From Escherichia coli (GTDB taxonomy: Bacteria > Pseudomonadota > Gammaproteobacteria > Enterobacterales > Enterobacteriaceae): a stretch of DNA of 64,000 bases. How positions within the stretch are numbered: the first letter of the stretch is position 1; each line of letters starts with the position of its first letter. The stretch is from assembly GCF_002854065.1 (NCBI RefSeq), contig NZ_CP024151.1; one strand, written 5' to 3'. A model generated the notes under the pieces. The model was not told the origin of the DNA and did not search any database. It saw nothing but the letters and a program-made list of their open reading frames with translations. The position numbers and the translations under genes were made by a program. Below, one piece after another: positions 1 through 64,000 of the stretch.

Positions 1-125
1 TGCAGTTGCCATGTTTTACGGCAGTGAGAGCAGAGATAGCGCTGATGTCCGGCGGTGCTTTTGCCGTTACGCACCACCCCGTCAGTAGCTGAACAGGAGG
101 GACAGCTGATAGAAACAGAAGCCAC
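1..125 (-). CDS. insA: IS1 InsA, N-terminal part (3' end lies outside window)
   Basis: Minus-strand translation from GTG at 125 reads [41 protein letters not shown], the InsA N-terminus. Confidence 0.7.
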
Positions 126-180
126 TGGAGCACCTCAAAAACACCATCATACACTAAATCAGTAAGTTGGCAGCATCACC
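1..180 (-). mobile_element. IS1, terminal ~180 bp (element continues beyond window start)
   Basis: Reverse complement of 158-180 is the IS1 terminal inverted repeat GGTGATGCTGCCAACTTACTGAT; the following bases match the IS1 insA 5' region. Confidence 0.8.
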
Positions 181-709
181 AGATTCTGACCAGACGGTTC
201 AGGCTGTACGCTTACGGTTGTCGTGAAGGAGGGGGAAGACCATCTCATCGCTTACTGATGTTCCTGTTACTATATCTATTGAATCCTGGCTATAAGTTCG
301 CTGTTTAAAGAATTATATGAATAGCACCAATTAATAAGTTAATATTAAAAAGAAGACAGACCTTCTAAATAAACGCATTGAATCTATGTTCCCTTGTGAG
401 TGTTTTTACGTTTGGCGGGAGGCCTGGAACCTCGGGATTTAACTTTTCTTTTTATATTTTTGATAAAATCATCAATAGAAAACTGAATCGTCTCTGATAA
501 ATACTGTTGAGCTATATCTGTACTCTGTTTTTCTAAATCAGAAGCTTTCTTTGTTTCAAGAACAGATTTGATTAACTCCTTACGTTGTGTACACCAAATC
601 TCGTCAGATGAACAGTATTTTTTATTTTCGTGTTTGTTCATTATTTATTGCTCTAACTGATTTATTTCCCTATATCCAGGGAGTAGATATATCTACTCCC
701 TGCTTATTA

Positions 710-2407
710 TCATTTCACGTTAGTTAAAGATTTTTTTATATTCTCAAATTTGGCTTGGTTGATATCACTGATCGGTTTTTGACTTGACGTGATGAAGTCA
801 ATCATAACAGCCTTCATATTCTTAACCACATCAGGATGGGATGCAGAGAGATCTTTAGTTTGTTGCAGATCGTTGATATCGTACAGAGCTAGTTTATTCT
901 CTGCATAGGTGTAAACCAGAGAATAATCGTTGCTTCTTACAGTGTATGCAAACTGGCTTAAGTCTTCTGTATGTGGGTTGTGCGGATAATCATCAGACTC
1001 TTTTCTCACGAATTTATGATATCCGTTCCAGAATGCAGTGTTCTCTTCGTCCCACCAGTGAGAATAAGAGGTAATCCAGGACAGATATTTGTGAGGTTCG
1101 CCAGCTGCAGATTTCTTATCAGCTCCTTTCTGTACATATGGCAATAATGATACACCATCTAGTTTCAGAGAAGCAGGGATCTTGATATCTGCGGCATCTA
1201 AAGCGGTCGGATAGAAGTCCATTGATGAAACCAGTTTGTCATAATCACCCGTTTTCAGCTTGCCATTCCACCACATGAACATAGGTGTATGCATACCACC
1301 CGGATACGGTTGGCCTTTGTAACCAGCCTGCGCACCATTCAGTGGCAGTGGACCATCAATTACAGCACCGTTATCAGAGGTGAACAGAATGATGGTGTTG
1401 TCGTACTGACCTTTTTCCTTAAGTGTATTCAGGATCTTTTTAACCCCCTGGTCAACGGAGTAAATTGACGCATAATAGTTATCAGCAGTCTTGCTACCAG
1501 TGTTGAATTTCTCCTGATAGTTTTTAGGCGCAGGCTGATCGTTAGGCAGGTGTGGTGCACTGTATGCCAGATAAATCATAAATGGCTGTTCCAGTTTGCT
1601 TGCACGGTCAATTACACCAATTGCTTCATCAGTTAATTGATCACTAATGTACCCTTCAGCTTTAATGTTTTCACGGTTACGGAACAATGACGGGGAGTTA
1701 TAAAGTGAAACGCCGGATGCGTGATAGCCCATGAAGTAGTTGAAGCCACGATTCTGAGGTTGCCATTCTTCTGCGGAGAAGGTGGTGAAGTTATCGTGGT
1801 AGTCACGGGTTTGTTTTTCTTCAGGCACACCTACGTTGCTGATTTTTGATAAGTGCCACTTACCGATTGCTGCAGTGTAATAACCATGATTCTGAAGTAA
1901 TTCAGACAGGAATGTTTCTTCCAGAGGGATACCATCCTGTGCATCAGAATTTGAATATACACCGAAGCGAGCAGGAGCTCGCGCCGTCAGGATTGCGGCA
2001 CGTGAAGGGCCAGAGACACCGTGTGCAACATAGCCGTTAGTGAATTTTACACCTTCGTCCATCAGGGCCGCTAATGTTGGAGTGGATTTTTTTGCAGCTT
2101 CAATTGCTTTATCAATACCTATTTTGTATGTATCAACAACATTTCGGTTATCCATCGTTTTAGGGTCAAATGAACTATCATCAAAAGGCAATTGTCCATA
2201 CCCTAAATCATCCATTGTTAAAACAATGATATTTGGCTTACCTTTAGTGCTGTATTCCGTCGGCGTGAAGTCCGCAAAGGCAACATTGGTTTTTGTTGCT
2301 TTGAGCTTAACATCATCTGCTGCATTTGCAGTACTCATCATCAGACCAGATGCTAATATAAGTGATATTGATGAGTTAAGCAGTTTTTTATTTAACTGAT
2401 GTTCCAT
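710..2407 (-). CDS. Sulfatase family enzyme (Ser-type, signal peptide; YdeN/AtsA-like)
   Basis: 565 aa ORF with N-terminal signal peptide and sulfatase signature SGPSRAAILTARAP (S-x-P-x-R); ATG preceded by GAAGGA. Confidence 0.8.
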   Translation of the reverse strand: MEHQLNKKLLNSSISLILASGLMMSTANAADDVKLKATKTNVAFADFTPTEYSTKGKPNIIVLTMDDLGYGQLPFDDSSFDPKTMDNRNVVDTYKIGIDKAIEAAKKSTPTLAALMDEGVKFTNGYVAHGVSGPSRAAILTARAPARFGVYSNSDAQDGIPLEETFLSELLQNHGYYTAAIGKWHLSKISNVGVPEEKQTRDYHDNFTTFSAEEWQPQNRGFNYFMGYHASGVSLYNSPSLFRNRENIKAEGYISDQLTDEAIGVIDRASKLEQPFMIYLAYSAPHLPNDQPAPKNYQEKFNTGSKTADNYYASIYSVDQGVKKILNTLKEKGQYDNTIILFTSDNGAVIDGPLPLNGAQAGYKGQPYPGGMHTPMFMWWNGKLKTGDYDKLVSSMDFYPTALDAADIKIPASLKLDGVSLLPYVQKGADKKSAAGEPHKYLSWITSYSHWWDEENTAFWNGYHKFVRKESDDYPHNPHTEDLSQFAYTVRSNDYSLVYTYAENKLALYDINDLQQTKDLSASHPDVVKNMKAVMIDFITSSQKPISDINQAKFENIKKSLTNVK

Positions 2408-2502
2408 ATGGTATTCCTTCTGAGTTGCATCACGAACATTTATTAATAATAAAAGCCTCTGATATAAATAAAAACTATGTAAATCGTTTAAATGGATACC
2501 TG

Positions 2503-3639
2503 TTAAAACTGATACATCATACCAACAGCAAGTATATTATCGGTTGCAACTCCAGCCTTTTTGGTAAATTCGCTTTCATCAATAAGGTTAATTTTGTAAT
2601 CAATAAGAAGTGACATGTTTTTGTTCAGAAAGTAGTTTGCGCCAACATCAATATACTCAACAAGAGACTGATCGCCATAGTTTACTATTCCACCTTTAAC
2701 ATCCATCCCTTTGGACTGAACGTAAGCCAGTGAAGGACGCAGGCCGAAATCAAACATATACTGAGCCACAACTTCAATATTCCGTGCTTTATCTGCGATG
2801 CCTGCGCTACCAAATGGAGTCATATTTCGGGTTTCAGAGTAGTCAGCTGCCAGATACAGGTCATTATCATTATACTTGACCCCAACACCTGCAAACTCCG
2901 CATGTTTTCCCCCGGCAATCCAGCGAGGCGTAATAACTTCTTTTCCTTCTGAATCTTTCGATGTCATGAAACGTTTACGGCCTTCTTTTTCCTGCAGACT
3001 GGTTCTGTCGGCATTAGTGTAAGCGGCAACGATTCCAAAACCTTCATAGTCATAGCTTACGGAGAAACCATATCCATCACCATTAGCTTCAAGTAAATTA
3101 TCACGGTCATTTTTACCCTGATATTGAGCAGAAAAAGTAAGTCCATCAACAAGCCCGAAGAAATCTGTATTGCGCCAGGTCAGAACTCCGGTTGTTCTGC
3201 CGGTCATATAGTTATCAGAGTAAGTCCAGCTGTCACCACCAAAGTCCGGAAGTACGTCAGTCAGAGCCCCCACATCATAGGCAACACCATAGTTTCGCCC
3301 ATAATCAAGTGAACCGAGTATATTGTGGCGAATACCTGCAAATGCCAGACGATTTTTATCGTTGCGTACTTCACTTTCTGTCTTAAACCCCAGGAACTGG
3401 TATTCCCACTGACCAAAGCCAGTCAGGCTCTCATTAATTTGTGTTTCGCCTTTGAAACCAAGACGTGCAAATGTTCTGTCGCCATCCATAGAACCATCAG
3501 AGATGTAATGACGGGCTTTAACGCGACCATAAAAATCCAGTTTATTACCGTCTTTATTATAGATTTCTGCTGCCTGTGTTGCCTCACACAGCATTAATGC
3601 AGAAACGACAGAGCACACAACCACACTTAATTTTCGCAT
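2503..3639 (-). CDS. Outer-membrane general porin (OmpC/OmpF/PhoE family)
   Basis: Starts MRKLSVVV... with signal peptide, AEIYNKDGNKLD and GFGQWEYQ motifs, C-terminal ...MMYQF; start taken at internal ATG (track M8). Confidence 0.8.
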   Translation of the reverse strand: MRKLSVVVCSVVSALMLCEATQAAEIYNKDGNKLDFYGRVKARHYISDGSMDGDRTFARLGFKGETQINESLTGFGQWEYQFLGFKTESEVRNDKNRLAFAGIRHNILGSLDYGRNYGVAYDVGALTDVLPDFGGDSWTYSDNYMTGRTTGVLTWRNTDFFGLVDGLTFSAQYQGKNDRDNLLEANGDGYGFSVSYDYEGFGIVAAYTNADRTSLQEKEGRKRFMTSKDSEGKEVITPRWIAGGKHAEFAGVGVKYNDNDLYLAADYSETRNMTPFGSAGIADKARNIEVVAQYMFDFGLRPSLAYVQSKGMDVKGGIVNYGDQSLVEYIDVGANYFLNKNMSLLIDYKINLIDESEFTKKAGVATDNILAVGMMYQF

Positions 3640-4192
3640 AAAAAAATCCCCTGTGCACATTTTTAGTATGGTTTTAAAAATTAAACTATGGCGAAAAAAT
3701 TATCACCATGCAAATATGTAACAAAATATTTCTCGGTGATCTATGTTGTTGTTTTTATTTGAGGTTGTATATTTTCTAGTGTATTTGACTTTTCTTTCTT
3801 AAGTGTTATTTCTCGACCTTTATCACAGAACCATCTCCCTGGATATCCCCATAACATTGCATGAAAAGCAAGTTTTACCAATCTTGATTTTCAGTGTTAA
3901 ATAAGATTAATAACTGTAATTCTGCAAAAAAAAGAACACCATATGTAGTATGACTACGTATTCCACTCTGTTCGTTCACGGACTGGCATCGAAGTCTGAG
4001 GTGTACTGGCAATAGCGGATACAGTCATTTGTTCTTTTTTTAAGCATTCATCCGATGATACTTTTCCTGAATGCTACCGGAGTGGTATTCCCCTGCCGTG
4101 ATAGACTGGCCCCCTGAATCTCCAGACAACCAATATCACTTAAATAAGTGATAGTCTTAATACTAGTTTTTAGACTAGTCATTGGAGAGCAG

Positions 4193-4558
4193 ATGATTGA
4201 TGTCTTAGGACCGGAGAAACGCAGACGGCGTACTACACAGGAAAAGATCGCTATTGTTCAGCAGAGTTTTGAACCGGGAATGACGGTCTCCCTTGTAGCC
4301 CGGCAACACGGTGTGGCAGCCAGCCAGCTATTTCTCTGGCGCAAGCAATACCAGGAGGGAAGTCTTACTGCTGTGGCCGCAGGAGAACAGGTCGTTCCTG
4401 CCTCTGAACTTGCTGCTGCCATGAAGCAGATTAAAGAACTCCAGCGCCTGCTCGGCAAAAAAACGATGGAAAATGAACTCCTTAAAGAAGCCGTTGAATA
4501 TGGGCGTGCAAAAAAGTGGATAGCGCACGCGCCCTTATTGCCCGGGGATGGGGAGTAA
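4193..4558 (+). CDS. insC: IS2 transposase OrfA (InsC)
   Basis: [56 protein letters not shown]... matches IS2 InsC. Confidence 0.9.
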
Positions 4559-5421
4559 GCTTAGTCAGCCGTTGTCTCCGGGTGTCGCGTGCGCAGTTGC
4601 ACGTCATTCTCAGACGAACCGATGACTGGAAAGATGGTCGCCGCAGCCGTCACTCAGATGATATGGATGTACTTCTCCGTATACACCATGTTATCGGAGA
4701 GCTGCCCACGTATGGTTATCGTCGGGTATGGGCGCTGCTTCGCAGACAGGCCGAACTTGATGGTATGCCTGCGATCAATGCCAAACGTGTTTACCGGATC
4801 ATGTGCCAGAATGCGCTGTTGCTTGAGCGAAAAACCGCTGTACCGCCATCGAAGCGGGCACATACTGGCAAAGTGGCCGTGAAAGAAAGCAATCAACGAT
4901 GGTGCTCTGACGGGTTCGAGTTCCGCTGTGATAACGGAGAAAAACTGCGAGTCACGTTCGCGCTGGACTGCTGTGACCGTGAGGCACTGTACTGGGCGGT
5001 CACTACGGGCGGCTTCGACAGTGAAACAGTACAGGACGTCATGCTGGGAGCGGTTGAACGCCGCTTCGGCAACGAGCTTCCGGCGTCTCCAGTAGAGTGG
5101 CTGACGGATAATGGTTCATGCTACCGGGCTAATGAAACACGGCAGTTTGCCCGGATGTTGGGGCTTGAACCGAAGAACACGGCGGTGCGGAGTCCGGAGA
5201 GTAACGGCATAGCAGAGAGCTTCGTGAAAACGATAAAGCGTGACTACATCAGTGTCATGCCTAAACCAGACGGGTTAACGGCAGCAAAGAACCTTGCAGA
5301 GGCGTTCGAGCATTATAACGAATGGCATCCGCATAGTGCACTGGGTTATCGCTCGCCACGGGAATATCTACGGCAGCAGGCCAGTAATGGGTTAAGTGAT
5401 AACAGGTGTCTGGAAATATAG
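4516..5421 (+). CDS. insD: IS2 transposase OrfB (InsD), DDE integrase domain
   Basis: 301 aa ORF overlapping insC in another frame, as in IS3-family elements; matches IS2 InsD. Confidence 0.9.
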
Positions 5422-5832
5422 GGGCAAATCCAGTATCCGGATGTGCTGCCAGCCTTCTCAGTTAACCGATGTTTTCCGGGCTTTTTGCCATACTGAGGAC
5501 TGATAACGTATTCCTGGTCGTAAAACCCGTCAATATGCGCCGGGGCATCGACAAAACTGACACAGTACGTCCGGAAAGAACTTAACGCTGCATGGCACGA
5601 CAATGCTGCCTTTGTCTTTACCAACAAGGCTCGTTCCCGCATAAAAGTTCTACGCCGGGATAAACATGGCGTATGGCTGCGTCAGGCCTTCACTACTTCA
5701 CACCGGAAGTCTTCCAGCCTGACACGAATATACCGTCCGGGCTCTTTCGCAGGTGCAAACAGTTTTTCACATTCGGCGAATGTCATTTCTGAATCCTGGT
5801 AACGCAACCACTGAACCGGCATATTACCGGGT

Positions 5833-6438
5833 TTGATTATTGTCGCAGTTATTTTATATCGTTTCCCCATATCGCCTCTCATCCTGACAACAAAATTACC
5901 GGCTGAGCCAGGGGGCCCTCACCCCCCTATAAGGGGTCCGCTTGGAAACATATCGAAGAAAACGGCCGGCGGGAGGAATACGGCGCGCTACCTGGGTCGT
6001 TATCTGAAGAAGCCGCCGATAGCAGCCTCCCGGCTGGCACATTACAACGGAGGGGCGAGCCTGAGCCTCCGTTACCTGGACCACAAAATGGGAGAAACGG
6101 CGACGGAAACGCTGACACAGCGAGAGCTGGTCGCGAGGCTGAAACAGCACATCCCGGAGAAGTTTTTTAAGATGGTGAGGTACTTCGGGTTCCTTGCCAA
6201 CCGGGTGTGTGGAGAGAAGCTGCCGCAGGTGTACCGTGCTCTGGGGATGGATAAACCGGAAGCAGTGGCGAAAGTGTGCTATGCACAAATGATGAAACAG
6301 TTCCTGAGTCGTGATCCGTTCGAATGCGTGCTGTGTGGCAACCGGATGGTATACCGCCGGTCCCTTGCGGGGCTGAATGTATCAGGGCTGAAGAAAAACG
6401 CGCGGGATATCAGTCTGCTGAGGTATATGCTGGCCTGA
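5833..6438 (+). pseudogene. IS91-family transposase, C-terminal remnant
   Basis: ORF contains ARYLGRYLKKPPIAASRLAHYNGG...LRYLDHK, typical of IS91/IS801 transposase C-termini; no N-terminal HUH/Y2 domain, left part cut by IS2. Confidence 0.4.
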
Positions 6439-6704
6439 CGCAGGCTAAGTGTGCCCGGGAATTGGTGCAGGAATAAAAAACAGCCTGTTGCGGTATAAGA
6501 ATCGACCATGCAGAGAGATAAAACACCGGAGTGGTGGGAAAAGCAGAAGAGCTCACGTGGCATAAGGCGTGGACAGCGGTATCGTCTGGTTTTTCAATTT
6601 CCTATACGTCAAGGATATTTAATGGAATATCAAACATTTGGCCTGATAACAATGCTCAAGGATTAATACCTGCAGGCTATGTTAAAGTTGTCCCCACACA
6701 CAAT

Positions 6705-6980
6705 CTACCTGTTTTCTCGTGTGTGCCACAGGCGCAATACATAAATAGTCTGGCCAGTAAGTTCGTAACGGATTTCGTACTCGCCAGCATAAATCCGTCT
6801 GACCTCCCTGGGTTCAAACTGAAACAACTGTTCTCCCATACGTGGATGAGTTAACAGAATGACCGGTGCCTGTGTCAGGGACTGCACCGTTCTGGCTGCA
6901 GCTGGTTTACTGGCCAGCGCCAGAAAATCATATAACCGCGCCAAATCAGAAAGCGCCTTACTGGTCCACTTCAGTTCCAT
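6705..6980 (-). CDS. Type II toxin, RelE/ParE family
   Basis: 91 aa, start overlaps the stop of the upstream small gene; pattern ...RRIYAGEYEIRYELTGQTIYVLRLWHTRE typical of ParE/RelE. Confidence 0.75.
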   Translation of the reverse strand: MELKWTSKALSDLARLYDFLALASKPAAARTVQSLTQAPVILLTHPRMGEQLFQFEPREVRRIYAGEYEIRYELTGQTIYVLRLWHTRENR

Positions 6981-7264
6981 CAGCGAGGCACCGGTAACGG
7001 ATTGTCAGTACCGAGGCTGTCCGCCCAGGCCTGTACAGCCTGATGGTCGATAACCTGTCCGGATGTCACATCGTCCAGGGCTTCCAGCGTCAGGCGATTA
7101 CGCTCCTCCTCCTGGGCAAGCCATGCAGAAAGCGCCTGTTTGATAATCCAGCCCCGGGACCGTTCCAGTCTGGCGGCCATCTGGTCGACTTTATCAGCCA
7201 TAGGTAATGGCACATGCGCAGTAATTACTTTTGTTACTTGTGCGGTATTGTTTTTCATTTGCAT
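6980..7264 (-). CDS. Type II antitoxin, ribbon-helix-helix (CopG-like)
   Basis: 94 aa immediately upstream of the toxin with 1-nt overlap; RHH-like segment RLERSRGWIIKQALSAWL; start could be the track M1 or the ATG 6 nt downstream. Confidence 0.7.
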   Translation of the reverse strand: MQMKNNTAQVTKVITAHVPLPMADKVDQMAARLERSRGWIIKQALSAWLAQEEERNRLTLEALDDVTSGQVIDHQAVQAWADSLGTDNPLPVPR

Positions 7265-7899
7265 ATCCGATTAGTTGTTAATCATATTTAATCATAGTGA
7301 TTACTTTCAGACGGAACAAGACAAATAATGCGCGTCAGCGCATGTAAGGCGGCATACGGTGGTTACATGTAGCACAGGAGTAAAACCGCCGAAGCCCGGC
7401 GTAAGCCGGTACGGACTGATAGATTTCACCTTACCCATCCCCAGCCCTGCCAGACCATACCCGCTTTCAGCCATGAGAGAGCTTCTGTGCGCGGTCGGAG
7501 TGGTCCCGACGAGGGTTTACCCGAAGTCGGGGCGTATCTCCGCGTTAGCGGGCCGTCAGGGCCGCTTACGAGCGTGTACTGAGAACTTCCAGCCAGAAGA
7601 CTGACAGCAATGATAATGTAGTTACAACATTCATAATTAAAAGCGACTCTGTTCCGGCCCGAAGGGCCGGGGCGGGGCCGCTTTTCAGTTATGAGGGAGG
7701 GGCTTTGTGGTTTCAGTTCTGCGCGGGACCGGGGTTTTCCTGGTGGTTGTATTTGAGTGTTGTAACTAAAATGGCTCCGGTCGGGGCCCGCCGCTTGCGG
7801 TGGGAGGTGCATATCTGTCTGTCCACAGGACAGGCAGTGAATAGGTTTTCTTTTTAAATGAATGTAGTTAAGTAGTTTAAAGGAGATATAAACAGGTGT

Positions 7900-8174
7900 T
7901 TAAAAGATACATTGCACCCTGTAAGGCTGGCGGATGGCGCTTTATGACATGAACGGTTGTAACCTTATGGGGAAGTCCCTTGCAGTTAAATGTGGATAAG
8001 CAAAATTCCTCGTCTGTGAGGCGTGTTTTGTATCAAAAACAGGAGGGACCGGATGCACCTGAAGGTGGATGATGAGGTTGTTTTTTGTATGCGGTGCTGT
8101 TTTTTTGTTCGCCGACAGGCTTCAGGCGTGCAGATGCCTCCGGTGCGGGCCGGATTATTCAGAGGAGGTCACTT
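7900..8174 (-). other. RepFIIA-type origin of replication (oriR) region, approximate
   Basis: Immediately downstream of repA1; DnaA box TGTGGATAA at about 7991-7999; AT-rich stretch. Confidence 0.5.
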
Positions 8175-9032
8175 TCAGGGGGAAGCTGTGGCCAGCCGGC
8201 TGTAATTACGGTTACGTGACAGAATCATGCGCTCTTTCACACGACGCTCCACTTCGCGTTTTACCGCCTCACGATTGGCAGTGAAGCGCCCTTCCGAGAT
8301 TTCACGCGTCAGCTGCCGTTTCACCAGGGTGACGATATCCTGACGTTCCCTGTTCGCATCACGACGCGCACGGGCACGCTTTATTCCACGGGACTTAAGC
8401 TCTGTCTGGTAACTGCGGAAACGCTCACGCACAAAACGCCAGGCTTTCGCTATCAGTTCATCCATACCCAGGGTATCCAGTCCCTGCTTTTTGCGCTGTC
8501 TGTTTTCCCATTCAACACGACTGCGGCGCGCAGCAACTACTGCATCCTCAGACACATCAAGGGCGGCAAATAGCGCCGGTGTGAACGTGATATCGGTCGG
8601 AATGTAGCACCCGATAAGCGGATCATATTCCGTCTGGTAGGTAATCAGTCCCAGCTCTGCAAGGAACGTCAAGGCTCGGGTGGCCCGGGTGATGGAGAGT
8701 TTTCCGGCAGCAGACTCCGTCGCCAGTCCGCACTCAATGGCCAGCGTAGTGATGGAGCACTGGACGCGGTTGGCCAGCGGGTCATAGTGAAAACACAGCC
8801 CCTGCAGCAGCGCATCAATAGCCCGGCGACGCAGTACCGGTGGCATGCGCCGACGCAGTCCCTTCGAACGGGCATGTGCCACATGAATGGCGAAATCAAA
8901 ACGGGAGGTGAAGCCCACCGCCTTTTCCATCAGTTTTTCGCAGAACTTCAGCGTTCCGGCACCTTCACGGGGTGTGAACACCGGATTCGGGTTTTTAACC
9001 TGTGAATAGTATTTTTGAAGGAGATCAGCCAT
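8175..9032 (-). CDS. repA1: Replication initiator RepA1 (IncFII)
   Basis: From internal ATG: [56 protein letters not shown]..., near-identical to R100/R1 RepA1. Confidence 0.9.
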
Positions 9033-9108
9033 GTCCCCCTCCAACACTATTCCCCCTCCTACGGGCGGCAACTAGCTCGTCTGGGCCGACACGTAAAGTT
9101 TCGAACAT
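9025..9108 (-). CDS. tap: repA1 leader peptide (tap/repA6-like), translationally coupled
   Basis: 27-codon [30 protein letters not shown] whose stop overlaps the repA1 start codon, the arrangement known for IncFII tap. Confidence 0.45.
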
Positions 9109-9805
9109 ATCTGGTCTGAACCAGATGGTTCCTCCATCAAAAGCGATGAGATGAAGATCATTATCAAGAGTTTTGAGGGCTCTCCAAACACGAGTGTATG
9201 AACCTCCACTACAAACTGAAAGCTCTTTAACAGATAAGTTAACTTTGTTCGTATCAGGGATGTAGTGTGCGCACATTACTTGTACGAGGGAAACATAAAA
9301 ACTAACCATCGACGCGCTGATTTTATTTTTACGTTTGCCATGCGCTATTGCAAGAAAACCTCTGATGAAGATCAGATGCTTGAAGGAGTCAAAATGAGCC
9401 CTTTTCTGGAGAAGGCAGCAAAACGGGTGAGGATACTTGCTGGAATCAATGTGAAGATCTGATTCAATCCCACCCGCTATTACTGAATGTGTTTCATGAT
9501 TAGCCACACCATCCTGCACTTACAATGCACAGAAGGAGTGAGCACAGAAAGAAGTCTTGAACTTTTCCGGGCATATAACTATACTCCCCGCATAGCTGAA
9601 TTGTTGGCTATGCGGTTTTATGGGGCCCCGGTAATCTTTCTAGTCGCCAAACTTGAAGAAGATTATCGGGGTTTTCGCTTTTCTGGCTCCTGTAAATCCA
9701 CATCAGAACCAGTTCCCTGCCACCTTACGGCGTGGCCAGCCACAAAATTCCTTAAACGATCAGCAATCTACCACTCACTCCTGAGATAAGCAAGAATGTG
9801 AATAT

Positions 9806-10063
9806 TTACGAAGTCGCTCTGCGTTTCAACTCTGATTCAATCAGTTTTTCAAGCATCTGCGCCTGAGTAATACCTTCCTCATCCGCAAGTTCACTCAGCC
9901 TGTCTTTTAACCGGGCCTGAATAACCGCATGAAAAGCCTTATGAGTGTTGCTTCTGCGAGCCAGAGAAGCTCTTTGCCTCTCTCTGGCCGGAACAGGGTT
10001 ACCTTTCCGGTATGTACGCTTGGTGCCTGATGAGGAAGTCACTGCATTTTCTGTCTGCGACAT
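9806..10063 (-). CDS. copB: Copy-number control repressor CopB (RepA2)
   Basis: [11 protein letters not shown]...[17 protein letters not shown] resembles R100 RepA2/CopB. Confidence 0.85.
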
Positions 10064-10178
10064 CTCGCCTCCTCAATTCTCAAACAGGGATCGTTTCGCA
10101 GAGAATACTACAGTTTTTTGAAATCAGCGACTTGAAAGTTGTGACGATGATCTGTGTTGGCGCACAAATCATGTCTGA

Positions 10179-10529
10179 TTACGACCGTTTAATGTGATTT
10201 TGATAATGAAATGACTGAAAAGCTGGAAATGCCTTAGCCAGGGTGCCGGCCCCGGGCGGGACCGGCTGTTTCTGGTATATAGGATGTCTGCCCCTGAAAT
10301 ACCTCACACTTCCGGAAAGCGGGGACTTCCGTGCTTCGTAGGCCAGAGTTACCTGCACCACTGTATTTCCTCTGTGAATATTCAGCTCACATAACCGTTC
10401 CCTGAATATCAGTGAAAAACACAACACCATGGCGCACACGGCGAGCAACCCGATAAGGGCATATTTCGTCATAAACTTTGACCTCTCTGCAAAGAAGAGG
10501 CTACAATCAGTAGTGTTAAGGTACTTCAT
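10179..10529 (-). CDS. srnB: SrnB/PndA (Hok-family) toxin locus: mok-like leader in frame with toxin; ORF lacks the expected stop
   Basis: MKYLNTTDCSLFFAERSKF-MTKYALIGLLAVCAMVLCFSLIFRERLCELNIHRGNTVVQVTLAYEARK matches SrnB; reading frame continues 48 codons past ...EARK. Confidence 0.7.
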   Translation of the reverse strand: MKYLNTTDCSLFFAERSKFMTKYALIGLLAVCAMVLCFSLIFRERLCELNIHRGNTVVQVTLAYEARKSPLSGSVRYFRGRHPIYQKQPVPPGAGTLAKAFPAFQSFHYQNHIKRS

Positions 10530-11478
10530 GCAGACCTCACGAGTTAATGGATTAACGAGTGGGGTCTTCGCATTTCTGGTACCTGCGTCTTGCCTGAACC
10601 AGAAAGGCTCAGACACCCGCCGCGATAATACCACATTCCCTGTTGCTGGCTATTACCCCCATTTGCCTGTTTTTGTTACAAAAACGCCGGGAGCGGGGGA
10701 AAACTTACTTTTTCCCGTTTCCGGGGGGGACAACTGAGCATTGCGAACGCGTCAGCTACGATGTTCCGGTGATTGCTGATCAGCCCCTGTTGTATTCATA
10801 AACTAATTAACATTCATTCCGTCTGGTGCATAAATCTGCCCGTGAACATCTGCAGACAATACCGACCATAAAAAAATAAATAATCCCAGTAGAATATATT
10901 TCCTCATATTATTATCCATAACAAATAAATGGCACCTGTACACCTGTATTTCAGGCAATCCTGAATATTGCAGCGCACATTGAATAAGACGTTATTTCGT
11001 GACATTAATCACAAAATATAAAATCGCGACTTAATACGGAAAAAACTCTGTGCTACTCAGAACTGACTGGTCATACTGCCCGACCGGATATTAAAAAAGC
11101 AAATCTCATAAACTCCTTTCAGCCTTCTGACTCCTGGAGTAATGAAGGCTGCTTTTTCGTTACACCCTTCCCCGGCAGCGCCGGTAGCAGTGTTCAGCCC
11201 TTTTTCGGGCAAACTGCTGCCAGTCTGTCCGGGGCGCAACACAGGCAGCCCGTCGCCATCCTTCTGCCGCTTCCATCCAGCGTCCACTGACCTCCAGAAT
11301 AACGGCCCGGCTTCCGGCACGCTGCCAGCGCCAGACCTGACCGTTCCGTGAACTGTTTCTGAATCCATTCATCTTTATCACTCCTCTTTAACCCGTCAGT
11401 ATTATGGTGTTAAATAATCTACTGAATTGGCTTCCTTTCGGGTACGGAAGTTTATTTCCTTTTAAGCCTTATTTCCCT

Positions 11479-11507
11479 GCCTCCTCTCTCTGATGGAGGC
11501 TTTTTTT
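11479..11507 (+). terminator. Candidate rho-independent terminator (hairpin plus T7), overlapping finO stop
   Basis: GCCTCC-N10-GGAGGC followed by TTTTTTT on the plus strand; coordinates approximate. Confidence 0.3.
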
Positions 11508-12066
11508 ACTTCTCATCAAGCACGGCCTGAAGTTCTGCCTTTATCCGGTTCTGGCGGCGGATTTTATCCAGACGCTCTGCCGCATACGCTTCCTCCTCCT
11601 GAGAAATATGCTCCGTCACATACCCTTCCGTGTCATACCGGCAGGCACCGGCTTTCATGGCACACAGATAGCTTTCTGAACGGGTGATGGCCTTCAGCGC
11701 CCTGCGCAGTTTTTTATGCGAGAGCGGGATATTCCGCTGCGCCACGTCTTCCAGTAACACGTCCCGGATACCGCAGGCCAGAAGCCGGGGGGTGTCACCG
11801 TCAAATAATCCCGGCCACCAGGGCTTCAGGGTGTTCACGGCTTCATCCAGTGTGGGCAGGTTCAGATAAATGGACAGCGCCTGTCTGGCCTGCGCTTTTT
11901 TTGCCGCCAGCTCTGCCTCCCGAGCCGCTTTCTCCACCAGCTTCTGCTTTTTCACCTTCCATTTTGGTGGCGTGGTGACATTGATGATGGTTTTCCGGTT
12001 GCGGACAGGCGCTGTTCCCTCTGTCTTCCGCTTCAGTGTCAGTACCGGTCGCTTCTGCTCTGTCAT
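11506..12066 (-). CDS. finO: Fertility inhibition protein FinO (intact)
   Basis: 186 aa [17 protein letters not shown]...[16 protein letters not shown], full-length FinO. Confidence 0.95.
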
Positions 12067-12120
12067 GCTGTGTTCTGCCTCTGACGAATCATCCTCTTGC
12101 GGCCAAAGATACCATACCCG

Positions 12121-12867
12121 TCACAGCGCCAGAACGTCCAGCACAGCCAGATGACAGGCATAGAACGTCGGGAAAAAATCCCCGGGCCAGAAACGGGGTA
12201 ATGATTTTCCTGCACACGACACCAGACCAACGGTCAGCACCGTCATCACAAGGCCGGCCACCGCCGCTGCATCACTGGTGGCAAGGTTAAGCGCCGGAAT
12301 AACAGCCAGCAGGCAGGCGACCAGCGCCAGACGTTCCATTCTGTCTTCCGCCCGGTACAGCCTGTGGCTGACTGCCAGCATCAGCAGCCCGGCAATGCCG
12401 TAACTGGTGCCGGAGAAAGGCAACCACATTGCCAGAAGCAACATGGTCTCTGCGGAACGCCACCAGGTGCGCGTTTCACACCATGTCAGCACCTGTGCCG
12501 TAACTGCAAAGGCAAACAGGATATTCCCCTCATACCAGGGAAAGCCGGCCAGATAATATGCGAACTGGGCAATCACCGCCCATCCCCACAGCCGGTTAAT
12601 GGCCTCCTGCCGGATATGCGTATGACGGGACAGATTCAGCCCCCACACCAGGGCAAACAGCGGAAAGGCCCCACGCCCGACCAGAAACATCCACGACTGG
12701 TCCAGATGCAGAATGCGGTTTGCATGGTCCAGAACCATCAGCACCAGTGCCACCGTTTTGATGATATCCCGCTGTCCGGGTGACCAGACCAGCAACGACT
12801 GCAACCAGGTATCGGTCCGGGCAGCCAGTGAATCATTACGTGTTGTGTTCGTGTTATCCGTTGTCAT
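12121..12867 (-). CDS. traX: TraX, F-pilin N-acetylase
   Basis: 248 aa polytopic membrane protein MTTDNTNTTRNDSLAARTDTWLQSLLVW..., last gene of the tra operon. Confidence 0.9.
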   Translation of the reverse strand: MTTDNTNTTRNDSLAARTDTWLQSLLVWSPGQRDIIKTVALVLMVLDHANRILHLDQSWMFLVGRGAFPLFALVWGLNLSRHTHIRQEAINRLWGWAVIAQFAYYLAGFPWYEGNILFAFAVTAQVLTWCETRTWWRSAETMLLLAMWLPFSGTSYGIAGLLMLAVSHRLYRAEDRMERLALVACLLAVIPALNLATSDAAAVAGLVMTVLTVGLVSCAGKSLPRFWPGDFFPTFYACHLAVLDVLAL

Positions 12868-12886
12868 CAGCGTTTATCTTCCTGTA

Positions 12887-15800
12887 TCAGTCTCCGCCCA
12901 GGGTTTTCTCTTTCTGCAGGGCACGAACCATATCCCGCTCCATCTGCTGCAGTCGCTCCTGCAGCAGATTTTCCCGGGCAACATCCCGGACCGCTTCCCG
13001 CACCCGTTGTGATTCACGCAGCACACTCTCCGGCAGCGCGGCTTCCCGTTCAGATATGGCAGACCGGTCACGCTCCTGCCCGGCAATCTCCCTGACAGCC
13101 TGCTCTGTTTTGCCATCCGGCAGGTCAGGTTTGTTCTCTGCCATTTTACGGACAATTTCATCCGCACGGCGTTCCGTTTCACGGCGGATGGCCTCTTCAG
13201 CTTGCCGCTGTGCCAGTACCTCTGCCGTGACCGGTTCGCCATTTCCGGCTCCCGGCTGAACGCTGTTGTCCGGGATATCCCCCCACACGCGACCACCGGT
13301 GATGGTACCGGGATTCCACGGACGACCTTCACCGGCGATTCTTACCACCACACCGCTGTCAGGATTATCACGGGCAATCCGGACACCATCCTGCATATTA
13401 TCAGCCAGCAGGCTCTCTCCGTTACGGCTGCCCTGCAGGGCCACGAACTGCGCATCCCCGCTGCCTTTCACCCGGCCTTCACCACTGAAGCCCCGCAGCC
13501 CGTTTCCGTCATCCGTGGTCAGCGGATTCAGCCAGATACCGGCGGACTTGCCGTTACGGTCAAAAGCCGGCAGTGCCACATACGGCTGCGGATATTTGCG
13601 CCCGGGTGCAATAAACCGTGCAGGATTGTCTCCCCCGGCAAGTCCCGCCTGACGGAGAACGGCACGGCCGGCCGCCACGTCCCGCAGCTCCCGCGCCGTA
13701 CTGAACAGCCGCTCTGCATTCATGACCTCCCGGTCCGATTTCGGCTCAAGCACATCGTGGGCAGTTCCTTTCTGTACGGCATTGTTAATGGCATCCGTCC
13801 AGCCCTGACGGTTATCGGTATACACCTGCACATGCTGCTTCATACGCGACAGGGCCACGTAGGCTGACTCAAAGCCGGCCATCTGTTTCCGGCTGCCTTC
13901 CGTACCTTCAAGCGCGATGGCAAAGGTTTCACTTGCCCCCTGCGCACCGTGGGCGGTGATGGCATAGGCCAGGTCAATATGTTGCTCTGCCCGCTCCTGA
14001 CCGGGGCGAATCACCCGGGTCTGCTGTCCGTCCGACAGCGTGACACTGTCACCGGAAACCGCTGTCACCGTCCAGACGCTGTTGGCCACATAACCGCGCT
14101 CCCGGTCACTCTTCGTGAAGCGCATCCGGTCACCGGTTCCCACCCGGATGGTGTCCGGGGTGTACAGTGTGACGCCTTCAGCCACCGCCTCCCGGGGCGA
14201 AATCAGCCGCGTGTTACCTTCAGCATCCTGCAGGGTTATCAGCCCGTCATCCCTGCTGATACCGGCAATCCGGTGATACACATTATCCACCAGGGCAAGT
14301 GCGTCCCGATGTGTCTCCCAGGTGGAGAGACGACGCAGCTCCCCGTCGCGTATATTCGCTGTGTTCAGGACAGGCACCATGACCTGCTCTTTTCCCAGCT
14401 CACCGGCCTTTTCCCGTGCATCATGAATCATGCTGTTCAGCACGCGCCGGTCCTCATTCAGGTGCGTGACAATCAGCGTCTGCTCCCGTGCTTCCGGTGT
14501 TCTGCCGGTATAGTCGCGGACAATGGCTTCATACAGTGTCATGGGGACATCCGGGAAAGCCTCGCCTTTCAGCATCGCCTTCTGCTGCGCTTCTGCCAGT
14601 TTCGCTTCCTGGCTGTGACTGAACTCCATCACGGAGTGCTCCGGTGCCCATGCGCCCTCCAGACGTGGCACCTGAGACGGTTTCACACTCTCAAGCCCGG
14701 ATAGTGCCCTTTCCACATCCCGGTTAATCAGGTTGTATACCGCCTCCCGCAGTTCCGGCGTCTGACGCACAATCTCCTTCATGATGGCCACATCGGCAGC
14801 ACTGCGCGTCTGCTGGAGACGGAAAGGCTGACCGGGCGCGATGGCCTGCAGCTGGTCCGTGTCACCACTGGCCACGGCACGACCGCCACCGGCCGCAATC
14901 AGGGCGTATGCCCGTGCCATGTCGGTATTGCCCACCATTGAGCTCTCATCGAGCAGGAACAGCGTGTTGCTGAAATCCGGCGTTTCTCCGCTGCGCTGCT
15001 GCAGCTGCGTGTCATGCAGAAAAGACGCCAATGTCTGCGCATCCACGCCGGCGCTGCGCATCTCCCCGACCGCACGGTGTGTGGGACCCAGCCCAACGAC
15101 ACGGGGACGCTCACTCTCCGGCAGCATGTTCACGGCTGACATCACCGCCCGGAACTGTGTGGTCTTACCCACACCGGCATAGCCCTGCACCACCGTGAAG
15201 CGGTCGGACGTTTCCAGTATCATGCGGGTGGCGGCGCGCTGTCCTGATGTCAGTTTCTCCATGAGTTCGCCAGGTACTCTCTCCATCAGCGGCGTGACCG
15301 CCTCCTTACCTTCGAGAATATGGCGAAGAATGCTCTTTTCTGCCTCATACGACGCACGGGAAACCAGCAGGCCTGTGCCATAGTCTTTTGCCACATCCAC
15401 ATACAGTAAATCACCCCGTTTTATCTGCGCATCGATTTCCCCTCCCAGTTCAGTAAAACTGGTTCCTTCTGCAGCAAACGACTTCGCCTCTGTCAGCAGG
15501 TCCACCATGCTGAAGGCCAGGTTTTTACTTTCCAGCACAGGAAGGGCCAGATGAATGGCCTGCTGTGCCGGCGTGTGAAGCCCGGCTTTCTGCAGACTGA
15601 TAGCGGTTTCCAGCAATGTCTCACCGGCACGCGCCTTTATCTGCTCAGAAACCACCGTAAAGGAGGGATGGCGGGCAAGTTTTTCCGCAGTACGGGTTTC
15701 ATCCAGTGAGGAATACAGCCGGACATCACGACCGCTGCGGGCCAGACCGTTCAGGGTGGCGTTGTCCATTGCCATCTGTGTGACGGAGGCAAAAACCTTC

Positions 15801-18157
15801 GCACTGTCGCTGACGGAATGCCCGGGCGTTTCCACCCAGCCGCTCTCCAGCTTCAGTGCCGTGAACGGTGAATCAGCCACAGGCAGGGAGGCCGGTTCAG
15901 CCCGTCCCGGCACAACAACCGTCATCGCGTCCTCGCTGACGGATGCCACCTGCAGGAGGTCACCGCCGGAGACGCGGAGTCCGGGAATTTTCCCGGTCAC
16001 CCTCAGACGCTCGCCGTCTGCCACCGGCATTTTTTCCGGCCGGAACAGCGACCAGCTGCTGTCCAGGGAGGAAATACGCACCACCTGCGTTTCACCCTGC
16101 GCATCCCGCAGGGTCAGGCTGTGACTCTGCGCCGTCACCCGGTCGATAACATAGCGGTCATGACTGCGTGTCTCCGGGTTCCACTGCTCCATCACCATCC
16201 CCGGACGGTACATATCCCGCAGATAACGGCTCCGGCTGTCCAGCCAGACCGGTGACAGTGCCGTCATGGTTACCTCCGGGTGTCCGAGCACGCCCTGTGT
16301 TTTCAGCTCACTGCGAATGGCCTGTGTCAGTATGGCCTGTTCCCGTACCCCGCTGACCTGTGCCACGCTCTCTTCTCCGGCTTTCACGCTGGCCGCAAAA
16401 TCTCCTGCCAGCCGGGCATAGCGGACATTACGGTCCGGTTCACTGATGATGGTGGCCGGCCGCTGTTCTCCCCCCTGCCAGCGATATGTGTTCACCCCGG
16501 CATCTTTCATGGCCATCAGTGCACTGCCTGTACCGGTTCGCTGCCCGCTGTCGGTTATCAGGACCTGTACGTTATGACGTGCAGCACCGTCCAGCAGGGT
16601 TAACGTCTCTTTCAGGGAGAGTTTTTCGCCCTGGTCAACGATAACAGTATTGCCCGGCGTGAAGGCCATGCCCTCCTGCAGCTGACGACGTCCGGTTATC
16701 AGCTCACCGGACAGCCGTTCATCCTGCTTCAGGTTCATCTGCGAGCGACGGTCAGCGGCGATAATCTGCACCTCCCGCCCCTGCTCCCGGGCCATCATGA
16801 CCAGCTCCGCCACCCGCTCACGCTGCCCGGCTGCACCGCCCTGCCCGGACACAATAGCCAGCGACGGGCGATCCTGTGCCAGAACACTGACCGCATCGCT
16901 GTAACCGGCCGTCCGGGGGACACTTTTCTCCGGATGTACGGTCACCCGGTTCTGTTTCATGATGTCACGACTGAGTGCCCGGACTGACAGCTCATCGAGC
17001 ACATGAATCCCGGACGTGAACAGCCCCTTCTCACGATCGAGGGGGATAAGCTGCTCACGGCTGATGGCCTCATCGATACCGGCGCGTGCCCGTTCAATCA
17101 CACCATTTTCCGGCGGCAGTATGCCGACCGTTCTGGCCAGCACGTCCGTGTACGTAAACTGCACTTTGCGTTCACTTAATCCGGCAATCGCCTGTGTCAC
17201 CGCCTGCTGCACATCCGGCCCGTCCGGTGAAGCAGGCCCGGGCGCCTGCGTGCGGGTCTCCGCCCGTTGATCCGCCGCGTCACGATACGCCCGGATGTCG
17301 AACCCGGTTTCCCTCAGCGTCTGCATCCATTCAGCCATTCTGACTTCAGGATCGACGTGCTGTTTGGATTTTCGCGTATCCAGTGCCGCCACATCCCGGG
17401 ATTTCAGCGAGGCATCTTCCCCGACGGCCTCCCGGATAGTCTGTGAGCGTCCGGAAAAGGCCTCCACCGGTACGCCCGGCATCTCCCACATACCGTGCTT
17501 ACCCACCACTTCGGTTTCATAGCCCAGCGCCTCAACCTGCTCTTTCAGTTTTTCCCGGTAGAGCCTGCCAAAGGCAATCTGATTAGCGTACACATTCTCA
17601 ATGAACCCCGTTTTCCCCACTTTGTCACTGCTCAGTGTCTTCCACTCACCGTTATGCTGCGTAACATTAGCCACCACCGCATGCGTGTGTAACTGTGGTT
17701 CCTGATCGCGACTGGTGTCGTGGTTAAACAGTGCCATCACCAGATTACCGGTCAGTACCGTTTCTGACTGTCCGTCCGTCATCACCCGTGTGGAGGCCAG
17801 CGCCTCCACCTGACGAACAGCAAAGTCCACGGCCTGGTTATGTGCATCAATCAGGCGCTTATCGCCACCTAACATGGCCATCATGGAGACACTTTTGGGG
17901 GCGGAGAAGGTCAGGTCGTAGCCGGGACGATGCTTATTACTGCCATCCTGCATGCGGCTTAGATCCGCTCCGTCCGGCAGCCTTCCCTCCAGAAGACGGG
18001 TAAAAACATCCTTATCGACACTGCCCTGCAGTCCCAGCTGTTCAGCCCCCCTGCCGGCCCAGCGTTCTCCCATGCTGCCCAGTACATAGTAATTATCCTT
18101 GTCGGTATAATAGTTACCGGCACTTCCGGCCGATCTGACCTGCGCGATACTCATCAT
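12887..18157 (-). CDS. traI: TraI relaxase/helicase (MOB-F)
   Basis: 1756 aa [43 protein letters not shown]..., F TraI size and N-terminus. Confidence 0.97.
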   Translation of the reverse strand: MMSIAQVRSAGSAGNYYTDKDNYYVLGSMGERWAGRGAEQLGLQGSVDKDVFTRLLEGRLPDGADLSRMQDGSNKHRPGYDLTFSAPKSVSMMAMLGGDKRLIDAHNQAVDFAVRQVEALASTRVMTDGQSETVLTGNLVMALFNHDTSRDQEPQLHTHAVVANVTQHNGEWKTLSSDKVGKTGFIENVYANQIAFGRLYREKLKEQVEALGYETEVVGKHGMWEMPGVPVEAFSGRSQTIREAVGEDASLKSRDVAALDTRKSKQHVDPEVRMAEWMQTLRETGFDIRAYRDAADQRAETRTQAPGPASPDGPDVQQAVTQAIAGLSERKVQFTYTDVLARTVGILPPENGVIERARAGIDEAISREQLIPLDREKGLFTSGIHVLDELSVRALSRDIMKQNRVTVHPEKSVPRTAGYSDAVSVLAQDRPSLAIVSGQGGAAGQRERVAELVMMAREQGREVQIIAADRRSQMNLKQDERLSGELITGRRQLQEGMAFTPGNTVIVDQGEKLSLKETLTLLDGAARHNVQVLITDSGQRTGTGSALMAMKDAGVNTYRWQGGEQRPATIISEPDRNVRYARLAGDFAASVKAGEESVAQVSGVREQAILTQAIRSELKTQGVLGHPEVTMTALSPVWLDSRSRYLRDMYRPGMVMEQWNPETRSHDRYVIDRVTAQSHSLTLRDAQGETQVVRISSLDSSWSLFRPEKMPVADGERLRVTGKIPGLRVSGGDLLQVASVSEDAMTVVVPGRAEPASLPVADSPFTALKLESGWVETPGHSVSDSAKVFASVTQMAMDNATLNGLARSGRDVRLYSSLDETRTAEKLARHPSFTVVSEQIKARAGETLLETAISLQKAGLHTPAQQAIHLALPVLESKNLAFSMVDLLTEAKSFAAEGTSFTELGGEIDAQIKRGDLLYVDVAKDYGTGLLVSRASYEAEKSILRHILEGKEAVTPLMERVPGELMEKLTSGQRAATRMILETSDRFTVVQGYAGVGKTTQFRAVMSAVNMLPESERPRVVGLGPTHRAVGEMRSAGVDAQTLASFLHDTQLQQRSGETPDFSNTLFLLDESSMVGNTDMARAYALIAAGGGRAVASGDTDQLQAIAPGQPFRLQQTRSAADVAIMKEIVRQTPELREAVYNLINRDVERALSGLESVKPSQVPRLEGAWAPEHSVMEFSHSQEAKLAEAQQKAMLKGEAFPDVPMTLYEAIVRDYTGRTPEAREQTLIVTHLNEDRRVLNSMIHDAREKAGELGKEQVMVPVLNTANIRDGELRRLSTWETHRDALALVDNVYHRIAGISRDDGLITLQDAEGNTRLISPREAVAEGVTLYTPDTIRVGTGDRMRFTKSDRERGYVANSVWTVTAVSGDSVTLSDGQQTRVIRPGQERAEQHIDLAYAITAHGAQGASETFAIALEGTEGSRKQMAGFESAYVALSRMKQHVQVYTDNRQGWTDAINNAVQKGTAHDVLEPKSDREVMNAERLFSTARELRDVAAGRAVLRQAGLAGGDNPARFIAPGRKYPQPYVALPAFDRNGKSAGIWLNPLTTDDGNGLRGFSGEGRVKGSGDAQFVALQGSRNGESLLADNMQDGVRIARDNPDSGVVVRIAGEGRPWNPGTITGGRVWGDIPDNSVQPGAGNGEPVTAEVLAQRQAEEAIRRETERRADEIVRKMAENKPDLPDGKTEQAVREIAGQERDRSAISEREAALPESVLRESQRVREAVRDVARENLLQERLQQMERDMVRALQKEKTLGGD

Positions 18158-20319
18158 CAGAAATCATCTCCCGGCTCAACATCCTCCCCACGCTCCCGGT
18201 GCACATTAATGTTCACCTCTTCACGACGCTGCATCTGCTGCTGGATGTCCGGATGATTTTCCTGTTGCCATGCCTCATAAGCGGCCATATCCACCACTTC
18301 ACCGGATTCACTGATCCCGGGTGGCAGTTGCTGTTCCATCTCTTCTTCCGGTTTCATTTTCAGCTCCTGCTCGATCCCCCCTGCCGGAACATTCACACCT
18401 GAATCTGACTTCTTATCGTTTATGGCAGGAGACACCGGCTGTTGCGGCTGTTGCGGCTGTTCAGCCTGAGTCACGTCTTCTCCGGAAACAACTTCCGGCA
18501 CATCCGGTTCGAAGAGGCTGGCCATCTGACGACCTTCTGCTTCCCTTGCGGCAAGTACGGCACTCAGACGGTTCTCCATTTCCGGGTTGATGTCACGCGG
18601 AATAAACTCAGGGGCAACCTTCGGACGTGCCTGATATTTCAGTGAGAGTTTTACTGCCGGATACGGTCCGGGCAGGGTGACATAACAAGTCAGATCCGGC
18701 AGAGACTGAATGTCGGAATAACTGACCAGCGTCTGGCGCTCCATATCCTTACCGGTCGATACCCCGTCACGTACCGGATCAGCACCGTAGGAATACTGCT
18801 CGCTGGCTTTCAGGTGCTCTTTCTCACCAATCTCACCGGCAGCGAACTCTGCAATCTTATGGCTGGGAGAACGGAAAAAGGCACGAGTGTTCATGACGTC
18901 AAACAGCGTGGCAGCCGCTTTCTCACCGTAGATATCTTCCAGCTGGGCATAGGACTGGATACCAAACACATAACAGCCACCGAACTTACGGGCTTCCGGC
19001 AGGATCTCCACCAGGTCCGGCAGTTTGTGTAACGTGGGTAGCTCATCACAGAAAAACCACACACGACGGTTACGGTTTTCTCCCATTGCCAGCAGACCAC
19101 GAATGGCAATGGACAGCCACATGGAGATCACCGGCTTCAGGGAGGCATGGGTGTCGGCATTCGACGAGATAAACAGCCAGCCGTTTTTCTGATCTTCCCG
19201 GACACCCCGCATCCAGTCACGGATGGTAAAAGACTCACCGTTATGCTCAATCCCCTGCAGGTAACGGATGGCTTTCACGTAGTTGGTCAGCACAGCACGG
19301 ATGGAAATCGCCGTTTTCTCAATTTTCTCTTCCACCAGGTTGGCCGCCGGTGAATTACGCAGGAAGGTACGCAGTTTTTCGATTTTGATGGAAAGCAGTG
19401 TGTCCACCAGTTTGCTGTAGCTGCGGTTGGGGTCATTACGCATCAGGTACGCCGCTTCCGCAAAAATGGTACGTCCTGAACCCTGCCAGAACGGGTCCTC
19501 TTTTGTGCCCATCGGGATCAGAGTATTTGCGGTATTATCAAAATCCGGCTGTGTCAGGCACTCCTTCCACAAATCCCAGGCGGCACAACGGGCATCCAGC
19601 GGATTCAGGATTTTATCGATGGAGGGATCATAGTAACTTTTAACAAATTCCCCTGAACGGTCATAAATCACCACCATATCTCCACGCTGACGGGCGTAGT
19701 TGGCCAGACGACGGATAACTTCCGACTTACCGGCCCCGACCGTGCCGTGCAGACAGAAGTTCTGGATTTCGGAATCCCGGATAATCGGCAGGTCGCCAAT
19801 CCGTATATCGGAGTCCTTGCCGTCTTTTTTCAGCATCCGGGCAACGTCTTTCGGGTTCTCCGTCAGCTGACGACCACCTGTGACTTCATTTTCGCTCTGT
19901 TGTTTACCCTGACGCCCCAGAATCCAGGAGACAACAAAGAAGGTAATCAGGCAAATAACCAGTGCCACAACTGTAGCCAGAACGAATGCGGACCATAGCT
20001 GCTCTCCGCACCAGATCATATATTTATCATGCAGTACCTGAGCAGCGTTCATCCGGAAGGTTTTGCCGTAATACTGGATCTCATAGACCGGCTGGGACTT
20101 GATTAAATCCCGCATGCCTTCCAGCGTGGTACACCACCAGTAAATACAGCCGTTCACAAACGTCTGCCAGCTTATTTTTACCCATAAAACCAGACCAACG
20201 AGTATCCAGAAAAAAATAAACAGGCAGTAAAGCATGATATTGGCGATCTGGCTGAACATGCGGATACGCATGGACGCAATCTGACCGCCCTGGGTCATAT
20301 CCTTTGCGTTAAAACTCAT
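18157..20319 (-). CDS. traD: TraD type IV coupling protein
   Basis: 720 aa [24 protein letters not shown]..., Walker [10 protein letters not shown]-terminal QQP repeats; stop overlaps traI start. Confidence 0.97.
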
Positions 20320-20570
20320 GATGATATTCCGAAGAAAAAAGTCAGTCGGACTGATTATTAATGATGAAAAGATTAATAACCGTTAAATTCCGGCTTCGCC
20401 GGCAACACTTCACGGTCGCACAAAGAATTTGCACAACCGCTCAGTGTTTTCATATTTATTTCGGAAACGCCGGGGAGAAATAAAATTTATTTTATTTCTT
20501 TCCGGGGTTGGACAACGAGCAAAGCGAGGCGTCAGTCAGGAGGCCGGTCAGACCAGCCTCCGGAAGATAA

Positions 20571-21302
20571 TCAGAGAATATTTGCGATTGATTTGGCCAG
20601 CTGGTCTTCGAGAACAGGCTTCGCCTCTTCAAATTTCAGGTTAACCTTGTTCGCATTTGAGACCACACGGGTCTGGTATTTATGCTGGTTACCTGTTTCA
20701 GTACTGGTCTGAATTTTCGCACCTGATGTGCCCTGACGCAGGGCGGCAACATTATCCGTTGTCACCGTTGCCTTAGTACGCTCTGCAATCTGCACATCCG
20801 TGATCATGGTATAGTTCACATCTTCCACCATCGCATCTGCAGCCATACCCACCAGACCGGCAGCAAGGCCCACACCGAGTGTGGCACCGGCAGAACTGGA
20901 ATTATATCCGGTGATACCGGCACCTAACGCTGCACCAACTGCTGCGCCCTCATAACCACGGTTCAGCCATCCCTGAGACTCCCGCAGATCCATCTTATCG
21001 GCCTTCAGCACATTCGCCTGAATCCAGTAGTAGGCTTTATCCGGAGAAGTCACCACCTGATATCCTTTTGCTTTCACAGCATCAGCAATTTTGCCCTGCA
21101 GCCCACTCATGTCTTTATCAGACGTGTTTTTGATCTGCAGAAATACCGTGCGTTCGCTGGCGGGTTCAAGCCAGATGGTCTCACTCATCTGAGTCTTCAC
21201 CTCAAGGTTACGCTTCTTGATTGCTGTGCTCATCGCACCACACCCTGAAAGGGCCAGAGTGGAACTGACCAGTGCAACCATCATCAATTTTTTTGTTTTC
21301 AT
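20571..21302 (-). CDS. traT: TraT surface exclusion / serum resistance lipoprotein
   Basis: 243 aa [38 protein letters not shown]... Confidence 0.95.
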
Positions 21303-21315
21303 CCAAAATATCCTT

Positions 21316-21825
21316 TTAACTAACAGACTCTTTTTTGAACAGTCCTATTACTGAGGCTATAGCTGAGAGATTATAACGATTTATATCTATGGTATACACC
21401 AAGAAAAATAATATGAATGTAATCATTAGTGCAAAAACATATAAGATAGAATGCATAAACGAAACCATAGAAAAAACAATCAAAAACAACAAAATATATG
21501 TCTTACTCTTAGAATACATAAAATTTATTATTTTTGAATCCTTTCTGAAACTATCAGGAATCGCAAGGTATAACATCATTCCATTTGTAATAGCCACAAA
21601 AAGCAGGAACCCCATCATTCCACTAGCACATATATCAAAGCCAACATCCCTGACATCACTTTTAACCGATACTAAACGCAGAAAAGTTGGCCATAATAAA
21701 ACCCATAAAAACACATAAGTTCCCGGCTTTATGACTTGTAATAATGATGGGATATTAACACCCTCTACAGAGAGTACCTCCTTTAGTTTTTGCATCTCCA
21801 TTCTTATATCATAGTGAGTGATCAT
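21316..21825 (-). CDS. traS: TraS entry exclusion inner-membrane protein (divergent)
   Basis: 169 aa hydrophobic ORF between traG and traT; ATG overlaps traG stop; sequence not recognisably conserved, called by position. Confidence 0.55.
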
Positions 21826-24647
21826 AATGGCCCCTTCAATCGTTCTTTCTTATCATCCACCATCTGTTTTAACGCATCTTCAGACGGTGTTGGCATTAAT
21901 TTCTGTCGTTTATTTTCTTCATTATATCTGTTGTTTTGTTGAATTTCTTCCTGTTTGTGATTATTTTTTAACTCTGAATATTGTCTGTCTACAATATTTT
22001 CTTCGCCATGAATACTATTCTGAGTATCTCCGATATTCCCTTTATATTCTGTGACCATATTATCAACCTGATGTTTTACATCATTACGGATATTACTGTC
22101 CTGCGTTCTTTGATCAATAATGGCCTGATGCCCCTGATGGTCAGCAATAATATCCTGGCTGCCACCACCCGAAGGTACGCTCTCCATTCCTTTACCAATA
22201 TCCCCACGGGATTCACGCCAGGCATTATCAACACCAGGCTGCACCTGTTCCTGAACAAAAGACCATGCCATCGCCCGACGGCGTTCTGCAATCTCCGGTG
22301 AACTGGTGTTTGTCAGAATAGCTTCGGCATCCTGCGGTGCGTGTTTCATCACATACTGTGCAAACTGTTGCGACAAATCTTCGCTCATCTGCCCACTCAT
22401 GCTTTCAGTACGGGATGCCATTTCAGCATATTCATGGCTGCGGGTCATATTCGTCGTGTACTGGTCGTAACTCTGTTTCGCTGAGTTCAGGGCTGCAGAC
22501 AACTGGTCCACGCGGGAATCGGCATTATTGTCAGTATGGCTGCCGGATTCACTGACTTTGCGACTGGTAAAGTAATCGCTGGCCTCTTTAAAGTCCTTAC
22601 TGGCTTTAGCATCGATATCATGGCGAGCATCATGGGTAGCCCTGCTGCCACTACTTGCTGAATGTGAGTCATCATCCGTTGCATCCAGGCTCCCCTTAAA
22701 TCCACCTCTGATGCCTACCCCACCACCAACACCAAGAATTTTAGGTTTAACCCCCCATTCAGCATGAGCATCAGCATACATTCCACCAGATAGCCTGGTA
22801 CTTGTTGATGCCAGTTCCTGAGTCGCCTGCTCATTACTGATATTATGCGCCTTCGCATAGCTTTCCACTGCACTGCGCATACGGCTGGCCATCATGGAGT
22901 CCTGAGCACTCATCGTGCTGTCAGCACCACCGGTGACAGAATCACTGCTCCCCCGGTTAGAACCAAACTGACTGAGCGTGTTCCAGGCACTGGCAATACT
23001 GCTGCTGAACCCATGCAGGGCACTTTCTGCTCTGTTCGATGCTTCCCGGGCCATTTCCTGTTGTGCCGCCGCAATCTGACGCGTTGCATTGATGCCGACC
23101 GGTAACCGGGACATCGCTCCGCTTGCATCCATCACCATATTACCGTCACGGGTCTGTGTGGCGGTTGCGCCACTGCCGGTCTGGTACATCATCTGACCAA
23201 ACGACGTGGTGCTGTTGGTGCTCCAGCTGAAGCCGTTAACATTCTCCGTCTGCATGTTGCCGTAGGAGTAATTACCGTCAACCACACTGCCTGCTGCACT
23301 GGCGGTCGGGCTGATAGCAGAGGAAGCGAAATGGCTGTACACACTGGAAAATCCTGCCCCGAGCCCCCTGACCATCATCCAGGATAATGGCGGGATCATC
23401 ATGGAAAGATACCCGGCAGTGGAAGCCAGATCGGAGTATTTCAGCTGTATCTGTGAAATTTCCGAGAGCACCACCGGTGCACCATTCTGCTTTGCATAAA
23501 ATGTCATGGCGCTGTTCAGAATGGCGTACAACATTGGCCATGACTGCAACCACATCAGGGCAAACACATAGCCTTTCAGGACGGACAGCGTCAGTTTGTT
23601 GAAGACAGCCGCCAGTACCAGGAGCGGGAAAATACCGATGGCGATCCCCGTCAGGATGGTCTGCGTCATGGGCAGTGTCCGCATCGCCACATGACCGATG
23701 GAGACATGTGCCAGACGTTGCTTCTCCATCGATGATGTGGTGGCCAGATTCACCAGGCTGGCCGAATCACCATTACGTGCGGCATAACTGGTGATCCCCT
23801 CCTTCAGCGCATTGATGGTGACATTCTGGCGGATGATCTGGCTGGCTGATTTACTTGAGCCATAGAAGTAACTGTAACTGTCGCCAATCAGCGTACTGAA
23901 CAACAGGTTCGGATCAGGGCGTCCACCAAATAGCTGCTGGGCATAATAATGCCATGTTTTTCCGCCACTCTGTGTGTCCAGATTCAGCTTGTCTTTCAGC
24001 GAAACCGACGCGTCCTTACAGGTCACGAAATTATTATTGCTGTCATAAACGCCCCGCAGCGGACTGGGGCGGGAAAAAATCAGCGTGTAAGGATCAGCGG
24101 AGGCCATCAGTTCCTCCAGCGTGTATTTGTGGTTCAGGTAAATATCCCCCATCACGCAGTTCTGCACATAATCCTGGAAAAGATTGGCGATTTCCGGATT
24201 ACGGGACAAAAAGTCGGTGCTTTTTGATACCAGTTCTGCGCCAAACAGCATCCCCGTTTTGCTGTAGGTGACACTGTCCGGTTGCGTGAAGATCATCTCG
24301 TAACTGGCCACCATTGCATGCCCGATACGGGTCGTCAGTGAAAGTGGCATCGCCAGTCCGACCGGCACATTATCCACCCGGTGAACTTTGACCAGGTCAC
24401 TGTTATCAATAATCTGCACCGATGTGCGGACATTAACCAGCAGGCTGATAAGCACAAACACGGCCACCCAGCCCAGCAAATCCATCACGTTGTGCCGCTG
24501 TACCCACATTACGGCCACCGCGAGAACAGACAATGTGAGCGCAATTTTTTCAATGGAATCCCACGTCCGGGTCCCCATAAAGGCGGCAATGGCATTCAGG
24601 TTATTCCGCAACCACTCACCACCGGCAATCACATAAACTTCATTCAC
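21822..24647 (-). CDS. traG: TraG mating pair stabilization / pilus assembly
   Basis: 941 aa MNEVYVIAGGEWLRNNLNAIAAFMGTRTW...; GTG start overlapping traH stop. Confidence 0.95.
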   Translation of the reverse strand: MNEVYVIAGGEWLRNNLNAIAAFMGTRTWDSIEKIALTLSVLAVAVMWVQRHNVMDLLGWVAVFVLISLLVNVRTSVQIIDNSDLVKVHRVDNVPVGLAMPLSLTTRIGHAMVASYEMIFTQPDSVTYSKTGMLFGAELVSKSTDFLSRNPEIANLFQDYVQNCVMGDIYLNHKYTLEELMASADPYTLIFSRPSPLRGVYDSNNNFVTCKDASVSLKDKLNLDTQSGGKTWHYYAQQLFGGRPDPNLLFSTLIGDSYSYFYGSSKSASQIIRQNVTINALKEGITSYAARNGDSASLVNLATTSSMEKQRLAHVSIGHVAMRTLPMTQTILTGIAIGIFPLLVLAAVFNKLTLSVLKGYVFALMWLQSWPMLYAILNSAMTFYAKQNGAPVVLSEISQIQLKYSDLASTAGYLSMMIPPLSWMMVRGLGAGFSSVYSHFASSAISPTASAAGSVVDGNYSYGNMQTENVNGFSWSTNSTTSFGQMMYQTGSGATATQTRDGNMVMDASGAMSRLPVGINATRQIAAAQQEMAREASNRAESALHGFSSSIASAWNTLSQFGSNRGSSDSVTGGADSTMSAQDSMMASRMRSAVESYAKAHNISNEQATQELASTSTRLSGGMYADAHAEWGVKPKILGVGGGVGIRGGFKGSLDATDDDSHSASSGSRATHDARHDIDAKASKDFKEASDYFTSRKVSESGSHTDNNADSRVDQLSAALNSAKQSYDQYTTNMTRSHEYAEMASRTESMSGQMSEDLSQQFAQYVMKHAPQDAEAILTNTSSPEIAERRRAMAWSFVQEQVQPGVDNAWRESRGDIGKGMESVPSGGGSQDIIADHQGHQAIIDQRTQDSNIRNDVKHQVDNMVTEYKGNIGDTQNSIHGEENIVDRQYSELKNNHKQEEIQQNNRYNEENKRQKLMPTPSEDALKQMVDDKKERLKGPL

Positions 24648-26020
24648 AGCGTGCTCCCTCCGAAGTGATAGTTGTTCTGGTAACGACTGAGCATGCGGGC
24701 GGAAAGCTGCTGACGCATGTAGCTCATCTGACGATCGACAACCAGCAGCGCATCCTGCTGTACCTGCACCTGTGACTGAAACGCCGCAATCTGCCGGGTG
24801 GCATCATTCATGTTGTCGTTAATATGTTCGATAACTGCTTCGTCATAATTTCCTGTGGCCACCATCGCCCGGGCCTGCTGTATCAGCTCCTGAATGTACT
24901 GCAGCAGGATGTCGTAACCGATATAGTCCGTCAGCTGGTAAATCATACTGTTGGAAACACCGAGCATTTGCGGGTCAACCAGGTATTTGAAGACGGGGAT
25001 GGTGGTACTGGAAATAAAGCCTTTTTCCTTGTCATCCAGAGGCGTGTCACTGACCGCCTTGTTCTGAATGCTGGCCAGAAGTTTAGTAATCTGAGACTTC
25101 AGTGCATTATCCCGGCTGATGGTCACCGGTGTGTCTGCCACCACTTTCAGGCATTTATCAGAATCGTTGCAGTGATAAATTTTTGCTGTGCCGCCTTCCA
25201 TCATGGCCCGGATAATTGAGCGGTCAGTGGTTCTGGCTGATAGCGGTGTGATTTCGCCGTTGGGACCAAACACCAGTGAGCCGGTCAGCGTCATCACAAA
25301 TTCTTTCAGCTCTTTGTTGCCATCAAACATTCTGTTTTTGGAAAGCGCATTCCACATGATGTTGATGTTTTTGGTCACCCGCTCCTTATCCTTGTCGCTG
25401 GCTTTATCCCTGACGCTGTCAGATTTCCCGCCAACGGTACATCCCTGCCGGGAAGCCGCCCAGTCAGCAAAAATATTGCTCTCACCGGCAATGTCCTGAC
25501 AGACTTTCTGCTGGGACACCTGCGTCCGGGGGAAAAGCCCGCCGATAATCCCCTGTGCAGCCTGGCAGGAACTGAGGTTCATACTGTTAATGTCGCTTGC
25601 CATTTTCTGCAGGAAGTCTTTTGCGGTTTTGATTTCCGGCACCGTTGTCTGCAGGGCAAGGTCAAAAAAGTAACCGGCAGCATTGCTCATAATCTGCTTA
25701 ACAAAACGCTGCAGCTGCTCGCCATTAATAAAACTGAACGAACCGAGGTAGGCGTCGATGCCGCCACATCCGGCATTGATATCCGGCAGCGTCATGGAAA
25801 TCAGCTGAACATTTTTGACCTGAGTACGGGCATACAGGGAGCCACCGTAAGCATAACCGGCGGCCTGCCCCTGCCAGACGCCCGGCTGTGTGGTATTGGA
25901 GGCGAAGCCCAGCTTGTTAAAGAACTGATTCATGTCGCTGTTCACATCCGCTGACGCTGCGGGTGTGACCGTCAGTAAAGCAGCACAAAGAACCAGAAGA
26001 GGTTTAATGCGTGGCATCAT
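24644..26020 (-). CDS. traH: TraH pilus assembly protein
   Basis: 458 aa MMPRIKPLLVLCAALLTVTPAASA... Confidence 0.95.
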   Translation of the reverse strand: MMPRIKPLLVLCAALLTVTPAASADVNSDMNQFFNKLGFASNTTQPGVWQGQAAGYAYGGSLYARTQVKNVQLISMTLPDINAGCGGIDAYLGSFSFINGEQLQRFVKQIMSNAAGYFFDLALQTTVPEIKTAKDFLQKMASDINSMNLSSCQAAQGIIGGLFPRTQVSQQKVCQDIAGESNIFADWAASRQGCTVGGKSDSVRDKASDKDKERVTKNINIMWNALSKNRMFDGNKELKEFVMTLTGSLVFGPNGEITPLSARTTDRSIIRAMMEGGTAKIYHCNDSDKCLKVVADTPVTISRDNALKSQITKLLASIQNKAVSDTPLDDKEKGFISSTTIPVFKYLVDPQMLGVSNSMIYQLTDYIGYDILLQYIQELIQQARAMVATGNYDEAVIEHINDNMNDATRQIAAFQSQVQVQQDALLVVDRQMSYMRQQLSARMLSRYQNNYHFGGSTL

Positions 26021-26319
26021 TCTTGCCCTCCCTTAATTTGTTCTCCCGGCGCATACGACATTTCAGCAGGAATATCCTGATATTTCCGTCCAGTCCTGCG
26101 GCTGTAATATATTTCAGACACCGAAATCCATCCCACAATTGCCCCCACAAAAAACACAACAGAAACAGAAAAGGTAAGGCACAGCGAAACGACAATTTCT
26201 ACAGGGCTGGCGGGATAAAAAAGCCCCTGACGGATAAAGGGGATATTCAGGCTGACGATTATTCCCGTCGCGATGCCGGATATTCCGGCAATGAGTAACA
26301 CCACCTGCTTATTTCGCAC
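26017..26319 (-). CDS. trbJ: TrbJ-like small membrane protein (start uncertain: GTG at 26319 or ATG at 26379)
   Basis: ORF between trbB and traH with hydrophobic core VVLLIAGISGIATGIIVSL; only ~290 bp separates trbB and traH so a separate trbF is absent. Confidence 0.45.
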   Translation of the reverse strand: MRNKQVVLLIAGISGIATGIIVSLNIPFIRQGLFYPASPVEIVVSLCLTFSVSVVFFVGAIVGWISVSEIYYSRRTGRKYQDIPAEMSYAPGEQIKGGQE

Positions 26320-26854
26320 CTTTTTTTCCTCCGTACATCTGCAGAACGGTATCCATCCGCGCCATAAAACCGGCGGCATCCGTTGCCCCCTGTAAAAGCG
26401 GTAATGCCTCAAGCGTGTTGACGTTGACCAGGAAGGTGGTCGGTGTGGCCACCGGGATATTCGGGAAGAAGGTCTGCATCACGTCCGGTGGCACCGGTAA
26501 TGCTTCCGGAAAGGCGGTATCCCCCTGACCATCCAGGGTGTAGGGAAAAACGGAAAAGCCGTACTGCTGTGCCAACTGCTTCAGTACCGGGTCAAACTGG
26601 TGACAGTAAGGGCAATGCCCCTGCATAAACAGCACCACCTTCCAGTCGGCCAGGTTAACCTGCCTGCCGTTGCTGAGGCGGAACCAGCGGGGAGCCGGCT
26701 TTTCTGTCCTGGCTGATGTGTCTGCTGCCGGTTGTGCAGGCTGCGCGGCCATGCCCTGCGGATTCCAGAGTCGTTCAATTTCATCCCGGGTGGAGGCCTG
26801 CACGGCAGCGGCTGCCAGCAACAGGGTGAACAACAGTGATTTAATGAGAGACAT
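26309..26854 (-). CDS. trbB: TrbB periplasmic thiol-disulfide isomerase (DsbC-like)
   Basis: 181 aa with signal peptide and CPYC active-site motif. Confidence 0.9.
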   Translation of the reverse strand: MSLIKSLLFTLLLAAAAVQASTRDEIERLWNPQGMAAQPAQPAADTSARTEKPAPRWFRLSNGRQVNLADWKVVLFMQGHCPYCHQFDPVLKQLAQQYGFSVFPYTLDGQGDTAFPEALPVPPDVMQTFFPNIPVATPTTFLVNVNTLEALPLLQGATDAAGFMARMDTVLQMYGGKKGAK

Positions 26855-27125
26855 GTCTGCCCTCCTGCTGCCCTTCCATCATGGCCTGTTGTCTTGCTTC
26901 CAGCGCCTCACGCTCTTCCCGGCTGACACGGGCAATCCATGCATCCAGCACCTGGTATGCGCCGAACAGCACGAGAATGGCCGCAATCAACTCCGCCAGA
27001 AAAAAAGCCATCCAGGGTTTGCTGTAAACAAGACGGGCGACGATATGAAACCAGACACCCAGGGAAAATACCCACATTCCCGTAATATCAAGCCGGGGTA
27101 AAGAGAATCTGCGTTTACTTATCAT
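26841..27125 (-). CDS. traQ: TraQ pilin chaperone
   Basis: 94 aa MISKRRFSLPRLDITGMWVFSLGVWFHIVARLVYSKPWMAFF... Confidence 0.9.
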   Translation of the reverse strand: MISKRRFSLPRLDITGMWVFSLGVWFHIVARLVYSKPWMAFFLAELIAAILVLFGAYQVLDAWIARVSREEREALEARQQAMMEGQQEGRHVSH

Positions 27126-27243
27126 GTTAAACTCCGGTTATTATTTACATGAGAGTATTTATGTCTGTAATATTCGCGTTTGTGTGATATTAATCAGATC
27201 AACCTCATTATTTTGTATGGTTTTTATTACCGTTTTATATGAC

Positions 27244-27591
27244 TTAGCCTGTCATAAGCCCCCTTATAAAAAACCACATCACTCCGGACCATACTGATGA
27301 CAACATAATACAGATAAATATTCTTCTGAACCCGTCGAAGCTCGTAACATTCGGTAATGAGCCAATAACCATTGGAACAACCATTGCTGCGCCCTGATTC
27401 ATAATTGCACCACACAGAAACCAGAGACTGGCAGTCAGCACATATAAACACGCGATATTAATAACAAGGAAAACCAGTGAGCTCAGGAGAAACATTTTCC
27501 TGTCATTACGCTCAGAAAAAAAATAACCGGCAATAATGACAAATATTAACAGAACAACACCTGTAAACAGTTTCAAATAATCTTCACTCAT
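27244..27591 (-). CDS. trbA: TrbA inner-membrane protein
   Basis: 115 aa hydrophobic MSEDYLKLFTGVVLLIFVIIAGYFF... in the conserved position between traQ and traF. Confidence 0.85.
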   Translation of the reverse strand: MSEDYLKLFTGVVLLIFVIIAGYFFSERNDRKMFLLSSLVFLVINIACLYVLTASLWFLCGAIMNQGAAMVVPMVIGSLPNVTSFDGFRRIFICIMLSSVWSGVMWFFIRGLMTG

Positions 27592-27606
27592 AAATCAAAT
27601 CCGCGA

Positions 27607-28350
27607 TTAAAAATTGGGTTTAAAATCTTCAGAAACGTTTAGGAATTGTTTTGCCAGGTCGTCCTGCGAAATAAAGCCGTATGATAACGGGCGAACACTG
27701 CCCTGTTTCGGGTCAACCAGCATCATGGCCGGGAAATATTTCACGCCGAGGCGCTGCGCCTGCCCCTGGTCAGTCCGGGAATCCGGCAACAGCGGATTAA
27801 TCACACCATCCACGGAAACGGGAATAACACTCAGACCATAGGTATCCCTGAAGCCATTAATGACCTGCGCCAGCTGCCCGTCGATGGGGTCCTGCCCCCG
27901 GTAAAAGAACATGATGCCGTAGTGTTCAGCCAGTTTCGCAATGGCCTGTCGCTGCTGCACCTGGTCTGCCGCCAGCTGGTTCCGGACCGTGCCGTTGTAA
28001 TGGCTGTACTGCAGGTTATAGTCCAGTTCGGGATGCGCCAGCATGGATTTTTTGGCGCTCATGGTGAAAAGCCCGGCCTGCTGAGTCCAGTAATTCTGCA
28101 GCCGGAAATATTTCACAAAATTATCCACGCCGGGATACAGAATAGCTTCGTACAGCGCCCGCTTTGTTGCCGTCTGCAGTGCGGCCAGTTTCTGCATAAT
28201 GTCCGGCTCCTGACGGGGGGCTGCAGGTACTGGTTTATTTTCTTTTTCCTTCGGATTTATTTTCTCGTTATACCACTGCCAGCCTGCATCTTTTCCTGAC
28301 GCCGGAAAAATAAAGCAGCAGAGTAACAGTGGCAGTAATGCTTTATTCAT
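27607..28350 (-). CDS. traF: TraF pilus assembly protein (thioredoxin-like fold)
   Basis: From internal ATG: MNKALLPLLLCCFIFPASGKDAGWQWYNEK..., 247 aa as in F. Confidence 0.95.
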   Translation of the reverse strand: MNKALLPLLLCCFIFPASGKDAGWQWYNEKINPKEKENKPVPAAPRQEPDIMQKLAALQTATKRALYEAILYPGVDNFVKYFRLQNYWTQQAGLFTMSAKKSMLAHPELDYNLQYSHYNGTVRNQLAADQVQQRQAIAKLAEHYGIMFFYRGQDPIDGQLAQVINGFRDTYGLSVIPVSVDGVINPLLPDSRTDQGQAQRLGVKYFPAMMLVDPKQGSVRPLSYGFISQDDLAKQFLNVSEDFKPNF

Positions 28351-28603
28351 CTTCATTCCTTTCATCACTTTTTCTTTCATCAGGTTTCTGCAGGTCAGTC
28401 AGGGCAGAAAAACAAAAATACAGAATAAACAGGAGCACACCGGAGTAAAAAATAACGAAAGCAGCAGCAAGTATCTCACCTGCAGTGGTTTCTTTTACCG
28501 TATCCCACGACCAGATAATTACCGGGGAAATGACAATCGCTGTAATCAAAAGCCGGATAAGAAAATCAATAAAACGGTTCGACGTGAATATGACTTTCAT
28601 CAT
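28343..28603 (-). CDS. trbE: TrbE small membrane protein
   Basis: 86 aa MMKVIFTSNRFIDFLIRLLITAIVISPVIIWSW..., overlaps traF start. Confidence 0.8.
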   Translation of the reverse strand: MMKVIFTSNRFIDFLIRLLITAIVISPVIIWSWDTVKETTAGEILAAAFVIFYSGVLLFILYFCFSALTDLQKPDERKSDERNEDE

Positions 28604-28626
28604 TTTCCCCGGTTATTTTCCCTACC

Positions 28627-30435
28627 TTACTGTCCTGCCTGTTTCAGCTGGTCAGCAATCTGCTCTTTCACTTTCTGCGTCAGAACACCACTGTCCGGGA
28701 TTTTCTGGTTATTCATCAGGTCTTCGTAGAAGTTAGTGAAATCCAGTCTGTCGAACTGAATTTTCTGCAGCTCATCAACCGTAATCCCCCGACAGTCAGG
28801 ATGCTTCGCACTGCCAAAACTGATACGCAGCTGTCCGTTGCGCCCCTGCTGCTGGACTATCTGCGCCAGCTTCGAATCAAACTGACAGTAACTGCGTTTT
28901 TTCTCCAGGCAGACACCCAGCACTTTCTTCGAACAGAACTCTCCGACACTGACGGTCAGTTTGTTTGATTTTGCTTTAGCCAGGGCTTTTTCATCACTGC
29001 TGCATTTGGCCAGCCCGATATCCTGTCCCCAGCCGCTGTCCTTACAGCAGTTGCTGTATCCGGCTGCAGCCTTCTTACAAAATTTCGCCTGACCGGTGAA
29101 AGCACGGACATCCACCCCGTTCAGCGCCGCAACATCCTTACCTGCTGCGGCCAGTGCCGCCAGCTGAGAAACGGCTTCGGCAAAATCATTACTCTTCCCG
29201 CTCTGAGCCTTATCGCATTCGCCATCGAGACAGAAGACGTCTCCCCCACAGACCATCATTTTCCCGGATGTTTTTGACTCACAGGAGTACGTGGCATATT
29301 CATGCAGACAGGCACCTTCTTCGGAGTAAAAGGCGCACTGGTGTGACACCAGGGTACAGGCAGGATTGTCGGTGTAGGTCTGACAGGTTCCCTTGTCTGC
29401 TGACTGTGTGACATACGTGTCCCGGTATGCCCAGCAGCTCTGGTACATGCTGTATGACTGACCGTCTTTCACCAGCGTCCTGTTCCCGCCAGCCTCCGTA
29501 CATTCTGTTTTTGTCAGTTTCCCCAGCTCCTTGCTGAACGGGCAGCTTTCAGACCAGACAACATACGGGGTGTACGAGGCTTTTTTTACCCTGACAACCA
29601 GACGCAGCTTCATTGCCGTATGACGTCTGAATTTTGTATTCCCGACCCGGACGGGGTGAGATGACGTAAAAGCCACACCGGCAGTCAGTGTTTTCTGTAC
29701 TGGTGTAAATGAGGCATCTGCTGAGTATTTGGCATTCCAGCTCAGTGGGGTTCCCAGTACTGTAATTGTCATAGGTACACTCTTCTGCAGGTAAGTACGA
29801 CTCCAGCTGTAATGCGCATCGACAATTTCACCGGTAACGGGAGAGGTAATGGAGACAACATACTGACCATTCACTTCACGTGCAGGTAGCTGACTCATTT
29901 CATACTCCAGCGTCCGGGTTTCCCATGTGGTACTCCCCTGCAGCTCCATACGGGCAGTTCGTGTGCAGTACTGCTCCACCTGTAAATCCCGCTCACAGGA
30001 GTAATTCGTGTATTCACTCCGGCTAATCTCCTGCGCACTGCACTGCTGCCCGGTGTTTCCCACAATGCTGTCAGCCCGGTTCACCACATCCCTGCCGGTC
30101 TGGATAAACGGTGCATCCGGTGAAAGAATGTCTTTCGGCTTGTTCATGAATGACTCTGTGATGGTTTTTCCGGTTTCACCGGTCGCCCATTCCGTGGTGC
30201 CGTCATTTTTCAGGCCGCCATCCCCGCCGGCAGTCACGCCACCGTAGTATTTTGTCTCGTCCGGATTCGCGTTATAGCCGGGGATACTCTCCTGTGGCTT
30301 AAAGCCCTGAATACTGCTGCTTCCCTGTCCTTTGATCTGGTGAGCAAAATCAGAGCCGGCCCGGTAATCACTGTTGCTGTCAGCCTGTGCCATGCCGGCA
30401 ACCAGAGCCAGTATCAGAGGTAAAATACGTTTCAT
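28627..30435 (-). CDS. traN: TraN outer-membrane mating pair stabilization protein
   Basis: 602 aa Cys-rich, MKRILPLILALVAGMAQADSNSDYRAGSDFAHQ... Confidence 0.95.
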   Translation of the reverse strand: MKRILPLILALVAGMAQADSNSDYRAGSDFAHQIKGQGSSSIQGFKPQESIPGYNANPDETKYYGGVTAGGDGGLKNDGTTEWATGETGKTITESFMNKPKDILSPDAPFIQTGRDVVNRADSIVGNTGQQCSAQEISRSEYTNYSCERDLQVEQYCTRTARMELQGSTTWETRTLEYEMSQLPAREVNGQYVVSITSPVTGEIVDAHYSWSRTYLQKSVPMTITVLGTPLSWNAKYSADASFTPVQKTLTAGVAFTSSHPVRVGNTKFRRHTAMKLRLVVRVKKASYTPYVVWSESCPFSKELGKLTKTECTEAGGNRTLVKDGQSYSMYQSCWAYRDTYVTQSADKGTCQTYTDNPACTLVSHQCAFYSEEGACLHEYATYSCESKTSGKMMVCGGDVFCLDGECDKAQSGKSNDFAEAVSQLAALAAAGKDVAALNGVDVRAFTGQAKFCKKAAAGYSNCCKDSGWGQDIGLAKCSSDEKALAKAKSNKLTVSVGEFCSKKVLGVCLEKKRSYCQFDSKLAQIVQQQGRNGQLRISFGSAKHPDCRGITVDELQKIQFDRLDFTNFYEDLMNNQKIPDSGVLTQKVKEQIADQLKQAGQ

Positions 30436-31070
30436 TTCCCGGAATCTCCTTTCCCTGCCAGTAAATCATGAGCCACCTGCCGGCAGTCACCCGTGGCGGC
30501 CACTTTCTCCAGCGCCTGGCCGACCCGCAGGTTTCCCCGGATGATGTCGTATCCCTGACTGCAGAACACCACCAGTGCCGGTACACTGCGAATGCCGTAC
30601 TGTGAAAACAGCGTCGGGTCGATCTGAACACCATCAGTCGCGCCGTCTTTCACCAGGGACAGTACGGCTTCAGCGGTGGTCTTCAGGTCATTGTTCACCA
30701 TGCCCCGCAGTGTGGCGGGTATACCGTAGTGCCGGGTTTCGCCCAGCATTCGTTTCAGCCCCTCTTCGGGAATGGAAAACGACACAAAATACAGGGCACC
30801 CTGCCGGGGTTTCCCGTCCTGCGAAGCCTGCTGTTTACGAACCAGCTCATCCAGGAAATGGTTATCTGAACGCTGAAGGGGGTTTTCCAGCACCTGCTTC
30901 TCCGCCCAGGCTTTCAGCTGATGGTCAGGTTTTTCACGCAGTTGTCTGCTTAAATTTTCCTGCTGCTTCAGGAACTGGCGGTTTTCAGGAGTGTTCACGT
31001 TTTCTGACGCCATAACCGCCCCGTTCAGCATCATCAGCAGTGCTGCCAGAGATTTCATACTCAGCTTCAT
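30432..31070 (-). CDS. trbC: TrbC pilus assembly protein
   Basis: From second Met: MKLSMKSLAALLMMLNGAVMASENVNTPENRQF..., 212 aa. Confidence 0.9.
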   Translation of the reverse strand: MKLSMKSLAALLMMLNGAVMASENVNTPENRQFLKQQENLSRQLREKPDHQLKAWAEKQVLENPLQRSDNHFLDELVRKQQASQDGKPRQGALYFVSFSIPEEGLKRMLGETRHYGIPATLRGMVNNDLKTTAEAVLSLVKDGATDGVQIDPTLFSQYGIRSVPALVVFCSQGYDIIRGNLRVGQALEKVAATGDCRQVAHDLLAGKGDSGK

Positions 31071-31078
31071 CATTCACC

Positions 31079-32071
31079 TCACAGGAAGACACAGTTACGT
31101 TTACGCCACATCAGGTAGCCGAAGTTTTTCTTTGTATTGGGCGGATTTTTCCCGGTTTCCCAGCGGGTCACACTGCGCCCGAACGGGTGGCACTGTCCGC
31201 TGTCCGGGTACATATTCACCATCTGATAACGCCAGCGTTCTTTGGGCAGGATTGGGGACGGATATTCATTACAGACGGCGTTATTTTTCCCGATGGTTTC
31301 CATAATCATGCCCTGACGGTGCAGCTTGAACGCCATGCGTTCACTGACCAGCAGGGAGGACTGCAACGGACTGGACTCATTACTCACCCAGCCATTGAAC
31401 GGGTACATACTGCCCTGCGAACCGGCACACCAGAACAGAACATCGAGAGGCATATTAAAGGCGCTGGCAATGGCATCTGCTGCACAGGCCCCCTGTGCTA
31501 TCGGATTGGCAAAGATGACAGCTTCCGGATTGAGAATGGTGGTCAGGCTGCTGTCCGTCCAGGTGGGGTCAATTTCAGAAAGATAAGCGATATCCAGGTC
31601 ACCACCTTCCAGACAGCCCAGCGATGTGATGATGTTAAGCCAGTACGTCAGCGGGTATTTGTACCAGTGAACGTGATAGAACGCCCCGTTCACCTGCTTC
31701 TCATCTTTTTTCGCCGTTCCCTGTGCCGTTTTACCAAAAGCCGGCAGGCTGAAGCCCAGGTTAACCATGCATCCCGGTGACCGGGTGACGTCCGTCAGCG
31801 CCATCGGCTCCCAGTAACCAATGGCCAGCCCGATACGCCTGAACAGCGGCGGCGGTGCCGGACAAATCTGAATGGGCATCGACGGGTTCGCCGTGTCGGG
31901 GACCTTACCCTGACTGACTTTGATACTGCCCAGCGAGAGCGGGAAAATACAGCTCCAGCAGATATCCGTGATCGGGTTTACAAAACGCCCCTCACAGGCA
32001 GAATCCGCAGACGCTGCAGGGACATGACCGGCGAGAAGGAATAACATCAGCAGCCACAGGCTTCGCTTCAT
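31079..32071 (-). CDS. traU: TraU pilus assembly / DNA transfer protein
   Basis: 330 aa MKRSLWLLMLFLLAGHVPAASADSACEGRFVNPITDICWSCIFPL... Confidence 0.95.
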   Translation of the reverse strand: MKRSLWLLMLFLLAGHVPAASADSACEGRFVNPITDICWSCIFPLSLGSIKVSQGKVPDTANPSMPIQICPAPPPLFRRIGLAIGYWEPMALTDVTRSPGCMVNLGFSLPAFGKTAQGTAKKDEKQVNGAFYHVHWYKYPLTYWLNIITSLGCLEGGDLDIAYLSEIDPTWTDSSLTTILNPEAVIFANPIAQGACAADAIASAFNMPLDVLFWCAGSQGSMYPFNGWVSNESSPLQSSLLVSERMAFKLHRQGMIMETIGKNNAVCNEYPSPILPKERWRYQMVNMYPDSGQCHPFGRSVTRWETGKNPPNTKKNFGYLMWRKRNCVFL

Positions 32072-32700
32072 TTTCTGCCCTCCTCTGCCGGAATAAATTC
32101 CACCTTCAGGAAGCGATCGCCGGGAACGGCGCTCACCCGTGCCGGGACCTGATCAATGCCGAGGCGCTGGCAGAGCACACCGTTCTGGTCAAAGTAAACA
32201 CGGCTGTCCAGAGACTTCTGCATCTCCGGGATACTGCCCTGCACGAGGATAATTTTGCTCTCCAGTGTGGGCGGCGTCTGGCGTTTCATCCAGGCCACCT
32301 GCGCCGGATCATCGCCATTGATGAAATACAGCGTCTGGTTAAAAGGAACATACTGCAGCGGATTCATCACTTCACCCTGACGGGCAAACACCCGCCCTTC
32401 GTTATCCCGGATATCCGCAGCCAGTCTGACGGACGGGTCAAACAACCGGCTACCGTATTTCTCCGTGCGTCCGATACCGGGCACGGCAGGGGGCCGCAGA
32501 CTGTTGCGGATCACCCGCTCCTTAAAGGCATCCATTTTCCGGCCCATCTCACCGGACTGCTCCAGTGCCGTCAGGCGCTGCATGATCACCGTCAGCATGT
32601 CCGGCTCCTTTACCGGCCACAGATCGCCCCAGGTACCAAGATCGGCGGCGGCCACACTCTGCCCCCATATCAGCAGGGCAATCAGCCCCCGGCATCTCAT
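32068..32700 (-). CDS. traW: TraW pilus assembly protein
   Basis: From internal ATG: MRCRGLIALLIWGQSVAAADLGTWGDLWPVKEPDMLTV..., 210 aa; ATG directly after trbI stop. Confidence 0.9.
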   Translation of the reverse strand: MRCRGLIALLIWGQSVAAADLGTWGDLWPVKEPDMLTVIMQRLTALEQSGEMGRKMDAFKERVIRNSLRPPAVPGIGRTEKYGSRLFDPSVRLAADIRDNEGRVFARQGEVMNPLQYVPFNQTLYFINGDDPAQVAWMKRQTPPTLESKIILVQGSIPEMQKSLDSRVYFDQNGVLCQRLGIDQVPARVSAVPGDRFLKVEFIPAEEGRK

Positions 32701-33083
32701 GGTTCCGCCCTCATTCGCCGGGCAATATCCTGCTGGATTTCCCGGGTGATATCCGGAGCCCCCTGTACCACGGCAGGCGACACCAGAATGACCGCGTGGT
32801 GTTTCTGCTGCCACGCCTGCAGGCTGGCTTCCAGTGCCGTGTTAAAACGCGCTGAAAGGGCTTTTGACTGTGCTTCTGACAGTTGTTTCTGACTGGCGCT
32901 GTCAAAAAACGCATCCACGGTCTGTTTCATGTTGAAGGCGGCAGTCACCGGTGCGTTCAGTCTGACAATGCCGTAACTGATGGCTGCGTTCAGTAACACC
33001 ATTGCCAGGTATCCCGGCACCGTCCACCACCAGTGGCTGCGTCGAGGGGCTGTAACGTCAGTCGTTTTTTGCGTTGTGGTCAT
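32697..33083 (-). CDS. trbI: TrbI inner-membrane protein
   Basis: 128 aa MTTTQKTTDVTAPRRSHWWWTVPGYLAMVLLNAAISYGIVRL... Confidence 0.9.
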   Translation of the reverse strand: MTTTQKTTDVTAPRRSHWWWTVPGYLAMVLLNAAISYGIVRLNAPVTAAFNMKQTVDAFFDSASQKQLSEAQSKALSARFNTALEASLQAWQQKHHAVILVSPAVVQGAPDITREIQQDIARRMRAEP

Positions 33084-35707
33084 GCAACACTCCTGTATTT
33101 CTCATGCTCTTCAAGCCAGGCTTCCAGCGAAGCCATCTCCGGCCCTGATTTCTTCCACGCCAGCTGCCACACCGCCTCATGAATACTCAGCCCCTCTTTA
33201 CGCTTCTGCTGTACAAACTCAAAGTCCGGGCCGTCAGAGCTGTACATGGCACGGCTTAACGGGTCCACAAACAGACGGTGCCAGGAGGAATGGTTTTCCA
33301 CCTGCAGCAGGAAGGAACTGAACCACTGGTCTTTGGCCGCACCAAACTTGCCAATCATGTCGCGCTGCAGTGGCAGGAACTGGTCCGGATACAGCTGGTT
33401 GTATTTCGCGAACTCCTTCGCACTCTGTTTGAGGATAATTTTGTAGGAGGAGTTACCCCATGCCGCACGGGCAGCACTGGATGCCTTGTCAGAGTCAAAG
33501 TCGACGATGTTCTGTGTGATGGTGATATAGGCACCGGTATGACGGCGGGCGGTACGGTAACCTTTCTCAATAAACTCACCGACCTTGTGATTTTTGAAGT
33601 CCAGCAGACGCCAGCCTTCATCAATAACGTTCAGTTTTTTGAGATTACGCGGCGTGCGGTACATCCTGTTCTCGATGTAGATAATCAGGGAGAACATCAC
33701 CGCAACCAGCAGTGACGGACGGTCTTCCAGTCCGCCCAGCTCCAGCACCACCATTTTTGCGTCATCCCGCAGGGACGGCTCATCAGAGTTAAAATACTGG
33801 CCGTAAGTGCCGTTGGCAGTGTACTGGTCAAGCAGCACAATCATTTCGTCCAGACGGCTGCGGATAGTCGGTGACTCGGCATACTGCTCGCTGTCACTGG
33901 CGTTTTTCAGGAAATCCACCACGTCATCAATACGTGCCCTGTTCTCTTTGGTCCGCCATGATGCCCTGACGGCCTGCAGCAGCAGACCTTCATGCACTTC
34001 ATCCAGGTTACCGTTGGGGCTGGCCATCACCGACAGCTGGTCGCGGACACGCTCCGCTGACTGGTCAATATCGGTGATGTTCGCAAACGGGTTAAAGCGC
34101 AGGGTTTCACCGTCCAGATATACGCCCCCCATGTTCTCACACAGGGACTTGTAGCCATCCCCCATGTCGAACACCACGGCAAAGCCCCCGGAGTCCAGCA
34201 CGCTGCGGATAAGTGGCTGTATCAGCCCGGTTTTACCGGCCCCGGAGGTGCCACAGACCGCCATGTTGTAGTTGGTGTTATTCATCCCCCGGAAGAAAAT
34301 ATCGATAAACGCCAGCTGGTTACGGTAGGTGGGTGCCAGCAGACCTGCCGGTGTCAGGGGGTTATCCGCCACTAACGGCATCAGGTTGGCCACATTAAAG
34401 CTCTCTGCGCGCTGTACCACTCCGGCCTCTTTCAGCTGTTTAAACAACCCTTTCCCGGCCATAAAGGGCAGACAGGTCAGGAAATTGCGCATGTGGTTAA
34501 AGCGCGGTGAAATCAGCTCAAAACCGTTTTTACGGAAGCTGTTCAGGATGTCCTGCTCCACTTCCAGCGCCGTTTCATTATTGTCCTTGCAGAAGGCTGT
34601 GATGTTGAGGAAGTAGGACACCACGGAGGACTGACCGGAGCCCAGCCGCTGACGCAGTTCCCCCCACTCCTTCGCCTCTTTCTCCACGGACGGAAACCAT
34701 TTGGCATAGGAGGTCTTCGACTTTTTCTCCAGGTCCATGTACTTCAGGTTGGCTTCGCTGTGGGTTTTCACCTGGTCTTCCACCACCAGAGTCAGCGTCA
34801 GGATGAACGGACAGGAGATGGACAGTTCCGGGTTCAGCAGGTTGCTGTAGTTGTCAGCCATGTTCCACAGGAAGGCGATTTCCGGGTTACGGGCCAGATG
34901 GAAATTCAGGATGCGGGCCGTGCTGTTCCTGCCGTTCTCACGCAGGCCCAGCGTCAGGTAATCAGCCCGGACTTTCAGATCAAAACTGTCCTCCACACAC
35001 TGATAATTCAGATCAGAATACGGGTCCAGCTGACGTCTTTTCGGGTACAGGGAGTCCGGGTTATGGTTAATCATCTCCCCGACAATATCGATAAAGGCCT
35101 GTGCATCCACCGTCTGTGTGGTGATACTGGCCCCCTGTAACGACGCCCGGATGATTTTCACCAGGTTTTCCATTTCCAGAATGTCGGCCCGGCTTTTTTT
35201 CTTCGAAGGAGAACAGTACGAGATAAACACCCGGTAATGGCGCAGGGTCAGGGGCAGATTCATCCCCTCCGGCAGCGGAAACTGTGTCGCTGCCGCTTTC
35301 ATATAATAGGCCCGGGTAATGGCGTTAAACCGTTCAGCCTGTTCACCTGACCAGGAGAACTCACGCAGCCCGTATTCAATCCTGTCACCAACCAGCTGAC
35401 TGGACATCAGATGGATACACAACGGAATACCGCGCGGCAGTTTGGTGCGCAGCATGTGATCGAGGGCCTCCACAATGGACTCATTCGCCCCATTGATGGG
35501 GATGGCTTCCAGCATAAAGCCCATCGTGGTGTCATTCATGAACAGACCGGATTCCTGGTTGTAATCACGGTACGGCAGCAGACGGCTGAACTGCGGGAAG
35601 CTCATTTCGCCCAGAACTTCATTGGCCTTTGCGGATTCGTCAGGCAGTTTCAGTGCTGTGACGAGGGAGTTAACCGCCTGAGTGACGGCCTCAAGTGGGT
35701 TATTCAC
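33080..35707 (-). CDS. traC: TraC (VirB4-like) pilus assembly ATPase
   Basis: 875 aa MNNPLEAVTQAVNSLVTALKLPDE..., Walker A GTSGAGKTG. Confidence 0.97.
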   Translation of the reverse strand: MNNPLEAVTQAVNSLVTALKLPDESAKANEVLGEMSFPQFSRLLPYRDYNQESGLFMNDTTMGFMLEAIPINGANESIVEALDHMLRTKLPRGIPLCIHLMSSQLVGDRIEYGLREFSWSGEQAERFNAITRAYYMKAAATQFPLPEGMNLPLTLRHYRVFISYCSPSKKKSRADILEMENLVKIIRASLQGASITTQTVDAQAFIDIVGEMINHNPDSLYPKRRQLDPYSDLNYQCVEDSFDLKVRADYLTLGLRENGRNSTARILNFHLARNPEIAFLWNMADNYSNLLNPELSISCPFILTLTLVVEDQVKTHSEANLKYMDLEKKSKTSYAKWFPSVEKEAKEWGELRQRLGSGQSSVVSYFLNITAFCKDNNETALEVEQDILNSFRKNGFELISPRFNHMRNFLTCLPFMAGKGLFKQLKEAGVVQRAESFNVANLMPLVADNPLTPAGLLAPTYRNQLAFIDIFFRGMNNTNYNMAVCGTSGAGKTGLIQPLIRSVLDSGGFAVVFDMGDGYKSLCENMGGVYLDGETLRFNPFANITDIDQSAERVRDQLSVMASPNGNLDEVHEGLLLQAVRASWRTKENRARIDDVVDFLKNASDSEQYAESPTIRSRLDEMIVLLDQYTANGTYGQYFNSDEPSLRDDAKMVVLELGGLEDRPSLLVAVMFSLIIYIENRMYRTPRNLKKLNVIDEGWRLLDFKNHKVGEFIEKGYRTARRHTGAYITITQNIVDFDSDKASSAARAAWGNSSYKIILKQSAKEFAKYNQLYPDQFLPLQRDMIGKFGAAKDQWFSSFLLQVENHSSWHRLFVDPLSRAMYSSDGPDFEFVQQKRKEGLSIHEAVWQLAWKKSGPEMASLEAWLEEHEKYRSVA

Positions 35708-35865
35708 ATGAATTCCTTAGTTGAAAATAAAGCGAGAAATGCGGTAGCCATGAAGGGAATACCTGTAATTAACGCGCCATTTCCCGGCGCATATACAAAG
35801 ATTTCTGTTTTCTGAATATCCACTCATGTTCATCCGGAATTAAATCACTATGTTCTGCGACTGAC

Positions 35866-36087
35866 TTATGCATAATGTTTTCTCTGTCTTTCCTGATACG
35901 CCTGACATTCAACGCACAACGTCACACCGGGAAATATTTTCCGCCGGGCTTCCGGAATAGGATTTCCGCATGCTTCACAGAGATAAACAGGAATACCATG
36001 AGCATTTATTTTCTGGCGTATCCGGTTTATTCCTGTCATGGTCAGTTGTTCTGTCACTGAATATGCTTCATCGGCTTCATCACTCAC
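35866..36087 (-). CDS. traR: TraR (DksA/TraR-family zinc finger)
   Basis: 73 aa MSDEADEAYSVTEQLTMTGINRIRQKINAHGIPVYLCEACGNPIPEARRK... with C4 zinc finger. Confidence 0.85.
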   Translation of the reverse strand: MSDEADEAYSVTEQLTMTGINRIRQKINAHGIPVYLCEACGNPIPEARRKIFPGVTLCVECQAYQERQRKHYA

Positions 36088-36221
36088 GGAATATTCCTCC
36101 CGACATGTTCTGACACGCTACCGCCCATCCCTTTTCACGCACAGGGCACTCGTTTTACAGGCAGATTTTGAATACAGAAAGCCCGCCGGCATTGCCGGCT
36201 GATATACAACTTCAGGGCCAG

Positions 36222-36737
36222 TTAATTAATACGTGGTTTTCCCCACGCAGACGGTTTAATAACAAAAAACACGCTGGATGGCTGATGATAAACATCCTGG
36301 TTATCAATATAAGGCGCTATCCATAATGCTGCCGTCTGCTCACCCGTTCTTAGCGGACGAGGAGGTGTTACCGGCGTAACTGAACTGACCGGAACAACCG
36401 TTTTCACTTCCCGGGCAGCGGTAAACAGCGGGCGAGGTGCCAGCAGTTTCTGCTCCGGATGTGCTGTCACCGCAGGTCTGCTGCCGGACGGAGTGGTCGC
36501 GGTGACGGTCTGCACCGGCATTGTCCGGAAGTTCCCTTCAGCCAGGCGCGGCAGTGATGCCGCAACCGGCTTTGCTTCTGAGGACTGCTCCAGTTTTTTG
36601 GCCTTCTCATTGGCCTGCTCCATCGTCATACAGGTATCTGATGTGGTGGCGTTACACTCAAATTCCGTATTAGTTCCGGCACAGCCAGAAAGTAATAACG
36701 TCCCCAGCAGAGGAATAAATAAAGAAATCTTTTTCAT
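36222..36737 (-). CDS. traV: TraV outer-membrane lipoprotein
   Basis: 171 aa MKKISLFIPLLGTLLLSGCAGTNTEFECNATTSD... with lipobox. Confidence 0.9.
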   Translation of the reverse strand: MKKISLFIPLLGTLLLSGCAGTNTEFECNATTSDTCMTMEQANEKAKKLEQSSEAKPVAASLPRLAEGNFRTMPVQTVTATTPSGSRPAVTAHPEQKLLAPRPLFTAAREVKTVVPVSSVTPVTPPRPLRTGEQTAALWIAPYIDNQDVYHQPSSVFFVIKPSAWGKPRIN

Positions 36738-37054
36738 TACCCTTCTCCTTTTTTATTATTCTCCACAACAGCAGAAATTAACTCTGCTGTCAGATTTGTT
36801 TTCCCTGCACAGGGTTGTCCGAAGACTACTGTATTTCCCGGAGAAGAAAATAAGCTCATCGACATACCCTTCTTCATCACACCGACAGCTGCCATATTAA
36901 AATTGTGCGGCAATGATTCAGAACCGAATTCCTTCAGTGCAGGAAGTACGATTCTTGTGGTGCAGTTACTGAGAACAGCATTCATAAAATCATCTGATAC
37001 GCTTTTATCCGGTACAGAGCGTGCAGTAATAATATTAATATTACGCATGTTCAT
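36737..37054 (-). CDS. trbG: TrbD/TrbG-like ORF (single frame here; start uncertain)
   Basis: ORF between traP and traV in the position of trbD and trbG; several in-frame ATGs near the traP stop; P-loop-like GQPCAGKT. Confidence 0.4.
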   Translation of the reverse strand: MNMRNINIITARSVPDKSVSDDFMNAVLSNCTTRIVLPALKEFGSESLPHNFNMAAVGVMKKGMSMSLFSSPGNTVVFGQPCAGKTNLTAELISAVVENNKKGEG

Positions 37055-37628
37055 TTTTATCTCCGTTGCTTCTGTTTGTTCGGTCATCAGGGAAATAAAC
37101 ATGGCATTTCCTGATTTTTTCCGGCAGGGAAGCATCTTCCGTAAGAACTTCCTTCAGATGTTCATCTGCAGTTGCGACCCGGACACATTTCATTTTTCCG
37201 GGTCGCATCGGATATTTTCCGGAGATCACCGCCAGCGAGACATACATCAGTGCCAGCGTTGCCCATAATGCGGTGAACAGTTGCATCAGAAACTGGTCAG
37301 TCTCCCTGGCATATTCTGCAGCATCCCCCCGGCGAAAACCGCACGTTACAGACGGAGGCATCGCTAAATCGGAACCAAAACTGTTCGAGCAGTATCGGAC
37401 TGGATACAGCCCGGCTGGCGTTCTGCCCCTTACAAACTCGATCTCCTGAACCAGCAATTTCCCCGGTGTGGTGTTGTCCTTCCATAAAACCAGTAACGCC
37501 AGCAGAGCCATTGTGGCCAGCGGCAGAATGACGGCGTATTTCAGACACCAGAACAACCAACACAGGCCCTGGGCAACAACATACCGGGTGGCATGGCATA
37601 TCTGACGGAGTGACATATTATTTGCCAT
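37041..37628 (-). CDS. traP: TraP inner-membrane protein
   Basis: 195 aa MANNMSLRQICHATRYVVAQGLCWLFWCLKYAVILPL... Confidence 0.85.
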   Translation of the reverse strand: MANNMSLRQICHATRYVVAQGLCWLFWCLKYAVILPLATMALLALLVLWKDNTTPGKLLVQEIEFVRGRTPAGLYPVRYCSNSFGSDLAMPPSVTCGFRRGDAAEYARETDQFLMQLFTALWATLALMYVSLAVISGKYPMRPGKMKCVRVATADEHLKEVLTEDASLPEKIRKCHVYFPDDRTNRSNGDKNEHA

Positions 37629-39045
37629 CGTTGCCCCCTCCCTGGCTGCCGGACATAAACTGCTGCGGATTCAGGTTGCCCAGCTGCTTCAGCATCTGGT
37701 CAGTATTAAAGCCGTTAAGATGACTTTCAGCCGATGGCGGAACAGAAACCGGACTTTCCGGATTGTCTTCTTCCGCTCTGCTCTGCGTGCGTTCCAGCGC
37801 CATCTCTTCCACGGTTTTCAGCTGGAAGCCGTCCTGGAACACCACGGTCACTTCGTTGCCCGCACCAATCGGTATCACCGGGTGATACTGTTCGGCACGT
37901 TTGATGTAGTAGTCACTGAGCGTCTGTGCGGCTTTCGATGCGCCGCCACCGATACCCATTTTAAGGACATCGCCGGCCCCGTAAGCAGCGGTGGCACCCA
38001 GCCCGACAGCCGGCTGGGAGGCGCGCTCCATTCCCTGACCGATACCGTCAACAAATCCCGCGCCCCATGCCCAGCCGAGGATTTTGCCGTTACGCATCAC
38101 CACTTCGCCCTTGATACCGTTTTTACCCCGGAAGCTGACATGCCCCTTAATCGGCATATCAATGGTTTTGCCGTCCTTCAGGCAGCTGATATTGCGGGTG
38201 CGTACAATGGCACGCTCACTGGAGACATCCCCCCAGGCTTCCAGCCCCACAAAACATCCCGTTGCGTCATACGTTTTGCTGTTCGGCATTTCCACCAGGC
38301 CGGTGATACGCAGCTGCATCGGCACCGTGGATTCATTACCGGTGACCGACGCATTGGCATCCGCCCCTTCAATCAGCATGGCTTTCGCAAAACTTCCTGA
38401 CGGAATGTACGGCAGTGATGGTCCCTGTTTTCCCTCATTACGGGTAAACACCTTACGCTGTATCCGGTTAGGCACCGGCACAGACTGGTACGTCACCTGT
38501 GGTGGTGGCGTGACACCATTCCCGGGATAAAACGCCGTCGGCGGTGGAACAGCAACGCTGCCCTGCGGCGGGAAGGATACGGGGGTGTTTCCTGGCTGTG
38601 GTTCGCCTTCCGGGCCGGGCGGTGAGGCAGGCATCTGCGGTACAGGCTCACCGGTCGCCGTGACGGGATTAGCACCCAGGGCTTTCACCTGCTCTGCCAG
38701 GGCGGCATTATCCTGTCCCAGCTTTTCAATACGACGCTGGTCATCACCGCGCTGTTTGTTCAGGACATCCAGCTCGCGACGGATTTCCTCATACTGCTTC
38801 TGCATCTGCGCTGCCGTCACCTGCATCTCTGTGGTGGCATGCTGACGCACCTTGTCATCAAAGGTCGTATCCACCACACCGGTCATATCCGGCACGGGTT
38901 CCTGTTCAGCCACGGCCTCACCGTTACCGGACATGTCCACATCAGACAGATACAGTGCACCACCAATCGCGGAGGCTGCACCGACAACCACAATCCCCAG
39001 CCACAGGTACTGCTTGCGTTTCACAATGGTATTGATACTGGCCAT
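37618..39045 (-). CDS. traB: TraB (VirB10-like)
   Basis: 475 aa [35 protein letters not shown]..., proline-rich linker. Confidence 0.95.
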   Translation of the reverse strand: MASINTIVKRKQYLWLGIVVVGAASAIGGALYLSDVDMSGNGEAVAEQEPVPDMTGVVDTTFDDKVRQHATTEMQVTAAQMQKQYEEIRRELDVLNKQRGDDQRRIEKLGQDNAALAEQVKALGANPVTATGEPVPQMPASPPGPEGEPQPGNTPVSFPPQGSVAVPPPTAFYPGNGVTPPPQVTYQSVPVPNRIQRKVFTRNEGKQGPSLPYIPSGSFAKAMLIEGADANASVTGNESTVPMQLRITGLVEMPNSKTYDATGCFVGLEAWGDVSSERAIVRTRNISCLKDGKTIDMPIKGHVSFRGKNGIKGEVVMRNGKILGWAWGAGFVDGIGQGMERASQPAVGLGATAAYGAGDVLKMGIGGGASKAAQTLSDYYIKRAEQYHPVIPIGAGNEVTVVFQDGFQLKTVEEMALERTQSRAEEDNPESPVSVPPSAESHLNGFNTDQMLKQLGNLNPQQFMSGSQGGGNDGK

Positions 39046-39773
39046 CAGTTGCCCTCCCCGTCACGGATGACATACACATCCATGCGCGCACCTGCCAGTA
39101 ACTGGCTGGCAGGCTGGCTGAACATCACGGCACGGGTTCCCGGCTGCCAGAAATCACTTTCCCGGATATTCAGGGCAGACAGCGTTTTATTTTCCACGGC
39201 AAAGCGGACCATCTTCAGGTGATTCCCCGTCCATACGGCATCTGCCACTGAAGACAGCCCCGCCGGGGCCTGCAGGGTTTCCTTTGTCACCGGGACCTGA
39301 TACCAGCCTGCGGGTAATTTTCCGCCACGGACGGCCTGGCTGATGGTCACAAGCAGGGATTCGTAAGGCGTGGACGTTTCCCACGCACCGGCTTCTTCTC
39401 CGGTTCCGCGCAGGTCACTGACCAGCTGAATGGTACGCCCCGCGCCTTCACGGGGAACGGCCTGAATGGAAAGATTCAGACCACGTTCTGTTTCCAGAAT
39501 GAACGTAAAGGGCTTTTTGTTGACGGTGGCCACCACCACACCGCCGGAGGCGGTCTGCTCATTATTGGTCAGGGCACCATCCAGACTGTTCACGGCGATA
39601 ATCCGGTCACCGGGAACGGTAAACAGATTCGGGCTGGTATTGCTGATGGCAATACTGGCCTGACCACCGTTCACCATTGGCACCACGGTGGGGGCCAGCG
39701 TACCGTTTGCGGCCATCACGCTGCAGGAAAAAAACAGGCTGCCGAATATTATTGCCGTATTATTTTTTCTCAT
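39045..39773 (-). CDS. traK: TraK (secretin-like / VirB9-like)
   Basis: 242 aa [38 protein letters not shown]... Confidence 0.95.
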
Positions 39774-40326
39774 CGTCTGTTTCCCCGAAATTATCCAGCC
39801 AGGTCACCCCGTTTTCCCGCTTCAGAATAAGGATGTAATGTTTGATATCAGTGAAAGGTTTTGAATCACCAATCCAGGTTTTAAGCACACCACGAATTTC
39901 CACACGGCCATACTGAGGCCAGACACGAACACTGGTCTGGAAAAAGGCTGAGTTCACGTTATCGTTTTTAATACGCTTCGCTTCTTCAGCCAGAATAACT
40001 TTCATCTGGTTCTGTGCGCCCGGGCGGATATATTGCAGAAGCGCCTGATGTGAGGCATCGACGGTTTCTGATGAAACATTCAGACGGAGGGCAATAAATG
40101 ACAGCGCCATCTGCTGTAAATAAGAGGCGTCGGCACTGTTCTGTGACACGGCAAAGGGAGCATTAAATGCCATTGGCGTCACGGCAGTGCGTTGCTCATT
40201 CTGAAGACGGTAGTTATTCACTCCCTGAATGACGTTAACAGAGAGGCTGAGAACAATAAGCACTGACATAAATATAAAGGCGATGGCCATTACACGACTG
40301 GTACTTAAACGGGCACCGTGTTCCAT
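39760..40326 (-). CDS. traE: TraE (VirB8-like)
   Basis: 188 aa [41 protein letters not shown]... Confidence 0.95.
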
Positions 40327-40347
40327 ATAACAATCCTGGTATCAGTT

Positions 40348-40659
40348 CTATTTAATCCACTGCCGGAAACACGAATCGGGAACATTATGAAAAATACCGC
40401 GCAGCAGGGCTGTTGGCATATACCAGTAAATCAGGTCTCGTAACCAGGAACTGCCCCGCCCTTTTTTCAGTTTTTTAATCCCGAAATAAACCAGAACCGC
40501 TGCACCAATACCGAACAGATATTTCGATGTTGTGATACCCCAGCCAATACAGATTGCTGCGGGGATCAGTTCATCCAGTGGCAGGCCAAACCAGCGGCTC
40601 TGGTTGGTCAGTGTTTCCGGGAAACGATATTTCTTAAGTTTATTCTCGTCTCCCGACAT
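40348..40659 (-). CDS. traL: TraL (VirB3-like)
   Basis: [42 protein letters not shown]..., ATG start. Confidence 0.9.
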
Positions 40660-40673
40660 CGTTTTATTTCCTG

Positions 40674-41039
40674 TCAGAGGCCAACGACGGCCATACCCAC
40701 AGCAATAAATACAGAGATGATGGCGAAACCGGCCAGGAACTTGACGTTTTTGGTCATCATGTACATGACCGCACCGACCAGAACTTCAGCCAGAACAACC
40801 CATTTAACAATACTGGAGTCCTTACCGAAGGTCGCCTTAACCGTGTTGTTACCACTTGCCATCAGGTCCTGACCACTGCTGCTAGCGGCCATCGCCAGTT
40901 GCGGGAAGAACATCATCAGAACAGCAGCCGGGATCACAGCGCGAGCCAGGCGAAGCATATTCAGACGAGTGAATTTGGAAAAAAACGACTTCTTTTTGAC
41001 GGGCGCAGAAGCACCCTGAACACTTAAAACGGCGTCCAT
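40674..41039 (-). CDS. traA: TraA propilin (F-type pilin)
   Basis: 121 aa [64 protein letters not shown]... Confidence 0.95.
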
Positions 41040-41072
41040 ATGATTCCTCTGTTTAATATTGATAGATAAAAA

Positions 41073-41300
41073 CTAAAGTTCTTTAAATGTTGACTCGCTC
41101 TCTTCGGTCACCTCCCTGAATATTTCTTCGTTATAGAAATCAGGAAATCGTTTCAGATGATCTCTGAGACGGATCTGGACTTCTATCGTTTTACTTCTTC
41201 CACTACGATCTTTGGCCTTAATAAGTCGGTTATTTGTATCTTCATCGAGATACACCGAGACTGTTCTGCTTATACCGCCTCTCGCGTTACGCCTCCTCAC
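41073..41300 (-). CDS. traY: TraY (R100-type, 75 aa RHH oriT-binding protein)
   Basis: MRRRNARGGISRTVSVYLDEDTNNRLIKAKDRSGRSKTIEVQIRLRDHLKRFPDFYNEEIFREV... Confidence 0.85.
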   Translation of the reverse strand: MRRRNARGGISRTVSVYLDEDTNNRLIKAKDRSGRSKTIEVQIRLRDHLKRFPDFYNEEIFREVTEESESTFKEL

Positions 41301-41394
41301 TCAATTCACCTCTGTTTCCCGACTAATAAAATTATGATTGCACAGAAACCGACGAAAAAAAAACACGCCAAAATTGGCGTGCCTTATTTAACAT

Positions 41395-42081
41395 TTACTT
41401 AACGCTATAAAATTCACGAATTATATTTAATAGCAAATCTATTTTCCCTTTATAGATACATGACACTCTGAATAAATCAAAGTGTTCAAAAAATTCTTTT
41501 ATTTTCCGTTTAACTGGTTTAATTCGATCCTCAGATGCTCTGTCTGTAATACCCAATTCTCTGGCAATTGTTGCATGACCAACACCCAGCATATAAAAAG
41601 AGAAAACAAGCAATGTCCCGGGGGAAAGATCATTCCATATCGTTAATTTATCAGAAGTATTTGTATTACTTCCACTCTGACTTAACGCAAAAAATGGATA
41701 ATCAGGAAACGGATTAATTTGCCATAAAACAACAGATTCGTCATTATAAAAAGAAACATTCTCCATCCTTATCTGATAGATTTCGCCATGAAAATTAAAA
41801 CGACGACAAAATGCAGAGCCATGTCCAAGAGCCTGGCATTCCAATTCAAGTGATGAAAGAAAAATTTCAACCTGCAGACGTATATAACTCTCTCCGGATA
41901 AGGGTTTATCTTCTCTGGAAAAGAGTTCAATAAAAGCCCCATTGGCATAAAGGATTTTCCGGTTTTTGTTACGGACACAAACCGGAACGGGAGAATTTCT
42001 GTAGATATTCTGAACGTTAAGGATGTACTTATTTACAGATTGACTGTTAAGTGGCCTTTCTCTACGATCCAGCGCACACAT
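41395..42081 (-). CDS. traJ: TraJ transcriptional activator of the tra operon
   Basis: Position between traY and traM; start taken at internal ATG ([13 protein letters not shown]...) preceded by GGAGG; 228 aa. Confidence 0.8.
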
Positions 42082-42152
42082 AGGAACCTCCGTTAAGGAT
42101 TCTATGGACAGTCGATGCAGGGAGTTCAGACCTCCCTGCATCGGCGATTTTC
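42072..42152 (+). ncRNA. finP: FinP antisense RNA (approximate bounds)
   Basis: Antisense to traJ leader/RBS; hairpin GATGCAGGGAG-N6-CTCCCTGCATC followed by GCGATTTT on the plus strand. Confidence 0.5.
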
Positions 42153-42271
42153 AGTTTCAATTTTTAACGTGGCATTAACCACGTAATTAATATACTAATT
42201 ATCTGACGTATTGTCATCTTTTTGAATCATAAAAATTCTTATATTTGAACCAACTCAAACTTCATTTTCAT

Positions 42272-42655
42272 TTATTCATCATCATTTTTTGGAAAAAACC
42301 GGTCCATCTCAACAGACACTTTCTCTCTGATATCGTCAACCATACTGGCATATTCAAACTTCGGGTTTCCGGAGACATGAGGACTGAGAGACTCAATACC
42401 TAAAATCTTTGCCACCGTTGACTGTGTTTTTACAACACATTCAAGAAGAAGTTTATTAAACTCTGTCTGGTTAAACGCAGACTCTTTACGCTCCATCTGT
42501 GCATCATATACGCGAAGCCCCAATTCAAGAAGCATTGAAGCAGTTCCTGAAAGGCTTATATCTTTATCTCTTGCTCCCTCCTGACGACGCTTTTCAACAA
42601 TCATGTTAATTTTTTCATGAACCTCATTACTGATATACAGATTTACTCTGGCCAT
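42272..42655 (-). CDS. traM: TraM relaxosome accessory protein
   Basis: 127 aa MARVNLYISNEVHEKINMIVEKRRQEGARDKDISLSG... Confidence 0.95.
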   Translation of the reverse strand: MARVNLYISNEVHEKINMIVEKRRQEGARDKDISLSGTASMLLELGLRVYDAQMERKESAFNQTEFNKLLLECVVKTQSTVAKILGIESLSPHVSGNPKFEYASMVDDIREKVSVEMDRFFPKNDDE

Positions 42656-43069
42656 AAGACAGTACCTTTTATATTCTGAAACAAGTGTTTTATTTCATTT
42701 ACTAATAGTTTGGTCTGAAAAAAGAAGAGCACCCCTAGCAGCGCCCCTAGGGGCATACTATAAAAAAACGCACGGCGCTGCTAGGGGCGGCCCTAATATA
42801 TCCAAATGTTTTTCATAAAATTTGTCAGTACTGACCCTAACAAGGGTCGCCATAGGGTCGCCATAGGGTCGTCAACGCCCCTATTTAATAATGTAAAATA
42901 AATTAAAATACATTATTTAAAACATAAGCTAATGATTCAAAAAGCAAATCAGCAAAAACTTGTTTTTGCGTGGGGTGTGGTGCTTTTGGTGGTGAGAACC
43001 ACCAACCTGTTGAGCCTTTTTGTGGAGTGGGTTAAATTATTTACGGATAAAGTCACCAGAGGTGGGAAA
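42656..43069 (+). other. oriT: oriT; nic site between 42978 and 42979 on the plus (transferred) strand
   Basis: Plus strand carries the F nic sequence TTTGCGTGGGGTGT^GGTGCTTT, inverted repeat GGTGGTGAGAACCACC (42988-43003), and GGGTCGCCATA direct repeats upstream. Confidence 0.85.
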
Positions 43070-43579
43070 ATGAAAAAATGGATGTTAGCCATCTGCCTGA
43101 TGTTTATAAATGAGATCTGTCTGGCCACTGATTGCTTTGATCTTGCAGGCAGGGATTACAAAATAGATCCTGATTTACTGAGAGCAATATCATGGAAAGA
43201 ATCCCGTTACCGGGTTAATGCCATCGGTATTAATCCGGTAACGGGATATGGCAGCGGACTGATGCAGGTAGATTCCCAGCATTTTAACGAACTGGCCCGC
43301 TATGGAATTAAGCCGGAACATCTGACAACAGATCCCTGCATGAACATTTATACCGGTGCTTATTATCTGGCAATAGCCTTTAAAAAATGGGGCGTCTCCT
43401 GGGAGGCCGTTGGTGCATACAATGCCGGATTCAGGAAAACCGAACGCCAGAACCAGAGACGTCTTGCCTACGCATCAGATGTTTACCGGATTTATACCGG
43501 GATAAAAAGCAGTAAAGGTATCCGGCTTCCGGCCACGAAGAAATCACTTCCGGAAATTAACAGCGAGCAGAACAATTAA
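43070..43579 (+). CDS. Lytic transglycosylase Orf169 (gene X / P19 family)
   Basis: 169 aa from [12 protein letters not shown]... with SLT motifs; GAGGTGGG RBS; divergent from traM. Confidence 0.9.
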
Positions 43580-43835
43580 TCTTACAGACATTGTCAGATA
43601 CCGGTTATGCCGCAAAAGCGGCATGGAAGGCCACACACAAAAATATCATATGAGTGACAATACTGACTGGCCGAAGCCCCGCGAAGCGGGAACCCATCTT
43701 ATATATACCCGGTAACTGCGCAGCCTCCTGCCAGACCATTTTTCGCGGGCACAATATTTACAGACAACCGGAAAGCCGGTTGATGAAATCGAGGTATATC
43801 AGACGACACAGCAATGCCGAAAAATGATAATATAA

Positions 43836-43867
43836 GTAAAGCCCCGAAAATTTTTTCGGGGCTTTAC
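43836..43867. terminator. Perfect palindrome, candidate bidirectional terminator
   Basis: GTAAAGCCCCGAAAA-TT-TTTTCGGGGCTTTAC, 9 bp downstream of the DUF932-like gene stop, T-rich on both sides. Confidence 0.5.
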
Positions 43868-43875
43868 TTATATTA

Positions 43876-44697
43876 TCATGACTTCCACTTTCTGAACTGT
43901 TCGGCAATCACCCATAACGCCTTGTTGATTCTTATATCACCATCAATACCTGTAATGGCTCTTGTCATGGTATTTTTCCCGGAGGCACTTCGCCCCGATA
44001 ATCCACCTTTTATCATATTCTCCTGAACCCGCTGCCAGGTCGTCCAGAGATCGTTCTGTTTATCCTCCCGACGACGGGGAGTAATTATCTGTTCAGGCGT
44101 CACTGGCGTTTTATTTTCATCTTCATACCTGACCATCAGTGCAGCTCTGCCAAATAAATGTTGCTCGTCACTGTTAAGATGAATTTCTTTCATCGCCTCC
44201 ATATTATCAGTGACCTTATCAAAGACACCGAGTACTTCATACGCTCCCTCGATAACCTGCCCGACAATATCACCTTTATGTGGAACGCGGATTTCGCCAA
44301 AATTATTTCCGCACACCAGGCCATTTGTGCAGACAAAACGAAAAATTCCGGGGATCATCTGATAACTGGATGAACCATCATGTGAATTAAGCAGGATAAT
44401 TTCAGGAACTTCCTGCCCGTTAATATGCCCTTCCCTGCGAAGACGTAACATATGTTTACTGTATTCGCGACGTCCCAAATCACGAACCCGACTCTGACAG
44501 GCAAAGAATGGCTGGAAACCTTCATCACGTAACTTATTGATGATATTGATTGTTGGAATATACGTATAACGTTCACTCCGGGACTTATGTTTATCACCGG
44601 AAAATACCGAAGGCACGAACTGCATTAATTCATCATCCGTTAAAGGACGTTCACGGCGGATGGAATTATACCGACCAAAACGGGAAGTTAATCGCAT
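43876..44697 (-). CDS. Conserved leading-region protein (DUF932-like, YubP-like)
   Basis: 273 aa from internal ATG MRLTSRFGRYNSIRRERPLTDDELMQF..., AGGAGT RBS. Confidence 0.65.
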   Translation of the reverse strand: MRLTSRFGRYNSIRRERPLTDDELMQFVPSVFSGDKHKSRSERYTYIPTINIINKLRDEGFQPFFACQSRVRDLGRREYSKHMLRLRREGHINGQEVPEIILLNSHDGSSSYQMIPGIFRFVCTNGLVCGNNFGEIRVPHKGDIVGQVIEGAYEVLGVFDKVTDNMEAMKEIHLNSDEQHLFGRAALMVRYEDENKTPVTPEQIITPRRREDKQNDLWTTWQRVQENMIKGGLSGRSASGKNTMTRAITGIDGDIRINKALWVIAEQFRKWKS

Positions 44698-44815
44698 AAC
44701 AGCTACTCCTTTATGAAAGAATAAATTTAATAAAAAATTTTTCCGCTTAATATAATCCCCCCCGATCTCCATTAACAAGATTGCAACAATCAGGAGGGGT
44801 ATTCATCACATCCGG

Positions 44816-45103
44816 TCAGCAGATCGCCCGGATATCGAGGCCGGCACGCTTAATCTGACGCAGGAACTGTTTGAAGTGATCGGCTTCCGCAATGTTGATA
44901 TGGCGGAACTGCTTATCCACACCCTGACTGAGCGCGTAGCTATAACTGAAGGCCATCTTTTCCGGGTGGCTTTTGCGATATTTTTTCAGCTCAGTCAGGC
45001 TGCTGAATTCCAGGACGTCCCACTCTTCCCCGGTGTTTTTTTTCTTCCCGGCAACAAGAAGCGTGTACGACGCGGTGTTAACGTGGATATTTCGGGTACT
45101 CAT
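44816..45103 (-). CDS. Hypothetical leading-region protein (95 aa)
   Basis: ATG preceded by AGGAGA; immediately downstream (minus strand) of repeat copy 1. Confidence 0.5.
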   Translation of the reverse strand: MSTRNIHVNTASYTLLVAGKKKNTGEEWDVLEFSSLTELKKYRKSHPEKMAFSYSYALSQGVDKQFRHINIAEADHFKQFLRQIKRAGLDIRAIC

Positions 45104-45123
45104 CCTGCTTTCTCCTCTCTCTG

Positions 45124-45765
45124 GTTTTCAGCCCCCATCATCTGTTGAGTTTCGGGAGCCGCGGTTTTGACGTTTTGCGGGGACCTGCCTTTTGTTCCCT
45201 CCGGTATTCACCATCACCTTTTTGAGAACCTTCGCCGCAAGGGGCATCACTGCCACGGCCGGAAACGACTGTCCGGGGGCAGACCGCAAAAGTTTTTGCC
45301 TGCTTTTGAGCAAAAAGTTTTGCGGGATGTGCATTTCACCCCTGGACTGGCGGAGACGGTTGTGGCTGTCTATGCCCCCGGCGACAGGGGCTTAAACAGG
45401 TGAATGGCACCGGACACAACAACGGGCAGGGACCCGCCGCAACGACGTGAAGCGCGGTTTGCGAAACGGCGTTGCCCCTTACATCCCGGCGGCCTTTTGC
45501 CGGGATGCCGGGAGCGCAGGCCACGGCGCGACAGAGGCGGCGCGACCGGAACGGTCGCTGCAAGCCCGGGGTTTTCACGCATCGGACCGTAGCGACAGCC
45601 CGAAACCGCGCCAGCGGGTTCGGCGGAGACTGGCAGGTGCGCCAGCAGCTGCCTGTCGGAGTCGGGTCTGACGACCGGATGCCGCCAGGCAGCCGGGAGC
45701 CGAAGGTGCGCCCGGCAGACAGGACAACACTGCAGTAGTCAGAATCAGAGCAGGAAGAAAAAGAG
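45124..45765 (-). repeat. GC-rich leading-region repeat, copy 1 (Frpo/ssi-like candidate)
   Basis: ~640 bp nearly identical to 50461-51093 and, over its distal ~390 bp, to 53826-54433. Confidence 0.8.
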
Positions 45766-46024
45766 AATAATCACAGGGAAGGTGATGTGATTTCTGACAG
45801 GCCATAACCAGAGAAGGCGGGGGAAAAGAACGGGCGCCGCAGGCGCGCGTTCATCCCCGTTCCTGAAGGGAAACGACCTTCCTGAAGTCAGGTTGTTCAT
45901 GCCCGTACAACATCAGCAAGGAGAAAGGGGCTACCGGCGAACCAGCAGCCCCTTTATAAAGGCGCTTCAGTAGTCAGACCAGCATCAGTCCTGAAAAGGC
46001 GGGCCTGCGCCCGCCTCCAGGTTG

Positions 46025-46183
46025 CTACTTACCGGATTCGTAAGCCATGAAAGCCGCCACCTCCCTGTGTCCGTCTCTGTAACGAATCTCGCACAGCGAT
46101 TTTCGTGTCAGATAAGTGAATATCAACAGTGTGAGACACACGATCAACACACACCAGACAAGGGAACTTCGTGGTAGTTTCAT
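46025..46183 (-). CDS. hok: Hok-family toxin (Hok/FlmA-like), intact
   Basis: [52 protein letters not shown]; 3' UTR GC-rich fold-back region follows. Confidence 0.85.
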
Positions 46184-46241
46184 GGCCTTCTTCTCCTTGC
46201 GCAAAGCGCGGTAAGAGGCTATCCTGATGTGGACTAGACAT
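46029..46241 (-). CDS. mok: Mok/FlmC-like overlapping reading frame
   Basis: 70-codon ORF overlapping hok in the +1 frame. Confidence 0.6.
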
Positions 46242-46462
46242 AGGGATGCCTCGTGGTGGTTAATGAAAATTAACTTACTACGGGGCTATCTTCTTTCTGT
46301 CACACAACACGGCAACAAACCACCTTCACGTCATGAGGCAGAAAGCCTCAAGCGCCGGGCACATCATAGCCCATATACCTGCACGCTGACCACACTCACT
46401 TTCCCTGAAAATAATCCGCTCATTCAGACCGTTCACGGGAAATCCGTGTGATTGTTGCCGCA

Positions 46463-47182
46463 TCACGCCGCCTCCCGGAGTTTGTTCGGCACCATCCATC
46501 GCTCCATCTCACGGACGGCATGACCGGCCTCCCTTGCCGCCATACCAGCCTCTGCGATGACCTGCCAGAATGGCATATCCTGCCACTGCCAGCGTTCCAT
46601 TCCGGCCAGTGACGGAAAACGCTCGCCCCACTGCCAGAACAGGGTTTCCAGGTCATGCTCTGCCACCCGGTCACTCCAGCGTGCATGCCAGCTTCCGACT
46701 GTTTCCGGTGAATGAAATGCCAGTTCGATTTCAGCCTGAGCGACCAGCGCCTGGTACGCACGGGCTTTCTGCTCTGTCTCCCTCGCCTGCTGGCGGCTGT
46801 ACTTCTGCATGACCAGCGCGGATTTATGGCGACTGCGTTCCCTGACACGAAACCGCACCGACGGGAACAAGCGCTCTGCTGCATCACCGGGAAGGGGAAG
46901 GAGGCAGACCTCGCCCTGTGTTTCAATCAGCACATCGATGGCATACAGCCACTGAAGACGGTTGCCGTGCAGTTCTTCTGCGGTCAGGGACGGCATGAAA
47001 AATCGCAGGTCAGACAGCGATATCCTGCGGCTTCCGTTCAGACAGCGGAAAAACGCCCCCGCATACGGATATTCAGCCAGCGTGTTACCCTGATGGCGGC
47101 GTTTTTCGGTCTCCGCCACCGCCCGCCATGCGGCCTGTTGCTCTGTGCTGAGAGGAACCAGTGCCTGTGAACGTGCGCTCAT
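46463..47182 (-). CDS. psiA: PsiA (plasmid SOS inhibition operon protein A)
   Basis: 239 aa [50 protein letters not shown]... Confidence 0.9.
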
Positions 47183-47613
47183 GCCTGACCTCCTTCCGCC
47201 ATCAGGATATGGATGATGTCGTTAACGCTGTATCCCTGCGTATCCAGTGACGCCGCCAGTGCCAGTGAATGGCTGACGGCTTCCGGTGCAAACCGCCGCT
47301 GTACCTGAACCACCGCAAACGGCTCACCACCGGCATTCACCAGAACCAGCACCCAGACCTGGGAGACATCGCCCGGTGAACATAACGCCAGGTGAAAACG
47401 TTCGTGGGCAGGCGTGAAACGGACCTGGACGGGGAAAAAGCCGCCAAACTCGCTGCCGTACTCGCCGTTCATCGTCCAGTTGTCCGGCGCATCCAGCTCC
47501 CGCATCACGGCGTGTGTCAGCTCACGGCGTGCATCACTTCCGGCAGCCCGGATATCTTCATATTCCTGTGCGTTCATGGTATGTAATACATTCAGAGTCA
47601 GTTCAGTTTTCAT
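47179..47613 (-). CDS. psiB: PsiB (anti-SOS, RecA inhibitor)
   Basis: [46 protein letters not shown]...; stop overlaps psiA start. Confidence 0.95.
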
Positions 47614-47667
47614 CACGGTATCTCCCTTGCTGCCGCCCCGTCTCCGGCGGGGCGGTGTGGTTGTTCA

Positions 47668-49626
47668 TCAGGCGGCATCAGCCAGGTTATCGGTGCGTTC
47701 AGTGGCATCCGTCTGTGGGCGTGGTGCACACATCCAGCCAGGCACCCAGCGGTTGTCTTTCATATGGTGCTCTGCATGTTCAGCCGCATCGCCTTTCTTC
47801 ATCTTCTCCGCGTCCCGTGCGGCACCGGATAGTCCTGCCTCATTCAGGGCTGCGATAATCTGCGGCTTTTTCAGGTGTCCGAAAAAGTTTGCTTTCGTCG
47901 GCTGCCACCAGTCGCGCATGTGAAAGCCGATGGCGCTCTCCAGCGTGTCCAGCGGACTGCGTGACGTGTGACCATACTCACGGGTCTGGACACCGTGGAT
48001 ACTGCACGCGGTGCAGAAACTGAGCAGTGATAACAGCACCTCCTGACTGAGTGACAGGAACGTCGTCATATCCCGTGCCCATCCATCCGGCAGCAGGGCG
48101 GCAAGACGGGCTTTTTCTGCCATCATCGTCATGAATGCGGCACCTTCCTTCCCTGACGGCGCATCGCTGGTCAGCGAATAATGCTCACATTCCAGGCGGA
48201 TTCTGGCGGGATTGCTGTAAGCTCCGCTGCCAAATACATTCAGACAGAGTGTCCATGCCAGAAGTGCCAGGGATTTGTCCGGCTGCTGCATCAGTGCTGC
48301 CTGGACTGCCAGCGTGCGCTCTGAGGACATTTTCGTCAGCAGTGGCAGACTGATTTCCTCCACGGAGGCTTTCTCCTGCACCTGTTCCGTGTGGTCAGCG
48401 TCGTCAGCCACATCATCCTCACTGCGTAACTGCACACCACGCTGGACACATACGTTTCCATAACGCCAGGACACCACCACGCCACTTCCGGCACGCATCT
48501 CCGGCGTCCACGCCCTGACCTTCGCCATGCAGTCAATCAGCTTCATTTCTGCTTCCAGCAGGTCGGATTCCTCACACTGGTTTTCCAGCGCATCGTAACG
48601 TGCCATCAGTTTGTTCAGGCGTTCTTCTTCTGCCTCCGTCAGCACCGCTTCCGGCTCCGGCAGACTGCGGTATGTTCCGGCATCCTCACGGCACTCACCA
48701 ACGGCCTCCATGCGTCCGGCACACCATCCCCAGCCCTCGGCTTCCCGAAGGTGTTCAGCAACAGCCTGGAGTTTTTCCAGCAGGGCAGCATCGAGCGCAA
48801 CACAGTCCACATAGCCACCCTCGTCGTCGCTGAACAAATCGGTGCGCAGTTCATCTGGCGAGAAGGCATCAGCCCCCACAAAGCGGAATTTAGTGTTCCC
48901 CGCCACCGCCACTTCACTTTCGGTCACCAGACGACGAATGGTCTGTACTTCCGGTTTTCCGCCCCATCCCGACTGACAGGCAGCTTCAAACACCTGCACC
49001 TGACGCGCGGTGTCGTTCTCCAGCGCCAGCGCCTGACAGTGCTCTGTGGTGATGCGGTCTTCTGCCAGCGCATCGAGGATGACAGGCGCAAGGTCTGCCA
49101 GTTTCAGCATTCGCTGAACGTGGCGGGGTGAATAGCCCAGCAAATCACCGATTTGTGCAGGCGTTTTGCCTTCCTGCGCCATTGCACGGAATCCGGCAAT
49201 CTGTTCGGCAGGGTGCATATCCCGACGATGACCGTTTTCAGTCATTGATGCGGCAGTCGCCAGTTCCTGCGGAATAACCTTCACGCGGACAGGCCAGTCA
49301 GCCGGAAGGATGTTGCGCTCTGCCAGCATGTTGAGTGCTGCCAGTCGGCGACCGCCTGCGGCGACACCGTAACGGTCACCTGGCAGGGCATGAACAACCA
49401 GATTCTGCAGCAGGCCGACGCCCTTAATGGACTCTGCCAGTTCGCTGACAGACTCCGCAGAATACGGCACCGTGCGCACATTCAGCGGTGACTTAATCAG
49501 CGAGGCCAGCGGCACGCTCACTTCAGCCGTCTCCGCCAGCAGGGCCGACAGGACTGTTTCCTGCGTTTTTGCAGGTTTACGGCTGGATTTACGCTCCGTT
49601 TTTACCTTAGACTCTGTAACTGACAT
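47668..49626 (-). CDS. ParB-like nuclease domain protein (652 aa leading-region protein)
   Basis: N-terminal ParB/Srx-like segment LVVHALPGDRYGVAAGGRRLAALNML; start at internal ATG preceded by AAGGAG. Confidence 0.8.
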   Translation of the reverse strand: MSVTESKVKTERKSSRKPAKTQETVLSALLAETAEVSVPLASLIKSPLNVRTVPYSAESVSELAESIKGVGLLQNLVVHALPGDRYGVAAGGRRLAALNMLAERNILPADWPVRVKVIPQELATAASMTENGHRRDMHPAEQIAGFRAMAQEGKTPAQIGDLLGYSPRHVQRMLKLADLAPVILDALAEDRITTEHCQALALENDTARQVQVFEAACQSGWGGKPEVQTIRRLVTESEVAVAGNTKFRFVGADAFSPDELRTDLFSDDEGGYVDCVALDAALLEKLQAVAEHLREAEGWGWCAGRMEAVGECREDAGTYRSLPEPEAVLTEAEEERLNKLMARYDALENQCEESDLLEAEMKLIDCMAKVRAWTPEMRAGSGVVVSWRYGNVCVQRGVQLRSEDDVADDADHTEQVQEKASVEEISLPLLTKMSSERTLAVQAALMQQPDKSLALLAWTLCLNVFGSGAYSNPARIRLECEHYSLTSDAPSGKEGAAFMTMMAEKARLAALLPDGWARDMTTFLSLSQEVLLSLLSFCTACSIHGVQTREYGHTSRSPLDTLESAIGFHMRDWWQPTKANFFGHLKKPQIIAALNEAGLSGAARDAEKMKKGDAAEHAEHHMKDNRWVPGWMCAPRPQTDATERTDNLADAA

Positions 49627-49690
49627 ATATTTCTCCTTTGACCGGGGTGGTTGTATGTCTGCCGGACGTGATCCCCGTCCGGCACCTCTC

Positions 49691-50438
<748 letters not shown>

Positions 50439-50460
50439 GATGTGCCTCCTTCTGTTGATG

Positions 50461-51093
50461 TTTTCAGCCCCCATCATCTTTTGAGTTTCGGGAGCCGCGG
50501 TTTTGACGTTTTGCGGGGACCTGCCTTTTGTTCCCTCCGGTATTCACCATCACCTTTTTGAGAACCTTCGCCGCAAGGGGCATCACTGCCACGGACGGAA
50601 ACGACTGTCCGGGGGCAGACCGCAAAAGTTTTTGCCTGCTTTTGGGCAAAAAGTTTTGCGGGATGTACATTTCACCCCTGGACTGGCGGAGACGGTTGTG
50701 GCTGTCTTTGCCCCCGGCGACAGGGGCTTAAACAGGTGAATGGCACCGGACAGAACAACGGGCAGGGACCCGCCGCAACGACGTGAAGCGCGGTTTGCGA
50801 AACGGCGTTGCCCCTTACATCCCGGCGGTCTTTTGCCGGGATGCCAGGAGCGCAGGCCACGGCGCGACAGAGGCGGCGCGACCGGAACGGTCGCTGCAAG
50901 CCAGGGGTTTTCACGCATCGGACCGTAGCGACAGCCCGAAACCGCGCCAGCGGGTTCGGCGGAGACTGGCAGGTGCGCCAGCAGCTGCCTGTCGGAGTCG
51001 GGCCTGACGACCGGATGCCGCCAGGCAGCCGGGAGCCGAAGGTGCGCCCGGCAGACAGGACAACACTGCAGTAGTCAGAATCAGAGCAGCAGG
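50461..51093 (-). repeat. GC-rich leading-region repeat, copy 2 (immediately upstream of ssb)
   Basis: Nearly identical to copy 1 with a few substitutions. Confidence 0.8.
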
Positions 51094-51104
51094 AAAAAGA
51101 AGAA

Positions 51105-51152
51105 CAGTAGCAGTAGCAGTAGCAGTAGCAGTAGCAGTAGCAGTAGCAGTAG
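51105..51152. repeat. Hexanucleotide tandem repeat (CAGTAG)8
   Basis: Eight perfect CAGTAG units adjacent to repeat copy 2. Confidence 0.9.
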
Positions 51153-51330
51153 CAGGAACAACAACATCAGTAACAGACAAATGACAGGCATGAAGAAACA
51201 GAAGCCCCCATCAGAACGTCCGCGTAATGAAAGGGGCGGCGCGTGAGCGCGGCCCCTTTCAGCACCACCGGCGCGCGTTTTTTCCCGGCGCGGGCAGACA
51301 GGCATTTATCCTCCCGCCGGCCCTGTGTCA

Positions 51331-51894
51331 TCAGGCACGCAGACGAATAATCATCGTCGGGACATCGGTATAAGCAAACGTGCCGCGCGGCAGCTCCTCG
51401 CGGACGTCAGAAAACGGTAACAGCTTCTCCTGCTGGCGTGGTCCGTTGAGACAGACGGCGACCAGCACGCCACCCGGACGCAACAGGGAAAAGGCCCGCA
51501 GGATATGCCGGATATCCTGCCCGTGGCTGAACGGCGGATTCATGATAACCCGGCTGTAATACTGCACCGGCTGCCATTCCATGAAGTCGCCACACTGAAC
51601 CCTGACACCGTTAAAATTTTCCCGCAGATACCGGACCAGCCCGCTGTTGATTTCCACCGCATCACACATGGCCCCCGGCGCGGTATCCCGAATCGCCCGC
51701 AGTATGGCCCCGGTGCCGGCAGAGGGTTCCAGAATGTGATCACGGTTGCTGATCTCCGCCAGCATCACCAGGCGATCACAGACCGGGGCAGGAGTCACAA
51801 AAAGCTGAGATTCAGCCCGGATTTCAGCAACCGGCGCGGCGTTATCCAGCCTTGCGCGCATCAGCCGGATACGTTCTCTTAACTGACTGTGCAT
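51331..51894 (-). CDS. SAM-dependent methyltransferase (putative N6-adenine class, NPPF motif)
   Basis: 187 aa with SAM-binding motif EPSAGTGAIL followed by IMNPPF. Confidence 0.65.
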   Translation of the reverse strand: MHSQLRERIRLMRARLDNAAPVAEIRAESQLFVTPAPVCDRLVMLAEISNRDHILEPSAGTGAILRAIRDTAPGAMCDAVEINSGLVRYLRENFNGVRVQCGDFMEWQPVQYYSRVIMNPPFSHGQDIRHILRAFSLLRPGGVLVAVCLNGPRQQEKLLPFSDVREELPRGTFAYTDVPTMIIRLRA

Positions 51895-51941
51895 ATCATT
51901 ATCTCCGTCATCCCCCGGGGATTTTCCCGGGGGGATATACC

Positions 51942-53303
51942 TTATTTCTGTGGGATTTCCGTGATTTTCATGTCGGAGATATACACATTCACCAGGCGGA
52001 AATTATTGTCCATTGTGCGGCGGTACCGGTATGCCCCGTGGTCTTCTGCTTCTGCCACACTGCGCACGGCCTTACAGTCCCGGGGCAGGGCGGCCCACTG
52101 TGCCTTTGTCATTTCCCGGAAACCTTCCCCCGGATAGTTGACTACCGGCGGACGCTTCGCGGCCTGACTGGCGACGGCAGCCTCTTCTGCCGATGGTGCT
52201 TTGTAGTCCGTGATGCGATCGGGCGTCACTTTCATCGTGCCGCTGTACCCGAGAAAACTGTAATTTGGCGTTGTGACTGAACTCACCGCCCCGTTGCTTT
52301 TGTTCACACGGATGATGGTCAGCCACTCGCCCCGGCTGAAAACCTGTCCGCCCGGCTCAAAATCCTGTGTCCGGGTAACCACGCCGCCGCTTTCGTCCAG
52401 CATGGCACGCTCATAGATCAGGCGGTTCTGATAGTGGTTAACCCAGCGTTGTTGATGCTGAATCTGCCGTTCATGACAGCGGATCGCAATTTCGCGGGCC
52501 TGCTCCGTGGTGATGATGTCATCATCCAGGGCCGACCATAACGATCGACTTCCTTCATACTGGCTTTTTTCTGCCGGGCGCGGATACGTATCCAGCGGGA
52601 AACAGGCGCTGATATGGTCATGACTGCTGATGAGTTTTGCCATATTCAGATCCAGCGATTCAGCCCGCCACATCGTCAGATATTTCTGCGACTGCGCGAT
52701 GGTCTTTTCAGCCTTGCGCAAATCAGCTTCGATTTTTTTGATACGACGCCAGCGAACGTCCGGACGTTCTTTATACTTCGCGTGAAGCAGTGCCGACCGC
52801 GCCCGCTCTTCCCAGTATTCCGCACGTTCAAAGAGCATCACGGCTCGTTTCATGCCGTTTTCAATACGCTGCGCATCACGACGGGCGCGGCGTTCGCTGT
52901 GATGCCCCACAAGAATGGGCTGACCGGGCGGGATCATCGCGGCCAGTCTTTCCACTTCATCAAGTGCCTGTGCGGATTCACTGGCCCGCTTTCCGCTGTA
53001 TCCGGTAAACCGCTCCGCCCGTGCTTCCTGACGTTCAGCGAGCGTGCTGTCTTCATCCTCAATCTCTCCGGCAAGTGAGAGGAGCACGTCTTCCCGGCCC
53101 GGTGTCCAGGCTGGCGCGACAAACAGCGCCTGTTTGGGTGCCCAGCGAAAACCGGCATCATGCACTTTTTTATACGTCTCCGGGTCGAGGCGTGACGCGG
53201 CATACAGGCGCAGTTTGTTGTCATCCGGTGAGTAGGTCGCGCGGTACATCTGCACAGGGCTGGCGGCTTCCGGGGCGGTCATGGTGATTGCTGCTAATGT
53301 CAT
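51942..53303 (-). CDS. Conserved leading-region protein of unknown function (453 aa, DUF3560-like)
   Basis: ATG preceded by AAGGAGA; charged helical central region, no recognisable catalytic motif. Confidence 0.5.
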   Translation of the reverse strand: MTLAAITMTAPEAASPVQMYRATYSPDDNKLRLYAASRLDPETYKKVHDAGFRWAPKQALFVAPAWTPGREDVLLSLAGEIEDEDSTLAERQEARAERFTGYSGKRASESAQALDEVERLAAMIPPGQPILVGHHSERRARRDAQRIENGMKRAVMLFERAEYWEERARSALLHAKYKERPDVRWRRIKKIEADLRKAEKTIAQSQKYLTMWRAESLDLNMAKLISSHDHISACFPLDTYPRPAEKSQYEGSRSLWSALDDDIITTEQAREIAIRCHERQIQHQQRWVNHYQNRLIYERAMLDESGGVVTRTQDFEPGGQVFSRGEWLTIIRVNKSNGAVSSVTTPNYSFLGYSGTMKVTPDRITDYKAPSAEEAAVASQAAKRPPVVNYPGEGFREMTKAQWAALPRDCKAVRSVAEAEDHGAYRYRRTMDNNFRLVNVYISDMKITEIPQK

Positions 53304-53354
53304 AAAATGTTCTCCTTCCGTCTGTTGCCGCCCCTCGCGGGGCGGCTCACCTCA

Positions 53355-53585
53355 TCAGTTAAAAGCGCGTTTCAGTTCGAGTGTGCGGAGCACCTGCCCG
53401 AAGGCCGTGTTTTTCATGGCGGGGATGTGTACACCACGCCCCCGGTGAAAACTCCGGGCAATGTGTCGCCCGAAGGCTTTCAGCACGGGGTCAATTTCCG
53501 GCGCGGGGATGTCTTCGCGTCTGAAACGGGGATGACGGCGGGGCTTTACAGCCGCTGCGGAAGGTGAAACAATACTTACTGTCAT
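53355..53585 (-). CDS. Hypothetical small basic protein (76 aa)
   Basis: ATG with AAGGAG RBS, downstream of repeat copy 3. Confidence 0.45.
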   Translation of the reverse strand: MTVSIVSPSAAAVKPRRHPRFRREDIPAPEIDPVLKAFGRHIARSFHRGRGVHIPAMKNTAFGQVLRTLELKRAFN

Positions 53586-53825
53586 AAATGAAACTCCTTA
53601 TGACAAATTGGTTAACAATGCCGTCAAAATTGGTTGTGCAATTCTTACGGCGTGGATTAAGCAGGTCCCTGACCTGCTTTTTTCATATCTGCGTCTGACG
53701 TTCTACGGTGTTTTCCTCCTTCTGTTCCTGCGTTCTCATTACCTGCCAGCCGGATGACTGACAGAACAAATAAATGCATATTGCCGGAGCCTGAAATAAA
53801 TCCTGATTTTTAAAGAACATCACCC

Positions 53826-54433
53826 GTTGAGTTTCGGGAGCCGCGGTTTTGACGTTTCGCGGGAACCTGCTGCTGTATTCCCTGTGGTATGAACTTCACC
53901 CGTTTGAGAACCTTCGCCGCAAGGGGCATCACTGCCACGGCCTGACGCACCTGTCCTGGGCAGAACGCAAAATTTTTTACCGGGTTTTGGGTAAAAAATT
54001 TTGTGGGCTGTTCATTTACCCTGGACAGTCAGTGCGGCAGGTTGTGGCTGTATCAGCCCCCGGCGACAGGGACTCATACGGGTGTGTGGCACCGGCAGGC
54101 AATGAGCAGGGACCCGCCGCAACGACGGAGAGCGCGTGCGCGAAACGGCGTTGCCCCTTACATCCCGGCGGCCTTTTGCCGGGATGCCGGGAGCGCAGGC
54201 CACGGCGCGACAAGGGTGGCGCGACCGGAACGGTCGCTGCAAGCCCGGGGTTTTCACGCATCGGACCGTAGCGACAGCCCGAAACCGCGCCAGCGGGTTC
54301 GGCGGAGACTGGCGGGTGCGCCAGCAGCTGCCTGTCGGAGTCGGGCCTGACGACCGGATGCCGCCAGGCAGCCGGGAGCCGAAGGTGCGCCCGGCAGACA
54401 GAACAACACTGCAGTAGTCAGAATCAGAGCAGC
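53826..54433 (-). repeat. GC-rich leading-region repeat, copy 3 (diverged in proximal third)
   Basis: Distal ~390 bp closely match copies 1 and 2; first ~220 bp diverge after the shared GTTGAGTTTCGGGAGCCGCGGTTTTGACGTTT. Confidence 0.75.
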
Positions 54434-54622
54434 AGATAAAGGAACAACAACATCAGGAACAGTTCCATAACATAAGAAAGAAACACTCCTGAGTCAGACA
54501 CATCACAGACGGGAAGGGTAACGGGCGACGCGCCAGCGTGGCCCGCTTCCCTTCCGGCAGGCGTCAGCCTGCCAGGGGTTTTCGCGCGGACTGACAGGCG
54601 GCCTCCACCGCCTGCCCCTGTA

Positions 54623-54814
54623 TCACCTGTTTCTGCTACCCTGTAAGATGTAGTGACCGCCCAGGAAAACCGCCTGCTGATTCGCCACAAAATCGCAGAT
54701 TTCATCAACAATCTGCGCGGTGGTGAGCGGTTTCTGCCCCATTTCACGACGCCGCGCATTAATCACGGCCCTGTAATTACGCAGAATTTCGCGGGTTTCT
54801 GTGCTGATATTCAT
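54623..54814 (-). CDS. Hypothetical small protein (63 aa)
   Basis: ATG overlapping the stop of the upstream 144 aa gene (ATGA), suggesting coupling. Confidence 0.45.
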   Translation of the reverse strand: MNISTETREILRNYRAVINARRREMGQKPLTTAQIVDEICDFVANQQAVFLGGHYILQGSRNR

Positions 54815-55245
54815 GACATCGTCTCCCCGTCCAGCGCCTGTAACACAACGTCCATTGCTTCGCGTTCCTCCCTGACGAATGCGTCACCGTCGCCCCCGTT
54901 CTCACTCCCGACGGCATACAGGCGCTTCATTTCACTGCCTGCCAGCGCCATCACTTTTTCCAGCATCACCGCCGGGACTGTCACCTGACGGCTGGCGCGC
55001 TTTTCTTCCATCAGTTCATGAACAACGCCGTGAACAACGCCGTGAACAACGCTGACATCCGCACCATATTCAAAGGCATCGTCCAGCCGCTGCATGACGG
55101 TTTCCAGCTCATCGTCTGTCAGACTCCAGTCCTGGGCTATGTGACGCACATCCCCACGGGTCAGCACCACGGCAAAAACGCATTCACTGTCCGGCACGTC
55201 TGTATCCAGCACTTCGCGGATAATTTCTTTAACAGTACAGTACAT
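54811..55245 (-). CDS. Conserved leading-region protein, paralog B (144 aa, DUF1380-like)
   Basis: AAGGAGA RBS; shares N-terminal MY-T-E--RE, S/LTD-E--TV and RQVTVPA segments with the 56961-57395 ORF. Confidence 0.55.
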   Translation of the reverse strand: MYCTVKEIIREVLDTDVPDSECVFAVVLTRGDVRHIAQDWSLTDDELETVMQRLDDAFEYGADVSVVHGVVHGVVHELMEEKRASRQVTVPAVMLEKVMALAGSEMKRLYAVGSENGGDGDAFVREEREAMDVVLQALDGETMS

Positions 55246-55291
55246 GTTCTCGTCTCCTTTACAGGGGCGGCATTGCCGCCCCGTCCGTTAA

Positions 55292-55717
55292 TCAGTCCAG
55301 AGCCGCGTAAATCGCGTTGCATTCGGGGTGAAATTCGATGTGACGCCACAACTGCGCATCGCGCATCCGGTAAAGCTGGGTCAGTCCTGCATCCCCGCTG
55401 TCGTGGTACAGCCACAACTGGCGGTTAATCACAAGGGAGGTCAGGATGATGCCTGCGGCATCAGCACTCACGGTACGGTCAAACCAGTTTGCACCGTTCA
55501 CCATGTGGAAACGGTCGCCATCCGGCATCATGTAACCGCCACCGTCCGGCAGGCGGATGAAGTGCCAGAAGCCTCCCTGATATTCCGGCATCATTTTTTG
55601 CGCCAGCGCGTACACATACGCCTCGGCATACAGAAAATCGTTGCCAAACAGATACGGCAGAAAGGAGAGACGGTCGCACTCTTCAACATTCAGAGTGACA
55701 GGTTTCGCATATTGCAT
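55292..55717 (-). CDS. klcA: Antirestriction protein, KlcA/ArdB family
   Basis: 141 aa; [18 protein letters not shown] and NAIYAALD segments parallel KlcA of IncP; GGAGGA RBS. Confidence 0.85.
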
Positions 55718-56133
55718 GATGTTTTCCTCCGTTGTTCACATATTCCGCGACACCGGGCGGTGCCGTGCCTCCATAAAAGCCGGGCGAACAGGCGGGGATG
55801 CAGGGGCGCAAGGGAAGCCGCAGCCTGACGCACACGGCTGACGGGAGTTGCAGGGTGAGACCGCGAAATCTGAGCGGGTGAACGACCGGAAAATCACGGC
55901 AGACGGGAAGGAGGGACCGGGTGACCGCAGCGGCGAAGCGTACCCTTGCATCAACGCCAGCCCGGCTAAGATGGAGGCACGGCACAGCCCGCACACGACG
56001 CTGAGGCCACATAACTGAAAAACCACAAGGCCATGCCCTGCATGGCCGGGTAAAGCGGAGCCGGCGGCGACTTCCTTTGTGCTCTGTCCGGGGACCGGCA
56101 GGAAAAAGGCGGGGATTTACCCCGCCAGTGTCA

Positions 56134-56910
56134 TCATTTCCGGATTTTTGCCAGGGCATCCGCCATGCTGCGGATTTCGGTCCGGGCTTCCCGGACCACC
56201 TCCCGCAGAACACCACGGTCAAACCAGCGGCGGGGCGGTTCATCCGGTATACGCAGCACATCGCAGGCCAGCCCACTGGACAGGATATGCTCAATACACT
56301 CACTGACCAGATACATTTCCACCGACGAAAAACGTGCTCCCCGGTTCACGATGGCATCGAGCACCACGGGCAGGTTTTCGTCATCTTCATCGAGCCAGCA
56401 GGGGTGATCGCTTTCCTTCACGACCAGGCGAAAGCGGCGCGTCTGGCGGGTCAGCAACGTCTGACCGGTGGTGGTCAGCGCCGCACGGATACGCCGCGCA
56501 TCTTCTGCCACCTGGTAACAGATGCTTCGTACCGCATCGTGCACCGCATCAAGAACAGCCTTGATTTCGTCTTCGGTCAGCCATTCTCCGGCATACGGGA
56601 AAGACACCTGCGTTCCGTCTGCCGGAAGTACCGGCAGCGACTGCCACTGACTGCCGGACAGTACCAGTTCCGCCCCGGTTCCGGTCAGTCTCTGAATGGC
56701 GGAGGCCAGGAGCGGCGGCAGTACGCCGCCGTGACGGTTGATAAGTAACGTCGCCAGCCGGGGCGCATCCAGCCGCACGTAAATGCTGATCCAGCCCGGA
56801 TAGTTCGGATTTCGCTGGTCAACATCCGTCTCTTCCGGCCAGTCCTGCGCCAGCAGCAGGTTACGGGCGTGACGACAAATCAGTGCGTTCAGCGTGCTGT
56901 TTTCGTTCAT
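56134..56910 (-). CDS. Hypothetical leading-region protein (258 aa from ATG 56910; track ORF extends to 56961)
   Basis: Internal [11 protein letters not shown] preceded by AGGGAGA; no recognisable motif. Confidence 0.5.
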
Positions 56911-56960
56911 GATTAAGCGTTCTCCCTGTATCGCCGCCCGCAGGGCAGGCGGCGATAACA

Positions 56961-57395
56961 TCAGTTGTTTTCGTGTGTGTTGTTTTTCAGCAGGGTGCGG
57001 GCCTGATTAACCACCGCCTGACGGCGGGTAACGCATTCCGGGACGGCGAGGCCGTTATCACGGGCGGCCCACTCACGTTTCCACAGTGCCTGTTCAGCGG
57101 TCTGAATCAGGGACGCCAGCAGTTCAGCAGGGACGGTCACCTGGCGGTTTTCGCTCACGTTGCTGATAATCTCCATCACCGCGGCGGAAGAAATACCGGA
57201 TTCAGTCCGCTGGTCTTCCGGGATGTCCTCCATGCGCGCCAGGACGGTCCTGATTTCATGATCGGTCAGAGAAATTTCCATACCGTCAGCCAGTGCCTGA
57301 ATCTCTTCCGGGGACCAGATAACCAGCATCAGCGGCGCGTCTCCCGGATACTTTGCTGCCAGCTCCCGGCATAGCGTTTCGCATGTTCCGTACAT
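56961..57395 (-). CDS. Conserved leading-region protein, paralog A (144 aa, DUF1380-like)
   Basis: AAGGAGA RBS; paralogous to the 54811-55245 ORF. Confidence 0.55.
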
Positions 57396-57408
57396 TCTCG
57401 TCTCCTTC

Positions 57409-57630
57409 TCAATCTTTGAAGCAGGAATCCAGTTCCAGAATTTCGGTATACGCCTCCATAAACAGGCGATTGGCGCGATACAGCGTCTGGCGTGTCAGGC
57501 GTTCAACAAGCACATCGGAATCAAAGCGACAGCGATGCTCCATATCGTTCAGCCTAGCCCGAAGGTCACACATGGTGTTGGCCACCTCCGCCACGTCGGC
57601 GCGAAGTTTTTCGTGTCCGGCATAGTTCAT
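57409..57630 (-). CDS. Hypothetical small protein (73 aa)
   Basis: ATG directly after the methyltransferase stop codon. Confidence 0.4.
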   Translation of the reverse strand: MNYAGHEKLRADVAEVANTMCDLRARLNDMEHRCRFDSDVLVERLTRQTLYRANRLFMEAYTEILELDSCFKD

Positions 57631-58314
57631 TTACGCAGCCTCCGGTTCAAACCAGTTATCATTCGCGGCCCCCTGCTGCATGGCCCGTTGCACGGCGGCC
57701 AGTCGTTGCTGTCCGGCACGGTGATACTGTTCAAGCAGCTCGATACCGATATACCGGCGTCCGGACTGGAGGGCGGCCACGCAGGTTGAGCCGCTGCCTG
57801 CAAACGGGTCCAGCACAATCGCGTTCGGATGTGTGAAGCTCTCAATCAGTGGTTGCAGGCTGGTAACGGGCTTTTCCGTCGGGTGATGGCGGTTGCCCGA
57901 ATATTTCCAGCCCAGCACGTCGGGTAATGGCTTCGGAGGCAGCGCCGGACGGCCTTTTGCCAGGATATAGGCGCATTCGTGACGGTACGCGACATACGCA
58001 GATTTGGATGTGTAGCTTTTGGTGAACACAAGGTGCCCTACAACGCTGAATCCGGCGCGTTTCCAGGCTGCCATAAAGCGGTCAATACGGTTCCAGCCAT
58101 AGAAACTCACCATCAGCGCATCTTTTTTTAGTACGCGGTACATCTCATTACTGGCAGGTTGCAGCCAGTCATCGTTAACGTCACCGGCAATGGTGCGCCC
58201 GGAACGGTCACGAAAACCAACGAGATATGGTGGGTCGGTTAAGATGAAATCAATGGCGTTATCAGGAATCGTGGCCATAACACGCACGCAGTCACCCAGG
58301 ATAAAACGGGACAT
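57631..58314 (-). CDS. DNA methyltransferase, beta-class N6-adenine/N4-cytosine type (DPPY motif)
   Basis: 227 aa with FILTDPPY near the N-terminus and DPFAGSGSTCVAA SAM-binding motif near the C-terminus; GAGGAGGA RBS. Confidence 0.8.
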   Translation of the reverse strand: MSRFILGDCVRVMATIPDNAIDFILTDPPYLVGFRDRSGRTIAGDVNDDWLQPASNEMYRVLKKDALMVSFYGWNRIDRFMAAWKRAGFSVVGHLVFTKSYTSKSAYVAYRHECAYILAKGRPALPPKPLPDVLGWKYSGNRHHPTEKPVTSLQPLIESFTHPNAIVLDPFAGSGSTCVAALQSGRRYIGIELLEQYHRAGQQRLAAVQRAMQQGAANDNWFEPEAA

Positions 58315-58699
58315 AACAGCACTCCTCCTCTTACAGAGGGCACCGGGAGGGCGCCCCTGTGGCGCCCGTTCTCCGCTGCCTGTGGGCTGTTCACCGCGTC
58401 CGGTAACGGGTCAGGCCGACCGTGGAATACCGCAGCCGTCGTCTTTCTGACGGCGAGGATATGCCGCGAAAGCGGCTTGAAGGGCATTCATCAGAAAAGG
58501 GCGACAGGCTGGCGTACACTGTCACCGACGCCAGCCAGGAGCGGTAAAAGCGCCCGTCCCGTGCCCGGCCGGACACGGGACACTGACCACAGGCAGCGTT
58601 CCTGCCGCGCCGCGTCAGCCGGCGCAGTAAAAAGAGGAGCACGGCGACATCCTTTGTCGGAAAAGAAACGGGCGGTTGCCCGCCCGTCTCCGTCATACT

Positions 58700-59626
58700 T
58701 CATCCGCCATAATGCGCCACCTTGTCGACTATCCACGCAGGTCCGGTGACTTCCGGCAGCTCATCGTCATCTGTCGGGGAAGACCATTCAAGTTCCCCCC
58801 ACAGCACATCAACGAGCTCTCCACGCTCATACAACTGCCAGCCACAGAAATTGCAGCCTTGTTCGGCGTACCAGTGCTCCAGCGTGCAGCTGAAACGGCG
58901 GCTTAATTCTGCAACAACGTCGCTTTCCGGCTGACACCACGGCGTGTCGAAATCCACCTGAATGAAGTTTTCTCCCTGACTGCTGATATTCAGGTCATAC
59001 CCACAAGGCCACTTCACGCCATACCGTTCGGTATACCAGTGATATGCAGAAGGAACACCGTTCAGAACACCACCGTTAAAGCCATTCACTTCAACATCCA
59101 GGCGGGTCGGCAGAACCGTCAGCAGGTCAAACGGCATGGTTTTTTCCGGCAGCACGTTGTCACACAGACGGTTCCACCACACCGATACATCCTCGTTACC
59201 CCAGATGTCACACCAGTCACCTCTTTTTGCGGTGAAATGCACAGTGATGATTTCCCTGACATCATCCGGTAATCCTTCCCAGCGACGCTGTCCAGTACCG
59301 CTCTGCAGCCAGAGTTTATGCAGCATCAGGCAGTTTTGCTCATCCAGCAGTACACCGTCCTGCAGGTATGTCAGCCAGCGGGTGAACGCGATATTCTCCG
59401 GCGATACAACGCCACGCCCGGCAGCCGTCAGTCCGGGGCATGGTTCAAACCGCACATCTTCAGTGGTCTGCAGAAGTCCGGCACTTCCGGCCAGAAACAG
59501 CTGAATACCTTCATTTGTGGCGCGGCGATAAAGCGGTGTGACTGCACCGCTGGCCAGTCGTTTAATCTCAGCAATCTGTGCCGGTTCACCAGAAAAATGC
59601 ATACGATTTGAGCACCAGTTTGGCAT
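58700..59626 (-). CDS. Hypothetical Cys/Trp-rich leading-region protein (308 aa from ATG 59626; track ORF extends to 59671)
   Basis: Internal ATG MPNWCSNRMHF preceded by GAGAGGAGAA; multiple C-x-x-C/W-C motifs. Confidence 0.55.
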   Translation of the reverse strand: MPNWCSNRMHFSGEPAQIAEIKRLASGAVTPLYRRATNEGIQLFLAGSAGLLQTTEDVRFEPCPGLTAAGRGVVSPENIAFTRWLTYLQDGVLLDEQNCLMLHKLWLQSGTGQRRWEGLPDDVREIITVHFTAKRGDWCDIWGNEDVSVWWNRLCDNVLPEKTMPFDLLTVLPTRLDVEVNGFNGGVLNGVPSAYHWYTERYGVKWPCGYDLNISSQGENFIQVDFDTPWCQPESDVVAELSRRFSCTLEHWYAEQGCNFCGWQLYERGELVDVLWGELEWSSPTDDDELPEVTGPAWIVDKVAHYGG

Positions 59627-59980
59627 GGGAATTCTCCTCTCACATGCGGCCTCTATCAGGCCGTGCCGCACCTGTAACCGGGCGACCGCATACGAATGCA
59701 GGTGCGGCCCCGAAGCCGCAGCGCGTGGAGGAGGAACGACGAAACGTGACCGGGTGAGGAGGCCGGCGACAGCGACACACTTGCATCGGATGCAGCCCGG
59801 TTAACGTGCCGGCACGGCCTGGGTAACCAGGTATTTTATTCACAGAACCGTGCGCAAAATGCTGTGGATAAGCTGGACACAGCAGTCCACAGCAGGCATA
59901 CAGCCACACCCTCAGAGAATTGAGCGTTTTTTAGTCACAATAATGACATTTGACTGTGTGTGGATTCAGTTATTAGAATG

Positions 59981-59996
59981 CTGTATATACATACAG
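59981..59996 (+). promoter_or_regulatory. LexA box (SOS operator) upstream of impC
   Basis: CTGTATATACATACAG fits CTGT-N8-ACAG, ~25 bp upstream of the impC ATG. Confidence 0.7.
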
Positions 59997-60019
59997 CAAT
60001 AGAAAAGGGAGATGAGAAC

Positions 60020-60268
60020 ATGATCCGCATTGAAATTCTTTTCGACCGCCAGAGCACAAAAAACCTCAAATCAGGCACACTTCAGGCGCTACAGAATGAA
60101 ATCGAACAACGTCTGAAACCACACTCCCCGGAAATCTGGCTGCGTATAGACCAGGGCAGCGCCCCGTCTGTATCTGTCACAGGAGCCCGCAACGACAAGG
60201 ATAAAGAACGTATCATGTCTCTGCTGGAAGAAATCTGGCAGGACGACAGCTGGCTGCCTGCAGCATGA
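60020..60268 (+). CDS. impC: ImpC (DinI-like SOS modulator)
   Basis: MIRIEILFDRQSTKNLKSGTLQALQNEIEQRLKPHSPEIWLRIDQGSAP...EIWQDDSWLPAA, DinI-family pattern. Confidence 0.85.
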   Translation: MIRIEILFDRQSTKNLKSGTLQALQNEIEQRLKPHSPEIWLRIDQGSAPSVSVTGARNDKDKERIMSLLEEIWQDDSWLPAA

Positions 60269-60702
60269 GTACCGTTTATCACCGTCCGGCTGACCCTTCA
60301 GGCGATGACAGTTACGTGCGACCGTTGTTTGCCGATCGTTGCCAGGCCGGTTTTCCTTCGCCTGCCACTGATTATGCTGAGCAGGAACTGGATCTGAACA
60401 GCTATTGCATCAGCAGACCTGCAGCCACCTTCTTTCTGCGCGCCAGCGGTGAATCGATGAACCAGGCTGGCGTGCAGAATGGTGATCTGCTGGTAGTGGA
60501 CAGGGCCGAGAAACCACAACACGGGGACATCGTTATCGCTGAGATCGACGGTGAGTTCACCGTCAAACGACTGCTGTTGCGCCCACGCCCGGCACTGGAG
60601 CCGGTTTCAGACAGCCCGGAATTTCGCACACTGTATCCGGAAAACATCTGTATTTTTGGTGTTGTCACTCACGTGATACACAGGACGCGGGAGTTACGCT
60701 GA
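60265..60702 (+). CDS. impA: ImpA (UmuD/MucA-like, S24 peptidase fold)
   Basis: 145 aa LexA/UmuD-like; start overlaps impC stop (ATGA). Confidence 0.9.
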   Translation: MSTVYHRPADPSGDDSYVRPLFADRCQAGFPSPATDYAEQELDLNSYCISRPAATFFLRASGESMNQAGVQNGDLLVVDRAEKPQHGDIVIAEIDGEFTVKRLLLRPRPALEPVSDSPEFRTLYPENICIFGVVTHVIHRTRELR

Positions 60703-61972
60703 TGTTTGCACTGGCTGATATCAACAGTTTCTACGCCTCATGTGAAAAAGTTTTCCGCCCGGACCTTCGCAACGAACCGGTCATCGTACTCAGCAATAAC
60801 GATGGCTGTGTGATCGCGCGCAGCCGGAGGCAAAAGCCCTTGGCATCAGAATGGGGCAGCCCTGGTTTCAGGTGAGACAGATGCGCCTGGAGAAGAAAAT
60901 ACATGTATTTTCCAGCAATTATGCGCTGTACCACAGCATGAGCCAACGGGTCATGGCTGTTCTGGAGTCGCTTTCTCCCGCAGTTGAGCCCTACTCAATT
61001 GATGAAATGTTCATTGATTTGCGGGGGATAAATCATTGCATCTCTCCGGAGGTTTTTGGTCATCAGCTCAGGGAACAGGTAAAGAGCTGGACAGGACTCA
61101 CCATGGGGGTGGGCATTGCGCCTACAAAAACGCTGGCTAAAAGTGCACAGTGGGCAACAAAGCAATGGCCACAGTTTTCCGGTGTGGTCGCGCTGGAGGC
61201 AGAAAACCGTAATCGGATCTTGAAGCTACTGGGGCTGCAGCCAGTTGGTGAGGTCTGGGGAGTAGGACGCAGACTGACGGAAAAGCTGAATGCGCTGGGT
61301 ATTAACACAGCACTGCAGCTGGCGCAGGCTAACACGGCATTCATCCGGAAAAACTTCAGCGTCATTCTTGAGCGTACGGTACGCGAACTCAACGGCGAGT
61401 CCTGCATATCCCTGGAAGAAGCACCACCGGCAAAACAGCAGATTGTCTGTAGTCGCAGTTTTGGTGAACGAATCACAGACAAAGATGCCATGCACCAGGC
61501 TGTTGTTCAGTATGCAGAGCGGGCCGCAGAGAAACTACGTGGGGAGCGTCAGTATTGCCGGCAGGTGACGACATTTGTACGGACATCCCCCTTTGCAGTA
61601 AAAGAACCCTGTTACAGCAATGCCGCTGTGGAAAAGCTTCCATTACCCACACAGGACAGCCGGGACATTATTGCCGCAGCATGCAGAGCGTTAAACCATG
61701 TCTGGCGTGAAGGGTACCGCTATATGAAGGCAGGAGTCATGCTGGCTGATTTCACACCATCGGGTATAGCGCAGCCGGGATTATTTGATGAGATCCAGCC
61801 CCGTAAAAACAGCGAAAAGTTAATGAAAACACTCGATGAACTGAACCAGTCTGGAAAAGGGAAAGTGTGGTTTGCGGGGCGAGGAACCGCCCCTGAATGG
61901 CAAATGAAACGGGAAATGCTCTCGCCTTCGTATACAACACAATGGACTGAGATCCCCATTGCTTCATTCTGA
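60702..61972 (+). pseudogene. impB: ImpB (UmuC/MucB-like Y-family polymerase), apparent -1 nt frameshift near 60822-60826
   Basis: N-terminal 40 codons (MFALADINSFYASCEKVFRPDL...VIARS) in frame 0 then stop at ~60878; remainder (EAKALGIRMGQPWFQ... 373 aa) continues in another frame. Confidence 0.8.
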
Positions 61973-61976
61973 TATA

Positions 61977-62405
61977 TCAGAATAATTTTTGCATTTTAAG
62001 GCGCACATCATTCATTGCCTCCTGCACCGAATCAGTAGCAGAAGGAGGCATTTTTTCAGCAGATTGCAAAGCACCGAGTTCAGTCAACACAGCTCTGATA
62101 TCGGCCTGAGAAGGCTTCCATCCTGTCGTCTGACTGAGTAAGGTTACAACCTGATCTGCTGAAAACTCCTCGCTCAAAATGGCAGTCAGCAATACAGGCA
62201 GGCGAGGATCAAGTTGGTGTAACGCCATTCCAGAAATAAATGCATTCCGGAACAGCTCACCACGCTCAGAACGCGGAACGGACTCTATCGCTTCCAAAGC
62301 TTGAAAGTCTGCAGCTTTTTCCGGATGCAGATAAAGTGTGAATTTTTTCCTTTTCCGTTCATCGTCCACAATATTACTCCTCTTTGAAAGCCGCGATAGC
62401 TTCAA
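61977..62405 (-). CDS. parR: ParR/StbB centromere-binding adaptor (type II partition)
   Basis: ESVPRSERGELFRNAFISGMALHQLDPRLPVLLTAILSEEF parallels R1 ParR; directly downstream of parM; start uncertain. Confidence 0.75.
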   Translation of the reverse strand: MKLSRLSKRSNIVDDERKRKKFTLYLHPEKAADFQALEAIESVPRSERGELFRNAFISGMALHQLDPRLPVLLTAILSEEFSADQVVTLLSQTTGWKPSQADIRAVLTELGALQSAEKMPPSATDSVQEAMNDVRLKMQKLF

Positions 62406-63345
62406 CCAGTGCTGTCTGTGGCGACTCCATCATCACTACTTTTTGCCCAAGATGGTGCCATGCCGTTTTTATCGAATCATAGATCAACGGGGCCCCACCA
62501 CCGACAACATAAACACGATTCACATGATGAAAATCACCGAGCTCATTGACTACTTGCTCCCCCAGACTGGCAATAGCCCCCTCAATGGTATTAAGGACCA
62601 GATCAGTTTTTGTTTCGTCATTTATAACCTGCCGAACAAAGTCCGGGTCATTACGACGTTTAATCAATTCATCTGCAACGAGGAAACTGGTATCACTGGA
62701 TGCCATGCGCAATGCACTCATTGCAGCTTTCGTAACTGAAGACACACCAATGCCAGAATTACCATGAATGGCACTTACAGAGTCAAATTGACCAACGATA
62801 ACACCAACATCAAGCGTAGTGCCGCCAATATCAACTACCAGCGATTTTTCGAACTGACCAACTTTATCCATGACCAGACGAGAAAACACAGCTGGCAATG
62901 ATTCAGGCATCACATCAACGTGTTCAATGGTGAAAACATCGCCTTTATTAAGACGAATCGGCCTCATTAAATTCTCAATTTTACGCTGAATGTTGAGTTC
63001 ATTTTTTTGACACTCTTTCGTGTAGAACTCACTGATAGGCAAAGTCACAGTCAATGATACAGGCTGAGGCGCTAATCCACTATTCAGTAAAGCGTGATGC
63101 ACAGCTAACAGGTTAACATCCGTATATTGATACTCAATATGAGTCGTAAGAATAGATTGGTTGCTAACTTCATCATACGTGTATTTTTTACCATCCAGTT
63201 CATAGTTAAATGTCTGGCGAATCCCTAACCCGTCAACCTTCCATCCATGACGAAATGAGTTTTGCGACAACGACTTACAGATTTTCCCATTGTCATTCCA
63301 TGCCAACTTGATTGTTGTTGAACCATCATCGCAGTATACGTTCAT
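62374..63345 (-). CDS. parM: ParM/StbA actin-like segregation ATPase
   Basis: 323 aa MNVYCDDGSTTIKLAW... with DIGGTT and VVGGGA motifs. Confidence 0.9.
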   Translation of the reverse strand: MNVYCDDGSTTIKLAWNDNGKICKSLSQNSFRHGWKVDGLGIRQTFNYELDGKKYTYDEVSNQSILTTHIEYQYTDVNLLAVHHALLNSGLAPQPVSLTVTLPISEFYTKECQKNELNIQRKIENLMRPIRLNKGDVFTIEHVDVMPESLPAVFSRLVMDKVGQFEKSLVVDIGGTTLDVGVIVGQFDSVSAIHGNSGIGVSSVTKAAMSALRMASSDTSFLVADELIKRRNDPDFVRQVINDETKTDLVLNTIEGAIASLGEQVVNELGDFHHVNRVYVVGGGAPLIYDSIKTAWHHLGQKVVMMESPQTALVEAIAAFKEE

Positions 63346-63349
63346 CTAT

Positions 63350-63570
63350 AGCCCCTTAAATACTCAATCTGAGTAAATCACTGTTTCTGGTTGCAAGGTA
63401 ATACTCAATTTGAGCACTATCATAGTTATGAAATCACAAAACACAAGTAATATTTATTACATCATATGACATACTTCATATTTCATACTTCATAAATATG
63501 AATGCATGTTGACACATCAGGTTACCGTGTCAAAATATCATCATACTTCACACATCACATTTATGAGGTT
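63350..63570. other. Candidate partition site / promoter region with short direct repeats
   Basis: AATACTCAAT(C/T)TGAG twice and CATACTTCATA twice, between divergent parM and the ParA-like gene. Confidence 0.3.
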
Positions 63571-63572
63571 GC

Positions 63573-64000
63573 AATGATTACTGTAGTTGGTGGGAACAAA
63601 GGTGGTTCAGGGAAAACTACCATTGCATCAAACCTGGCTATTGCTCTCGCAAATAAAGGAAGGGAAGTCTGCCTGTTAAACGGAGATCTACAACGAACAG
63701 CCGCAAAACATCATGCGGAACGAGAAGCTGCAGGACTGTTACCAGCAATAACCCTTGTTGAGAAATTTGATAACCTGACACAAACACTACAGGCTCTGAA
63801 TGAAAAGTTCGATGATGTAATAGTGGATGTCGCAGGAAGAAACTCAAAGGAATTCATAACGAGTGGAGTTGTCGCACATCAAATAATTGCGCCACTACAG
63901 TGTTCTCAACCAGATCTGGATACTCTTACAGAACTAGAACAACAGATAGACGCAATGCGTAACCTTAACCCGGAACTTAAGGTTTATTGTTTACAAAGTA
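63573..64000 (+). CDS. ParA/MinD-family P-loop ATPase, N-terminal part (runs past window end)
   Basis: ATG at 63573 after GAGG; deviant Walker A GGNKGGSGKTT; no in-frame stop before the window end. Confidence 0.65.

Follow-up and report, generated by a model that had tools for sequence, protein, structure and literature searches.

How does a Ser-type sulfatase, whose relatives are encoded beside their own activating enzyme, come to lie on an Escherichia coli plasmid next to a porin gene and with no such enzyme at hand? We addressed this question in a 64-kb stretch of plasmid DNA (referred to here as the window, i.e., the whole stretch that was analyzed), in which a first-pass annotation had described the two genes as a plasmid-borne module. 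The reading that we favor, with a probability of roughly 0.6, is that insertion sequences (IS) moved a fragment of the LAA island onto the plasmid, and that this fragment carries a porin-sulfatase-ORF unit whose sulfatase is a YdeN paralogue matured in trans. LAA, the Locus of Adhesion and Autoaggregation, is a pathogenicity island found in LEE-negative STEC. Both this island and the YdeN family are known; what appears from our sequence comparisons to be new is a family member that lacks an adjoining activating enzyme and has a linked porin.

The window begins within an IS1 end (IS1A; 1-180, minus strand) that runs off its left edge, has its terminal inverted repeat (ggtgatgctgccaacttactgat) at 158-180 on the minus strand, and bounds the captured segment on the left. 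The IS1A transposase is annotated at 26034-26731 of the identical plasmid record NZ_CP096835.1 and reaches window position 125. After 35 unassigned bp (181-215), blastn homology to the chromosomal island starts at 216, and a block at 216-4101, assigned to LAA by its blastn identity, contains the three-gene unit on the minus strand and has a G+C content of 40%, compared with 52% for the whole window. Next to it lies a complete IS2 (4102-5432, plus strand; its ends were read, and TnpA and TnpB scored above the NCBIfam IS2 cut-offs). The homology picks up again at 5433-5910, which is 99.8% identical to 19154-19631 of the LAA sequence L001 and includes part of an IS66 tnpB (about 5490-5679) as well as a DUF1187 gene (5682-5870, minus strand, with a PRK09750 match), both taken from the annotation of the identical plasmid. 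Further to the right is the C-terminal third of an IS91-family transposase (about 5950-6438, plus strand), which covers positions 226-355 of the 356 in the NCBIfam transpos_IS91 profile, also matches Pfam Y2_Tnp, and is called "transposase, missing N-terminus" by PGAP. Because the island homology resumes past IS2, the right-hand boundary was placed at the IS91 remnant and not at IS2; the earlier description of the pair as bracketed by IS elements thus holds for IS1 and the IS91 remnant and fails for IS2, which is internal. No 5-bp target-site duplication was found at the IS2 ends, and 351 bp of LAA sequence are absent beside this element relative to L001 and L019. We also considered a composite transposon and rejected it, since the flanking elements differ (IS1 and the IS91 remnant) and IS2 is internal and has no 5-bp duplication.

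On sequence evidence, segment 216-5910 represents part of module II of the chromosomal LAA island. Block 216-4101 shares 99.7% nucleotide identity with chromosome NZ_CP075640 and 98.9% with LAA module II of O113:H21 FWSEC0010, and the order ORF-sulfatase-porin-IS66 remnant-DUF1187 is common to the plasmid and FWSEC0010. On the chromosome, the full LAA order is ato-iha-btuB-(ORF, sulfatase, porin)-IS66 remnants-DUF1187-AraC-autotransporter, and the genes of module II (iha, btuB, sulfatase, porin, and lesP) have been mentioned previously (PMC6920203; PMC6174562). Since iha, lesP, and the tRNA integration are missing from the window and from the plasmid sequence adjoining the module, the plasmid piece represents a fragment of LAA and not the whole island. 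Among 5426 complete E. coli genomes, copies of the segment occupy 108 chromosomal and 12 plasmid places (i.e., ~90% are chromosomal, within LAA), and the plasmid carriers comprise at least 12 conjugative IncF plasmids with hosts that include pigs, humans, and sheep. The junctions are identical among 11 plasmids, and this one common set of junctions points to a single capture. What had been read as a plasmid-borne module is therefore a 99-100% identical fragment of a chromosomal island; the first-pass annotation had itself named a captured chromosomal ydeN-like segment, silent on the plasmid, as a case that would speak against it, and the origin named there is what we found. We propose that 216-5910 was captured once, between IS1 and the IS91 remnant, on an IncFII/FIB conjugative plasmid, that IS2 would have inserted into the captured fragment later, and that the plasmid location would reflect IS-mediated hitch-hiking and not a purpose-built plasmid trait.

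The sulfatase gene (710-2407, minus strand) encodes 565 amino acids, of which residues 58-408 match PF00884 over model positions 1-301 of 301 (E 1.9e-65). Its motif, SGPSRAAILTAR (1979-2014, minus strand), is a Ser-type form of the C/S-x-P-x-R signature in which Ser132 is the formylglycine precursor. Alignment A1 revealed that S132, P134, and R136 are invariant throughout the YdeN family, as are the catalytic and metal residues (D66, D67, S132, R136, K183, H185, H286, D345, N346, and K364), whose roles follow from alignment with solved sulfatases and from family knowledge. The translation, read by eye, starts with a Sec-type signal peptide (residues 1-29; 2321-2407, minus strand) that aligns with that of K-12 YdeN; cleavage is expected between ANA and ADD, an AxA site, and no twin-arginine motif was seen in the signal peptide. 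Together with the porin match described below, these features confirm the initial view of a periplasmic Ser-type sulfatase beside an OmpC-family porin.

The protein is 78% identical to K-12 YdeN over its full length and 63-75% identical to YdeN-family proteins of other genera, and the residues around the target Ser are nearly the same as in YdeN. These comparisons make it a paralogue that has diverged from YdeN, a core E. coli protein; we class it as a paralogue and not an orthologue because the downstream anaerobic sulfatase-maturating enzyme (anSME) is missing. The substrate of YdeN is unreported (PMC10878103). The island sulfatase scored 123 bits against a cut-off of 481 with the NCBIfam arylsulfatase model, and its best solved-structure matches are S1_19 galactose-4-sulfate (carrageenan) sulfatases (E 1e-56 to 9e-43, residues 107-444). 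Our best guess, a weak one drawn from these matches, is that the substrate may be of the galactose or GalNAc 4-sulfate type; the sulfated host glycans of the first-pass annotation are a guess as well.

The porin gene (2503-3639, minus strand) lies within a longest ORF of 2503-3660, and its likely start is the ATG at 3639, which gives 378 amino acids, as in the PGAP annotation. The product matches PF00267 (Porin_1; E 8e-124), falls in the OmpC/OmpD/NmpC/Lc clade of general-diffusion porins, and is 57% identical to each of K-12 OmpC, OmpF, and PhoE. Orthology to any of these three was rejected, since the scores lie under all three NCBIfam equivalog cut-offs (OmpC, 441 vs 484; PhoE, 420 vs 599; OmpF, 411 vs 583). 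By alignment, the mature N-terminus is AEIYNKDGNK, the C-terminus is YQF, and the L3 motif is PDFGGD, where the family test uses PEFGGD. The constriction residues are canonical, and divergence is mostly confined to the external loops. The protein reads YMTGR where PhoE has FMTKR, so that Gly occupies the position of PhoE Lys125, as in OmpD and NmpC; we take Lys125 to be the selectivity determinant of PhoE, and a PhoE-type anion-selective porin was discarded as a candidate on the basis of this substitution. The nearest relatives (64-66%) are prophage morons inserted among lambdoid tail genes, between M and L, in neighborhoods that lack a sulfatase, and we found no porin within 5 kb of any of the 25 other YdeN-family loci examined. 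The description of the porin as dedicated to the sulfatase finds no support in these features. It would instead be an ordinary-looking general-diffusion channel that contributes, at most, extra outer-membrane permeability for small sulfated solutes.

A third ORF of 85 codons (384-641, minus strand) lies 3' of the sulfatase gene. It falls inside 384-3660, the interval covered by the first-pass annotation, and was unmentioned there. Its lysine- and arginine-rich product lacks a signal peptide, matches no family in Pfam or NCBIfam, and is variable at the C-terminus, and its homologues occur only beside this sulfatase. Between the two genes, 7 nt past the sulfatase stop codon, RNA folding revealed a stem-loop with an 11-bp stem (677-702, minus strand; dG -20.2 kcal/mol, z -4.3); across the diverged copies every cell is paired, with compensatory change at 4 pairs. 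A U-tract is absent 3' of this hairpin, which is probably a stabilizing or attenuating 3' element. The 95-bp spacer between the porin and sulfatase genes (2408-2502, minus strand) carries an AGGA ribosome-binding site; no terminator was found in it on the minus strand, and its fold is no better than that of shuffled sequence (z -1.07). The spacer would be compatible with co-transcription of the porin and sulfatase genes, and the three genes probably form one transcript, although no consensus promoter was found 5' of the porin gene.

Four diverged contigs preserve the synteny of porin, sulfatase, and ORF, for which dS is similar (0.57, 0.53, and 0.46, respectively), and the porin-sulfatase spacing is the same in copies diverged to a dS of about 0.5. 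The triad is under strong purifying selection, with dN/dS values of 0.11 for the porin, 0.055 for the sulfatase, and about 0.3 for the ORF (0.31 against the diverged copy L107). The suggestion that porin and sulfatase behave as a unit is supported by this synteny and by selection maintained at a dS of about 0.5. Two independently selected genes could also stay linked over 3.3 kb of a mobile element simply by co-inheritance. The porin and the sulfatase may be two independent passengers, held together only by their 95-bp proximity on a mobile island, with the porin serving in surface variation or in replacement of a phage or colicin receptor, like Lc and NmpC, and the sulfatase being an unrelated metabolic gene. 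The moron relatives without a sulfatase, the other YdeN-family loci without a porin, and a porin that has diverged mainly in its external loops and retains a canonical constriction without the PhoE-type Lys would all fit such a history. However, arrangement and spacing have been kept to a dS of about 0.5, dS is equal for the three genes, the porin and sulfatase genes have no terminator between them, and the substrate of a periplasmic enzyme must cross the outer membrane. On balance, we regard independent passengers as possible but doubtful, and continue to favor a porin-sulfatase-ORF unit.

No anSME gene was detected by tblastn in the 64-kb window, in agreement with the first-pass annotation, or in the rest of the 103.9-kb plasmid NZ_CP096835.1, and none is present in the 34-44 kb of chromosomal context of the LAA copies or in the diverged copies of the unit. 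By contrast, an anSME gene lies 40-350 bp downstream of the sulfatase gene in 25/25 other YdeN-family loci, all of them distinct (21 species representatives, K-12, and 3 others). The anSME thus appears to have been lost in the LAA/plasmid lineage, unlike in every other family member examined. ydeM is present at a coverage of at least 80% in 5334 of the 5426 complete E. coli genomes (98%). Given this loss and the presence of ydeM in 98% of E. coli, it is plausible that the sulfatase is activated in trans by the core chromosomal ydeM. Maturation had initially been attributed to either a host or an upstream gene; the plasmid carries no anSME upstream, which leaves the host, with ydeM as the realistic source. 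To our knowledge, maturation of any sulfatase by YdeM has never been demonstrated. Extrapolating from the family, we postulate that a radical-SAM anSME would oxidize Ser132 in SGPSR to formylglycine while the protein is still in the cytoplasm. This anSME would most likely be the host chromosomal YdeM, or possibly AslB, acting in trans, and the sulfatase, once exported, may remove sulfate from small sulfated sugars in the periplasm.

The triad might go further than this and represent an autonomous operon that scavenges small sulfated sugars, one that shed its own maturase because YdeM (or AslB) acts in trans in the anaerobic gut and in which the 85-residue protein and the conserved hairpin would be new regulatory or accessory parts; we consider this fuller version unlikely. 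At the other extreme, the sulfatase could be a dead relic that never receives formylglycine for want of its cognate anSME, with selection acting on the porin only or on nothing. The loss of an otherwise universal downstream anSME would agree with this, as would the account in PMC10114670 of Szameit 1999, according to which a Klebsiella Ser-type sulfatase needs co-expression of AtsB for activation in laboratory E. coli. Against it, all copies examined have an intact ORF, the catalytic residues are invariant, and dN/dS is 0.055 over a dS of 0.53 (measured against L107, which is likewise without an anSME), with 7 synonymous vs 2 non-synonymous changes between the two E. coli allele groups. In addition, ydeM is a core gene, and PMC8379841, which describes sulfatase maturation in E. 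coli as not understood, records active enzymes of the Ser type produced in this species with no maturase supplied. We therefore consider a relic improbable, and an enzyme matured in trans remains the preferred reading. A purpose-built plasmid trait, i.e., an IS-bounded module for dedicated uptake and desulfation of sulfated host glycans, would be in keeping with a conserved unit under purifying selection, with IS elements on its flanks, and with its spread on conjugative plasmids, but it is highly improbable, since most copies are chromosomal, one junction set indicates a single capture, the unlike flanking IS elements and an internal IS2 without target duplication do not make a composite transposon, the porin has no specificity features, and no transporter, regulator, or glycoside hydrolase is linked to the sulfatase, whose partners are limited to a general porin and an orphan ORF and whose neighbors are IS elements.

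Two small questions in E. coli biology, what YdeN acts on and what YdeM does, have long gone without an answer. An additional sulfatase of the YdeN type, kept under strong purifying selection although it has lost its private maturase, offers a natural experiment, and it predicts that a chromosomal anSME acts in trans. If the scavenging-operon reading were true, it would provide the first in vivo evidence that YdeM functions as a Ser-type maturase and serves more than one client. Through the LAA island, LEE-negative STEC are enriched for the unit, and conjugative IncF plasmids now also carry it in pig and human hosts. The unit could be a colonization factor if it frees sugars or sulfate from host sulfated glycans; otherwise, it would be ordinary island cargo.

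With the aim of placing the unit among known systems, we compared it with its closest counterparts. The E. coli YdeN-YdeM pair (b1498-b1497) shares the Ser-type motif, the kind of signal peptide, and the catalytic residues, in keeping with the full-length identity of 78%, whereas in the unit described here the sulfatase gene is preceded by a porin gene and followed by an orphan ORF, and not by a ydeM-like gene. The unit also resides on a mobile island or plasmid and not in the ydeO-ydeP neighborhood, and therefore the known AraC/ydeO-region regulatory context is absent. The Klebsiella AtsA-AtsB system has the same expected mechanism, in which a cytoplasmic radical-SAM/SPASM enzyme converts Ser to formylglycine ahead of Sec export (family knowledge; PMC10114670), but AtsA is an arylsulfatase of another S1 subfamily, and the AtsB gene adjoins that of AtsA, whereas the maturase is unlinked here. 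The S1_19 iota/kappa-carrageenan galactose-4-sulfate sulfatases of Pseudoalteromonas (PDB 6b0j, 6bia, 6psm, and 9hh2) align at the active-site motifs; they are, however, Cys-type marine enzymes of only moderate identity to the island sulfatase, which has ~30 extra residues (78-108) and a longer C-terminal domain. Prophage OmpC-like porins (Lc of phage PA-2, NmpC, and the tail-region morons L007-L012) belong to the same clade (58-67% identity), are carried by mobile elements, and vary in their long external loops, but they are single-gene morons, whereas this porin gene lies directly upstream of a sulfatase gene in an island fragment. Mobile ydeM-ydeN cassettes (Proteus pNDM_NMG38-2 and the plasmid/ICE contigs L013 and L014) likewise carry a YdeN-family Ser-type sulfatase as cargo (PMC8615141), although their maturase travels with the sulfatase and they have no porin. 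LAA module II itself differs in that the plasmid holds only a ~4.4-kb fragment of it, broken by IS2, bearing the 351-bp deletion, and located on an IncF plasmid, with iha, btuB, and lesP all absent from the window; the two agree in that 216-4101 and 5433-5910 are 98.9-99.8% identical to the island and keep its gene order.

The block at window positions 384–3660 comprises three co-directional ORFs on the minus strand: a porin gene (2503–3660, probably translated from the ATG at 3639, which yields 378 aa and agrees with the RefSeq annotation), a sulfatase gene (710–2407; 565 aa), and a small ORF (384–641; 85 aa). Its G+C content is 40%, compared with 52% across the window. The end of an IS1 (1–180) on the left, and a complete IS2 (4102–5432) and the C-terminal third of an IS91-family transposase (5950 to ~6438) on the right, were all found where the first-pass annotation had placed them. 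That observation was borne out, whereas its interpretation, namely a plasmid-borne, IS-bounded sulfatase with a dedicated porin for sulfated host glycans, held only in part.

The window corresponds to positions 26607–90606 of pPM4-5-103k (NZ_CP096835.1), an IncFII/FIB conjugative plasmid. In 5426 complete E. coli genomes, the module occupies 108 places on chromosomes and 12 on plasmids, showing that it is not primarily a plasmid trait. In the O113:H21 strain FWSEC0010, the gene order is the ato genes, iha, btuB, the module (85-aa ORF, sulfatase, and porin), IS66 remnants, DUF1187, an AraC regulator, and a serine-protease autotransporter. This locus is module II of the Locus of Adhesion and Autoaggregation (LAA), a pathogenicity island of LEE-negative STEC. 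Identity to LAA chromosomes is 98.9–99.7% over window positions 216–4101, and the homology picks up again at 5433–5910 (an IS66 tnpB fragment and DUF1187). Since LAA homology lies on both sides of IS2, this element is an insertion within the captured fragment and not its right-hand boundary, the true right edge being the IS91 remnant. The 5 bp on either side of IS2 differ (CGTGA to the left, GTATC to the right), so there is no target-site duplication, and 351 bp present in LAA chromosomes are missing to the right of IS2, which suggests an IS2-associated adjacent deletion. The 35 bp (181–215) between the IS1 end and the point where LAA homology begins do not match either one. Identical junctions, at ~100% identity, were found in 11 PLSDB plasmids, which argues for a single capture event followed by spread of the plasmid. 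The element, although annotated, is an unstudied part of an already described pathogenicity island, and it reached IncF plasmids by hitch-hiking. Strain DETEC-P1056 carries the module twice, on its chromosome (NZ_CP116169.1) and on an IncF plasmid (NZ_CP116170.1).

Elsewhere in the window, the IncFII replicon and transfer control elements confirmed an F-type conjugative backbone, with repA, CopA RNA, two hok/sok loci, and FinP with the traJ leader located at 8175–9680, 10460–10618, 42075–42184, and 46181–46357. Between the IS91 remnant and the replicon lie genes for a RelE/ParE-family toxin (6705–6980) and a CopG-family antitoxin (6980–7264). The leading region hosts an IS150 (72906–74275 of the plasmid record, ~46300–47669 of the window), and the identical RefSeq record lists psiA and a umuC-like Y-family polymerase gene as pseudogenes with frameshifts (window ~47876–48638 and ~62146–63416; NZ_CP096835.1 74482–75244 and 88752–90022). 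To the left of the window, the plasmid (L109) encodes two large autotransporters (7359–11474 and 18953–23029), one of them an S6-family serine protease, and ompP is also carried there among IS elements. The final 0.9 kb of the S6 protease gene is 82–84% identical to the LAA autotransporter gene, pointing to other LAA-like virulence cargo nearby.

The sulfatase matches the Pfam Sulfatase model over its whole length (E 1.9e-65) and has an N-terminal Sec-type signal peptide that ends in ANA|ADD. The signature SGPSRAAILTAR at 1979–2014 identifies it as Ser-type, as had been claimed. Its closest relative outside the island is E. coli YdeN (78%), followed by YdeN-family proteins of Yersinia, Salmonella, Leminorella, Citrobacter, Budvicia, Mixta, Aeromonas, Vibrio, and Anaerobiospirillum (63–75%). 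Our alignment revealed that the family is Ser-type throughout and that the catalytic residues are all invariant, the island copy included. Judged by sequence matches to PDB entries, the best solved structures are S1_19 galactose-4-sulfate (carrageenan) sulfatases (E 1e-56 to 9e-43), and the next best are S1_16 4-sulfatases and GalNAc-6-sulfatases; a sulfated hexose or N-acetylhexosamine would thus be a reasonable guess for the substrate. An AlphaFold2 model built from an 11-sequence family alignment was poor (mean pLDDT of 46). The substrate of YdeN is unreported (PMC10878103), and no functional work on YdeN, YdeM, the LAA sulfatase, or the LAA porin turned up in our literature search.

YdeN-family genes normally have a partner. 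A gene for the radical-SAM/SPASM sulfatase maturase (anSME) follows the sulfatase gene by 40–350 bp in all 25 distinct loci having downstream sequence (21 species representatives, K-12, and 3 further contigs, including mobile elements in Salmonella and Proteus-like bacteria). By comparison, tblastn searches with two anSMEs detected neither an intact gene nor a remnant in the window or in 34–44 kb of chromosomal LAA context, and the upstream maturase that the first-pass annotation had envisaged as one alternative was not detected in the remainder of the plasmid either. The family has been mobilized repeatedly, with the maturase normally travelling along: complete ydeN-ydeM-like pairs are cargo of integrative/conjugative elements in Salmonella and other Enterobacterales (L013, 7001–9905; L014, 7001–9877), and a Proteus plasmid bears a sulfatase-anSME pair (PMC8615141). 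We also noted that L024 (JARKOR010000108.1, labelled as a Candidatus Nanosynbacter MAG) has a ydeN-ydeM locus whose identity does not distinguish it from the Escherichia locus; L024 is probably an E. coli contig mis-binned in a Patescibacteria MAG.

Nearly all hosts carry ydeM (5334 of the 5426 genomes at ≥80% coverage), and around the target serine, the island sulfatase differs from YdeN at only 2 positions. Going by these sequence comparisons, the host YdeM would be a realistic maturase, even if how E. coli matures its sulfatases is unsettled (PMC8379841). We propose that Ser132 would be converted to formylglycine in the cytoplasm by YdeM or AslB, that the sulfatase would then be exported through Sec, and that it may hydrolyze, in the periplasm, sulfate esters on small sugars entering via porins.

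A Porin_1 domain was identified in the porin (E 8e-124), which shares 57% identity with each of OmpC, PhoE, and OmpF, scores under the curated NCBIfam cut-off for all three, and differs from them mostly in its external loops. Its nearest relatives (64–66% aa identity) are single-gene morons between tail genes M (minor tail) and L of lambdoid E. coli prophages (L007, 7001–8164; L010, 7001–8116; others in L008, L009, L011, and L012), a site unlike that of the classical Lc/NmpC porin genes. The porin may have an independent role in surface variation. Its constriction-zone residues are the same as those of OmpF and OmpC, and it has a glycine in place of PhoE Lys125, the anion-selectivity residue; a PhoE-like, anion-selective channel was rejected on this basis. 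There is no visible sign that the porin is dedicated to the sulfatase, and it would be, at most, a general extra channel.

Nevertheless, the porin and sulfatase genes behave as a unit. When the small ORF was used as a query, 4 assembled contigs were found to carry diverged copies of the triad in the same order, flanked by an integrase or by IS remnants and likewise without an anSME gene; the flanks (L104–L108) match accessory E. coli DNA only partially. In comparisons with L107, the copy most distant in sequence (86% nucleotide identity), dN/dS was 0.055 for the sulfatase (dS 0.53), 0.11 for the porin (dS 0.57), and 0.31 for the small ORF (dS 0.46), indicating that the three genes diverged together. 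Sulfatase changes between two E. coli allele groups were 7 synonymous and 2 non-synonymous. Both lines of evidence indicate that purifying selection has kept the sulfatase and porin since the maturase was lost. Conserved synteny, joint divergence, and the lack of any terminator-like structure seen between the two genes support the proposed unit, and the diverged copies argue against a pairing unique to one island and hence accidental.

Upstream of the porin gene, a simple scan detected no consensus promoter, and the only Rfam matches were to plasmid RNAs outside the module. A perfect hairpin with an 11-bp stem (677–702), 7 nt 3' of the sulfatase stop codon, is fully paired in the diverged L104 and L107 copies through 4 compensated base-pair changes; the absence of a U-tract sets it apart from canonical terminators. 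The 85-aa ORF is an orphan confined to the module: it has no Pfam or NCBIfam match, no homologues outside the module among 1.84 billion representatives, and one conserved Cys only, and membership of a known family or a role as a maturation factor was therefore rejected.

Collectively, the island copy is the exception, among the YdeN-family loci compared, to an adjoining anSME, and none of the 25 other loci has a porin within 5 kb of the sulfatase. The one unusual feature of this orphaned YdeN paralogue is its retention under selection, as a Ser-type sulfatase, without the maturase universal among its relatives and alongside a porin and an orphan ORF.

Follow-up and report, generated by a model that had tools for sequence, protein, structure and literature searches.

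The complete IS2 at positions 4102-5432 of the window (the whole stretch of 64,000 nucleotides analysed here, which belongs to an IncF conjugative plasmid of Escherichia coli) stands in the place of 351 bp that IS2-free relatives carry between the same two flanks. We consider this very probably to be an IS-associated adjacent deletion within one imported segment of DNA. The reading builds directly on four observations, namely the missing 351 bp, the intact ends of IS2, the colinearity of the flanks and the single origin of the plasmid copies.

The IS2 copy and its surroundings

Positions 1-10181 of the window are identical to plasmid NZ_CP080082.1, and an F-type tra region occupies positions 10000-34000 and is colinear with NZ_CP116170.1 and NZ_CP096835.1. 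The features that matter for the argument are the following.

1-180, minus strand: partial IS1 (IS1A-like), with the inverted repeat GGTGATGCTGCCAACT at ~165-180 on the reverse strand (RefSeq annotation of NZ_CP080082.1)
181-215, minus strand: 35-bp end of an IS66-family element, cut by IS1; the reverse complement begins GTAAGCG (GTAAGCGTACAGCC...)
216-4101: left part of the island-derived segment, with a hypothetical gene, a sulfatase and the porin together with 441-462 bp of porin upstream region
2503-3660, minus strand: porin open reading frame, PGAP start at 3639 (Pfam Porin_1, E = 7e-124)
4097-4101: left 5-bp flank of IS2, CGTGA
4102-4143: left inverted repeat (IRL) of IS2
4193-4558: orfA, open (Pfam HTH_Tnp_1)
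4510-4516: A6G slippery site of IS2 (-1 frameshift)
4516-5421: orfB, open, overlapping orfA (Pfam rve, DDE)
5392-5432: right inverted repeat (IRR) of IS2
5433-5437: right 5-bp flank of IS2, GTATC
5433-5679, plus strand: IS66-family remnant, made up of the tnpA pseudogene 3' end and the tnpB pseudogene 5' part
5433-5503, plus strand: 3' end of the IS66-family tnpA pseudogene (PGAP)
5490-5679, plus strand: 5' part of the tnpB pseudogene, frameshifted (PGAP; Pfam TnpB_IS66 on the translated fragment)
5682-5882, minus strand: DUF1187 gene, the final gene of the island-derived segment (Pfam DUF1187, E = 2e-17)
5950-6438, plus strand: plasmid-side fragment (C-terminal part) of an IS91-family transposase (Pfam Y2_Tnp, HUH-type, profile positions 97-180 of 183 at 5950-6435)
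6705-7264: RelE/ParE-CopG genes, right of the IS91-family fragment
~8175-9032: IncF repA, right of the RelE/ParE-CopG genes

The identity given to 181-215 follows from GTAAGCG, which is the typical IS66-family terminus. The IS66-family material on the right flank is a remnant only, with no tnpC and no element ends. PGAP describes the IS91-family fragment as a transposase missing its N-terminus, and its similarity matches are annotated as IS91/IS1294.

The IS2 lies on the plus strand, starts with TAGACTGGCCCCC... and ends in ...GGGGCAAATCCA, and sequence comparison of the window found no other copy in it. It has the length, about 1331 bp, and the imperfect terminal inverted repeats (IRL TAGACTGG..., IRR ...AAATCCA) of an IS2. 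Against IS2A of E. coli K-12 (NC_000913.3, 381260-382590) it aligns without gaps at 95.3% nucleotide identity, a value that is borderline against the ISfinder isoform cut-offs. The two elements are alike in their 1331 bp, their termini (the same in both and complete to the last base), the absence of indels, the A6G frameshift site and the overlapping orfA and orfB, and they differ in 62 substitutions and in the 5-bp target-site duplication that the window copy lacks. The amino acid identity to the K-12 proteins is 100% for OrfA and 95.0% for OrfB. PGAP notes a programmed frameshift on the same plasmid sequence (NZ_CP080082.1), and its label there is just "IS3 family transposase", not IS2.

With both reading frames open, the slippery site kept and the ends intact, the copy looks functional. 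Copies 100% identical to it are found in chromosomes NZ_CP173239.1, NZ_CP063518.1, NZ_CM146014.1 and others, in strains that carry the plasmid, and by this token the isoform appears to be mobile at present.

The two 5-bp flanks, CGTGA and GTATC, match at none of five positions, and no duplication of 3-9 bp was found at the IS2 ends in that register. When the boundaries are defined in the same way, K-12 IS2A has the 5-bp duplication ATTAC/ATTAC, and an independent IS2 of an IncI plasmid, close to a RelE/ParE module similar to that of the window, has GCTGG/GCTGG. The earlier note on this DNA, whose interval 4097-5437 is IS2 plus 5 bp on each side, was thus right that the element lacks a target-site duplication. 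The absence is explained by the 351-bp deletion; it belongs to the history of this insertion and is no feature of IS2 itself.

The ancestral junction in IS2-free relatives

The loci compared below are L004 of chromosome NZ_CP049979.1 and L002 and L003 of CP061233.1, with locus-internal coordinates. By BLAST, 2622-6503 of L004 matches window 216-4101 at 98.8% identity over 3,887 bp, a match that is found in L002 as well, and 6855-7332 of L004 matches window 5433-5910 at 99.0% identity. Between these two stretches L004 has, in place of IS2, the 351 bp at 6504-6854, and the breakpoints are exact to the base. The module in NZ_CP049979.1 adjoins an AraC regulator gene and the autotransporter gene espI.

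The left flank is rare among plasmids, and CP061233.1 is one record that has it without IS2; its locus L002 reads ...CCTGCCGTGA, followed after 350 bp by GTATCCGGATGTGCTGCC..., the right flank of the window. This record ("plasmid pSTEC639_1", 1,005,770 bp) is filed as a plasmid and typed as non-mobilizable, holds the island locus that is chromosomal in other strains, and also has a paralogous copy of the IS66 remnant and DUF1187 about 86 kb away from the island locus. The record may represent part of a chromosome, or else a secondary replicon of very large size. Around 5540-5560 the tnpB remnant has an extra base in the plasmid copy (CGACAAAACTGAC) relative to both L002 and L003 (CGATACACTGAC), and at 5510-5580 it carries several clustered substitutions and is more diverged than the remaining flank.

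Among the 5,426 complete E. coli genomes searched, about 100 chromosomes have the uninterrupted order of porin, IS66 tnpA/tnpB remnant and DUF1187. A query of the two flanks joined together (1580 bp) matched 99 chromosomes at a coverage of at least 80%. All 45 of the matches listed for it fall into two pieces that span 1930-1932 bp, which is 1580 + 351±1, and contiguous flanks without IS2 were found in none of these 45 matches from complete E. coli genomes. The ancestral junction can thus be rebuilt from the IS2-free relatives, mostly chromosomes, as two flanks with 351 bp between them, and no relative shows the flanks contiguous with a 5-bp duplication. Among the matches listed for the joined-flank query, the nearest IS2-free relative is only 99.2% identical, and the true donor is therefore unsampled.

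The tnpA pseudogene of L004 (6717-6925) crosses the right breakpoint at 6854/6855, so the 351 bp are ancestral: the plasmid lineage lost them, and the chromosomes did not acquire them. A normal insertion whose 5-bp duplication later decayed by point mutation, or a 351-bp insertion in the chromosomal lineage, would have to be squared with this, and we give such explanations next to no weight. The missing duplication is all that speaks for them, while the flanks have no position of five in common although the surrounding DNA is about 99% conserved, and the 351 bp hold the 5' continuation of the very IS66 tnpA remnant that runs into the right flank of the window.

The same comparisons bear on the idea that the IS2 is the scar of a recombination between two IS2 copies in unrelated DNA, one in the cargo and one in the plasmid backbone, so that its flanks would never have been neighbours. 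Such a scar would be without a duplication, as the IS2 is, and it would not be out of place in a region rich in IS remnants, 2.7 kb from repA. It is nevertheless highly improbable, since about 100 chromosomes have the two flanks at a distance of 351 bp, with order and orientation unchanged, and since the change from island to backbone takes place at 5910/5911 and not at IS2. The earlier note had placed the element at a recombination or deletion junction and not at a simple insertion. A deletion junction it is, in view of the 351 bp in the IS2-free relatives, whereas a joining of unrelated DNA has to be given up because the flanks are one island locus. What had been taken for an unassignable fragment on the right can also be assigned, as positions 5433-5910 are the IS66 tnpA/tnpB remnant and DUF1187, which keep their synteny with the porin in about 100 chromosomes.

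Distribution of the IS2-bearing junction

The junction with IS2 was found in 12 PLSDB plasmids, in each of them as one alignment piece over the left junction, and in 10 plasmid records of the RefSeq complete-genome set; no chromosome of the latter set has it. It is identical in all plasmid records, including those that depart from the window at 6003, at 5836 and at 4728, the last of these inside IS2. That otherwise divergent plasmids share it to this degree indicates that it arose in one event and was then inherited, and hence that a single IS2-plus-deletion event is ancestral to all sampled plasmid copies.

Strain DETEC-P1056 has both forms of the locus, IS2-free on chromosome NZ_CP116169.1 and IS2-bearing on plasmid NZ_CP116170.1. 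The chromosomal locus is 98.9% identical to the window flanks, and as the chromosomal and plasmid copies differ, this chromosome was not the direct donor.

Mechanism of the deletion

IS2 transposes by a copy-out-paste-in mechanism, and direct repeats are the normal result when its minicircle inserts (PMC3299598). Intact ends, no repeat and host DNA that is missing exactly from one terminus together form the signature of an IS-associated adjacent deletion. Two of the marks by which such a deletion is recognised are found here, as the IS-free relatives carry extra sequence between flanks that are colinear and in the same orientation, and the endpoint of the deletion lies exactly at an intact IS terminus.

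The order of events is what we infer from these observations, and likewise the way in which the deletion came about. A segment of about 4.4 kb, with the hypothetical gene, the sulfatase, the porin, the IS66 tnpA/tnpB remnant and DUF1187, would have been captured by an IncF plasmid from an espI-linked type of E. coli chromosomal island. The IS2 isoform would then have inserted in, or at the edge of, the 351-bp stretch upstream of the porin, and an IS2-dependent deletion ending exactly at an IS2 terminus would have removed the 351 bp along with one of the two 5-bp repeats. The end product would be one intact IS2 whose left and right flanks, CGTGA and GTATC, are the borders of the lost interval. 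The deletion itself could have followed one of two routes. In one, a second IS2 would have been present nearby in direct orientation, followed by homologous recombination between both copies, and in the other an IS2 end, or the IR-IR junction of an IS2 dimer, would have been transposed intramolecularly into a nearby site. The two routes predict the same product, and either CGTGA or GTATC may have been the first target.

There are precedents for such a course of events. Of 83 IS movements in the E. coli long-term evolution experiment, 14 combined IS150, another member of the IS3 family, with the loss of 14 bp to 48,894 bp; none of the 14 had a duplication, and all were explained as an insertion followed by an adjacent deletion (PMC11708052). 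Our case resembles these "IS-del" events in that an IS3-family element replaces a lost stretch, with no duplication and with one intact IS left, and the 351 bp fall inside their size range; the difference is that the order of the IS150 events was observed through time, whereas the window has the end product alone (PMC11708052). The copy-out-paste-in elements IS30, IS911 and IS2 form tandem dimers whose IR-IR junction attacks nearby DNA, with deletions that begin at the edge of the inverted repeat (PMC9333248). The deletion described here likewise starts exactly at the inverted-repeat edge and leaves a single stable IS (PMC9333248), although unlike in those systems no dimer or junction is seen in the window, which has one IS2 copy only.

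An intermediate with IS2, a duplication and the 351 bp still in place would be recognised by one of two junction strings. The first, GGGGCAAATCCACGTGAGGGAGGGCG, would make CGTGA the original target, with a deletion running rightward from IRR, and the second, GTGGTATCTAGACTGGCCCCCTG, would mean the opposite. Chimeric 300-bp queries (the IS2 right end + CGTGA + the start of the 351 bp, and the end of the 351 bp + GTATC + the IS2 left end) gave no match above 55% coverage in the 5,426 complete E. coli genomes for an intermediate with either duplication, and exact 23-26-mers of both junctions had 0 matches in JGI metagenome contigs. For a rare, single historical event this is expected, and it does not exclude an earlier state with IS2 and a duplication. 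No reciprocal product (a second IS2, or the 351 bp elsewhere) is seen in the window, and a search for microhomology at the deletion endpoints (...CCGTGA| versus ...CCCGGTG|) gave a weak resemblance that is not interpretable.

The lack of intermediates in the E. coli genomes and the JGI metagenome contigs is also what one would see if everything had happened in one step, with IS2 entering a break formed during the 351-bp deletion, no staggered cut of the target and no duplication ever made. A mechanism of this kind has been proposed for some IS5 and IS481 events (PMC11708052). Such a one-step entry is unlikely all the same, because the 14 of 14 IS3-family (IS150) cases were resolved to an insertion and then an adjacent deletion (PMC11708052), and because intermediates of a rare, single historical event are not to be expected in the first place. 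If it were true, it would be a natural case of break-associated, duplication-free insertion by an IS3-family element in a wild plasmid.

Limits of the island-derived segment

Homology to the island, as seen in L004, starts exactly at window position 216, with the left limit at 215/216 beside the IS66-type end cut by IS1. On the other side it stops at 5910/5911, which is 478 bp beyond the right end of IS2, and the IS91-family remnant adjoins there. IS2 is thus not the maker of the boundary between cargo and replicon, which is clearly marked by other IS elements. The suggestion in the earlier note that IS activity shaped this boundary survives as far as these other elements are concerned, as they frame the module, and fails for IS2, which is not at 215/216 or 5910/5911. 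In the same way, the IS91-family transposase remnant that it had put into the sequence on the right is indeed present (Y2_Tnp), but begins only at about 5950, beyond the island segment.

The 35-bp IS66-type end between IS1 and the start of the island at 216 tells us that the left border of the module is formed by an IS66-family element, which IS1 later cut; NZ_CP080082.1 has ISEc8-like pieces still further to the left. On the right, an unrelated IncF plasmid, CP057835.1 (locus L006, 4000/4001), has an IS421 that ends within one base of the equivalent of window 5910/5911, and its homology to the window begins at GGGGGCCCTC..., the same start as to the right of the island segment. That two different elements share this breakpoint suggests a hot spot at 5910/5911 or the end of an older element there. 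One-ended rolling-circle transposition of the island segment by the IS91 remnant was considered and rejected, as the transposase is without its N-terminus and there is no element end at 5910/5911.

An S6-family serine protease autotransporter is encoded a few kb to the left of the module in NZ_CP080082.1 (locus L005, 1-957, left of the window start), and the chromosomal counterpart has espI, another S6 autotransporter, beside the module (L004, 9839-13104). The plasmid may have received a larger part of the island than the 4.4-kb segment alone.

Significance

The IS2 is a known element and the rearrangement is of a known kind, already present in public plasmid records, so the value lies in a corrected annotation: IS2 did not join the cargo to the replicon. 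Judging from the 441-462 bp of upstream region that are retained, the expression of the porin is probably unaffected. As all sampled plasmid copies go back to one IS2-plus-deletion event, the exact CGTGA-IS2-GTATC junction is usable as a lineage marker for the module. The porin/sulfatase module of these IncF plasmids derives from a chromosomal island that is also found in Shiga-toxin-producing and other E. coli.

Follow-up and report, generated by a model that had tools for sequence, protein, structure and literature searches.

A predicted ParE-type toxin–antitoxin operon beside the replication origin of an IncFII-type plasmid of Escherichia coli

Organisation of the Locus

The window (the whole stretch of 64 kb from Escherichia coli, contig NZ_CP024151.1, that was analysed here) holds two small minus-strand genes lying between an IncFII-type replicon and insertion sequence remnants on the cargo side. 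The features of the region are the following:

4148–5421: IS3-family orfA/orfB, on the cargo side of the pair
5948–6613, plus strand: truncated IS91-family element, with the 3' part of the transposase gene running to 6438 and the element end at about 6609–6613
6705–6980, minus strand: toxin ORF, 91 aa; Pfam ParE_toxin (PF05016), predicted ParE branch of the RelE/ParE superfamily
6980–7264, minus strand: antitoxin ORF, 94 aa from the ATG at 7264; Pfam RHH_1
7279–7303, unstranded: putative operator, made up of the palindrome TAATCA-N3-TGATTA (7289–7303) and a third TAATCA half-site
7281–7310, minus strand: candidate sigma-70-like promoter from a consensus scan (−35 CTGAAA, 18-nt spacer, −10 TATGAT)
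7328–7343, minus strand: terminator-like element, a conserved GC-rich hairpin (ATGCGC-TGAC-GCGCAT) with a U-rich tract behind it
7991–7999, minus strand: DnaA box of oriR, a perfect match (TTATCCACA) located 176 bp past the stop codon of repA
8175–9032, minus strand: IncFII repA (Pfam IncFII_repA; PGAP annotation of an identical record)

An earlier note on this DNA had proposed a RelE/ParE–RHH toxin–antitoxin (TA) pair at 6705–7264, and two minus-strand ORFs that match Pfam PF05016 and RHH_1 lie exactly there. These genes are small, adjacent, and co-directional, with the antitoxin first, as is the layout of type II TA operons, and they overlap by one base, the TGA of the antitoxin and the ATG of the toxin reading TGATG. 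The toxin matches PF05016 with an E-value of 1.3e-16 and 61.4 bits (cut-off 23), which places it in a recognised toxin superfamily. The antitoxin holds an RHH_1 DNA-binding domain (E-value 3.7e-11, residues 14–51) and a toxin-binding region (residues 55–89), the latter recognised by alignment with the tail of the antitoxin CopASO. Both the domain scores and the gene arrangement of the pair far exceed what is expected by chance. The second ATG (7258) is the more probable start of the antitoxin, which would then have 92 residues, since this start is favoured by the Shine–Dalgarno spacing and by the alignment with an Aeromonas homologue; 92-aa versions are also present in databases.

The pair is already known, as identical proteins carry RelE/ParE toxin and RHH annotations in public plasmid records (WP_063073486.1 in the case of the toxin). 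Among the NCBIfam naming models, the toxin has no match and the antitoxin has only sub-threshold ones. A search of the literature, which covers open-access text only and in which absence is not proof, returned no experimental study of this exact pair.

The replicon follows the IncFII-type (RepFIIA/FIC) order copB(repA2)–tap–repA1–oriR, with the DnaA box downstream of repA and with matches to both Pfam IncFII_repA and RepB-RCR_reg, and its DNA is 93% identical to that of R100 from repA to position 7331. The AT-richest stretch of the region corresponds to positions 7750–8049. The antitoxin ORF starts about 730 bp past the DnaA box and 911 bp past the stop codon of repA, so that the proposed location next to the replication origin holds, with "adjacent" taken loosely. 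Pair and origin are separated by a conserved non-coding block of roughly 470 bp (7331–7800), and at least 5,000 plasmids conserve the part of it from 7331 to 7760. Base composition over 5800–9200 shows no anomaly that would mark the module as foreign. A Tus/Ter site suspected by eye at 7343–7370 was discarded, its core being mismatched and the stretch not being conserved in R100. An extra RepA-like ORF is also present between tap and repA.

Assignment of the Toxin to the ParE Branch

A PDB search with the single toxin sequence only reached E-values of about 0.01, too weak to separate ParE from RelE; the question was settled by a profile and a fold search. The profile, built from 57 homologues at 37–71% identity and searched against the PDB, matched ParE-type chains only (7ETR_C, 6X0A, 5CEG, 6XRW, 5CW7/5CZF, 8C24, 3KXE, and 7YCS), the best of them being ParESO (7ETR_C, E-value 1.9e-11). 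The sole match with a RelE label was weak (2KHE, a "Toxin-like protein" elsewhere described as T. thermophilus RelE), and no chain of E. coli RelE, YoeB, YafQ, or HigB appeared at E ≤ 1.

The AlphaFold (AF2) model of the toxin (pLDDT 97.1) exhibits the ParE layout of one strand, two long helices, and a three-stranded sheet (E2–5, H7–21, H25–43, E60–65, E68–75, and E78–86), and it ends without a C-terminal helix. In E. coli RelE, the C-terminal helix bears the catalytic Tyr. The best 22 Foldseek matches of the model are all ParE-type toxins (TM 0.75–0.88), whereas RelE, YoeB, YafQ, and HigB rank below them (TM 0.46–0.70). Identity to structurally solved ParE proteins is low (16–26% in the Foldseek alignments). 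The homologue alignment reveals Arg61, Tyr72, His86, and Arg91 as near-invariant in the toxin family. Near the end of the toxin, "WHTRE", which includes His86, is matched in the alignment by the ParE motif "LHqR", with which M. tuberculosis ParE1 ends. Thus, with a predicted fold closest to solved ParE proteins and a sequence profile that recognises ParE, the toxin is assigned to the ParE branch, not to the RelE branch.

The competing assignment, a RelE-like ribosome-dependent mRNA endonuclease in place of a gyrase poison within an otherwise identical TA logic, appears improbable. PF05016 spans RelE and ParE alike, the public annotation goes no further than "RelE/ParE family", RelE-type structures do occur lower in the fold search (9G12, 2KHE, and 3G5O, TM 0.65–0.70), and the near-invariant positions are occupied by Arg, Tyr, and His, residue types also used by RNases of the RelE/ParE fold. 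Nevertheless, the outcome of the profile search, the ranking of the structural matches, the lack of a C-terminal helix in the model, and the ParE motif at the C-terminus all argue against a RelE-like enzyme.

Relationship to Characterized Systems

The characterised system closest to the pair by sequence is ParESO–CopASO from the Shewanella oneidensis prophage CP4So (SO_1444/SO_1445, PDB 7ETR), where both partners are homologous to those described here (PMC8706911). ParESO, the best PDB match of the toxin, is 36% identical to it over 45 aa. CopASO (7ETR_A), in turn, is the best PDB match of the antitoxin (E-value 1.2e-4, residues 15–89), with 30% identity over 69 aa that include the toxin-binding tail, and with the RHH domain aligned as well. 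It is the C-terminal tail of CopASO that binds the toxin, and His91 of ParESO, which aligns with His86, is essential for toxicity (PMC8706911). Both systems share an RHH_1/CopG antitoxin encoded upstream of a ParE-fold toxin of approximately 90 residues, and a palindrome in the promoter serves as the operator in Shewanella (GTANTAC-N3-GTANTAC) and is a putative operator, of different sequence, here (TAATCA-N3-TGATTA). They differ in their low identity and in their host element, a prophage in one case and an F-type plasmid in the other. Moreover, according to the predicted fold of the toxin, 7ETR_C ranks below 6XRW, 8C24, 6X0A, and 5CW7.

Much higher identity is found in a pair of the same family located beside tnpR in an Aeromonas Tn3-family transposon, with roughly 80% aa identity for the translations of both toxin and antitoxin (80% for the toxin in the case of the cluster representative P0085). 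This pair shares the operator core and the one-base-overlap organisation, but it is divergent from the resolvase gene of a transposon instead of lying beside a plasmid origin. A ParE–RHH pair next to tnpR has been described for the Tn5501 group (PMC7157771), the likeness being one of description. When compared with the Aeromonas and Pseudomonas copies, the toxin gene shows a dN of 0.13–0.16 while synonymous sites are saturated, 78–89% of them being different, which indicates that it is under strong purifying selection.

On the other hand, ParD/ParE from RK2 and the chromosomal ParDE systems from Caulobacter (3KXE), P. aeruginosa (6XRW), M. tuberculosis (8C24), and V. cholerae (7R5A) match the toxin by fold (TM 0.75–0.85). 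They consist of an autoregulated operon with an RHH-type antitoxin, and toxicity is directed to gyrase in the tested members. However, their toxins are only 16–26% identical to this one in structural alignments, and the ParD family of RK2 is PF09386, whereas the antitoxin described here matches RHH_1 only.

Putative Operator and Promoter

The region upstream of the antitoxin gene holds a palindrome with an additional half-site, part of which is formed by two copies of the 9-bp direct repeat TTAATCATA (7278–7296). The palindrome TAATCA-N3-TGATTA occurs once in the 64-kb window; since 10 of 100 shuffled sequences also contained at least one match, this uniqueness is weak by itself. The Aeromonas transposon pair, with its identity of roughly 80%, keeps the operator core AATCACTATGATTAA ahead of its genes, although the flanking DNA is otherwise different there. 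The candidate promoter overlaps the palindrome. Promoter-consensus matches in the region are as numerous as expected from shuffling, so the site is no more than suggestive when taken alone, and what makes it the likely promoter is that it overlaps the palindrome and lies 17 nt ahead of the antitoxin ORF. The putative operator would be the place where the antitoxin binds.

The Slot behind the Replication Block

The hairpin at 7328–7343, which belongs to the minimum-free-energy fold, is the last element in common with other F-type replicons, and the downstream modules diverge there. Homology to the window stops within 7325–7331 in all 12 plasmids compared (R100 and 11 others), and what follows differs among them: tir-pemIK in R100 and four sampled plasmids (in pEK516, IS26 has left no more than the beginning of tir), yacAB in two, a Gp49/HTH pair placed ahead of the ParE–RHH pair in one, and an unknown 114-aa ORF in another. 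With the ParE–RHH pair, at least five different occupants are thus found behind oriR in F-type plasmids, with a sharp boundary on the origin side. These comparisons bear out the earlier proposal, made for many IncFII plasmids, of a different addiction module at the equivalent place, seen here in other F-type replicons, and they indicate that the slot begins right after the terminator-like hairpin that ends the FII-type replication block, its occupants being interchangeable.

The commonest occupant, PemI/PemK (Kis/Kid) of R100 and R1, is the addiction module that classic IncFII plasmids carry at the equivalent place downstream of oriR. The gene before it is tir, of the CPBP protease family, and the module itself consists of a MazF-type endoribonuclease and an AbrB-type antitoxin, families unrelated to those of the pair. 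YacA/YacB, or ParDE-I, of IncI and IncF plasmids is easily confused with the pair, because both are annotated as "RelE/ParE + RHH" and can stand side by side. It comprises a ParE-superfamily toxin and an RHH-like antitoxin, occupies the same slot after the hairpin, and in some plasmids lies directly upstream of the ParE–RHH pair; plasmid stabilisation, SOS induction, and filamentation have been demonstrated for it experimentally (Kamruzzaman & Iredell 2019, PMC6614396). The two modules are nevertheless distinct: the toxin is 26% identical to YacB, the antitoxin has no significant similarity to YacA, and YacAB uses a promoter in common with R100 tir, not the TAATCA promoter.

Prevalence was counted in PLSDB with junction-spanning queries at ≥80% query cover, a cover that can be reached without the conserved flank, so that the figures measure module prevalence and not strict adjacency to oriR: 3,015 plasmids for tir-pemIK, 1,725 for yacAB, 1,196 for Gp49/HTH, and at least 1,446 for the intact ParE–RHH pair. 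In E. coli, Klebsiella, Shigella, and Salmonella, the pair is carried by well over a thousand F-type plasmids associated with resistance and virulence. In about 900 plasmids, the toxin gene survives only as a dead 3' remnant, and the module must accordingly be dispensable to many backbones.

The IS remnants reported on the cargo side are real, and comprise the truncated IS91-family element and the IS3-family element. In the former, 5833–6438 (plus strand) matches positions 96–180 of the 183-position Y2_Tnp profile of Pfam, i.e., the C-terminal part only, and a plasmid in which the IS91-family copy is intact shares DNA homology from 5948 onwards. The end of the element is bracketed by one plasmid whose homology stops at 6613 and by two IS-free plasmids whose homology starts at 6610. 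The earlier note had taken these remnants as a sign of module exchange at this site. Exchange itself is supported by the 12 breakpoints, but on the origin side it takes place at the hairpin, not at an IS end; the IS91-family element adjoins the far side only, and hence the remnants explain the turnover of cargo and not the swap of modules.

A more specific role of the hairpin can be entertained, though the chance of it being right is slim. Besides ending transcription, it might serve as a defined hotspot of recombination and so turn the stretch behind oriR into a cassette slot. This is suggested by the 12 breaks within 7 bp of its 3' side, by the five occupants, and by one plasmid in which the hairpin recurs in diverged form, with ~15 bp of its upstream flank, after yacAB and just before the ParE–RHH pair. 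If true, TA modules would be swapped or stacked at this point, each of them with its own promoter.

Proposed Mechanism of Action

The pair is likely to be a functional type II TA addiction operon, formed by a ParE-type toxin and an RHH antitoxin and transcribed from its own promoter away from oriR. This reading brings together the gene structure, the domain and fold assignments, the homology of both partners to a characterized system, the conserved palindrome, the purifying selection, and the variability of the slot. The antitoxin is expected to dimerise through its N-terminal ribbon-helix-helix domain and to bind the TAATCA-N3-TGATTA repeats over the promoter, repressing the operon, whereas its C-terminal tail would wrap the toxin and neutralise it. 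Translation of the toxin would be coupled to that of the antitoxin through the TGATG overlap. Upon plasmid loss, degradation of a labile antitoxin would free the stable ParE-type toxin, which would most probably poison DNA gyrase; the cells would suffer DNA breaks, induce the SOS response, form filaments, and stop growing or die, and in this way plasmid-free segregants would be removed. For this pair, it is inferred that the antitoxin binds DNA and is labile, that the toxin is toxic, and that gyrase is its target.

As regards the target, a ParE-fold toxin acting on an as yet undefined cellular target other than DNA gyrase is considered rather unlikely. Gyrase is inhibited by both of the top two fold matches, ParE1 from P. 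aeruginosa (6XRW) and ParE1 from M. tuberculosis (8C24). Most of the tested ParE toxins inhibit it through GyrA (PMC8706911). However, for ParESO, the closest characterised relative by sequence, growth inhibition and filamentation are reported, but neither a demonstrated inhibition of gyrase nor a molecular target (PMC8706911). Furthermore, ParE2 from E. coli O157 (5CW7), which is among the best structural matches of the toxin, does not inhibit gyrase (PMC8706911).

Similarly, there is a small probability that the pair is kept mainly for plasmid–plasmid competition or for phage defence by abortive infection, or that it is a selfish hitch-hiker from which the plasmid gains little. Related plasmids already bear other stability functions near the replicon (hok and parM/stbB), many backbones hold only the dead toxin-gene remnant, and the same module is carried by Tn3-family transposons. 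The exchange of four or more TA modules in the slot, where two can stack, also fits selfish or competitive dynamics. Such a role is compatible with the addiction operon proposed here, as the molecular mechanism would be the same, and the experimental stabilisation of plasmids by ParDE-I (YacAB), the module of the neighbouring slot, speaks for maintenance (PMC6614396).

A second role of the antitoxin in replication control, like that of PrpA of pMBL6842, is highly improbable. In such a role, the antitoxin would attach to the DNA of the origin and keep the copy number down, and this would account for the location of the pair beside oriR. A ParE-type TA system whose antitoxin binds origin iterons provides the precedent (PMC7848731), PrpT (7YCS) is among the structures that the toxin matches, and about 500 bp separate the pair from oriR; nonetheless, PrpA is a PF03693 protein and not an RHH_1 one, and a search of the oriR/repA region for the operator palindrome and its 8-mer half-site returned no copy. 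Unrelated modules (pemIK, yacAB, and Gp49/HTH) fill the slot on equally successful replicons and the same ParE–RHH pair occurs in a transposon context, which argues that the position is not tied to the antitoxin protein. Antisense RNA and CopB exert the control in FII-type replicons, which are not known to have iterons.

As a pair, the addiction operon proposed here is ordinary and its family widespread, so it carries little weight as a discovery. It is 76–84% conserved across Proteobacteria, as is typical of mobile TA modules.

The pair and its reading frames

The interval 6705-7264 is filled exactly by two ORFs on the minus strand of the ORF list, in which the stop codon of the antitoxin and the start codon of the toxin overlap by one base (TGATG), the usual mark of translational coupling in toxin-antitoxin (TA) operons.

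6980..7264, minus strand: antitoxin ORF of 94 aa, beginning MQMKNNTAQVTKVITAHVPLPMADKVDQMAARLERSRGW
6705..6980, minus strand: toxin ORF of 91 aa, beginning MELKWTSKALSDLARLYDFLA and ending LRLWHTRENR

According to Pfam, the upstream protein holds an RHH_1 domain (residues 14-51, E 3.7e-11) and the downstream protein matches ParE_toxin (PF05016) over its full length (E 1.3e-16), while an NCBIfam search with both proteins returned no specific naming model for either. The exact fit of the ORFs, the codon overlap and the Pfam domains therefore confirm the RelE/ParE-RHH pair that the earlier note had read here, and exclude a chance pattern. The antitoxin is probably 92 aa long and starts at the second ATG (7258), because GGA lies seven bases upstream of this codon and just one base upstream of the first (7264), the start residue of the Aeromonas homologue aligns with Met3, and versions of 92 aa are present in databases.

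Between the toxin and its Aeromonas and Pseudomonas copies, 78-89% of synonymous sites differ, with a dN of just 0.13-0.16. An F-plasmid variant with 92% identity gives dN/dS values of 0.45 (toxin) and 0.21 (antitoxin), which rest on very few changes. The toxin family comprises 3,683 clusters at 90% identity (E<=0.001), and the toxin is 76-84% conserved in many Proteobacteria, a pattern typical of a mobile, selected module. The pair is a real and intact ParE/RHH addiction module, and probably a functional one.

Replicon context

Three E. coli plasmid records match positions 6400-7700 at 100% identity, among them the PGAP-annotated pPM4-5-103k (IncFIB/IncFIC), where the genes are labelled 'ribbon-helix-helix domain-containing protein' and 'type II toxin-antitoxin system RelE/ParE family toxin'. 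The pair is already known in this sense, with a correct family-level annotation in public records; an experimental study of exactly this pair was not found in the searchable literature.

Gene order, from the PGAP annotation of pPM4-5-103k converted to window positions
9806-10063, minus strand: copB/repA2
9500-9574, minus strand: tap
9025-9507 (region noted to 9519), minus strand: 160-aa hypothetical ORF
8175-9032, minus strand: repA
6705-7264, minus strand: TA pair
5682-5870, minus strand: DUF1187 gene
4193-5421, plus strand: IS3-family element

The IS3-family element is followed by sulfatase and porin cargo and an IS1. Pfam agrees with this order (IncFII_repA, CopB-type regulator and IS3-family domains) and adds an IS91-family Y2 transposase at 5833-6438, of which the C-terminal part alone matches. 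A perfect DnaA box (7991-7999) lies 176 bp past the repA stop, within the AT-richest part of the region, at the place of oriR in R1/R100-type replicons. The pair begins ~730 bp past this box and 911 bp past repA, and a conserved non-coding block separates it from oriR.

The 160-aa ORF, labelled 'hypothetical' in both pPM4-5-103k and pMTY3755_IncF, overlaps both tap (the RepA leader peptide gene) and repA, and corresponds to a 467-bp insertion missing from R100. It has no match in Pfam, but is 34% identical over 98 aa (E 3e-9) to the middle section of RepA in the window, and is thus a partial, diverged paralogue of RepA that lies in the path of translational coupling from tap to repA.

The toxin branch and its proposed target

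ParE proteins are gyrase poisons and RelE proteins are ribosome-dependent RNases, and membership in PF05016 leaves the two undistinguished. A single-sequence search of the PDB with the toxin gave weak matches only, to ParESO of Shewanella oneidensis, P. aeruginosa ParE1 and M. tuberculosis ParE1. Diverse homologues were then collected, and a profile from an alignment of 57 full-length sequences at 37-71% identity matched ParE-type entries exclusively, with 7ETR_C (ParESO) as the best (E 1.9e-11), followed by 6X0A, 5CEG, 6XRW, 5CW7/5CZF, 8C24, 3KXE and 7YCS; E. coli RelE, YoeB, YafQ and HigB were not among its matches up to E=1. The AlphaFold2 model built on this alignment is very confident (pLDDT 97.1), and consists of a strand, two long helices and a three-stranded sheet, without a C-terminal helix. 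In Foldseek, the first 22 chains are all ParE-type (TM 0.75-0.88, rmsd 1.5-2.8 Å), and RNase-type relatives rank lower (TM 0.46-0.70). Finally, the near-invariant His86 corresponds in alignments to ParESO His91, which has been reported as essential for toxicity (PMC8706911), and to the C-terminal 'LHqR' of M. tuberculosis ParE1. The profile search, the fold search of the predicted structure and the His86 alignment together place the toxin in the ParE branch. Gyrase is proposed as its target with no more than moderate confidence, since not all toxins of the ParE fold inhibit this enzyme (PMC8706911).

Antitoxin, putative operator and promoter-like site

Among solved structures, the antitoxin has its best match in CopASO, which partners ParESO (E 1.2e-4); the match, with 30% identity over 69 aa, takes in the RHH domain as well as the toxin-binding tail at the C-terminus. 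Both proteins are thus homologous to the partners of one characterised pair. Upstream of the antitoxin ORF, the following elements are found.

7310 to 7281, minus strand: sigma-70-like site (-35 CTGAAA, 18-nt spacer, -10 TATGAT)
7289-7303: perfect palindrome TAATCA-N3-TGATTA, overlapped by the sigma-70-like site

The sigma-70-like site also overlaps a third half-site and a 9-bp direct repeat. The palindrome occurs once within the 64-kb window, and its 15-nt core, AATCACTATGATTAA, recurs 5' of the ~80%-identical Aeromonas pair in a Tn3-family transposon. It is a putative operator with good comparative support, because the core is kept there amid DNA otherwise dissimilar to the window. The P. 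aeruginosa copy of the pair lacks the palindrome, and transcription from genes upstream may account for its expression.

Comparison with known systems

The pair is a distant member of the ParESO-CopASO subfamily; by analogy it would work like that system, although its operator differs. Identity with ParDE-I/YacAB, which is annotated like the window pair and can adjoin it, was rejected, since the toxin is only 26% identical and the antitoxin shows no identity. A PrpT/PrpA type was also rejected: the antitoxin family differs, and the operator motif was not found in the window's origin region.

In Tn3-family transposons, a close relative of the pair adjoins tnpR/tnpA, an organisation that resembles the one published for the Tn5501 group (PMC7157771). 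In Aeromonas plasmids and metagenomes (L015-L017, 1-1800), the ~80%-identical pair (protein level) is divergent from tnpR/tnpA, and a carbonic anhydrase gene comes after it. This transposon is homologous to the common E. coli Tn3-family copies up to ~1149, just before the TA promoter, in agreement with the res-site module exchange described in PMC7157771.

The variable position behind oriR

At the place where the pair sits, F-type plasmids are well known to vary. The 560 bp of the pair match 2,801 PLSDB plasmids, 1,449 of them at >=80% cover, mainly conjugative and mainly from Escherichia, Klebsiella, Shigella and Salmonella; at least 5,000 plasmids contain the conserved block beside oriR (7331-7760). 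R100 aligns at 93% identity from repA to 7331 and shows no homology beyond, where it carries tir and then pemI/pemK. In all compared plasmids homology breaks at 7325-7331, the 3' side of a conserved hairpin.

7328-7343: terminator-like hairpin ATGCGC-TGAC-GCGCAT, followed by a U-rich tract and contained in the minimum-free-energy fold

Occupants after the hairpin, from six plasmids evenly spaced down the match ranking of the conserved block and plasmids found earlier
tir-pemIK: R100 and three sampled plasmids (L009-L011)
IS26-cut tir: pEK516
yacAB (published ParDE-I): L014, and L002 (p11011-CTXM) ahead of a copy of the TA pair
Gp49-type toxin and HTH antitoxin, in front of the TA pair: L003
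114-aa ORF without a Pfam match: L013 (pMTY3755_IncF)
TA pair alone: window, L001

Junction-spanning queries (>=80% cover) retrieved 3,015 plasmids for tir-pemIK, 1,725 for yacAB, 1,446 for the TA pair and 1,196 for Gp49/HTH. The expectation of different addiction modules at this position in other IncFII plasmids is thus borne out. The varied occupants after one break point also support the module exchange suggested in the earlier note; however, the IS remnants are not at the exchange point but on the far side of the pair. There, the IS91-family element, with its transposase gene truncated at 5948, ends at ~6609-6613, and IS-free plasmids share native sequence from 6610 on. Its mapped end is abutted by CAAG (6610-6613), one target of IS91-type rolling-circle elements. 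The sole reading left with some mild novelty, that the hairpin is a specific recombination hotspot defining a TA cassette slot, is considered improbable.

Several further features were observed at this position. In L002, an IncI-gamma/K plasmid, a second, diverged hairpin with ~15 bp of upstream flank follows yacAB just before the TA pair (hairpin regions at about 4940-4990 and 5700-5740), which looks like cassette-style stacking. Past the hairpin, ~55 bp (ATCCTGGTRACRATATCTGAAT...GTAATGAC) are common to the upstream regions of R100-type tir and yacA (R100 46215-46275; L002 about 5640-5700; also L014), with divergence setting in only a few bases ahead of the start codons; these unrelated first genes thus appear to share one promoter region. 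The 114-aa ORF of pMTY3755_IncF (2569-2913, minus strand), beginning MDLYHFTAI, may represent a TA-slot occupant not yet characterised.

Diverged and remnant copies

In L002, the RHH gene (4614-4898) is the sole listed CDS of the pair, DNA homology continues through the toxin region at 89%, and the operator lacks one 10-bp repeat. The toxin may be a pseudogene, a class that PLSDB tables omit, and the antitoxin orphaned.

Roughly 900 plasmids, a figure extrapolated from evenly spaced rows of the PLSDB pair matches, carry only a dead 3' remnant of the toxin gene that lacks the start codon, and have no antitoxin (window 6705-6944; 4406-4741 in L004/L005). Among the carriers are plasmids with CTX-M-15, KPC or RmtB from E. 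coli, Klebsiella and Shigella. The remnant adjoins parM/stbB, and IS1/IS26 resistance regions come next, suggesting an ancestral order of oriR, TA pair and stb partition locus that would later have been eroded by resistance-region insertion.

Follow-up and report, generated by a model that had tools for sequence, protein, structure and literature searches.

The window, a 64,000-nucleotide stretch of Escherichia coli DNA (contig NZ_CP024151.1), carries on its minus strand a replicon in which copB is followed by tap, an open reading frame of 160 codons (ORF160) and repA1. The copB gene (also repA2; 9806-10063) encodes the 85-aa repressor of the repA promoter, which was assigned to the Pfam family PF10723 RepB-RCR_reg (E=3.1e-31) and is named 'replication regulatory protein RepA' in the annotation of an identical plasmid. 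The 285-aa initiator is encoded by repA1 (8175-9032, with the ATG at 9032); it matches PF02387 and scores 582 bits against TIGR03474 incFII_RepA (cutoff 447). About 180 bp downstream of repA1, a DnaA box found by pattern match, TTATCCACA (7991-7999, minus strand), marks the putative start of the oriR region, and its placement relative to repA matches that in R1 and pEntH10407 (PMC2762410). Identical plasmids are typed IncFIC and, judged by sequence matches that include the origin, the replicon is an otherwise textbook IncFII-type (RepFIC) replicon except for the extra cistron. An earlier note on this DNA had remarked on an unusually long copB-repA1 spacer of about 770 bp. Measured in the window, copB and repA1 lie 773 bp apart; the closest canonical IncFIC replicon (L002, NZ_CP037904), in which tap abuts repA and the flanks are 97.5% identical, has 298 bp here, and the observation is therefore correct. 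The excess of 475 bp is occupied by a single cistron, ORF160.

All the control elements in the spacer are of the textbook R1/R100 kind. A consensus scan detected a PrepA-like sigma-70 promoter (TTGAAA-17-AATATT, 9801-9829, minus strand) at the end of copB, in a position that we take to correspond to PrepA of R1, and no further minus-strand promoter-like site between it and repA1. On the plus strand, the CopA promoter given by the consensus scan (TTGAAC-17-TATACT, 9557-9585) lies directly upstream of the CopA antisense RNA (9592-9680), the minus-strand complement of which is CopT. CopA had escaped detection as a stem-loop by eye, yet Rfam RF00042 matches here over model positions 1-92 of 92 with 93.6 bits (gathering score 60), and this full-length match rules out a missing or non-canonical CopA; the RNA was also found in the six diverged cassette loci (6/6) besides the window. 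A 100-codon plus-strand ORF runs across CopA/CopT (9487-9789), and its equivalents are annotated in some records as 'replication protein RepA' or 'plasmid copy control protein CopA'; these gene calls are probably artefacts of annotation, made on top of the antisense RNA gene.

The tap leader peptide (9500-9574, minus strand, 24 codons) was identified by TIGR03475 tap_IncFII_lead (E=3e-16, above the cutoff) and is also called tap by PGAP. It had been described as the C-terminal end of a 164-codon frame. That frame does exist as the longest open version of ORF160 (9025-9519, minus strand), but tap is a separate ORF read in a different frame, and the only tap-like trait at the 3' end of the long frame is an 8-nt stop/start overlap with repA1. 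The suggestion that copy control departs from the R100/R1 arrangement likewise holds only in one respect, namely the conserved additional cistron between tap and repA1. The CopB, CopA, tap overlap, RepA and oriR DnaA box of an IncFII-type replicon are all present, whereas the direct coupling of tap to repA seen in L002 and in the FII(K) locus L025 is interrupted by the 483 nt of ORF160, so tap is without direct contact with repA1.

ORF160 (9025-9507, minus strand) extends from a GTG start, as called by PGAP, to a TGA stop and is labelled 'hypothetical protein' by PGAP. An 8-nt overlap joins it to each neighbour, at the tap stop through its GTG (GTGGCTAA), with the geometry of tap and repA in canonical replicons, and at the repA1 ATG through its TGA (ATGGCTGA). 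Homologues with 67-82% identity occur in Klebsiella, Salmonella, Citrobacter, Lelliottia and metagenomes, and every locus fetched has the order copB - CopA/tap - ORF159 - repA (285 aa) with identical 8-nt overlaps. As the frame stays open at 159-160 codons, overlaps unchanged, down to 67% protein identity, its conservation is more than chance. The dN/dS of ORF160 is about 0.2-0.48, significantly below 1 (at most 1.4% of bootstrap replicates reach 1), and substitutions fall mostly at third codon positions, with the tightest constraint in codons 61-140, indicating that ORF160 is under purifying selection. The adjacent repA has a lower dN/dS (0.05-0.26), and the first 23 residues of ORF160 look disordered and unconstrained. 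The ORF160 mRNA folds better than 100 of 100 dinucleotide shuffles (z=-2.25), a fold that may add constraint at the nucleotide level and help to explain the low synonymous divergence described below.

The 17.8-kDa product of ORF160 resembles the N-terminal part of the initiator. BLASTP aligned ORF160 residues 73-150 with RepA1 residues 74-170 (34% identity over 98 aa, E=3e-9), three NCBIfam RepA models match the same region weakly, and tblastn aligned residues 26-150 to the RepA of FII(K) plasmids. The scores fall below the curated family cutoffs (TIGR03474, 17.8 bits versus 446.9; NF040977, 13.1 versus 70), and Pfam, PF02387 included, gave no match. The recognition-helix motif S-x-T-R-x-x-R-A-L is common to both proteins. 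A search of PDB sequences with RepA1 found no solved structure; in the AF2 model of RepA1, an N-terminal winged-helix domain is followed by long C-terminal helices (162-281). ORF160 is modelled as a confident fold, the predicted secondary-structure elements of which match those of the RepA1 winged-helix domain one for one and in the same order, and it ends at the equivalent of RepA1 residue ~170, without the C-terminal helices (~162-281). ORF160 thus corresponds to the initiator's DNA-binding domain minus the tail and, according to these alignments and predicted models, is a stand-alone copy of the initiator winged-helix domain, a 'mini-RepA'. The earlier note would have given up its suggestion for a standard copA/copT region with neutral extra bases; this applies by half, since the region is indeed standard but the extra bases encode a RepA paralogue under purifying selection. 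In the available text of a preprint (10.1101/2024.09.03.610885), IncFII_repA is grouped with winged-helix initiators, probably in the class with a single winged-helix domain, and this domain is treated as the core origin-recognition element.

Two natural fusions involving ORF160 were encountered. P0054 (L023 2501-3331, also in L024; three contigs) is an in-frame hybrid of 276 aa that joins ORF160 residues 1-~148, the winged-helix part, to RepA1 from residue ~157 to the end, the winged-helix domain of RepA1 itself being deleted. If P0054 replicates, the ORF160 domain would be able to replace that of RepA1. The hybrid is absent from the best 12 PLSDB matches listed, each of which matches it as two pieces about 500 bp apart. 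P0037, from one contig, is an in-frame Tap-ORF160 fusion of 182 aa annotated as 'RepA leader peptide Tap', which presumably arose by a one-base change at the tap/ORF160 overlap.

Both junctions of ORF160 are predicted to fold into hairpins. The hairpin at the tap junction (9505-9540, minus strand, -14.5 kcal/mol) sequesters both the AGGA Shine-Dalgarno motif and the ORF160 start codon GTG and is the canonical tap/repA hairpin, kept in eight sequences including L002, with a compensatory exchange between UA and CG pairs. The start of ORF160 behind it is weak (GTG or TTG) and lies in the place of the canonical repA start. At the second junction (9015-9044, minus strand, -11.5 kcal/mol), codons 3-6 of repA1 contain CUCCUUC, which pairs with the Shine-Dalgarno sequence GGAGGGGG of the same gene, and the AUG and UGA lie in or beside the loop. 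The inner stem is invariant in 7/7 cassette loci; repA1 starts there with ATG after a GGAGG Shine-Dalgarno motif, the anti-Shine-Dalgarno CUCCUU never varies, and the CTCCTT position is occupied in canonical replicons by CTTCAA (L002) or ATCCTT (FII(K)).

The coupling of tap and repA translation in R1 is well established through the work of Blomberg, Nordström and Wagner, and the layout of the window suggests an extended version of it. CopA would still block the translation of tap. Termination of tap at GTGGCTAA would open the canonical hairpin and allow ribosomes to start on ORF160, as they do on repA in R1, and ribosomes finishing ORF160 at ATGGCTGA would melt the second hairpin, which hides the strong ribosome-binding site of repA1, followed by reinitiation on repA1. 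In such a three-cistron relay RepA1 synthesis would remain under CopA/CopB control, and every round of it would also yield mini-RepA. From the comparative analysis it seems fairly likely that ORF160 is a real, translated cistron in a tap-ORF160-repA1 relay controlled by CopA, where translation and coupling are what we infer. Given the strong ribosome-binding site and ATG of repA1, some CopA-independent initiation may occur. An internal promoter for repA1 was rejected, as the consensus scan found no promoter-like site inside ORF160. A programmed +1 frameshift joining ORF160 to RepA1, of the prfB type with a Shine-Dalgarno sequence and UGA, was also rejected on a reading of the junction, because the P-site codons GGC or GAC are unable to re-pair in the +1 frame.

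A comparable architecture appears elsewhere. Among other short RepA-like proteins retrieved by profile search, N-terminal RepA halves of 176-192 aa are encoded directly upstream of IncL/M-type RepA proteins (NF040977) of 337-339 aa at four loci from Pantoea-type and metagenomic F-like plasmids (L011 3001-4586; L013 3001-4547; L014 3001-4579; L020 2441-4038, the last from a Pantoea agglomerans plasmid). Immediately before the short ORF, L011, L013 and L014 carry the IncL/M pseudoknot element (RF01089, 92-98 bits) as their control region, and the remaining locus has CopA. Where the sequence was read (L011 and L020), a leader peptide lies just upstream of the short RepA, whose start overlaps the leader stop by 8 nt. 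The initiator follows at once: its ATG touches or overlaps the stop of the short ORF and is preceded by a G-rich Shine-Dalgarno sequence. The short proteins are 31-58% identical to one another and their long partners 60-83%, and length and C-terminal domain boundary are kept; this boundary, just after the ...AAR motif, is also where ORF160 ends. The Pantoea-type short protein is 40-44% identical to the N-terminal half of classical RepA1 and only ~30% identical to ORF160, and its gene evolves faster than the long one, the opposite of the ORF160 pattern. By these comparisons the Pantoea-type tandem is an independent parallel, and the architecture of a short RepA before a long one is therefore recurrent.

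The proposed relay has to be weighed against readings in which the ORF160 protein, or its frame, does nothing. ORF160 could be the decayed remnant of an old duplication or recombination of the repA 5' half, with an idle protein, its frame kept open only so that ribosomes can pass from tap to the start of repA1. This would fit the higher dN/dS of ORF160 relative to repA, its unconstrained N- and C-terminal tails, the roughly twofold faster evolution of the Pantoea-type short proteins compared with their long partners, and the fact that nothing varies less than the overlaps and hairpins. Such a reading is nevertheless rather improbable, as dN/dS is significantly below 1 and selection is tightest in the winged-helix core and the recognition helix, the product is modelled as a confident fold, and both short families end at one domain boundary; moreover, 160 codons and a conserved fold are needless for a pure spacer, and canonical replicons function without any. 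That the spacer is neutral or non-coding, or that its true gene is a second antisense RNA or the 22-codon plus-strand ORF (9394-9462) proposed earlier as additional coding potential, is very hard to credit. The ORF does exist in the window with its AAGGAG and ATG, and the ORF160 region folds somewhat better than shuffles; against this, the ATG is kept in 2/7 diverged loci, AAGGAG occurs in the window only and the frame meets an early stop in L006, so that start, Shine-Dalgarno sequence and frame are unconserved and the ORF was rejected as spurious. Neither a plus-strand promoter nor a terminator was seen in the insert, and CopA is the sole Rfam family matching there at E up to 1, whereas the minus-strand frame is conserved with codon-position bias.

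A further reading concerns the persistence of the cassette rather than its role in the relay. The ORF160 cassette could be a module that homologous recombination in the conserved tap and repA 5' flanks carries from one IncFII-family replicon to another. It would persist because replicons that lose it imprecisely no longer express RepA1 and/or because its product acts against related replicons without the cassette, which would confer a competitive or incompatibility advantage. Several comparisons speak for this reading. Across seven diverged loci, ORF160 is the best-conserved segment of the replicon, with a nucleotide identity of 77-92% that exceeds those of repA (58-87%), copA/tap (73-83%) and copB (54-71%), and at synonymous sites it has diverged about 3-4 times less than the repA next to it (dS 0.18-0.64 against 0.7-2.2). 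It is combined with RepA proteins of at least three lineages and with several alleles of CopA, and its 39-45% GC looks foreign next to 55-62% in repA1. Clean presence/absence pairs were found in the FIC background (the window with, and L002 without, the cassette, in near-identical flanks) and in the FII(K) background (L004 with and L025 without). The RepA of L004 is 99% identical to the common canonical FII(K) protein, and in L025 tap abuts repA, as in L002. The first repA1 codons after the cassette in the window (M-A/T-D-L-L-Q..Y-S-Q) are FII(K)-like, not FIC-like. These sequence patterns are most simply read as spread by recombination within the conserved flanks that tap and the repA 5' end provide; RNA-level constraint may contribute to them. 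As an explanation of the locus, the self-maintaining module is still quite unlikely: the copA-tap region is a known recombination hotspot, and the low dS could reflect constraint on the RNA (mRNA folding z=-2.25). A mobile element or insertion sequence was rejected, as no transposase, recombinase or recombinase site, terminal inverted repeats or target-site duplication was found, the sole ORF encodes the winged-helix protein, and the short repeats at the insert ends are the functional start/stop overlap motifs.

If ORF160 is translated in the relay, its product may act in its own right. It is speculated from the sequence that mini-RepA binds RepA-type sites or RepA itself and modulates initiation, most likely as a competitor or negative modulator; since the DNA-reading helix is conserved and the tail is missing, a competitor or modulator at RepA sites is the most economical guess. 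A more specific and rather doubtful proposal is that ORF160 is a trans-acting 'decoy initiator', a DNA-binding domain lacking the effector tail and produced in step with RepA1. It would occupy the RepA sites at oriR, serving either as a second, protein-level negative feedback on the copy number of its own plasmid or as an incompatibility weapon against IncFII/FIC competitors. If true, this would explain the recent spread of the cassette across RepA lineages and the similar, independent Pantoea-type tandem. ORF160 is conserved next to RepA alleles differing by up to dN 0.33, which argues against tight co-evolution with the DNA specificity of RepA.

Comparison with known systems separates the familiar from the new. 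The window shares with R1/R100 (IncFII, RepFIIA) copB, the PrepA-like promoter, CopA, a 24-aa Tap with 8-nt overlap and hairpin, RepA and the DnaA box. What differs is that the tap-coupled cistron is a 160-codon paralogue and that repA1 comes third, where it starts at an ATG of its own and has a new hairpin and a strong Shine-Dalgarno sequence. RepFIC is the replicon of P307 and F, reportedly studied by Saadi, Maas and co-workers between 1984 and 1997; the F plasmid of NCM3722 has the same arrangement as the window, and no text was found that names the intervening ORF as a RepA-domain paralogue or a coupled cistron.

In IncL/M and I-complex plasmids (repB/repY with a pseudoknot), the ribosome-binding site of the initiator opens only when ribosomes translate an upstream ORF whose end lies at the initiator start. 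Known leader peptides are roughly 20-30 aa long and without a folded domain. In contrast to these, ORF160 encodes a conserved protein predicted to fold; with 160 codons, dN/dS below 1 and a confident fold, it falls outside a class of ~20-30 codons in which translation matters and not the product. The short forms of R6K pi and the TrfA-33/44 proteins of RK2 are shortened initiators that modulate initiation and are produced from in-frame internal starts of one gene. Like them, ORF160 would supply a second, shorter initiator-related polypeptide from the same transcript; unlike them, it is a separate upstream paralogous gene, roughly 30% identical to the initiator. Both repA genes of Buchnera pLeu are full-length. 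The available text of the paper on this plasmid (PMC3229713) calls the two RepA-family genes on one IncFII-like replicon unusual and of unknown function, and describes no truncated copy between leader peptide and initiator.

In E. coli, virulence and resistance genes are carried mainly by IncF plasmids, and the copy control of R1/R100 is textbook knowledge. The ORF160 cassette was found in 525 of 5,426 complete E. coli genomes, so that about one in ten has a RepFIC replicon bearing it, and in ~470-530 PLSDB plasmids. If the relay and mini-RepA are functional, models of copy number and incompatibility for these carriers are one component short, the module could be flagged in replicon typing and annotation, and a simple system would be at hand to separate the role of the RepA winged-helix domain from that of the C-terminal helices. 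Nearly all database records list ORF160 as 'hypothetical', and one names it a putative RepA. The literature search, by protein accessions, RepFIC, tap and repA1, found no description of its nature, but the RepFIC papers of 1987-1997 may contain an older one. The carriers include an F plasmid of K-12 and, judged from chicken/APEC sources and the pAPEC-1 paper (PMC2626276), ColV/APEC-type plasmids. In that paper ORF160 is merely an extra ORF common to pAPEC-1 and pAPEC-O1-ColBM.

The whole copB-tap-ORF160-repA unit is intact in the F plasmid of NCM3722 (67.5 kb; L027 307-789). In the K-12 F' plasmid F128 (L018 1501-1774), ORF160 breaks off after its first 274 nt, copB and tap being kept. Together with the IncFIC typing, these copies identify the unit as classical RepFIC sequence. 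If standard F is truncated in the same way as F128, the classical 'interrupted RepFIC' is broken inside ORF160 and not in repA1. Disrupted copies of ORF160 were found in F128 and at IS junctions. None of the nine plasmid records checked carries this replicon alone, all having FIA or FIB as well. In view of this second replicon and the truncated copies, the RepFIC replicon, and hence ORF160, may often be dispensable.

Several other RNA features of F-like plasmids were located in the window by Rfam. Two sok antitoxin RNAs (RF01794) lie on the minus strand at 10460-10618 (94.5 bits) and 46181-46357 (84 bits), and a hok/gef toxin gene is annotated beside the first position in closely related plasmids. 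Antisense RNAs of F-like plasmids were matched on the plus strand, namely AS-pc02 (11080-11263, 177.7 bits), AS-traI (15232-15308), AS-traG (23843-23928) and AS-pc01 (53580-53682). AS-pc02 is situated between the hok/sok locus and a FinO-like gene (11506-12066, minus strand), which is finO by its position in identical plasmids. The FinP antisense RNA and the traJ 5' UTR (42075-42184; RF00107, RF00243) mark the start of the control region of the tra operon.

Follow-up and report, generated by a model that had tools for sequence, protein, structure and literature searches.

A 24-bp deletion between direct repeats at srnB of an F-like plasmid: a probable natural loss-of-function allele

The 64,000-nt stretch of Escherichia coli DNA analysed here (contig NZ_CP024151.1, hereafter the window) carries a gene for a small Hok-type toxin whose reading frame does not end where the toxin is expected to end. 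The long frame could encode a toxin variant that still works, it could be an error of the assembly, or it could be what is left of a toxin gene that has been disabled. Which of these does the locus represent?

The srnB locus and its extended reading frame

The locus is srnB-srnC of F-like plasmids, by descent a type I toxin-antitoxin system of the hok/sok family. Judged from annotated relatives, which are F-like conjugative plasmids, it is flanked by finO and by copB/tap/repA of the IncFII/FIC replicon, and srnB of plasmid F occupies the same position between finO and copB/repA (IncFII/FIC). The F srnB DNA aligned with the window locus end to end. The promoter, the leader ORF, the antisense promoter, the tac/fbi pair and the downstream hairpin of F srnB are all present in the window as well. 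Compared with F, the window lacks 24 bp (the TAA stop and the 5' arm of the post-stop hairpin), carries one amino acid replacement (T15M), and has a G.U in place of one G-C of the tac/fbi duplex.

An earlier note, made from the letters of this DNA alone, had described an intact toxin sequence after which the frame runs on for 48 codons. This description was confirmed by the minus-strand ORF at 10179..10529 (351 nt, 116 aa plus stop), which is nested in a maximal ORF of 151 aa on the same strand (10179..10634). An in-frame leader ORF, MKYLNTTDCSLFFAERSKF (10473..10529, minus strand, 19 codons), provides the start equivalent to that of mok. It is followed by the SrnB toxin CDS, MTKYALIGLLAVCAMVLCFSLIFRERLCELNIHRGNTVVQVTLAYEARK (10326..10472, minus strand), which was delimited by translation and by alignment with F and has 49 codons (MTKY...EARK). 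The 68-aa form that starts at the leader corresponds to Protein SrnB (SRNB_ECOLI) in the protein collection. The Pfam family HOK_GEF (PF01848) matched residues 23-64 of the 116-aa ORF with 29.5 bits, against a cut-off of 22.

The window toxin is identical to F SrnB at 48 of 49 residues, the exception being T15M (codon 10428-10430). T15M was ruled out as a result of inactivation, since it occurs together with a normal stop in 79 contigs. Replacement of Hok T18, the equivalent of SrnB residue 15, by alanine did not abolish toxicity (10.1101/2025.08.07.668861).

The read-through tail (SPLSGS...HIKRS, 48 codons, 10182..10325, minus strand) is translated 3' UTR. It contains 4 R, 3 K and 3 H but no D or E, and is basic as had been described. 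Alignment with F and with canonical alleles showed that the tail crosses fbi, so the frame does enter the 3' fold-back region, and that it spans the downstream hairpin as well. The first in-frame stop is the TAA at 10179..10181 (minus strand), which lies 3' of both fbi (by 101 nt) and the downstream hairpin (by 64 nt).

Origin and recurrence of the deletion

An open frame at this position would be ordinary if canonical homologues also lacked the stop. They do not: in F srnB and the other canonical alleles a TAA follows directly after ...EARK. When the nucleotide alignment with F srnB was run, the TAA was missing from the window, and the cause was a 24-bp in-frame deletion. The proposal that a stop codon had been lost, with the toxin altered or inactivated, is thus supported by comparison with F and with the canonical alleles.

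Exactly 24 bp are lacking relative to F srnB and to the canonical alleles of E. coli, Salmonella and Klebsiella plasmids. In these alleles the sequence is ...GAA GCA CGG AAG TAA GCTGCCGGGCGGGG ACGGAAGT CCCCGCTTTCCGG..., with a copy of the 8-bp repeat ACGGAAGT at either edge of the missing block. In canonical alleles the two copies are 24 bp apart and flank the TAA and the 5' hairpin arm. In the window a sole surviving copy marks the deletion junction (10325..10332, minus strand), as seen in alignments with p1-80206, pZ1323, F and others. Besides the TAA, the lost block held the 5' arm of a GC-rich hairpin (CCGG-G-CGGGGAC GGAA GTCCCCG-CTTT-CCGG), whose 3' arm GTCCCCGCTTTCCGG is left orphaned at 10312..10326 (minus strand) according to folding. 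The length of the deletion, 24 bp, is divisible by three, and the frame therefore reads on into the 3' UTR. The same alignments ruled out a point mutation of the stop codon. The deletion was presumably produced by replication slippage between the two repeat copies.

The earlier note had also considered an assembly indel. The occurrence of the junction was examined with a 42-nt probe, with which megablast cannot seed on undeleted DNA. The probe found 16 PLSDB plasmids. Of these, 10 have the plain junction, and the other 6 have lost a further 2 bp a few bases upstream of it. Among 5426 complete E. coli genomes it found 15, in each case on a plasmid. The carriers came from swine, cattle, humans and wastewater, and their plasmids are ~61 to 159 kb in size. 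Most of the locus is held by ~2640 plasmid records and by 1913 genomes, and the frequency of the deletion is therefore ~0.6-0.8% of loci (16/~2640 plasmid records; 15/1913 genomes with most of the locus). At the protein level, the exact 97-aa product was found on 231 contigs and the 116-aa call on 48 contigs. The cluster of extended proteins has 42 distinct members, Escherichia albertii forms included.

These data bear directly on a sequencing or assembly artefact, that is, a collapsed repeat or an indel at 10325-10332. The lesion does lie between short direct repeats beside a GC-rich hairpin, where polymerases and assemblers can err. However, the identical junction is present in the plasmid records and complete genomes counted above, from different laboratories, hosts and countries; it is carried by four distinct SNP backgrounds, and the exact protein is encoded on hundreds of contigs. 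An artefact was therefore ruled out, with a probability that we regard as close to nil. The allele is real and heritable, and it exists on several sequence backgrounds.

The deletion was found on at least four SNP backgrounds, and for each of them an exact or near-exact undeleted progenitor was identified. With the 24 bp restored, RHB28-E3-C06 showed 0 mismatches in 1066 nt to pZ1323HSL0045-2, and pO103_2 was 100% identical to three canonical plasmids over 623 nt. The restored pE1246_1 had one gap in 714 nt relative to TO60, which already carries the 2-bp frameshift and encodes a 44-aa product. The restored window allele was 99.5% identical to the nearest canonical alleles, and the T15M alleles with a normal stop differed from it at only 10649, 10284 and one other site. 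Two of these differences distinguish the window clade within known elements: at 10284, C->T in fbi changes a tac/fbi G-C to G.U, and at 10649 a C replaces T in the -35 hexamer of the srnB promoter.

This distribution points to a recurrent slippage hot spot. A single origin followed by spread through recombination seems less likely: given the nearest flanking SNPs (sense positions 330, 395 and 417), the conversion tracts would all have to be below about 65-86 nt in length. Independent slippage between the 8-bp repeats would be the simpler reading.

Several other small deletions were observed in the same region. In canonical srnB the motif CGGAAGT occurs a third time, directly 3' of the hairpin. 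With a deletion of 17 bp between copies 2 and 3, the loop and the 3' arm of the post-stop hairpin are lost while the stop is retained, and the 49-aa ORF that remains looks perfect. This 17-bp junction was found in 77 PLSDB records, 66 of them Shigella plasmids. Matches of Shigella pINV plasmids to this junction were rejected as intact loci: in pWR501, the one pINV virulence plasmid examined, only a 3' srnB remnant is left, adjoining an IS91 transposase gene. A search for the 41-bp deletion that would join repeat copies 1 and 3 gave no match. Just upstream of the 24-bp junction, a 2-bp deletion (GGCCT--GAAGC) gives a 44-aa product without YEARK (WP_023144756.1). It is known both without the 24-bp deletion (TO60) and with it (pE1246_1); the hot-spot deletion has thus also occurred in an allele whose product had been shortened before. 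In the pZ1323/RHB28 background, 16 bp are deleted within the downstream GC-rich hairpin (the equivalent of 10245-10266). The srnB 3' UTR thus carries several independent small deletions.

Predicted consequences for the srnB message and its protein

The regulatory half of the locus was then compared with canonical alleles. The srnB mRNA promoter was located by a consensus scan at 10625..10652 (minus strand; TAGCCA-16-TGgTATTAT, extended -10), and its sequence is common to the canonical alleles except for the C/T at 10649. The putative mRNA +1 and the tac element GGGTGTCTG lie at 10610..10618 (minus strand), where the Rfam match begins (10618). This match, to the hok-family 5' leader and Sok-target region (Rfam 'sok', RF01794), covers 10460..10618 on the minus strand, is full-length (model 1-157) and scored 94.5 bits (gathering score, 59). 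The 5' leader and leader-ORF region are identical to those of canonical alleles (alignment columns 101-212). On the plus strand, a candidate promoter for SrnC, the equivalent of Sok, was found at 10478..10507 (TTGACC-18-TACAAT, 10/12 consensus match), with its function assigned by homology to sok. The SrnC RNA downstream of it would occupy approximately 10514..10585 (plus strand, ends inferred) and form a long stem-loop of -31.5 kcal/mol. Since promoter, leader and antisense promoter are unchanged, the SrnC antitoxin RNA is probably still made.

The 3' half was examined by RNA folding. The fbi (fold-back inhibition) element GGGGCAGACATCC (10282..10294, minus strand) paired with mRNA nt 1-9 in the MFE folds. 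In the full-length RNA, nt 1-9 (10610-10618) paired with GGGGCAGACA(C/T)CC (10282-10294) in the canonical and window alleles alike, so the tac/fbi closure is predicted to be kept in the window allele. When the RNA was cut just after the post-stop hairpin, the 5' end was predicted to refold into a local hairpin in both alleles. The post-stop hairpin itself differed strongly, with a predicted stability of -24.1 kcal/mol in the canonical allele versus -5.9 kcal/mol for the remnant in the window, and the terminal stem-loop was absent from the fold of the window's predicted truncated RNA. Further downstream, a GC-rich hairpin GCCGGTCCCGCCCGGGGCCGGC (10245..10266, minus strand) formed a 9-bp stem in the folds. 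It probably marks the region of the primary transcript 3' end; the hairpin has no T-run and was not called a terminator by the scan.

Among the features of the family, the window therefore has the Hok/Gef domain, the hok-mRNA leader RNA, an antisense promoter at the level of sequence, and tac/fbi pairing by prediction. Two features were not found: a toxin stop upstream of the processed 3' end, the TAA being deleted, and a GC-rich protected stem-loop just 3' of the stop, the 5' arm of which is deleted.

According to the R1 hok data, a functional locus needs both. In the published model for hok-family mRNAs, the full-length mRNA is closed by pairing of 5' tac with 3' fbi and is not translated; slow 3' trimming removes fbi and leaves a stable truncated mRNA, which refolds, becomes translatable and is the target of the antisense RNA (PMC9841398). 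Applied to the window allele, the full-length srnB mRNA would be held closed by its 5'-3' pairing, and could be translated only after 3'->5' trimming had removed fbi and halted at the post-stop hairpin. With this hairpin gone, stable processed srnB mRNA should not accumulate. The position of the processed srnB 3' end is transferred here from R1 hok, and the remnant hairpin (-5.9 kcal/mol) might give some protection from exonucleases. The only in-frame stop lies 3' of fbi, so an activated RNA without fbi would also be without a stop. Ribosomes on such an RNA would run off its 3' end. In E. coli, ribosome rescue is carried out by the tmRNA and ArfA pathways, and one of these would release them. 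The completed 97- or 116-aa protein would come only from transcripts that read well past the hairpin, and would be a toxin with a 48-residue C-terminal tail of charge +7. The C-terminus of Hok-type toxins probably faces the periplasm, and a +7 tail would be unfavourable there. The net effect would be that the locus no longer causes post-segregational killing and probably still makes SrnC.

Laboratory mutants of R1 hok provide a precedent. Saturation mutagenesis of R1 hok by FASTBAC-Seq selected for loss of toxicity, and six stop-codon substitutions, with a protein 17 aa longer, were recovered as suppressors (PMC9841398). Consistently, an 8-aa C-terminal FLAG tag on Hok abolished toxicity (PMC9841398). 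[quoted passage not shown] We mapped the R1 numbering on the hok gene of the window (+1 = 46356, TAG = +330-332). On this numbering, G345 and C358 belong to the GGCGGGC/GCCCGCC hairpin that directly follows the hok stop, at the same position as the srnB hairpin halved by the deletion. The two suppressor classes, stop loss with C-terminal extension and disruption of the terminal stem-loop, are thus both present in the natural srnB allele, and because one deletion hits both the stop and the hairpin, they were combined in a single event. The R1 suppressors are single-nucleotide substitutions selected without Sok, whereas the srnB allele is one 24-bp deletion in a paralog, carried by wild plasmids with the antisense gene intact. 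The sensitivity of SrnB to C-terminal extension is extrapolated from Hok, with which it shares similarity at the family level only. In the 3' UTR of the R1-type hok of the window (45974-46027), the next in-frame stop after the TAG is a TGA at +381-383, beyond the terminal hairpin of the truncated mRNA (G343-C358); the published R1 hok stop-loss suppressors would therefore probably also be translated as non-stop messages.

Could the extended protein of 97 or 116 aa nevertheless be a functional variant of the toxin, with the locus still mediating post-segregational killing? Its Hok/Gef domain is complete, RefSeq annotates a Hok/Gef family protein, and the regulatory 5' half is intact. In several backgrounds the extended frame also reaches the same TAA without interruption, and the allele persists in many isolates. 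However, F and a Klebsiella plasmid, in which this stretch is untranslated 3' UTR, have the frame just as open as far as that TAA; its openness is therefore incidental and is not evidence of selection. The codon differences in the tail between backgrounds were mostly non-synonymous, with synonymous:non-synonymous ratios of 3:5, 2:4 and 3:7. In other carriers the tail is frameshifted or shortened, as in a 100-aa form of E. albertii, an 82-aa form, and the 44-aa form with the extra 2-bp deletion. In addition, Hok loses its toxicity when extended C-terminally by 8 or 17 aa, and the active hok mRNA is lost when the terminal stem is damaged (PMC9841398). The stop of the extended frame also lies beyond both fbi and the downstream hairpin. 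We therefore consider a functional extended toxin quite improbable.

The tail was likewise rejected as a new protein domain, since it had no Pfam match at E<=1, its substitutions were mostly non-synonymous, and it is frameshifted in other carriers. Rather than encoding a new protein, the long ORF most likely extends a disabled toxin gene into its own 3' UTR. Taken with the mRNA predictions and the R1 precedent, our results make it likely that this is a natural loss-of-function srnB allele, dead in its toxin and retaining its antitoxin, which arose by the 24-bp repeat-mediated deletion. The persistence of the allele in an established plasmid lineage fits neutrality and does not prove loss of function.

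Selection, annotation and the other maintenance loci

If the toxin is dead while SrnC is still produced, the allele might have been selected as an anti-addiction module that neutralises the srnB mRNA of competing or co-resident F-like plasmids, with the triple CGGAAGT repeat serving as a mutational off-switch. The SrnC promoter and its target region are identical to those of canonical alleles, the same deletion recurs on at least four backgrounds, and the 17-bp deletion, also repeat-mediated, affects the opposite arm of the post-stop hairpin; all three would fit such a role. However, a slippage hot spot predicts recurrence without any selection. The toxin of pE1246_1 had already been truncated by the 2-bp deletion, which argues for mutation pressure and not for selection for inactivation, and the allele is rare among the loci surveyed. 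Selection of this kind is accordingly unlikely in our view. We would give similarly little weight to the broader proposal that the three (A)CGGAAGT repeats act as a recurrent off-switch whose alleles are favoured for freeing plasmid or host from srnB addiction and for protecting against related competitor plasmids. Loss of function through mutation at a repeat hot spot is the reading that we prefer.

The case is otherwise ordinary toxin-antitoxin decay in one of several redundant maintenance systems on an F-like plasmid. In loci of the hok family, mutational decay that spares parts of the locus is common. Degenerate hok loci of the E. coli chromosome were reportedly described by Pedersen and Gerdes in 1999, and the srnB locus of the window resembles them in that parts of the locus have persisted. 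Those chromosomal loci are said to have been inactivated mainly by IS elements, point mutations and rearrangements; in contrast, the window srnB carries a small repeat-mediated deletion and resides on a conjugative plasmid. A paper describing the 24-bp srnB deletion allele was not found in our literature search.

The same DNA is annotated inconsistently in the RefSeq records NZ_CP096835.1, NZ_CP045999.1 and NZ_AP038982.1, whose entries vary between a Hok/Gef family protein of 116 aa, a hypothetical protein of 83 aa with its start at an internal Met, and a Hok/Gef protein of 97 aa. The gene table of NZ_CP055056.1 (PLSDB copy, which omits pseudogenes) lists no gene at the locus. The allele illustrates that a hok-family locus can be inactivated by lesions outside the coding sequence or at its edge. 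The 17-bp sister deletion spares the 49-aa ORF completely, and counts of Hok ORFs will therefore overestimate the number of functional addiction systems. Our finding can help annotation and estimates of the number of functional hok-family loci, and the occurrence of the same two lesion classes in wild plasmids gives natural support to the saturation map of R1 hok.

Other maintenance functions are retained on the plasmid, among them an intact hok/mok/sok of the leading region. This R1-type copy had been called intact in the earlier note, and we found the same: the 52-aa Hok (within the ORF 46025-46204, minus strand) has its own stop and post-stop hairpin, and Mok (46029-46241, minus strand) is intact as well. 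In closely related plasmids a RelE/ParE-CopG pair adjoins repA. Rfam matches at the gathering score were obtained for the CopA antisense RNA of the IncFII replicon (9592-9680), AS-pc02 (11080-11263), AS-traI (15232-15308), AS-traG (23843-23928), FinP with the traJ 5' UTR (42075-42184) and AS-pc01 (53580-53682), as expected of an F-like plasmid. In pPM4-5-103k, a close relative with the same srnB deletion, IS150 is inserted in mok of the leading-region hok. Both hok-family loci thus look disabled in that plasmid, whereas the hok copy of the window (46025-46356) is intact.
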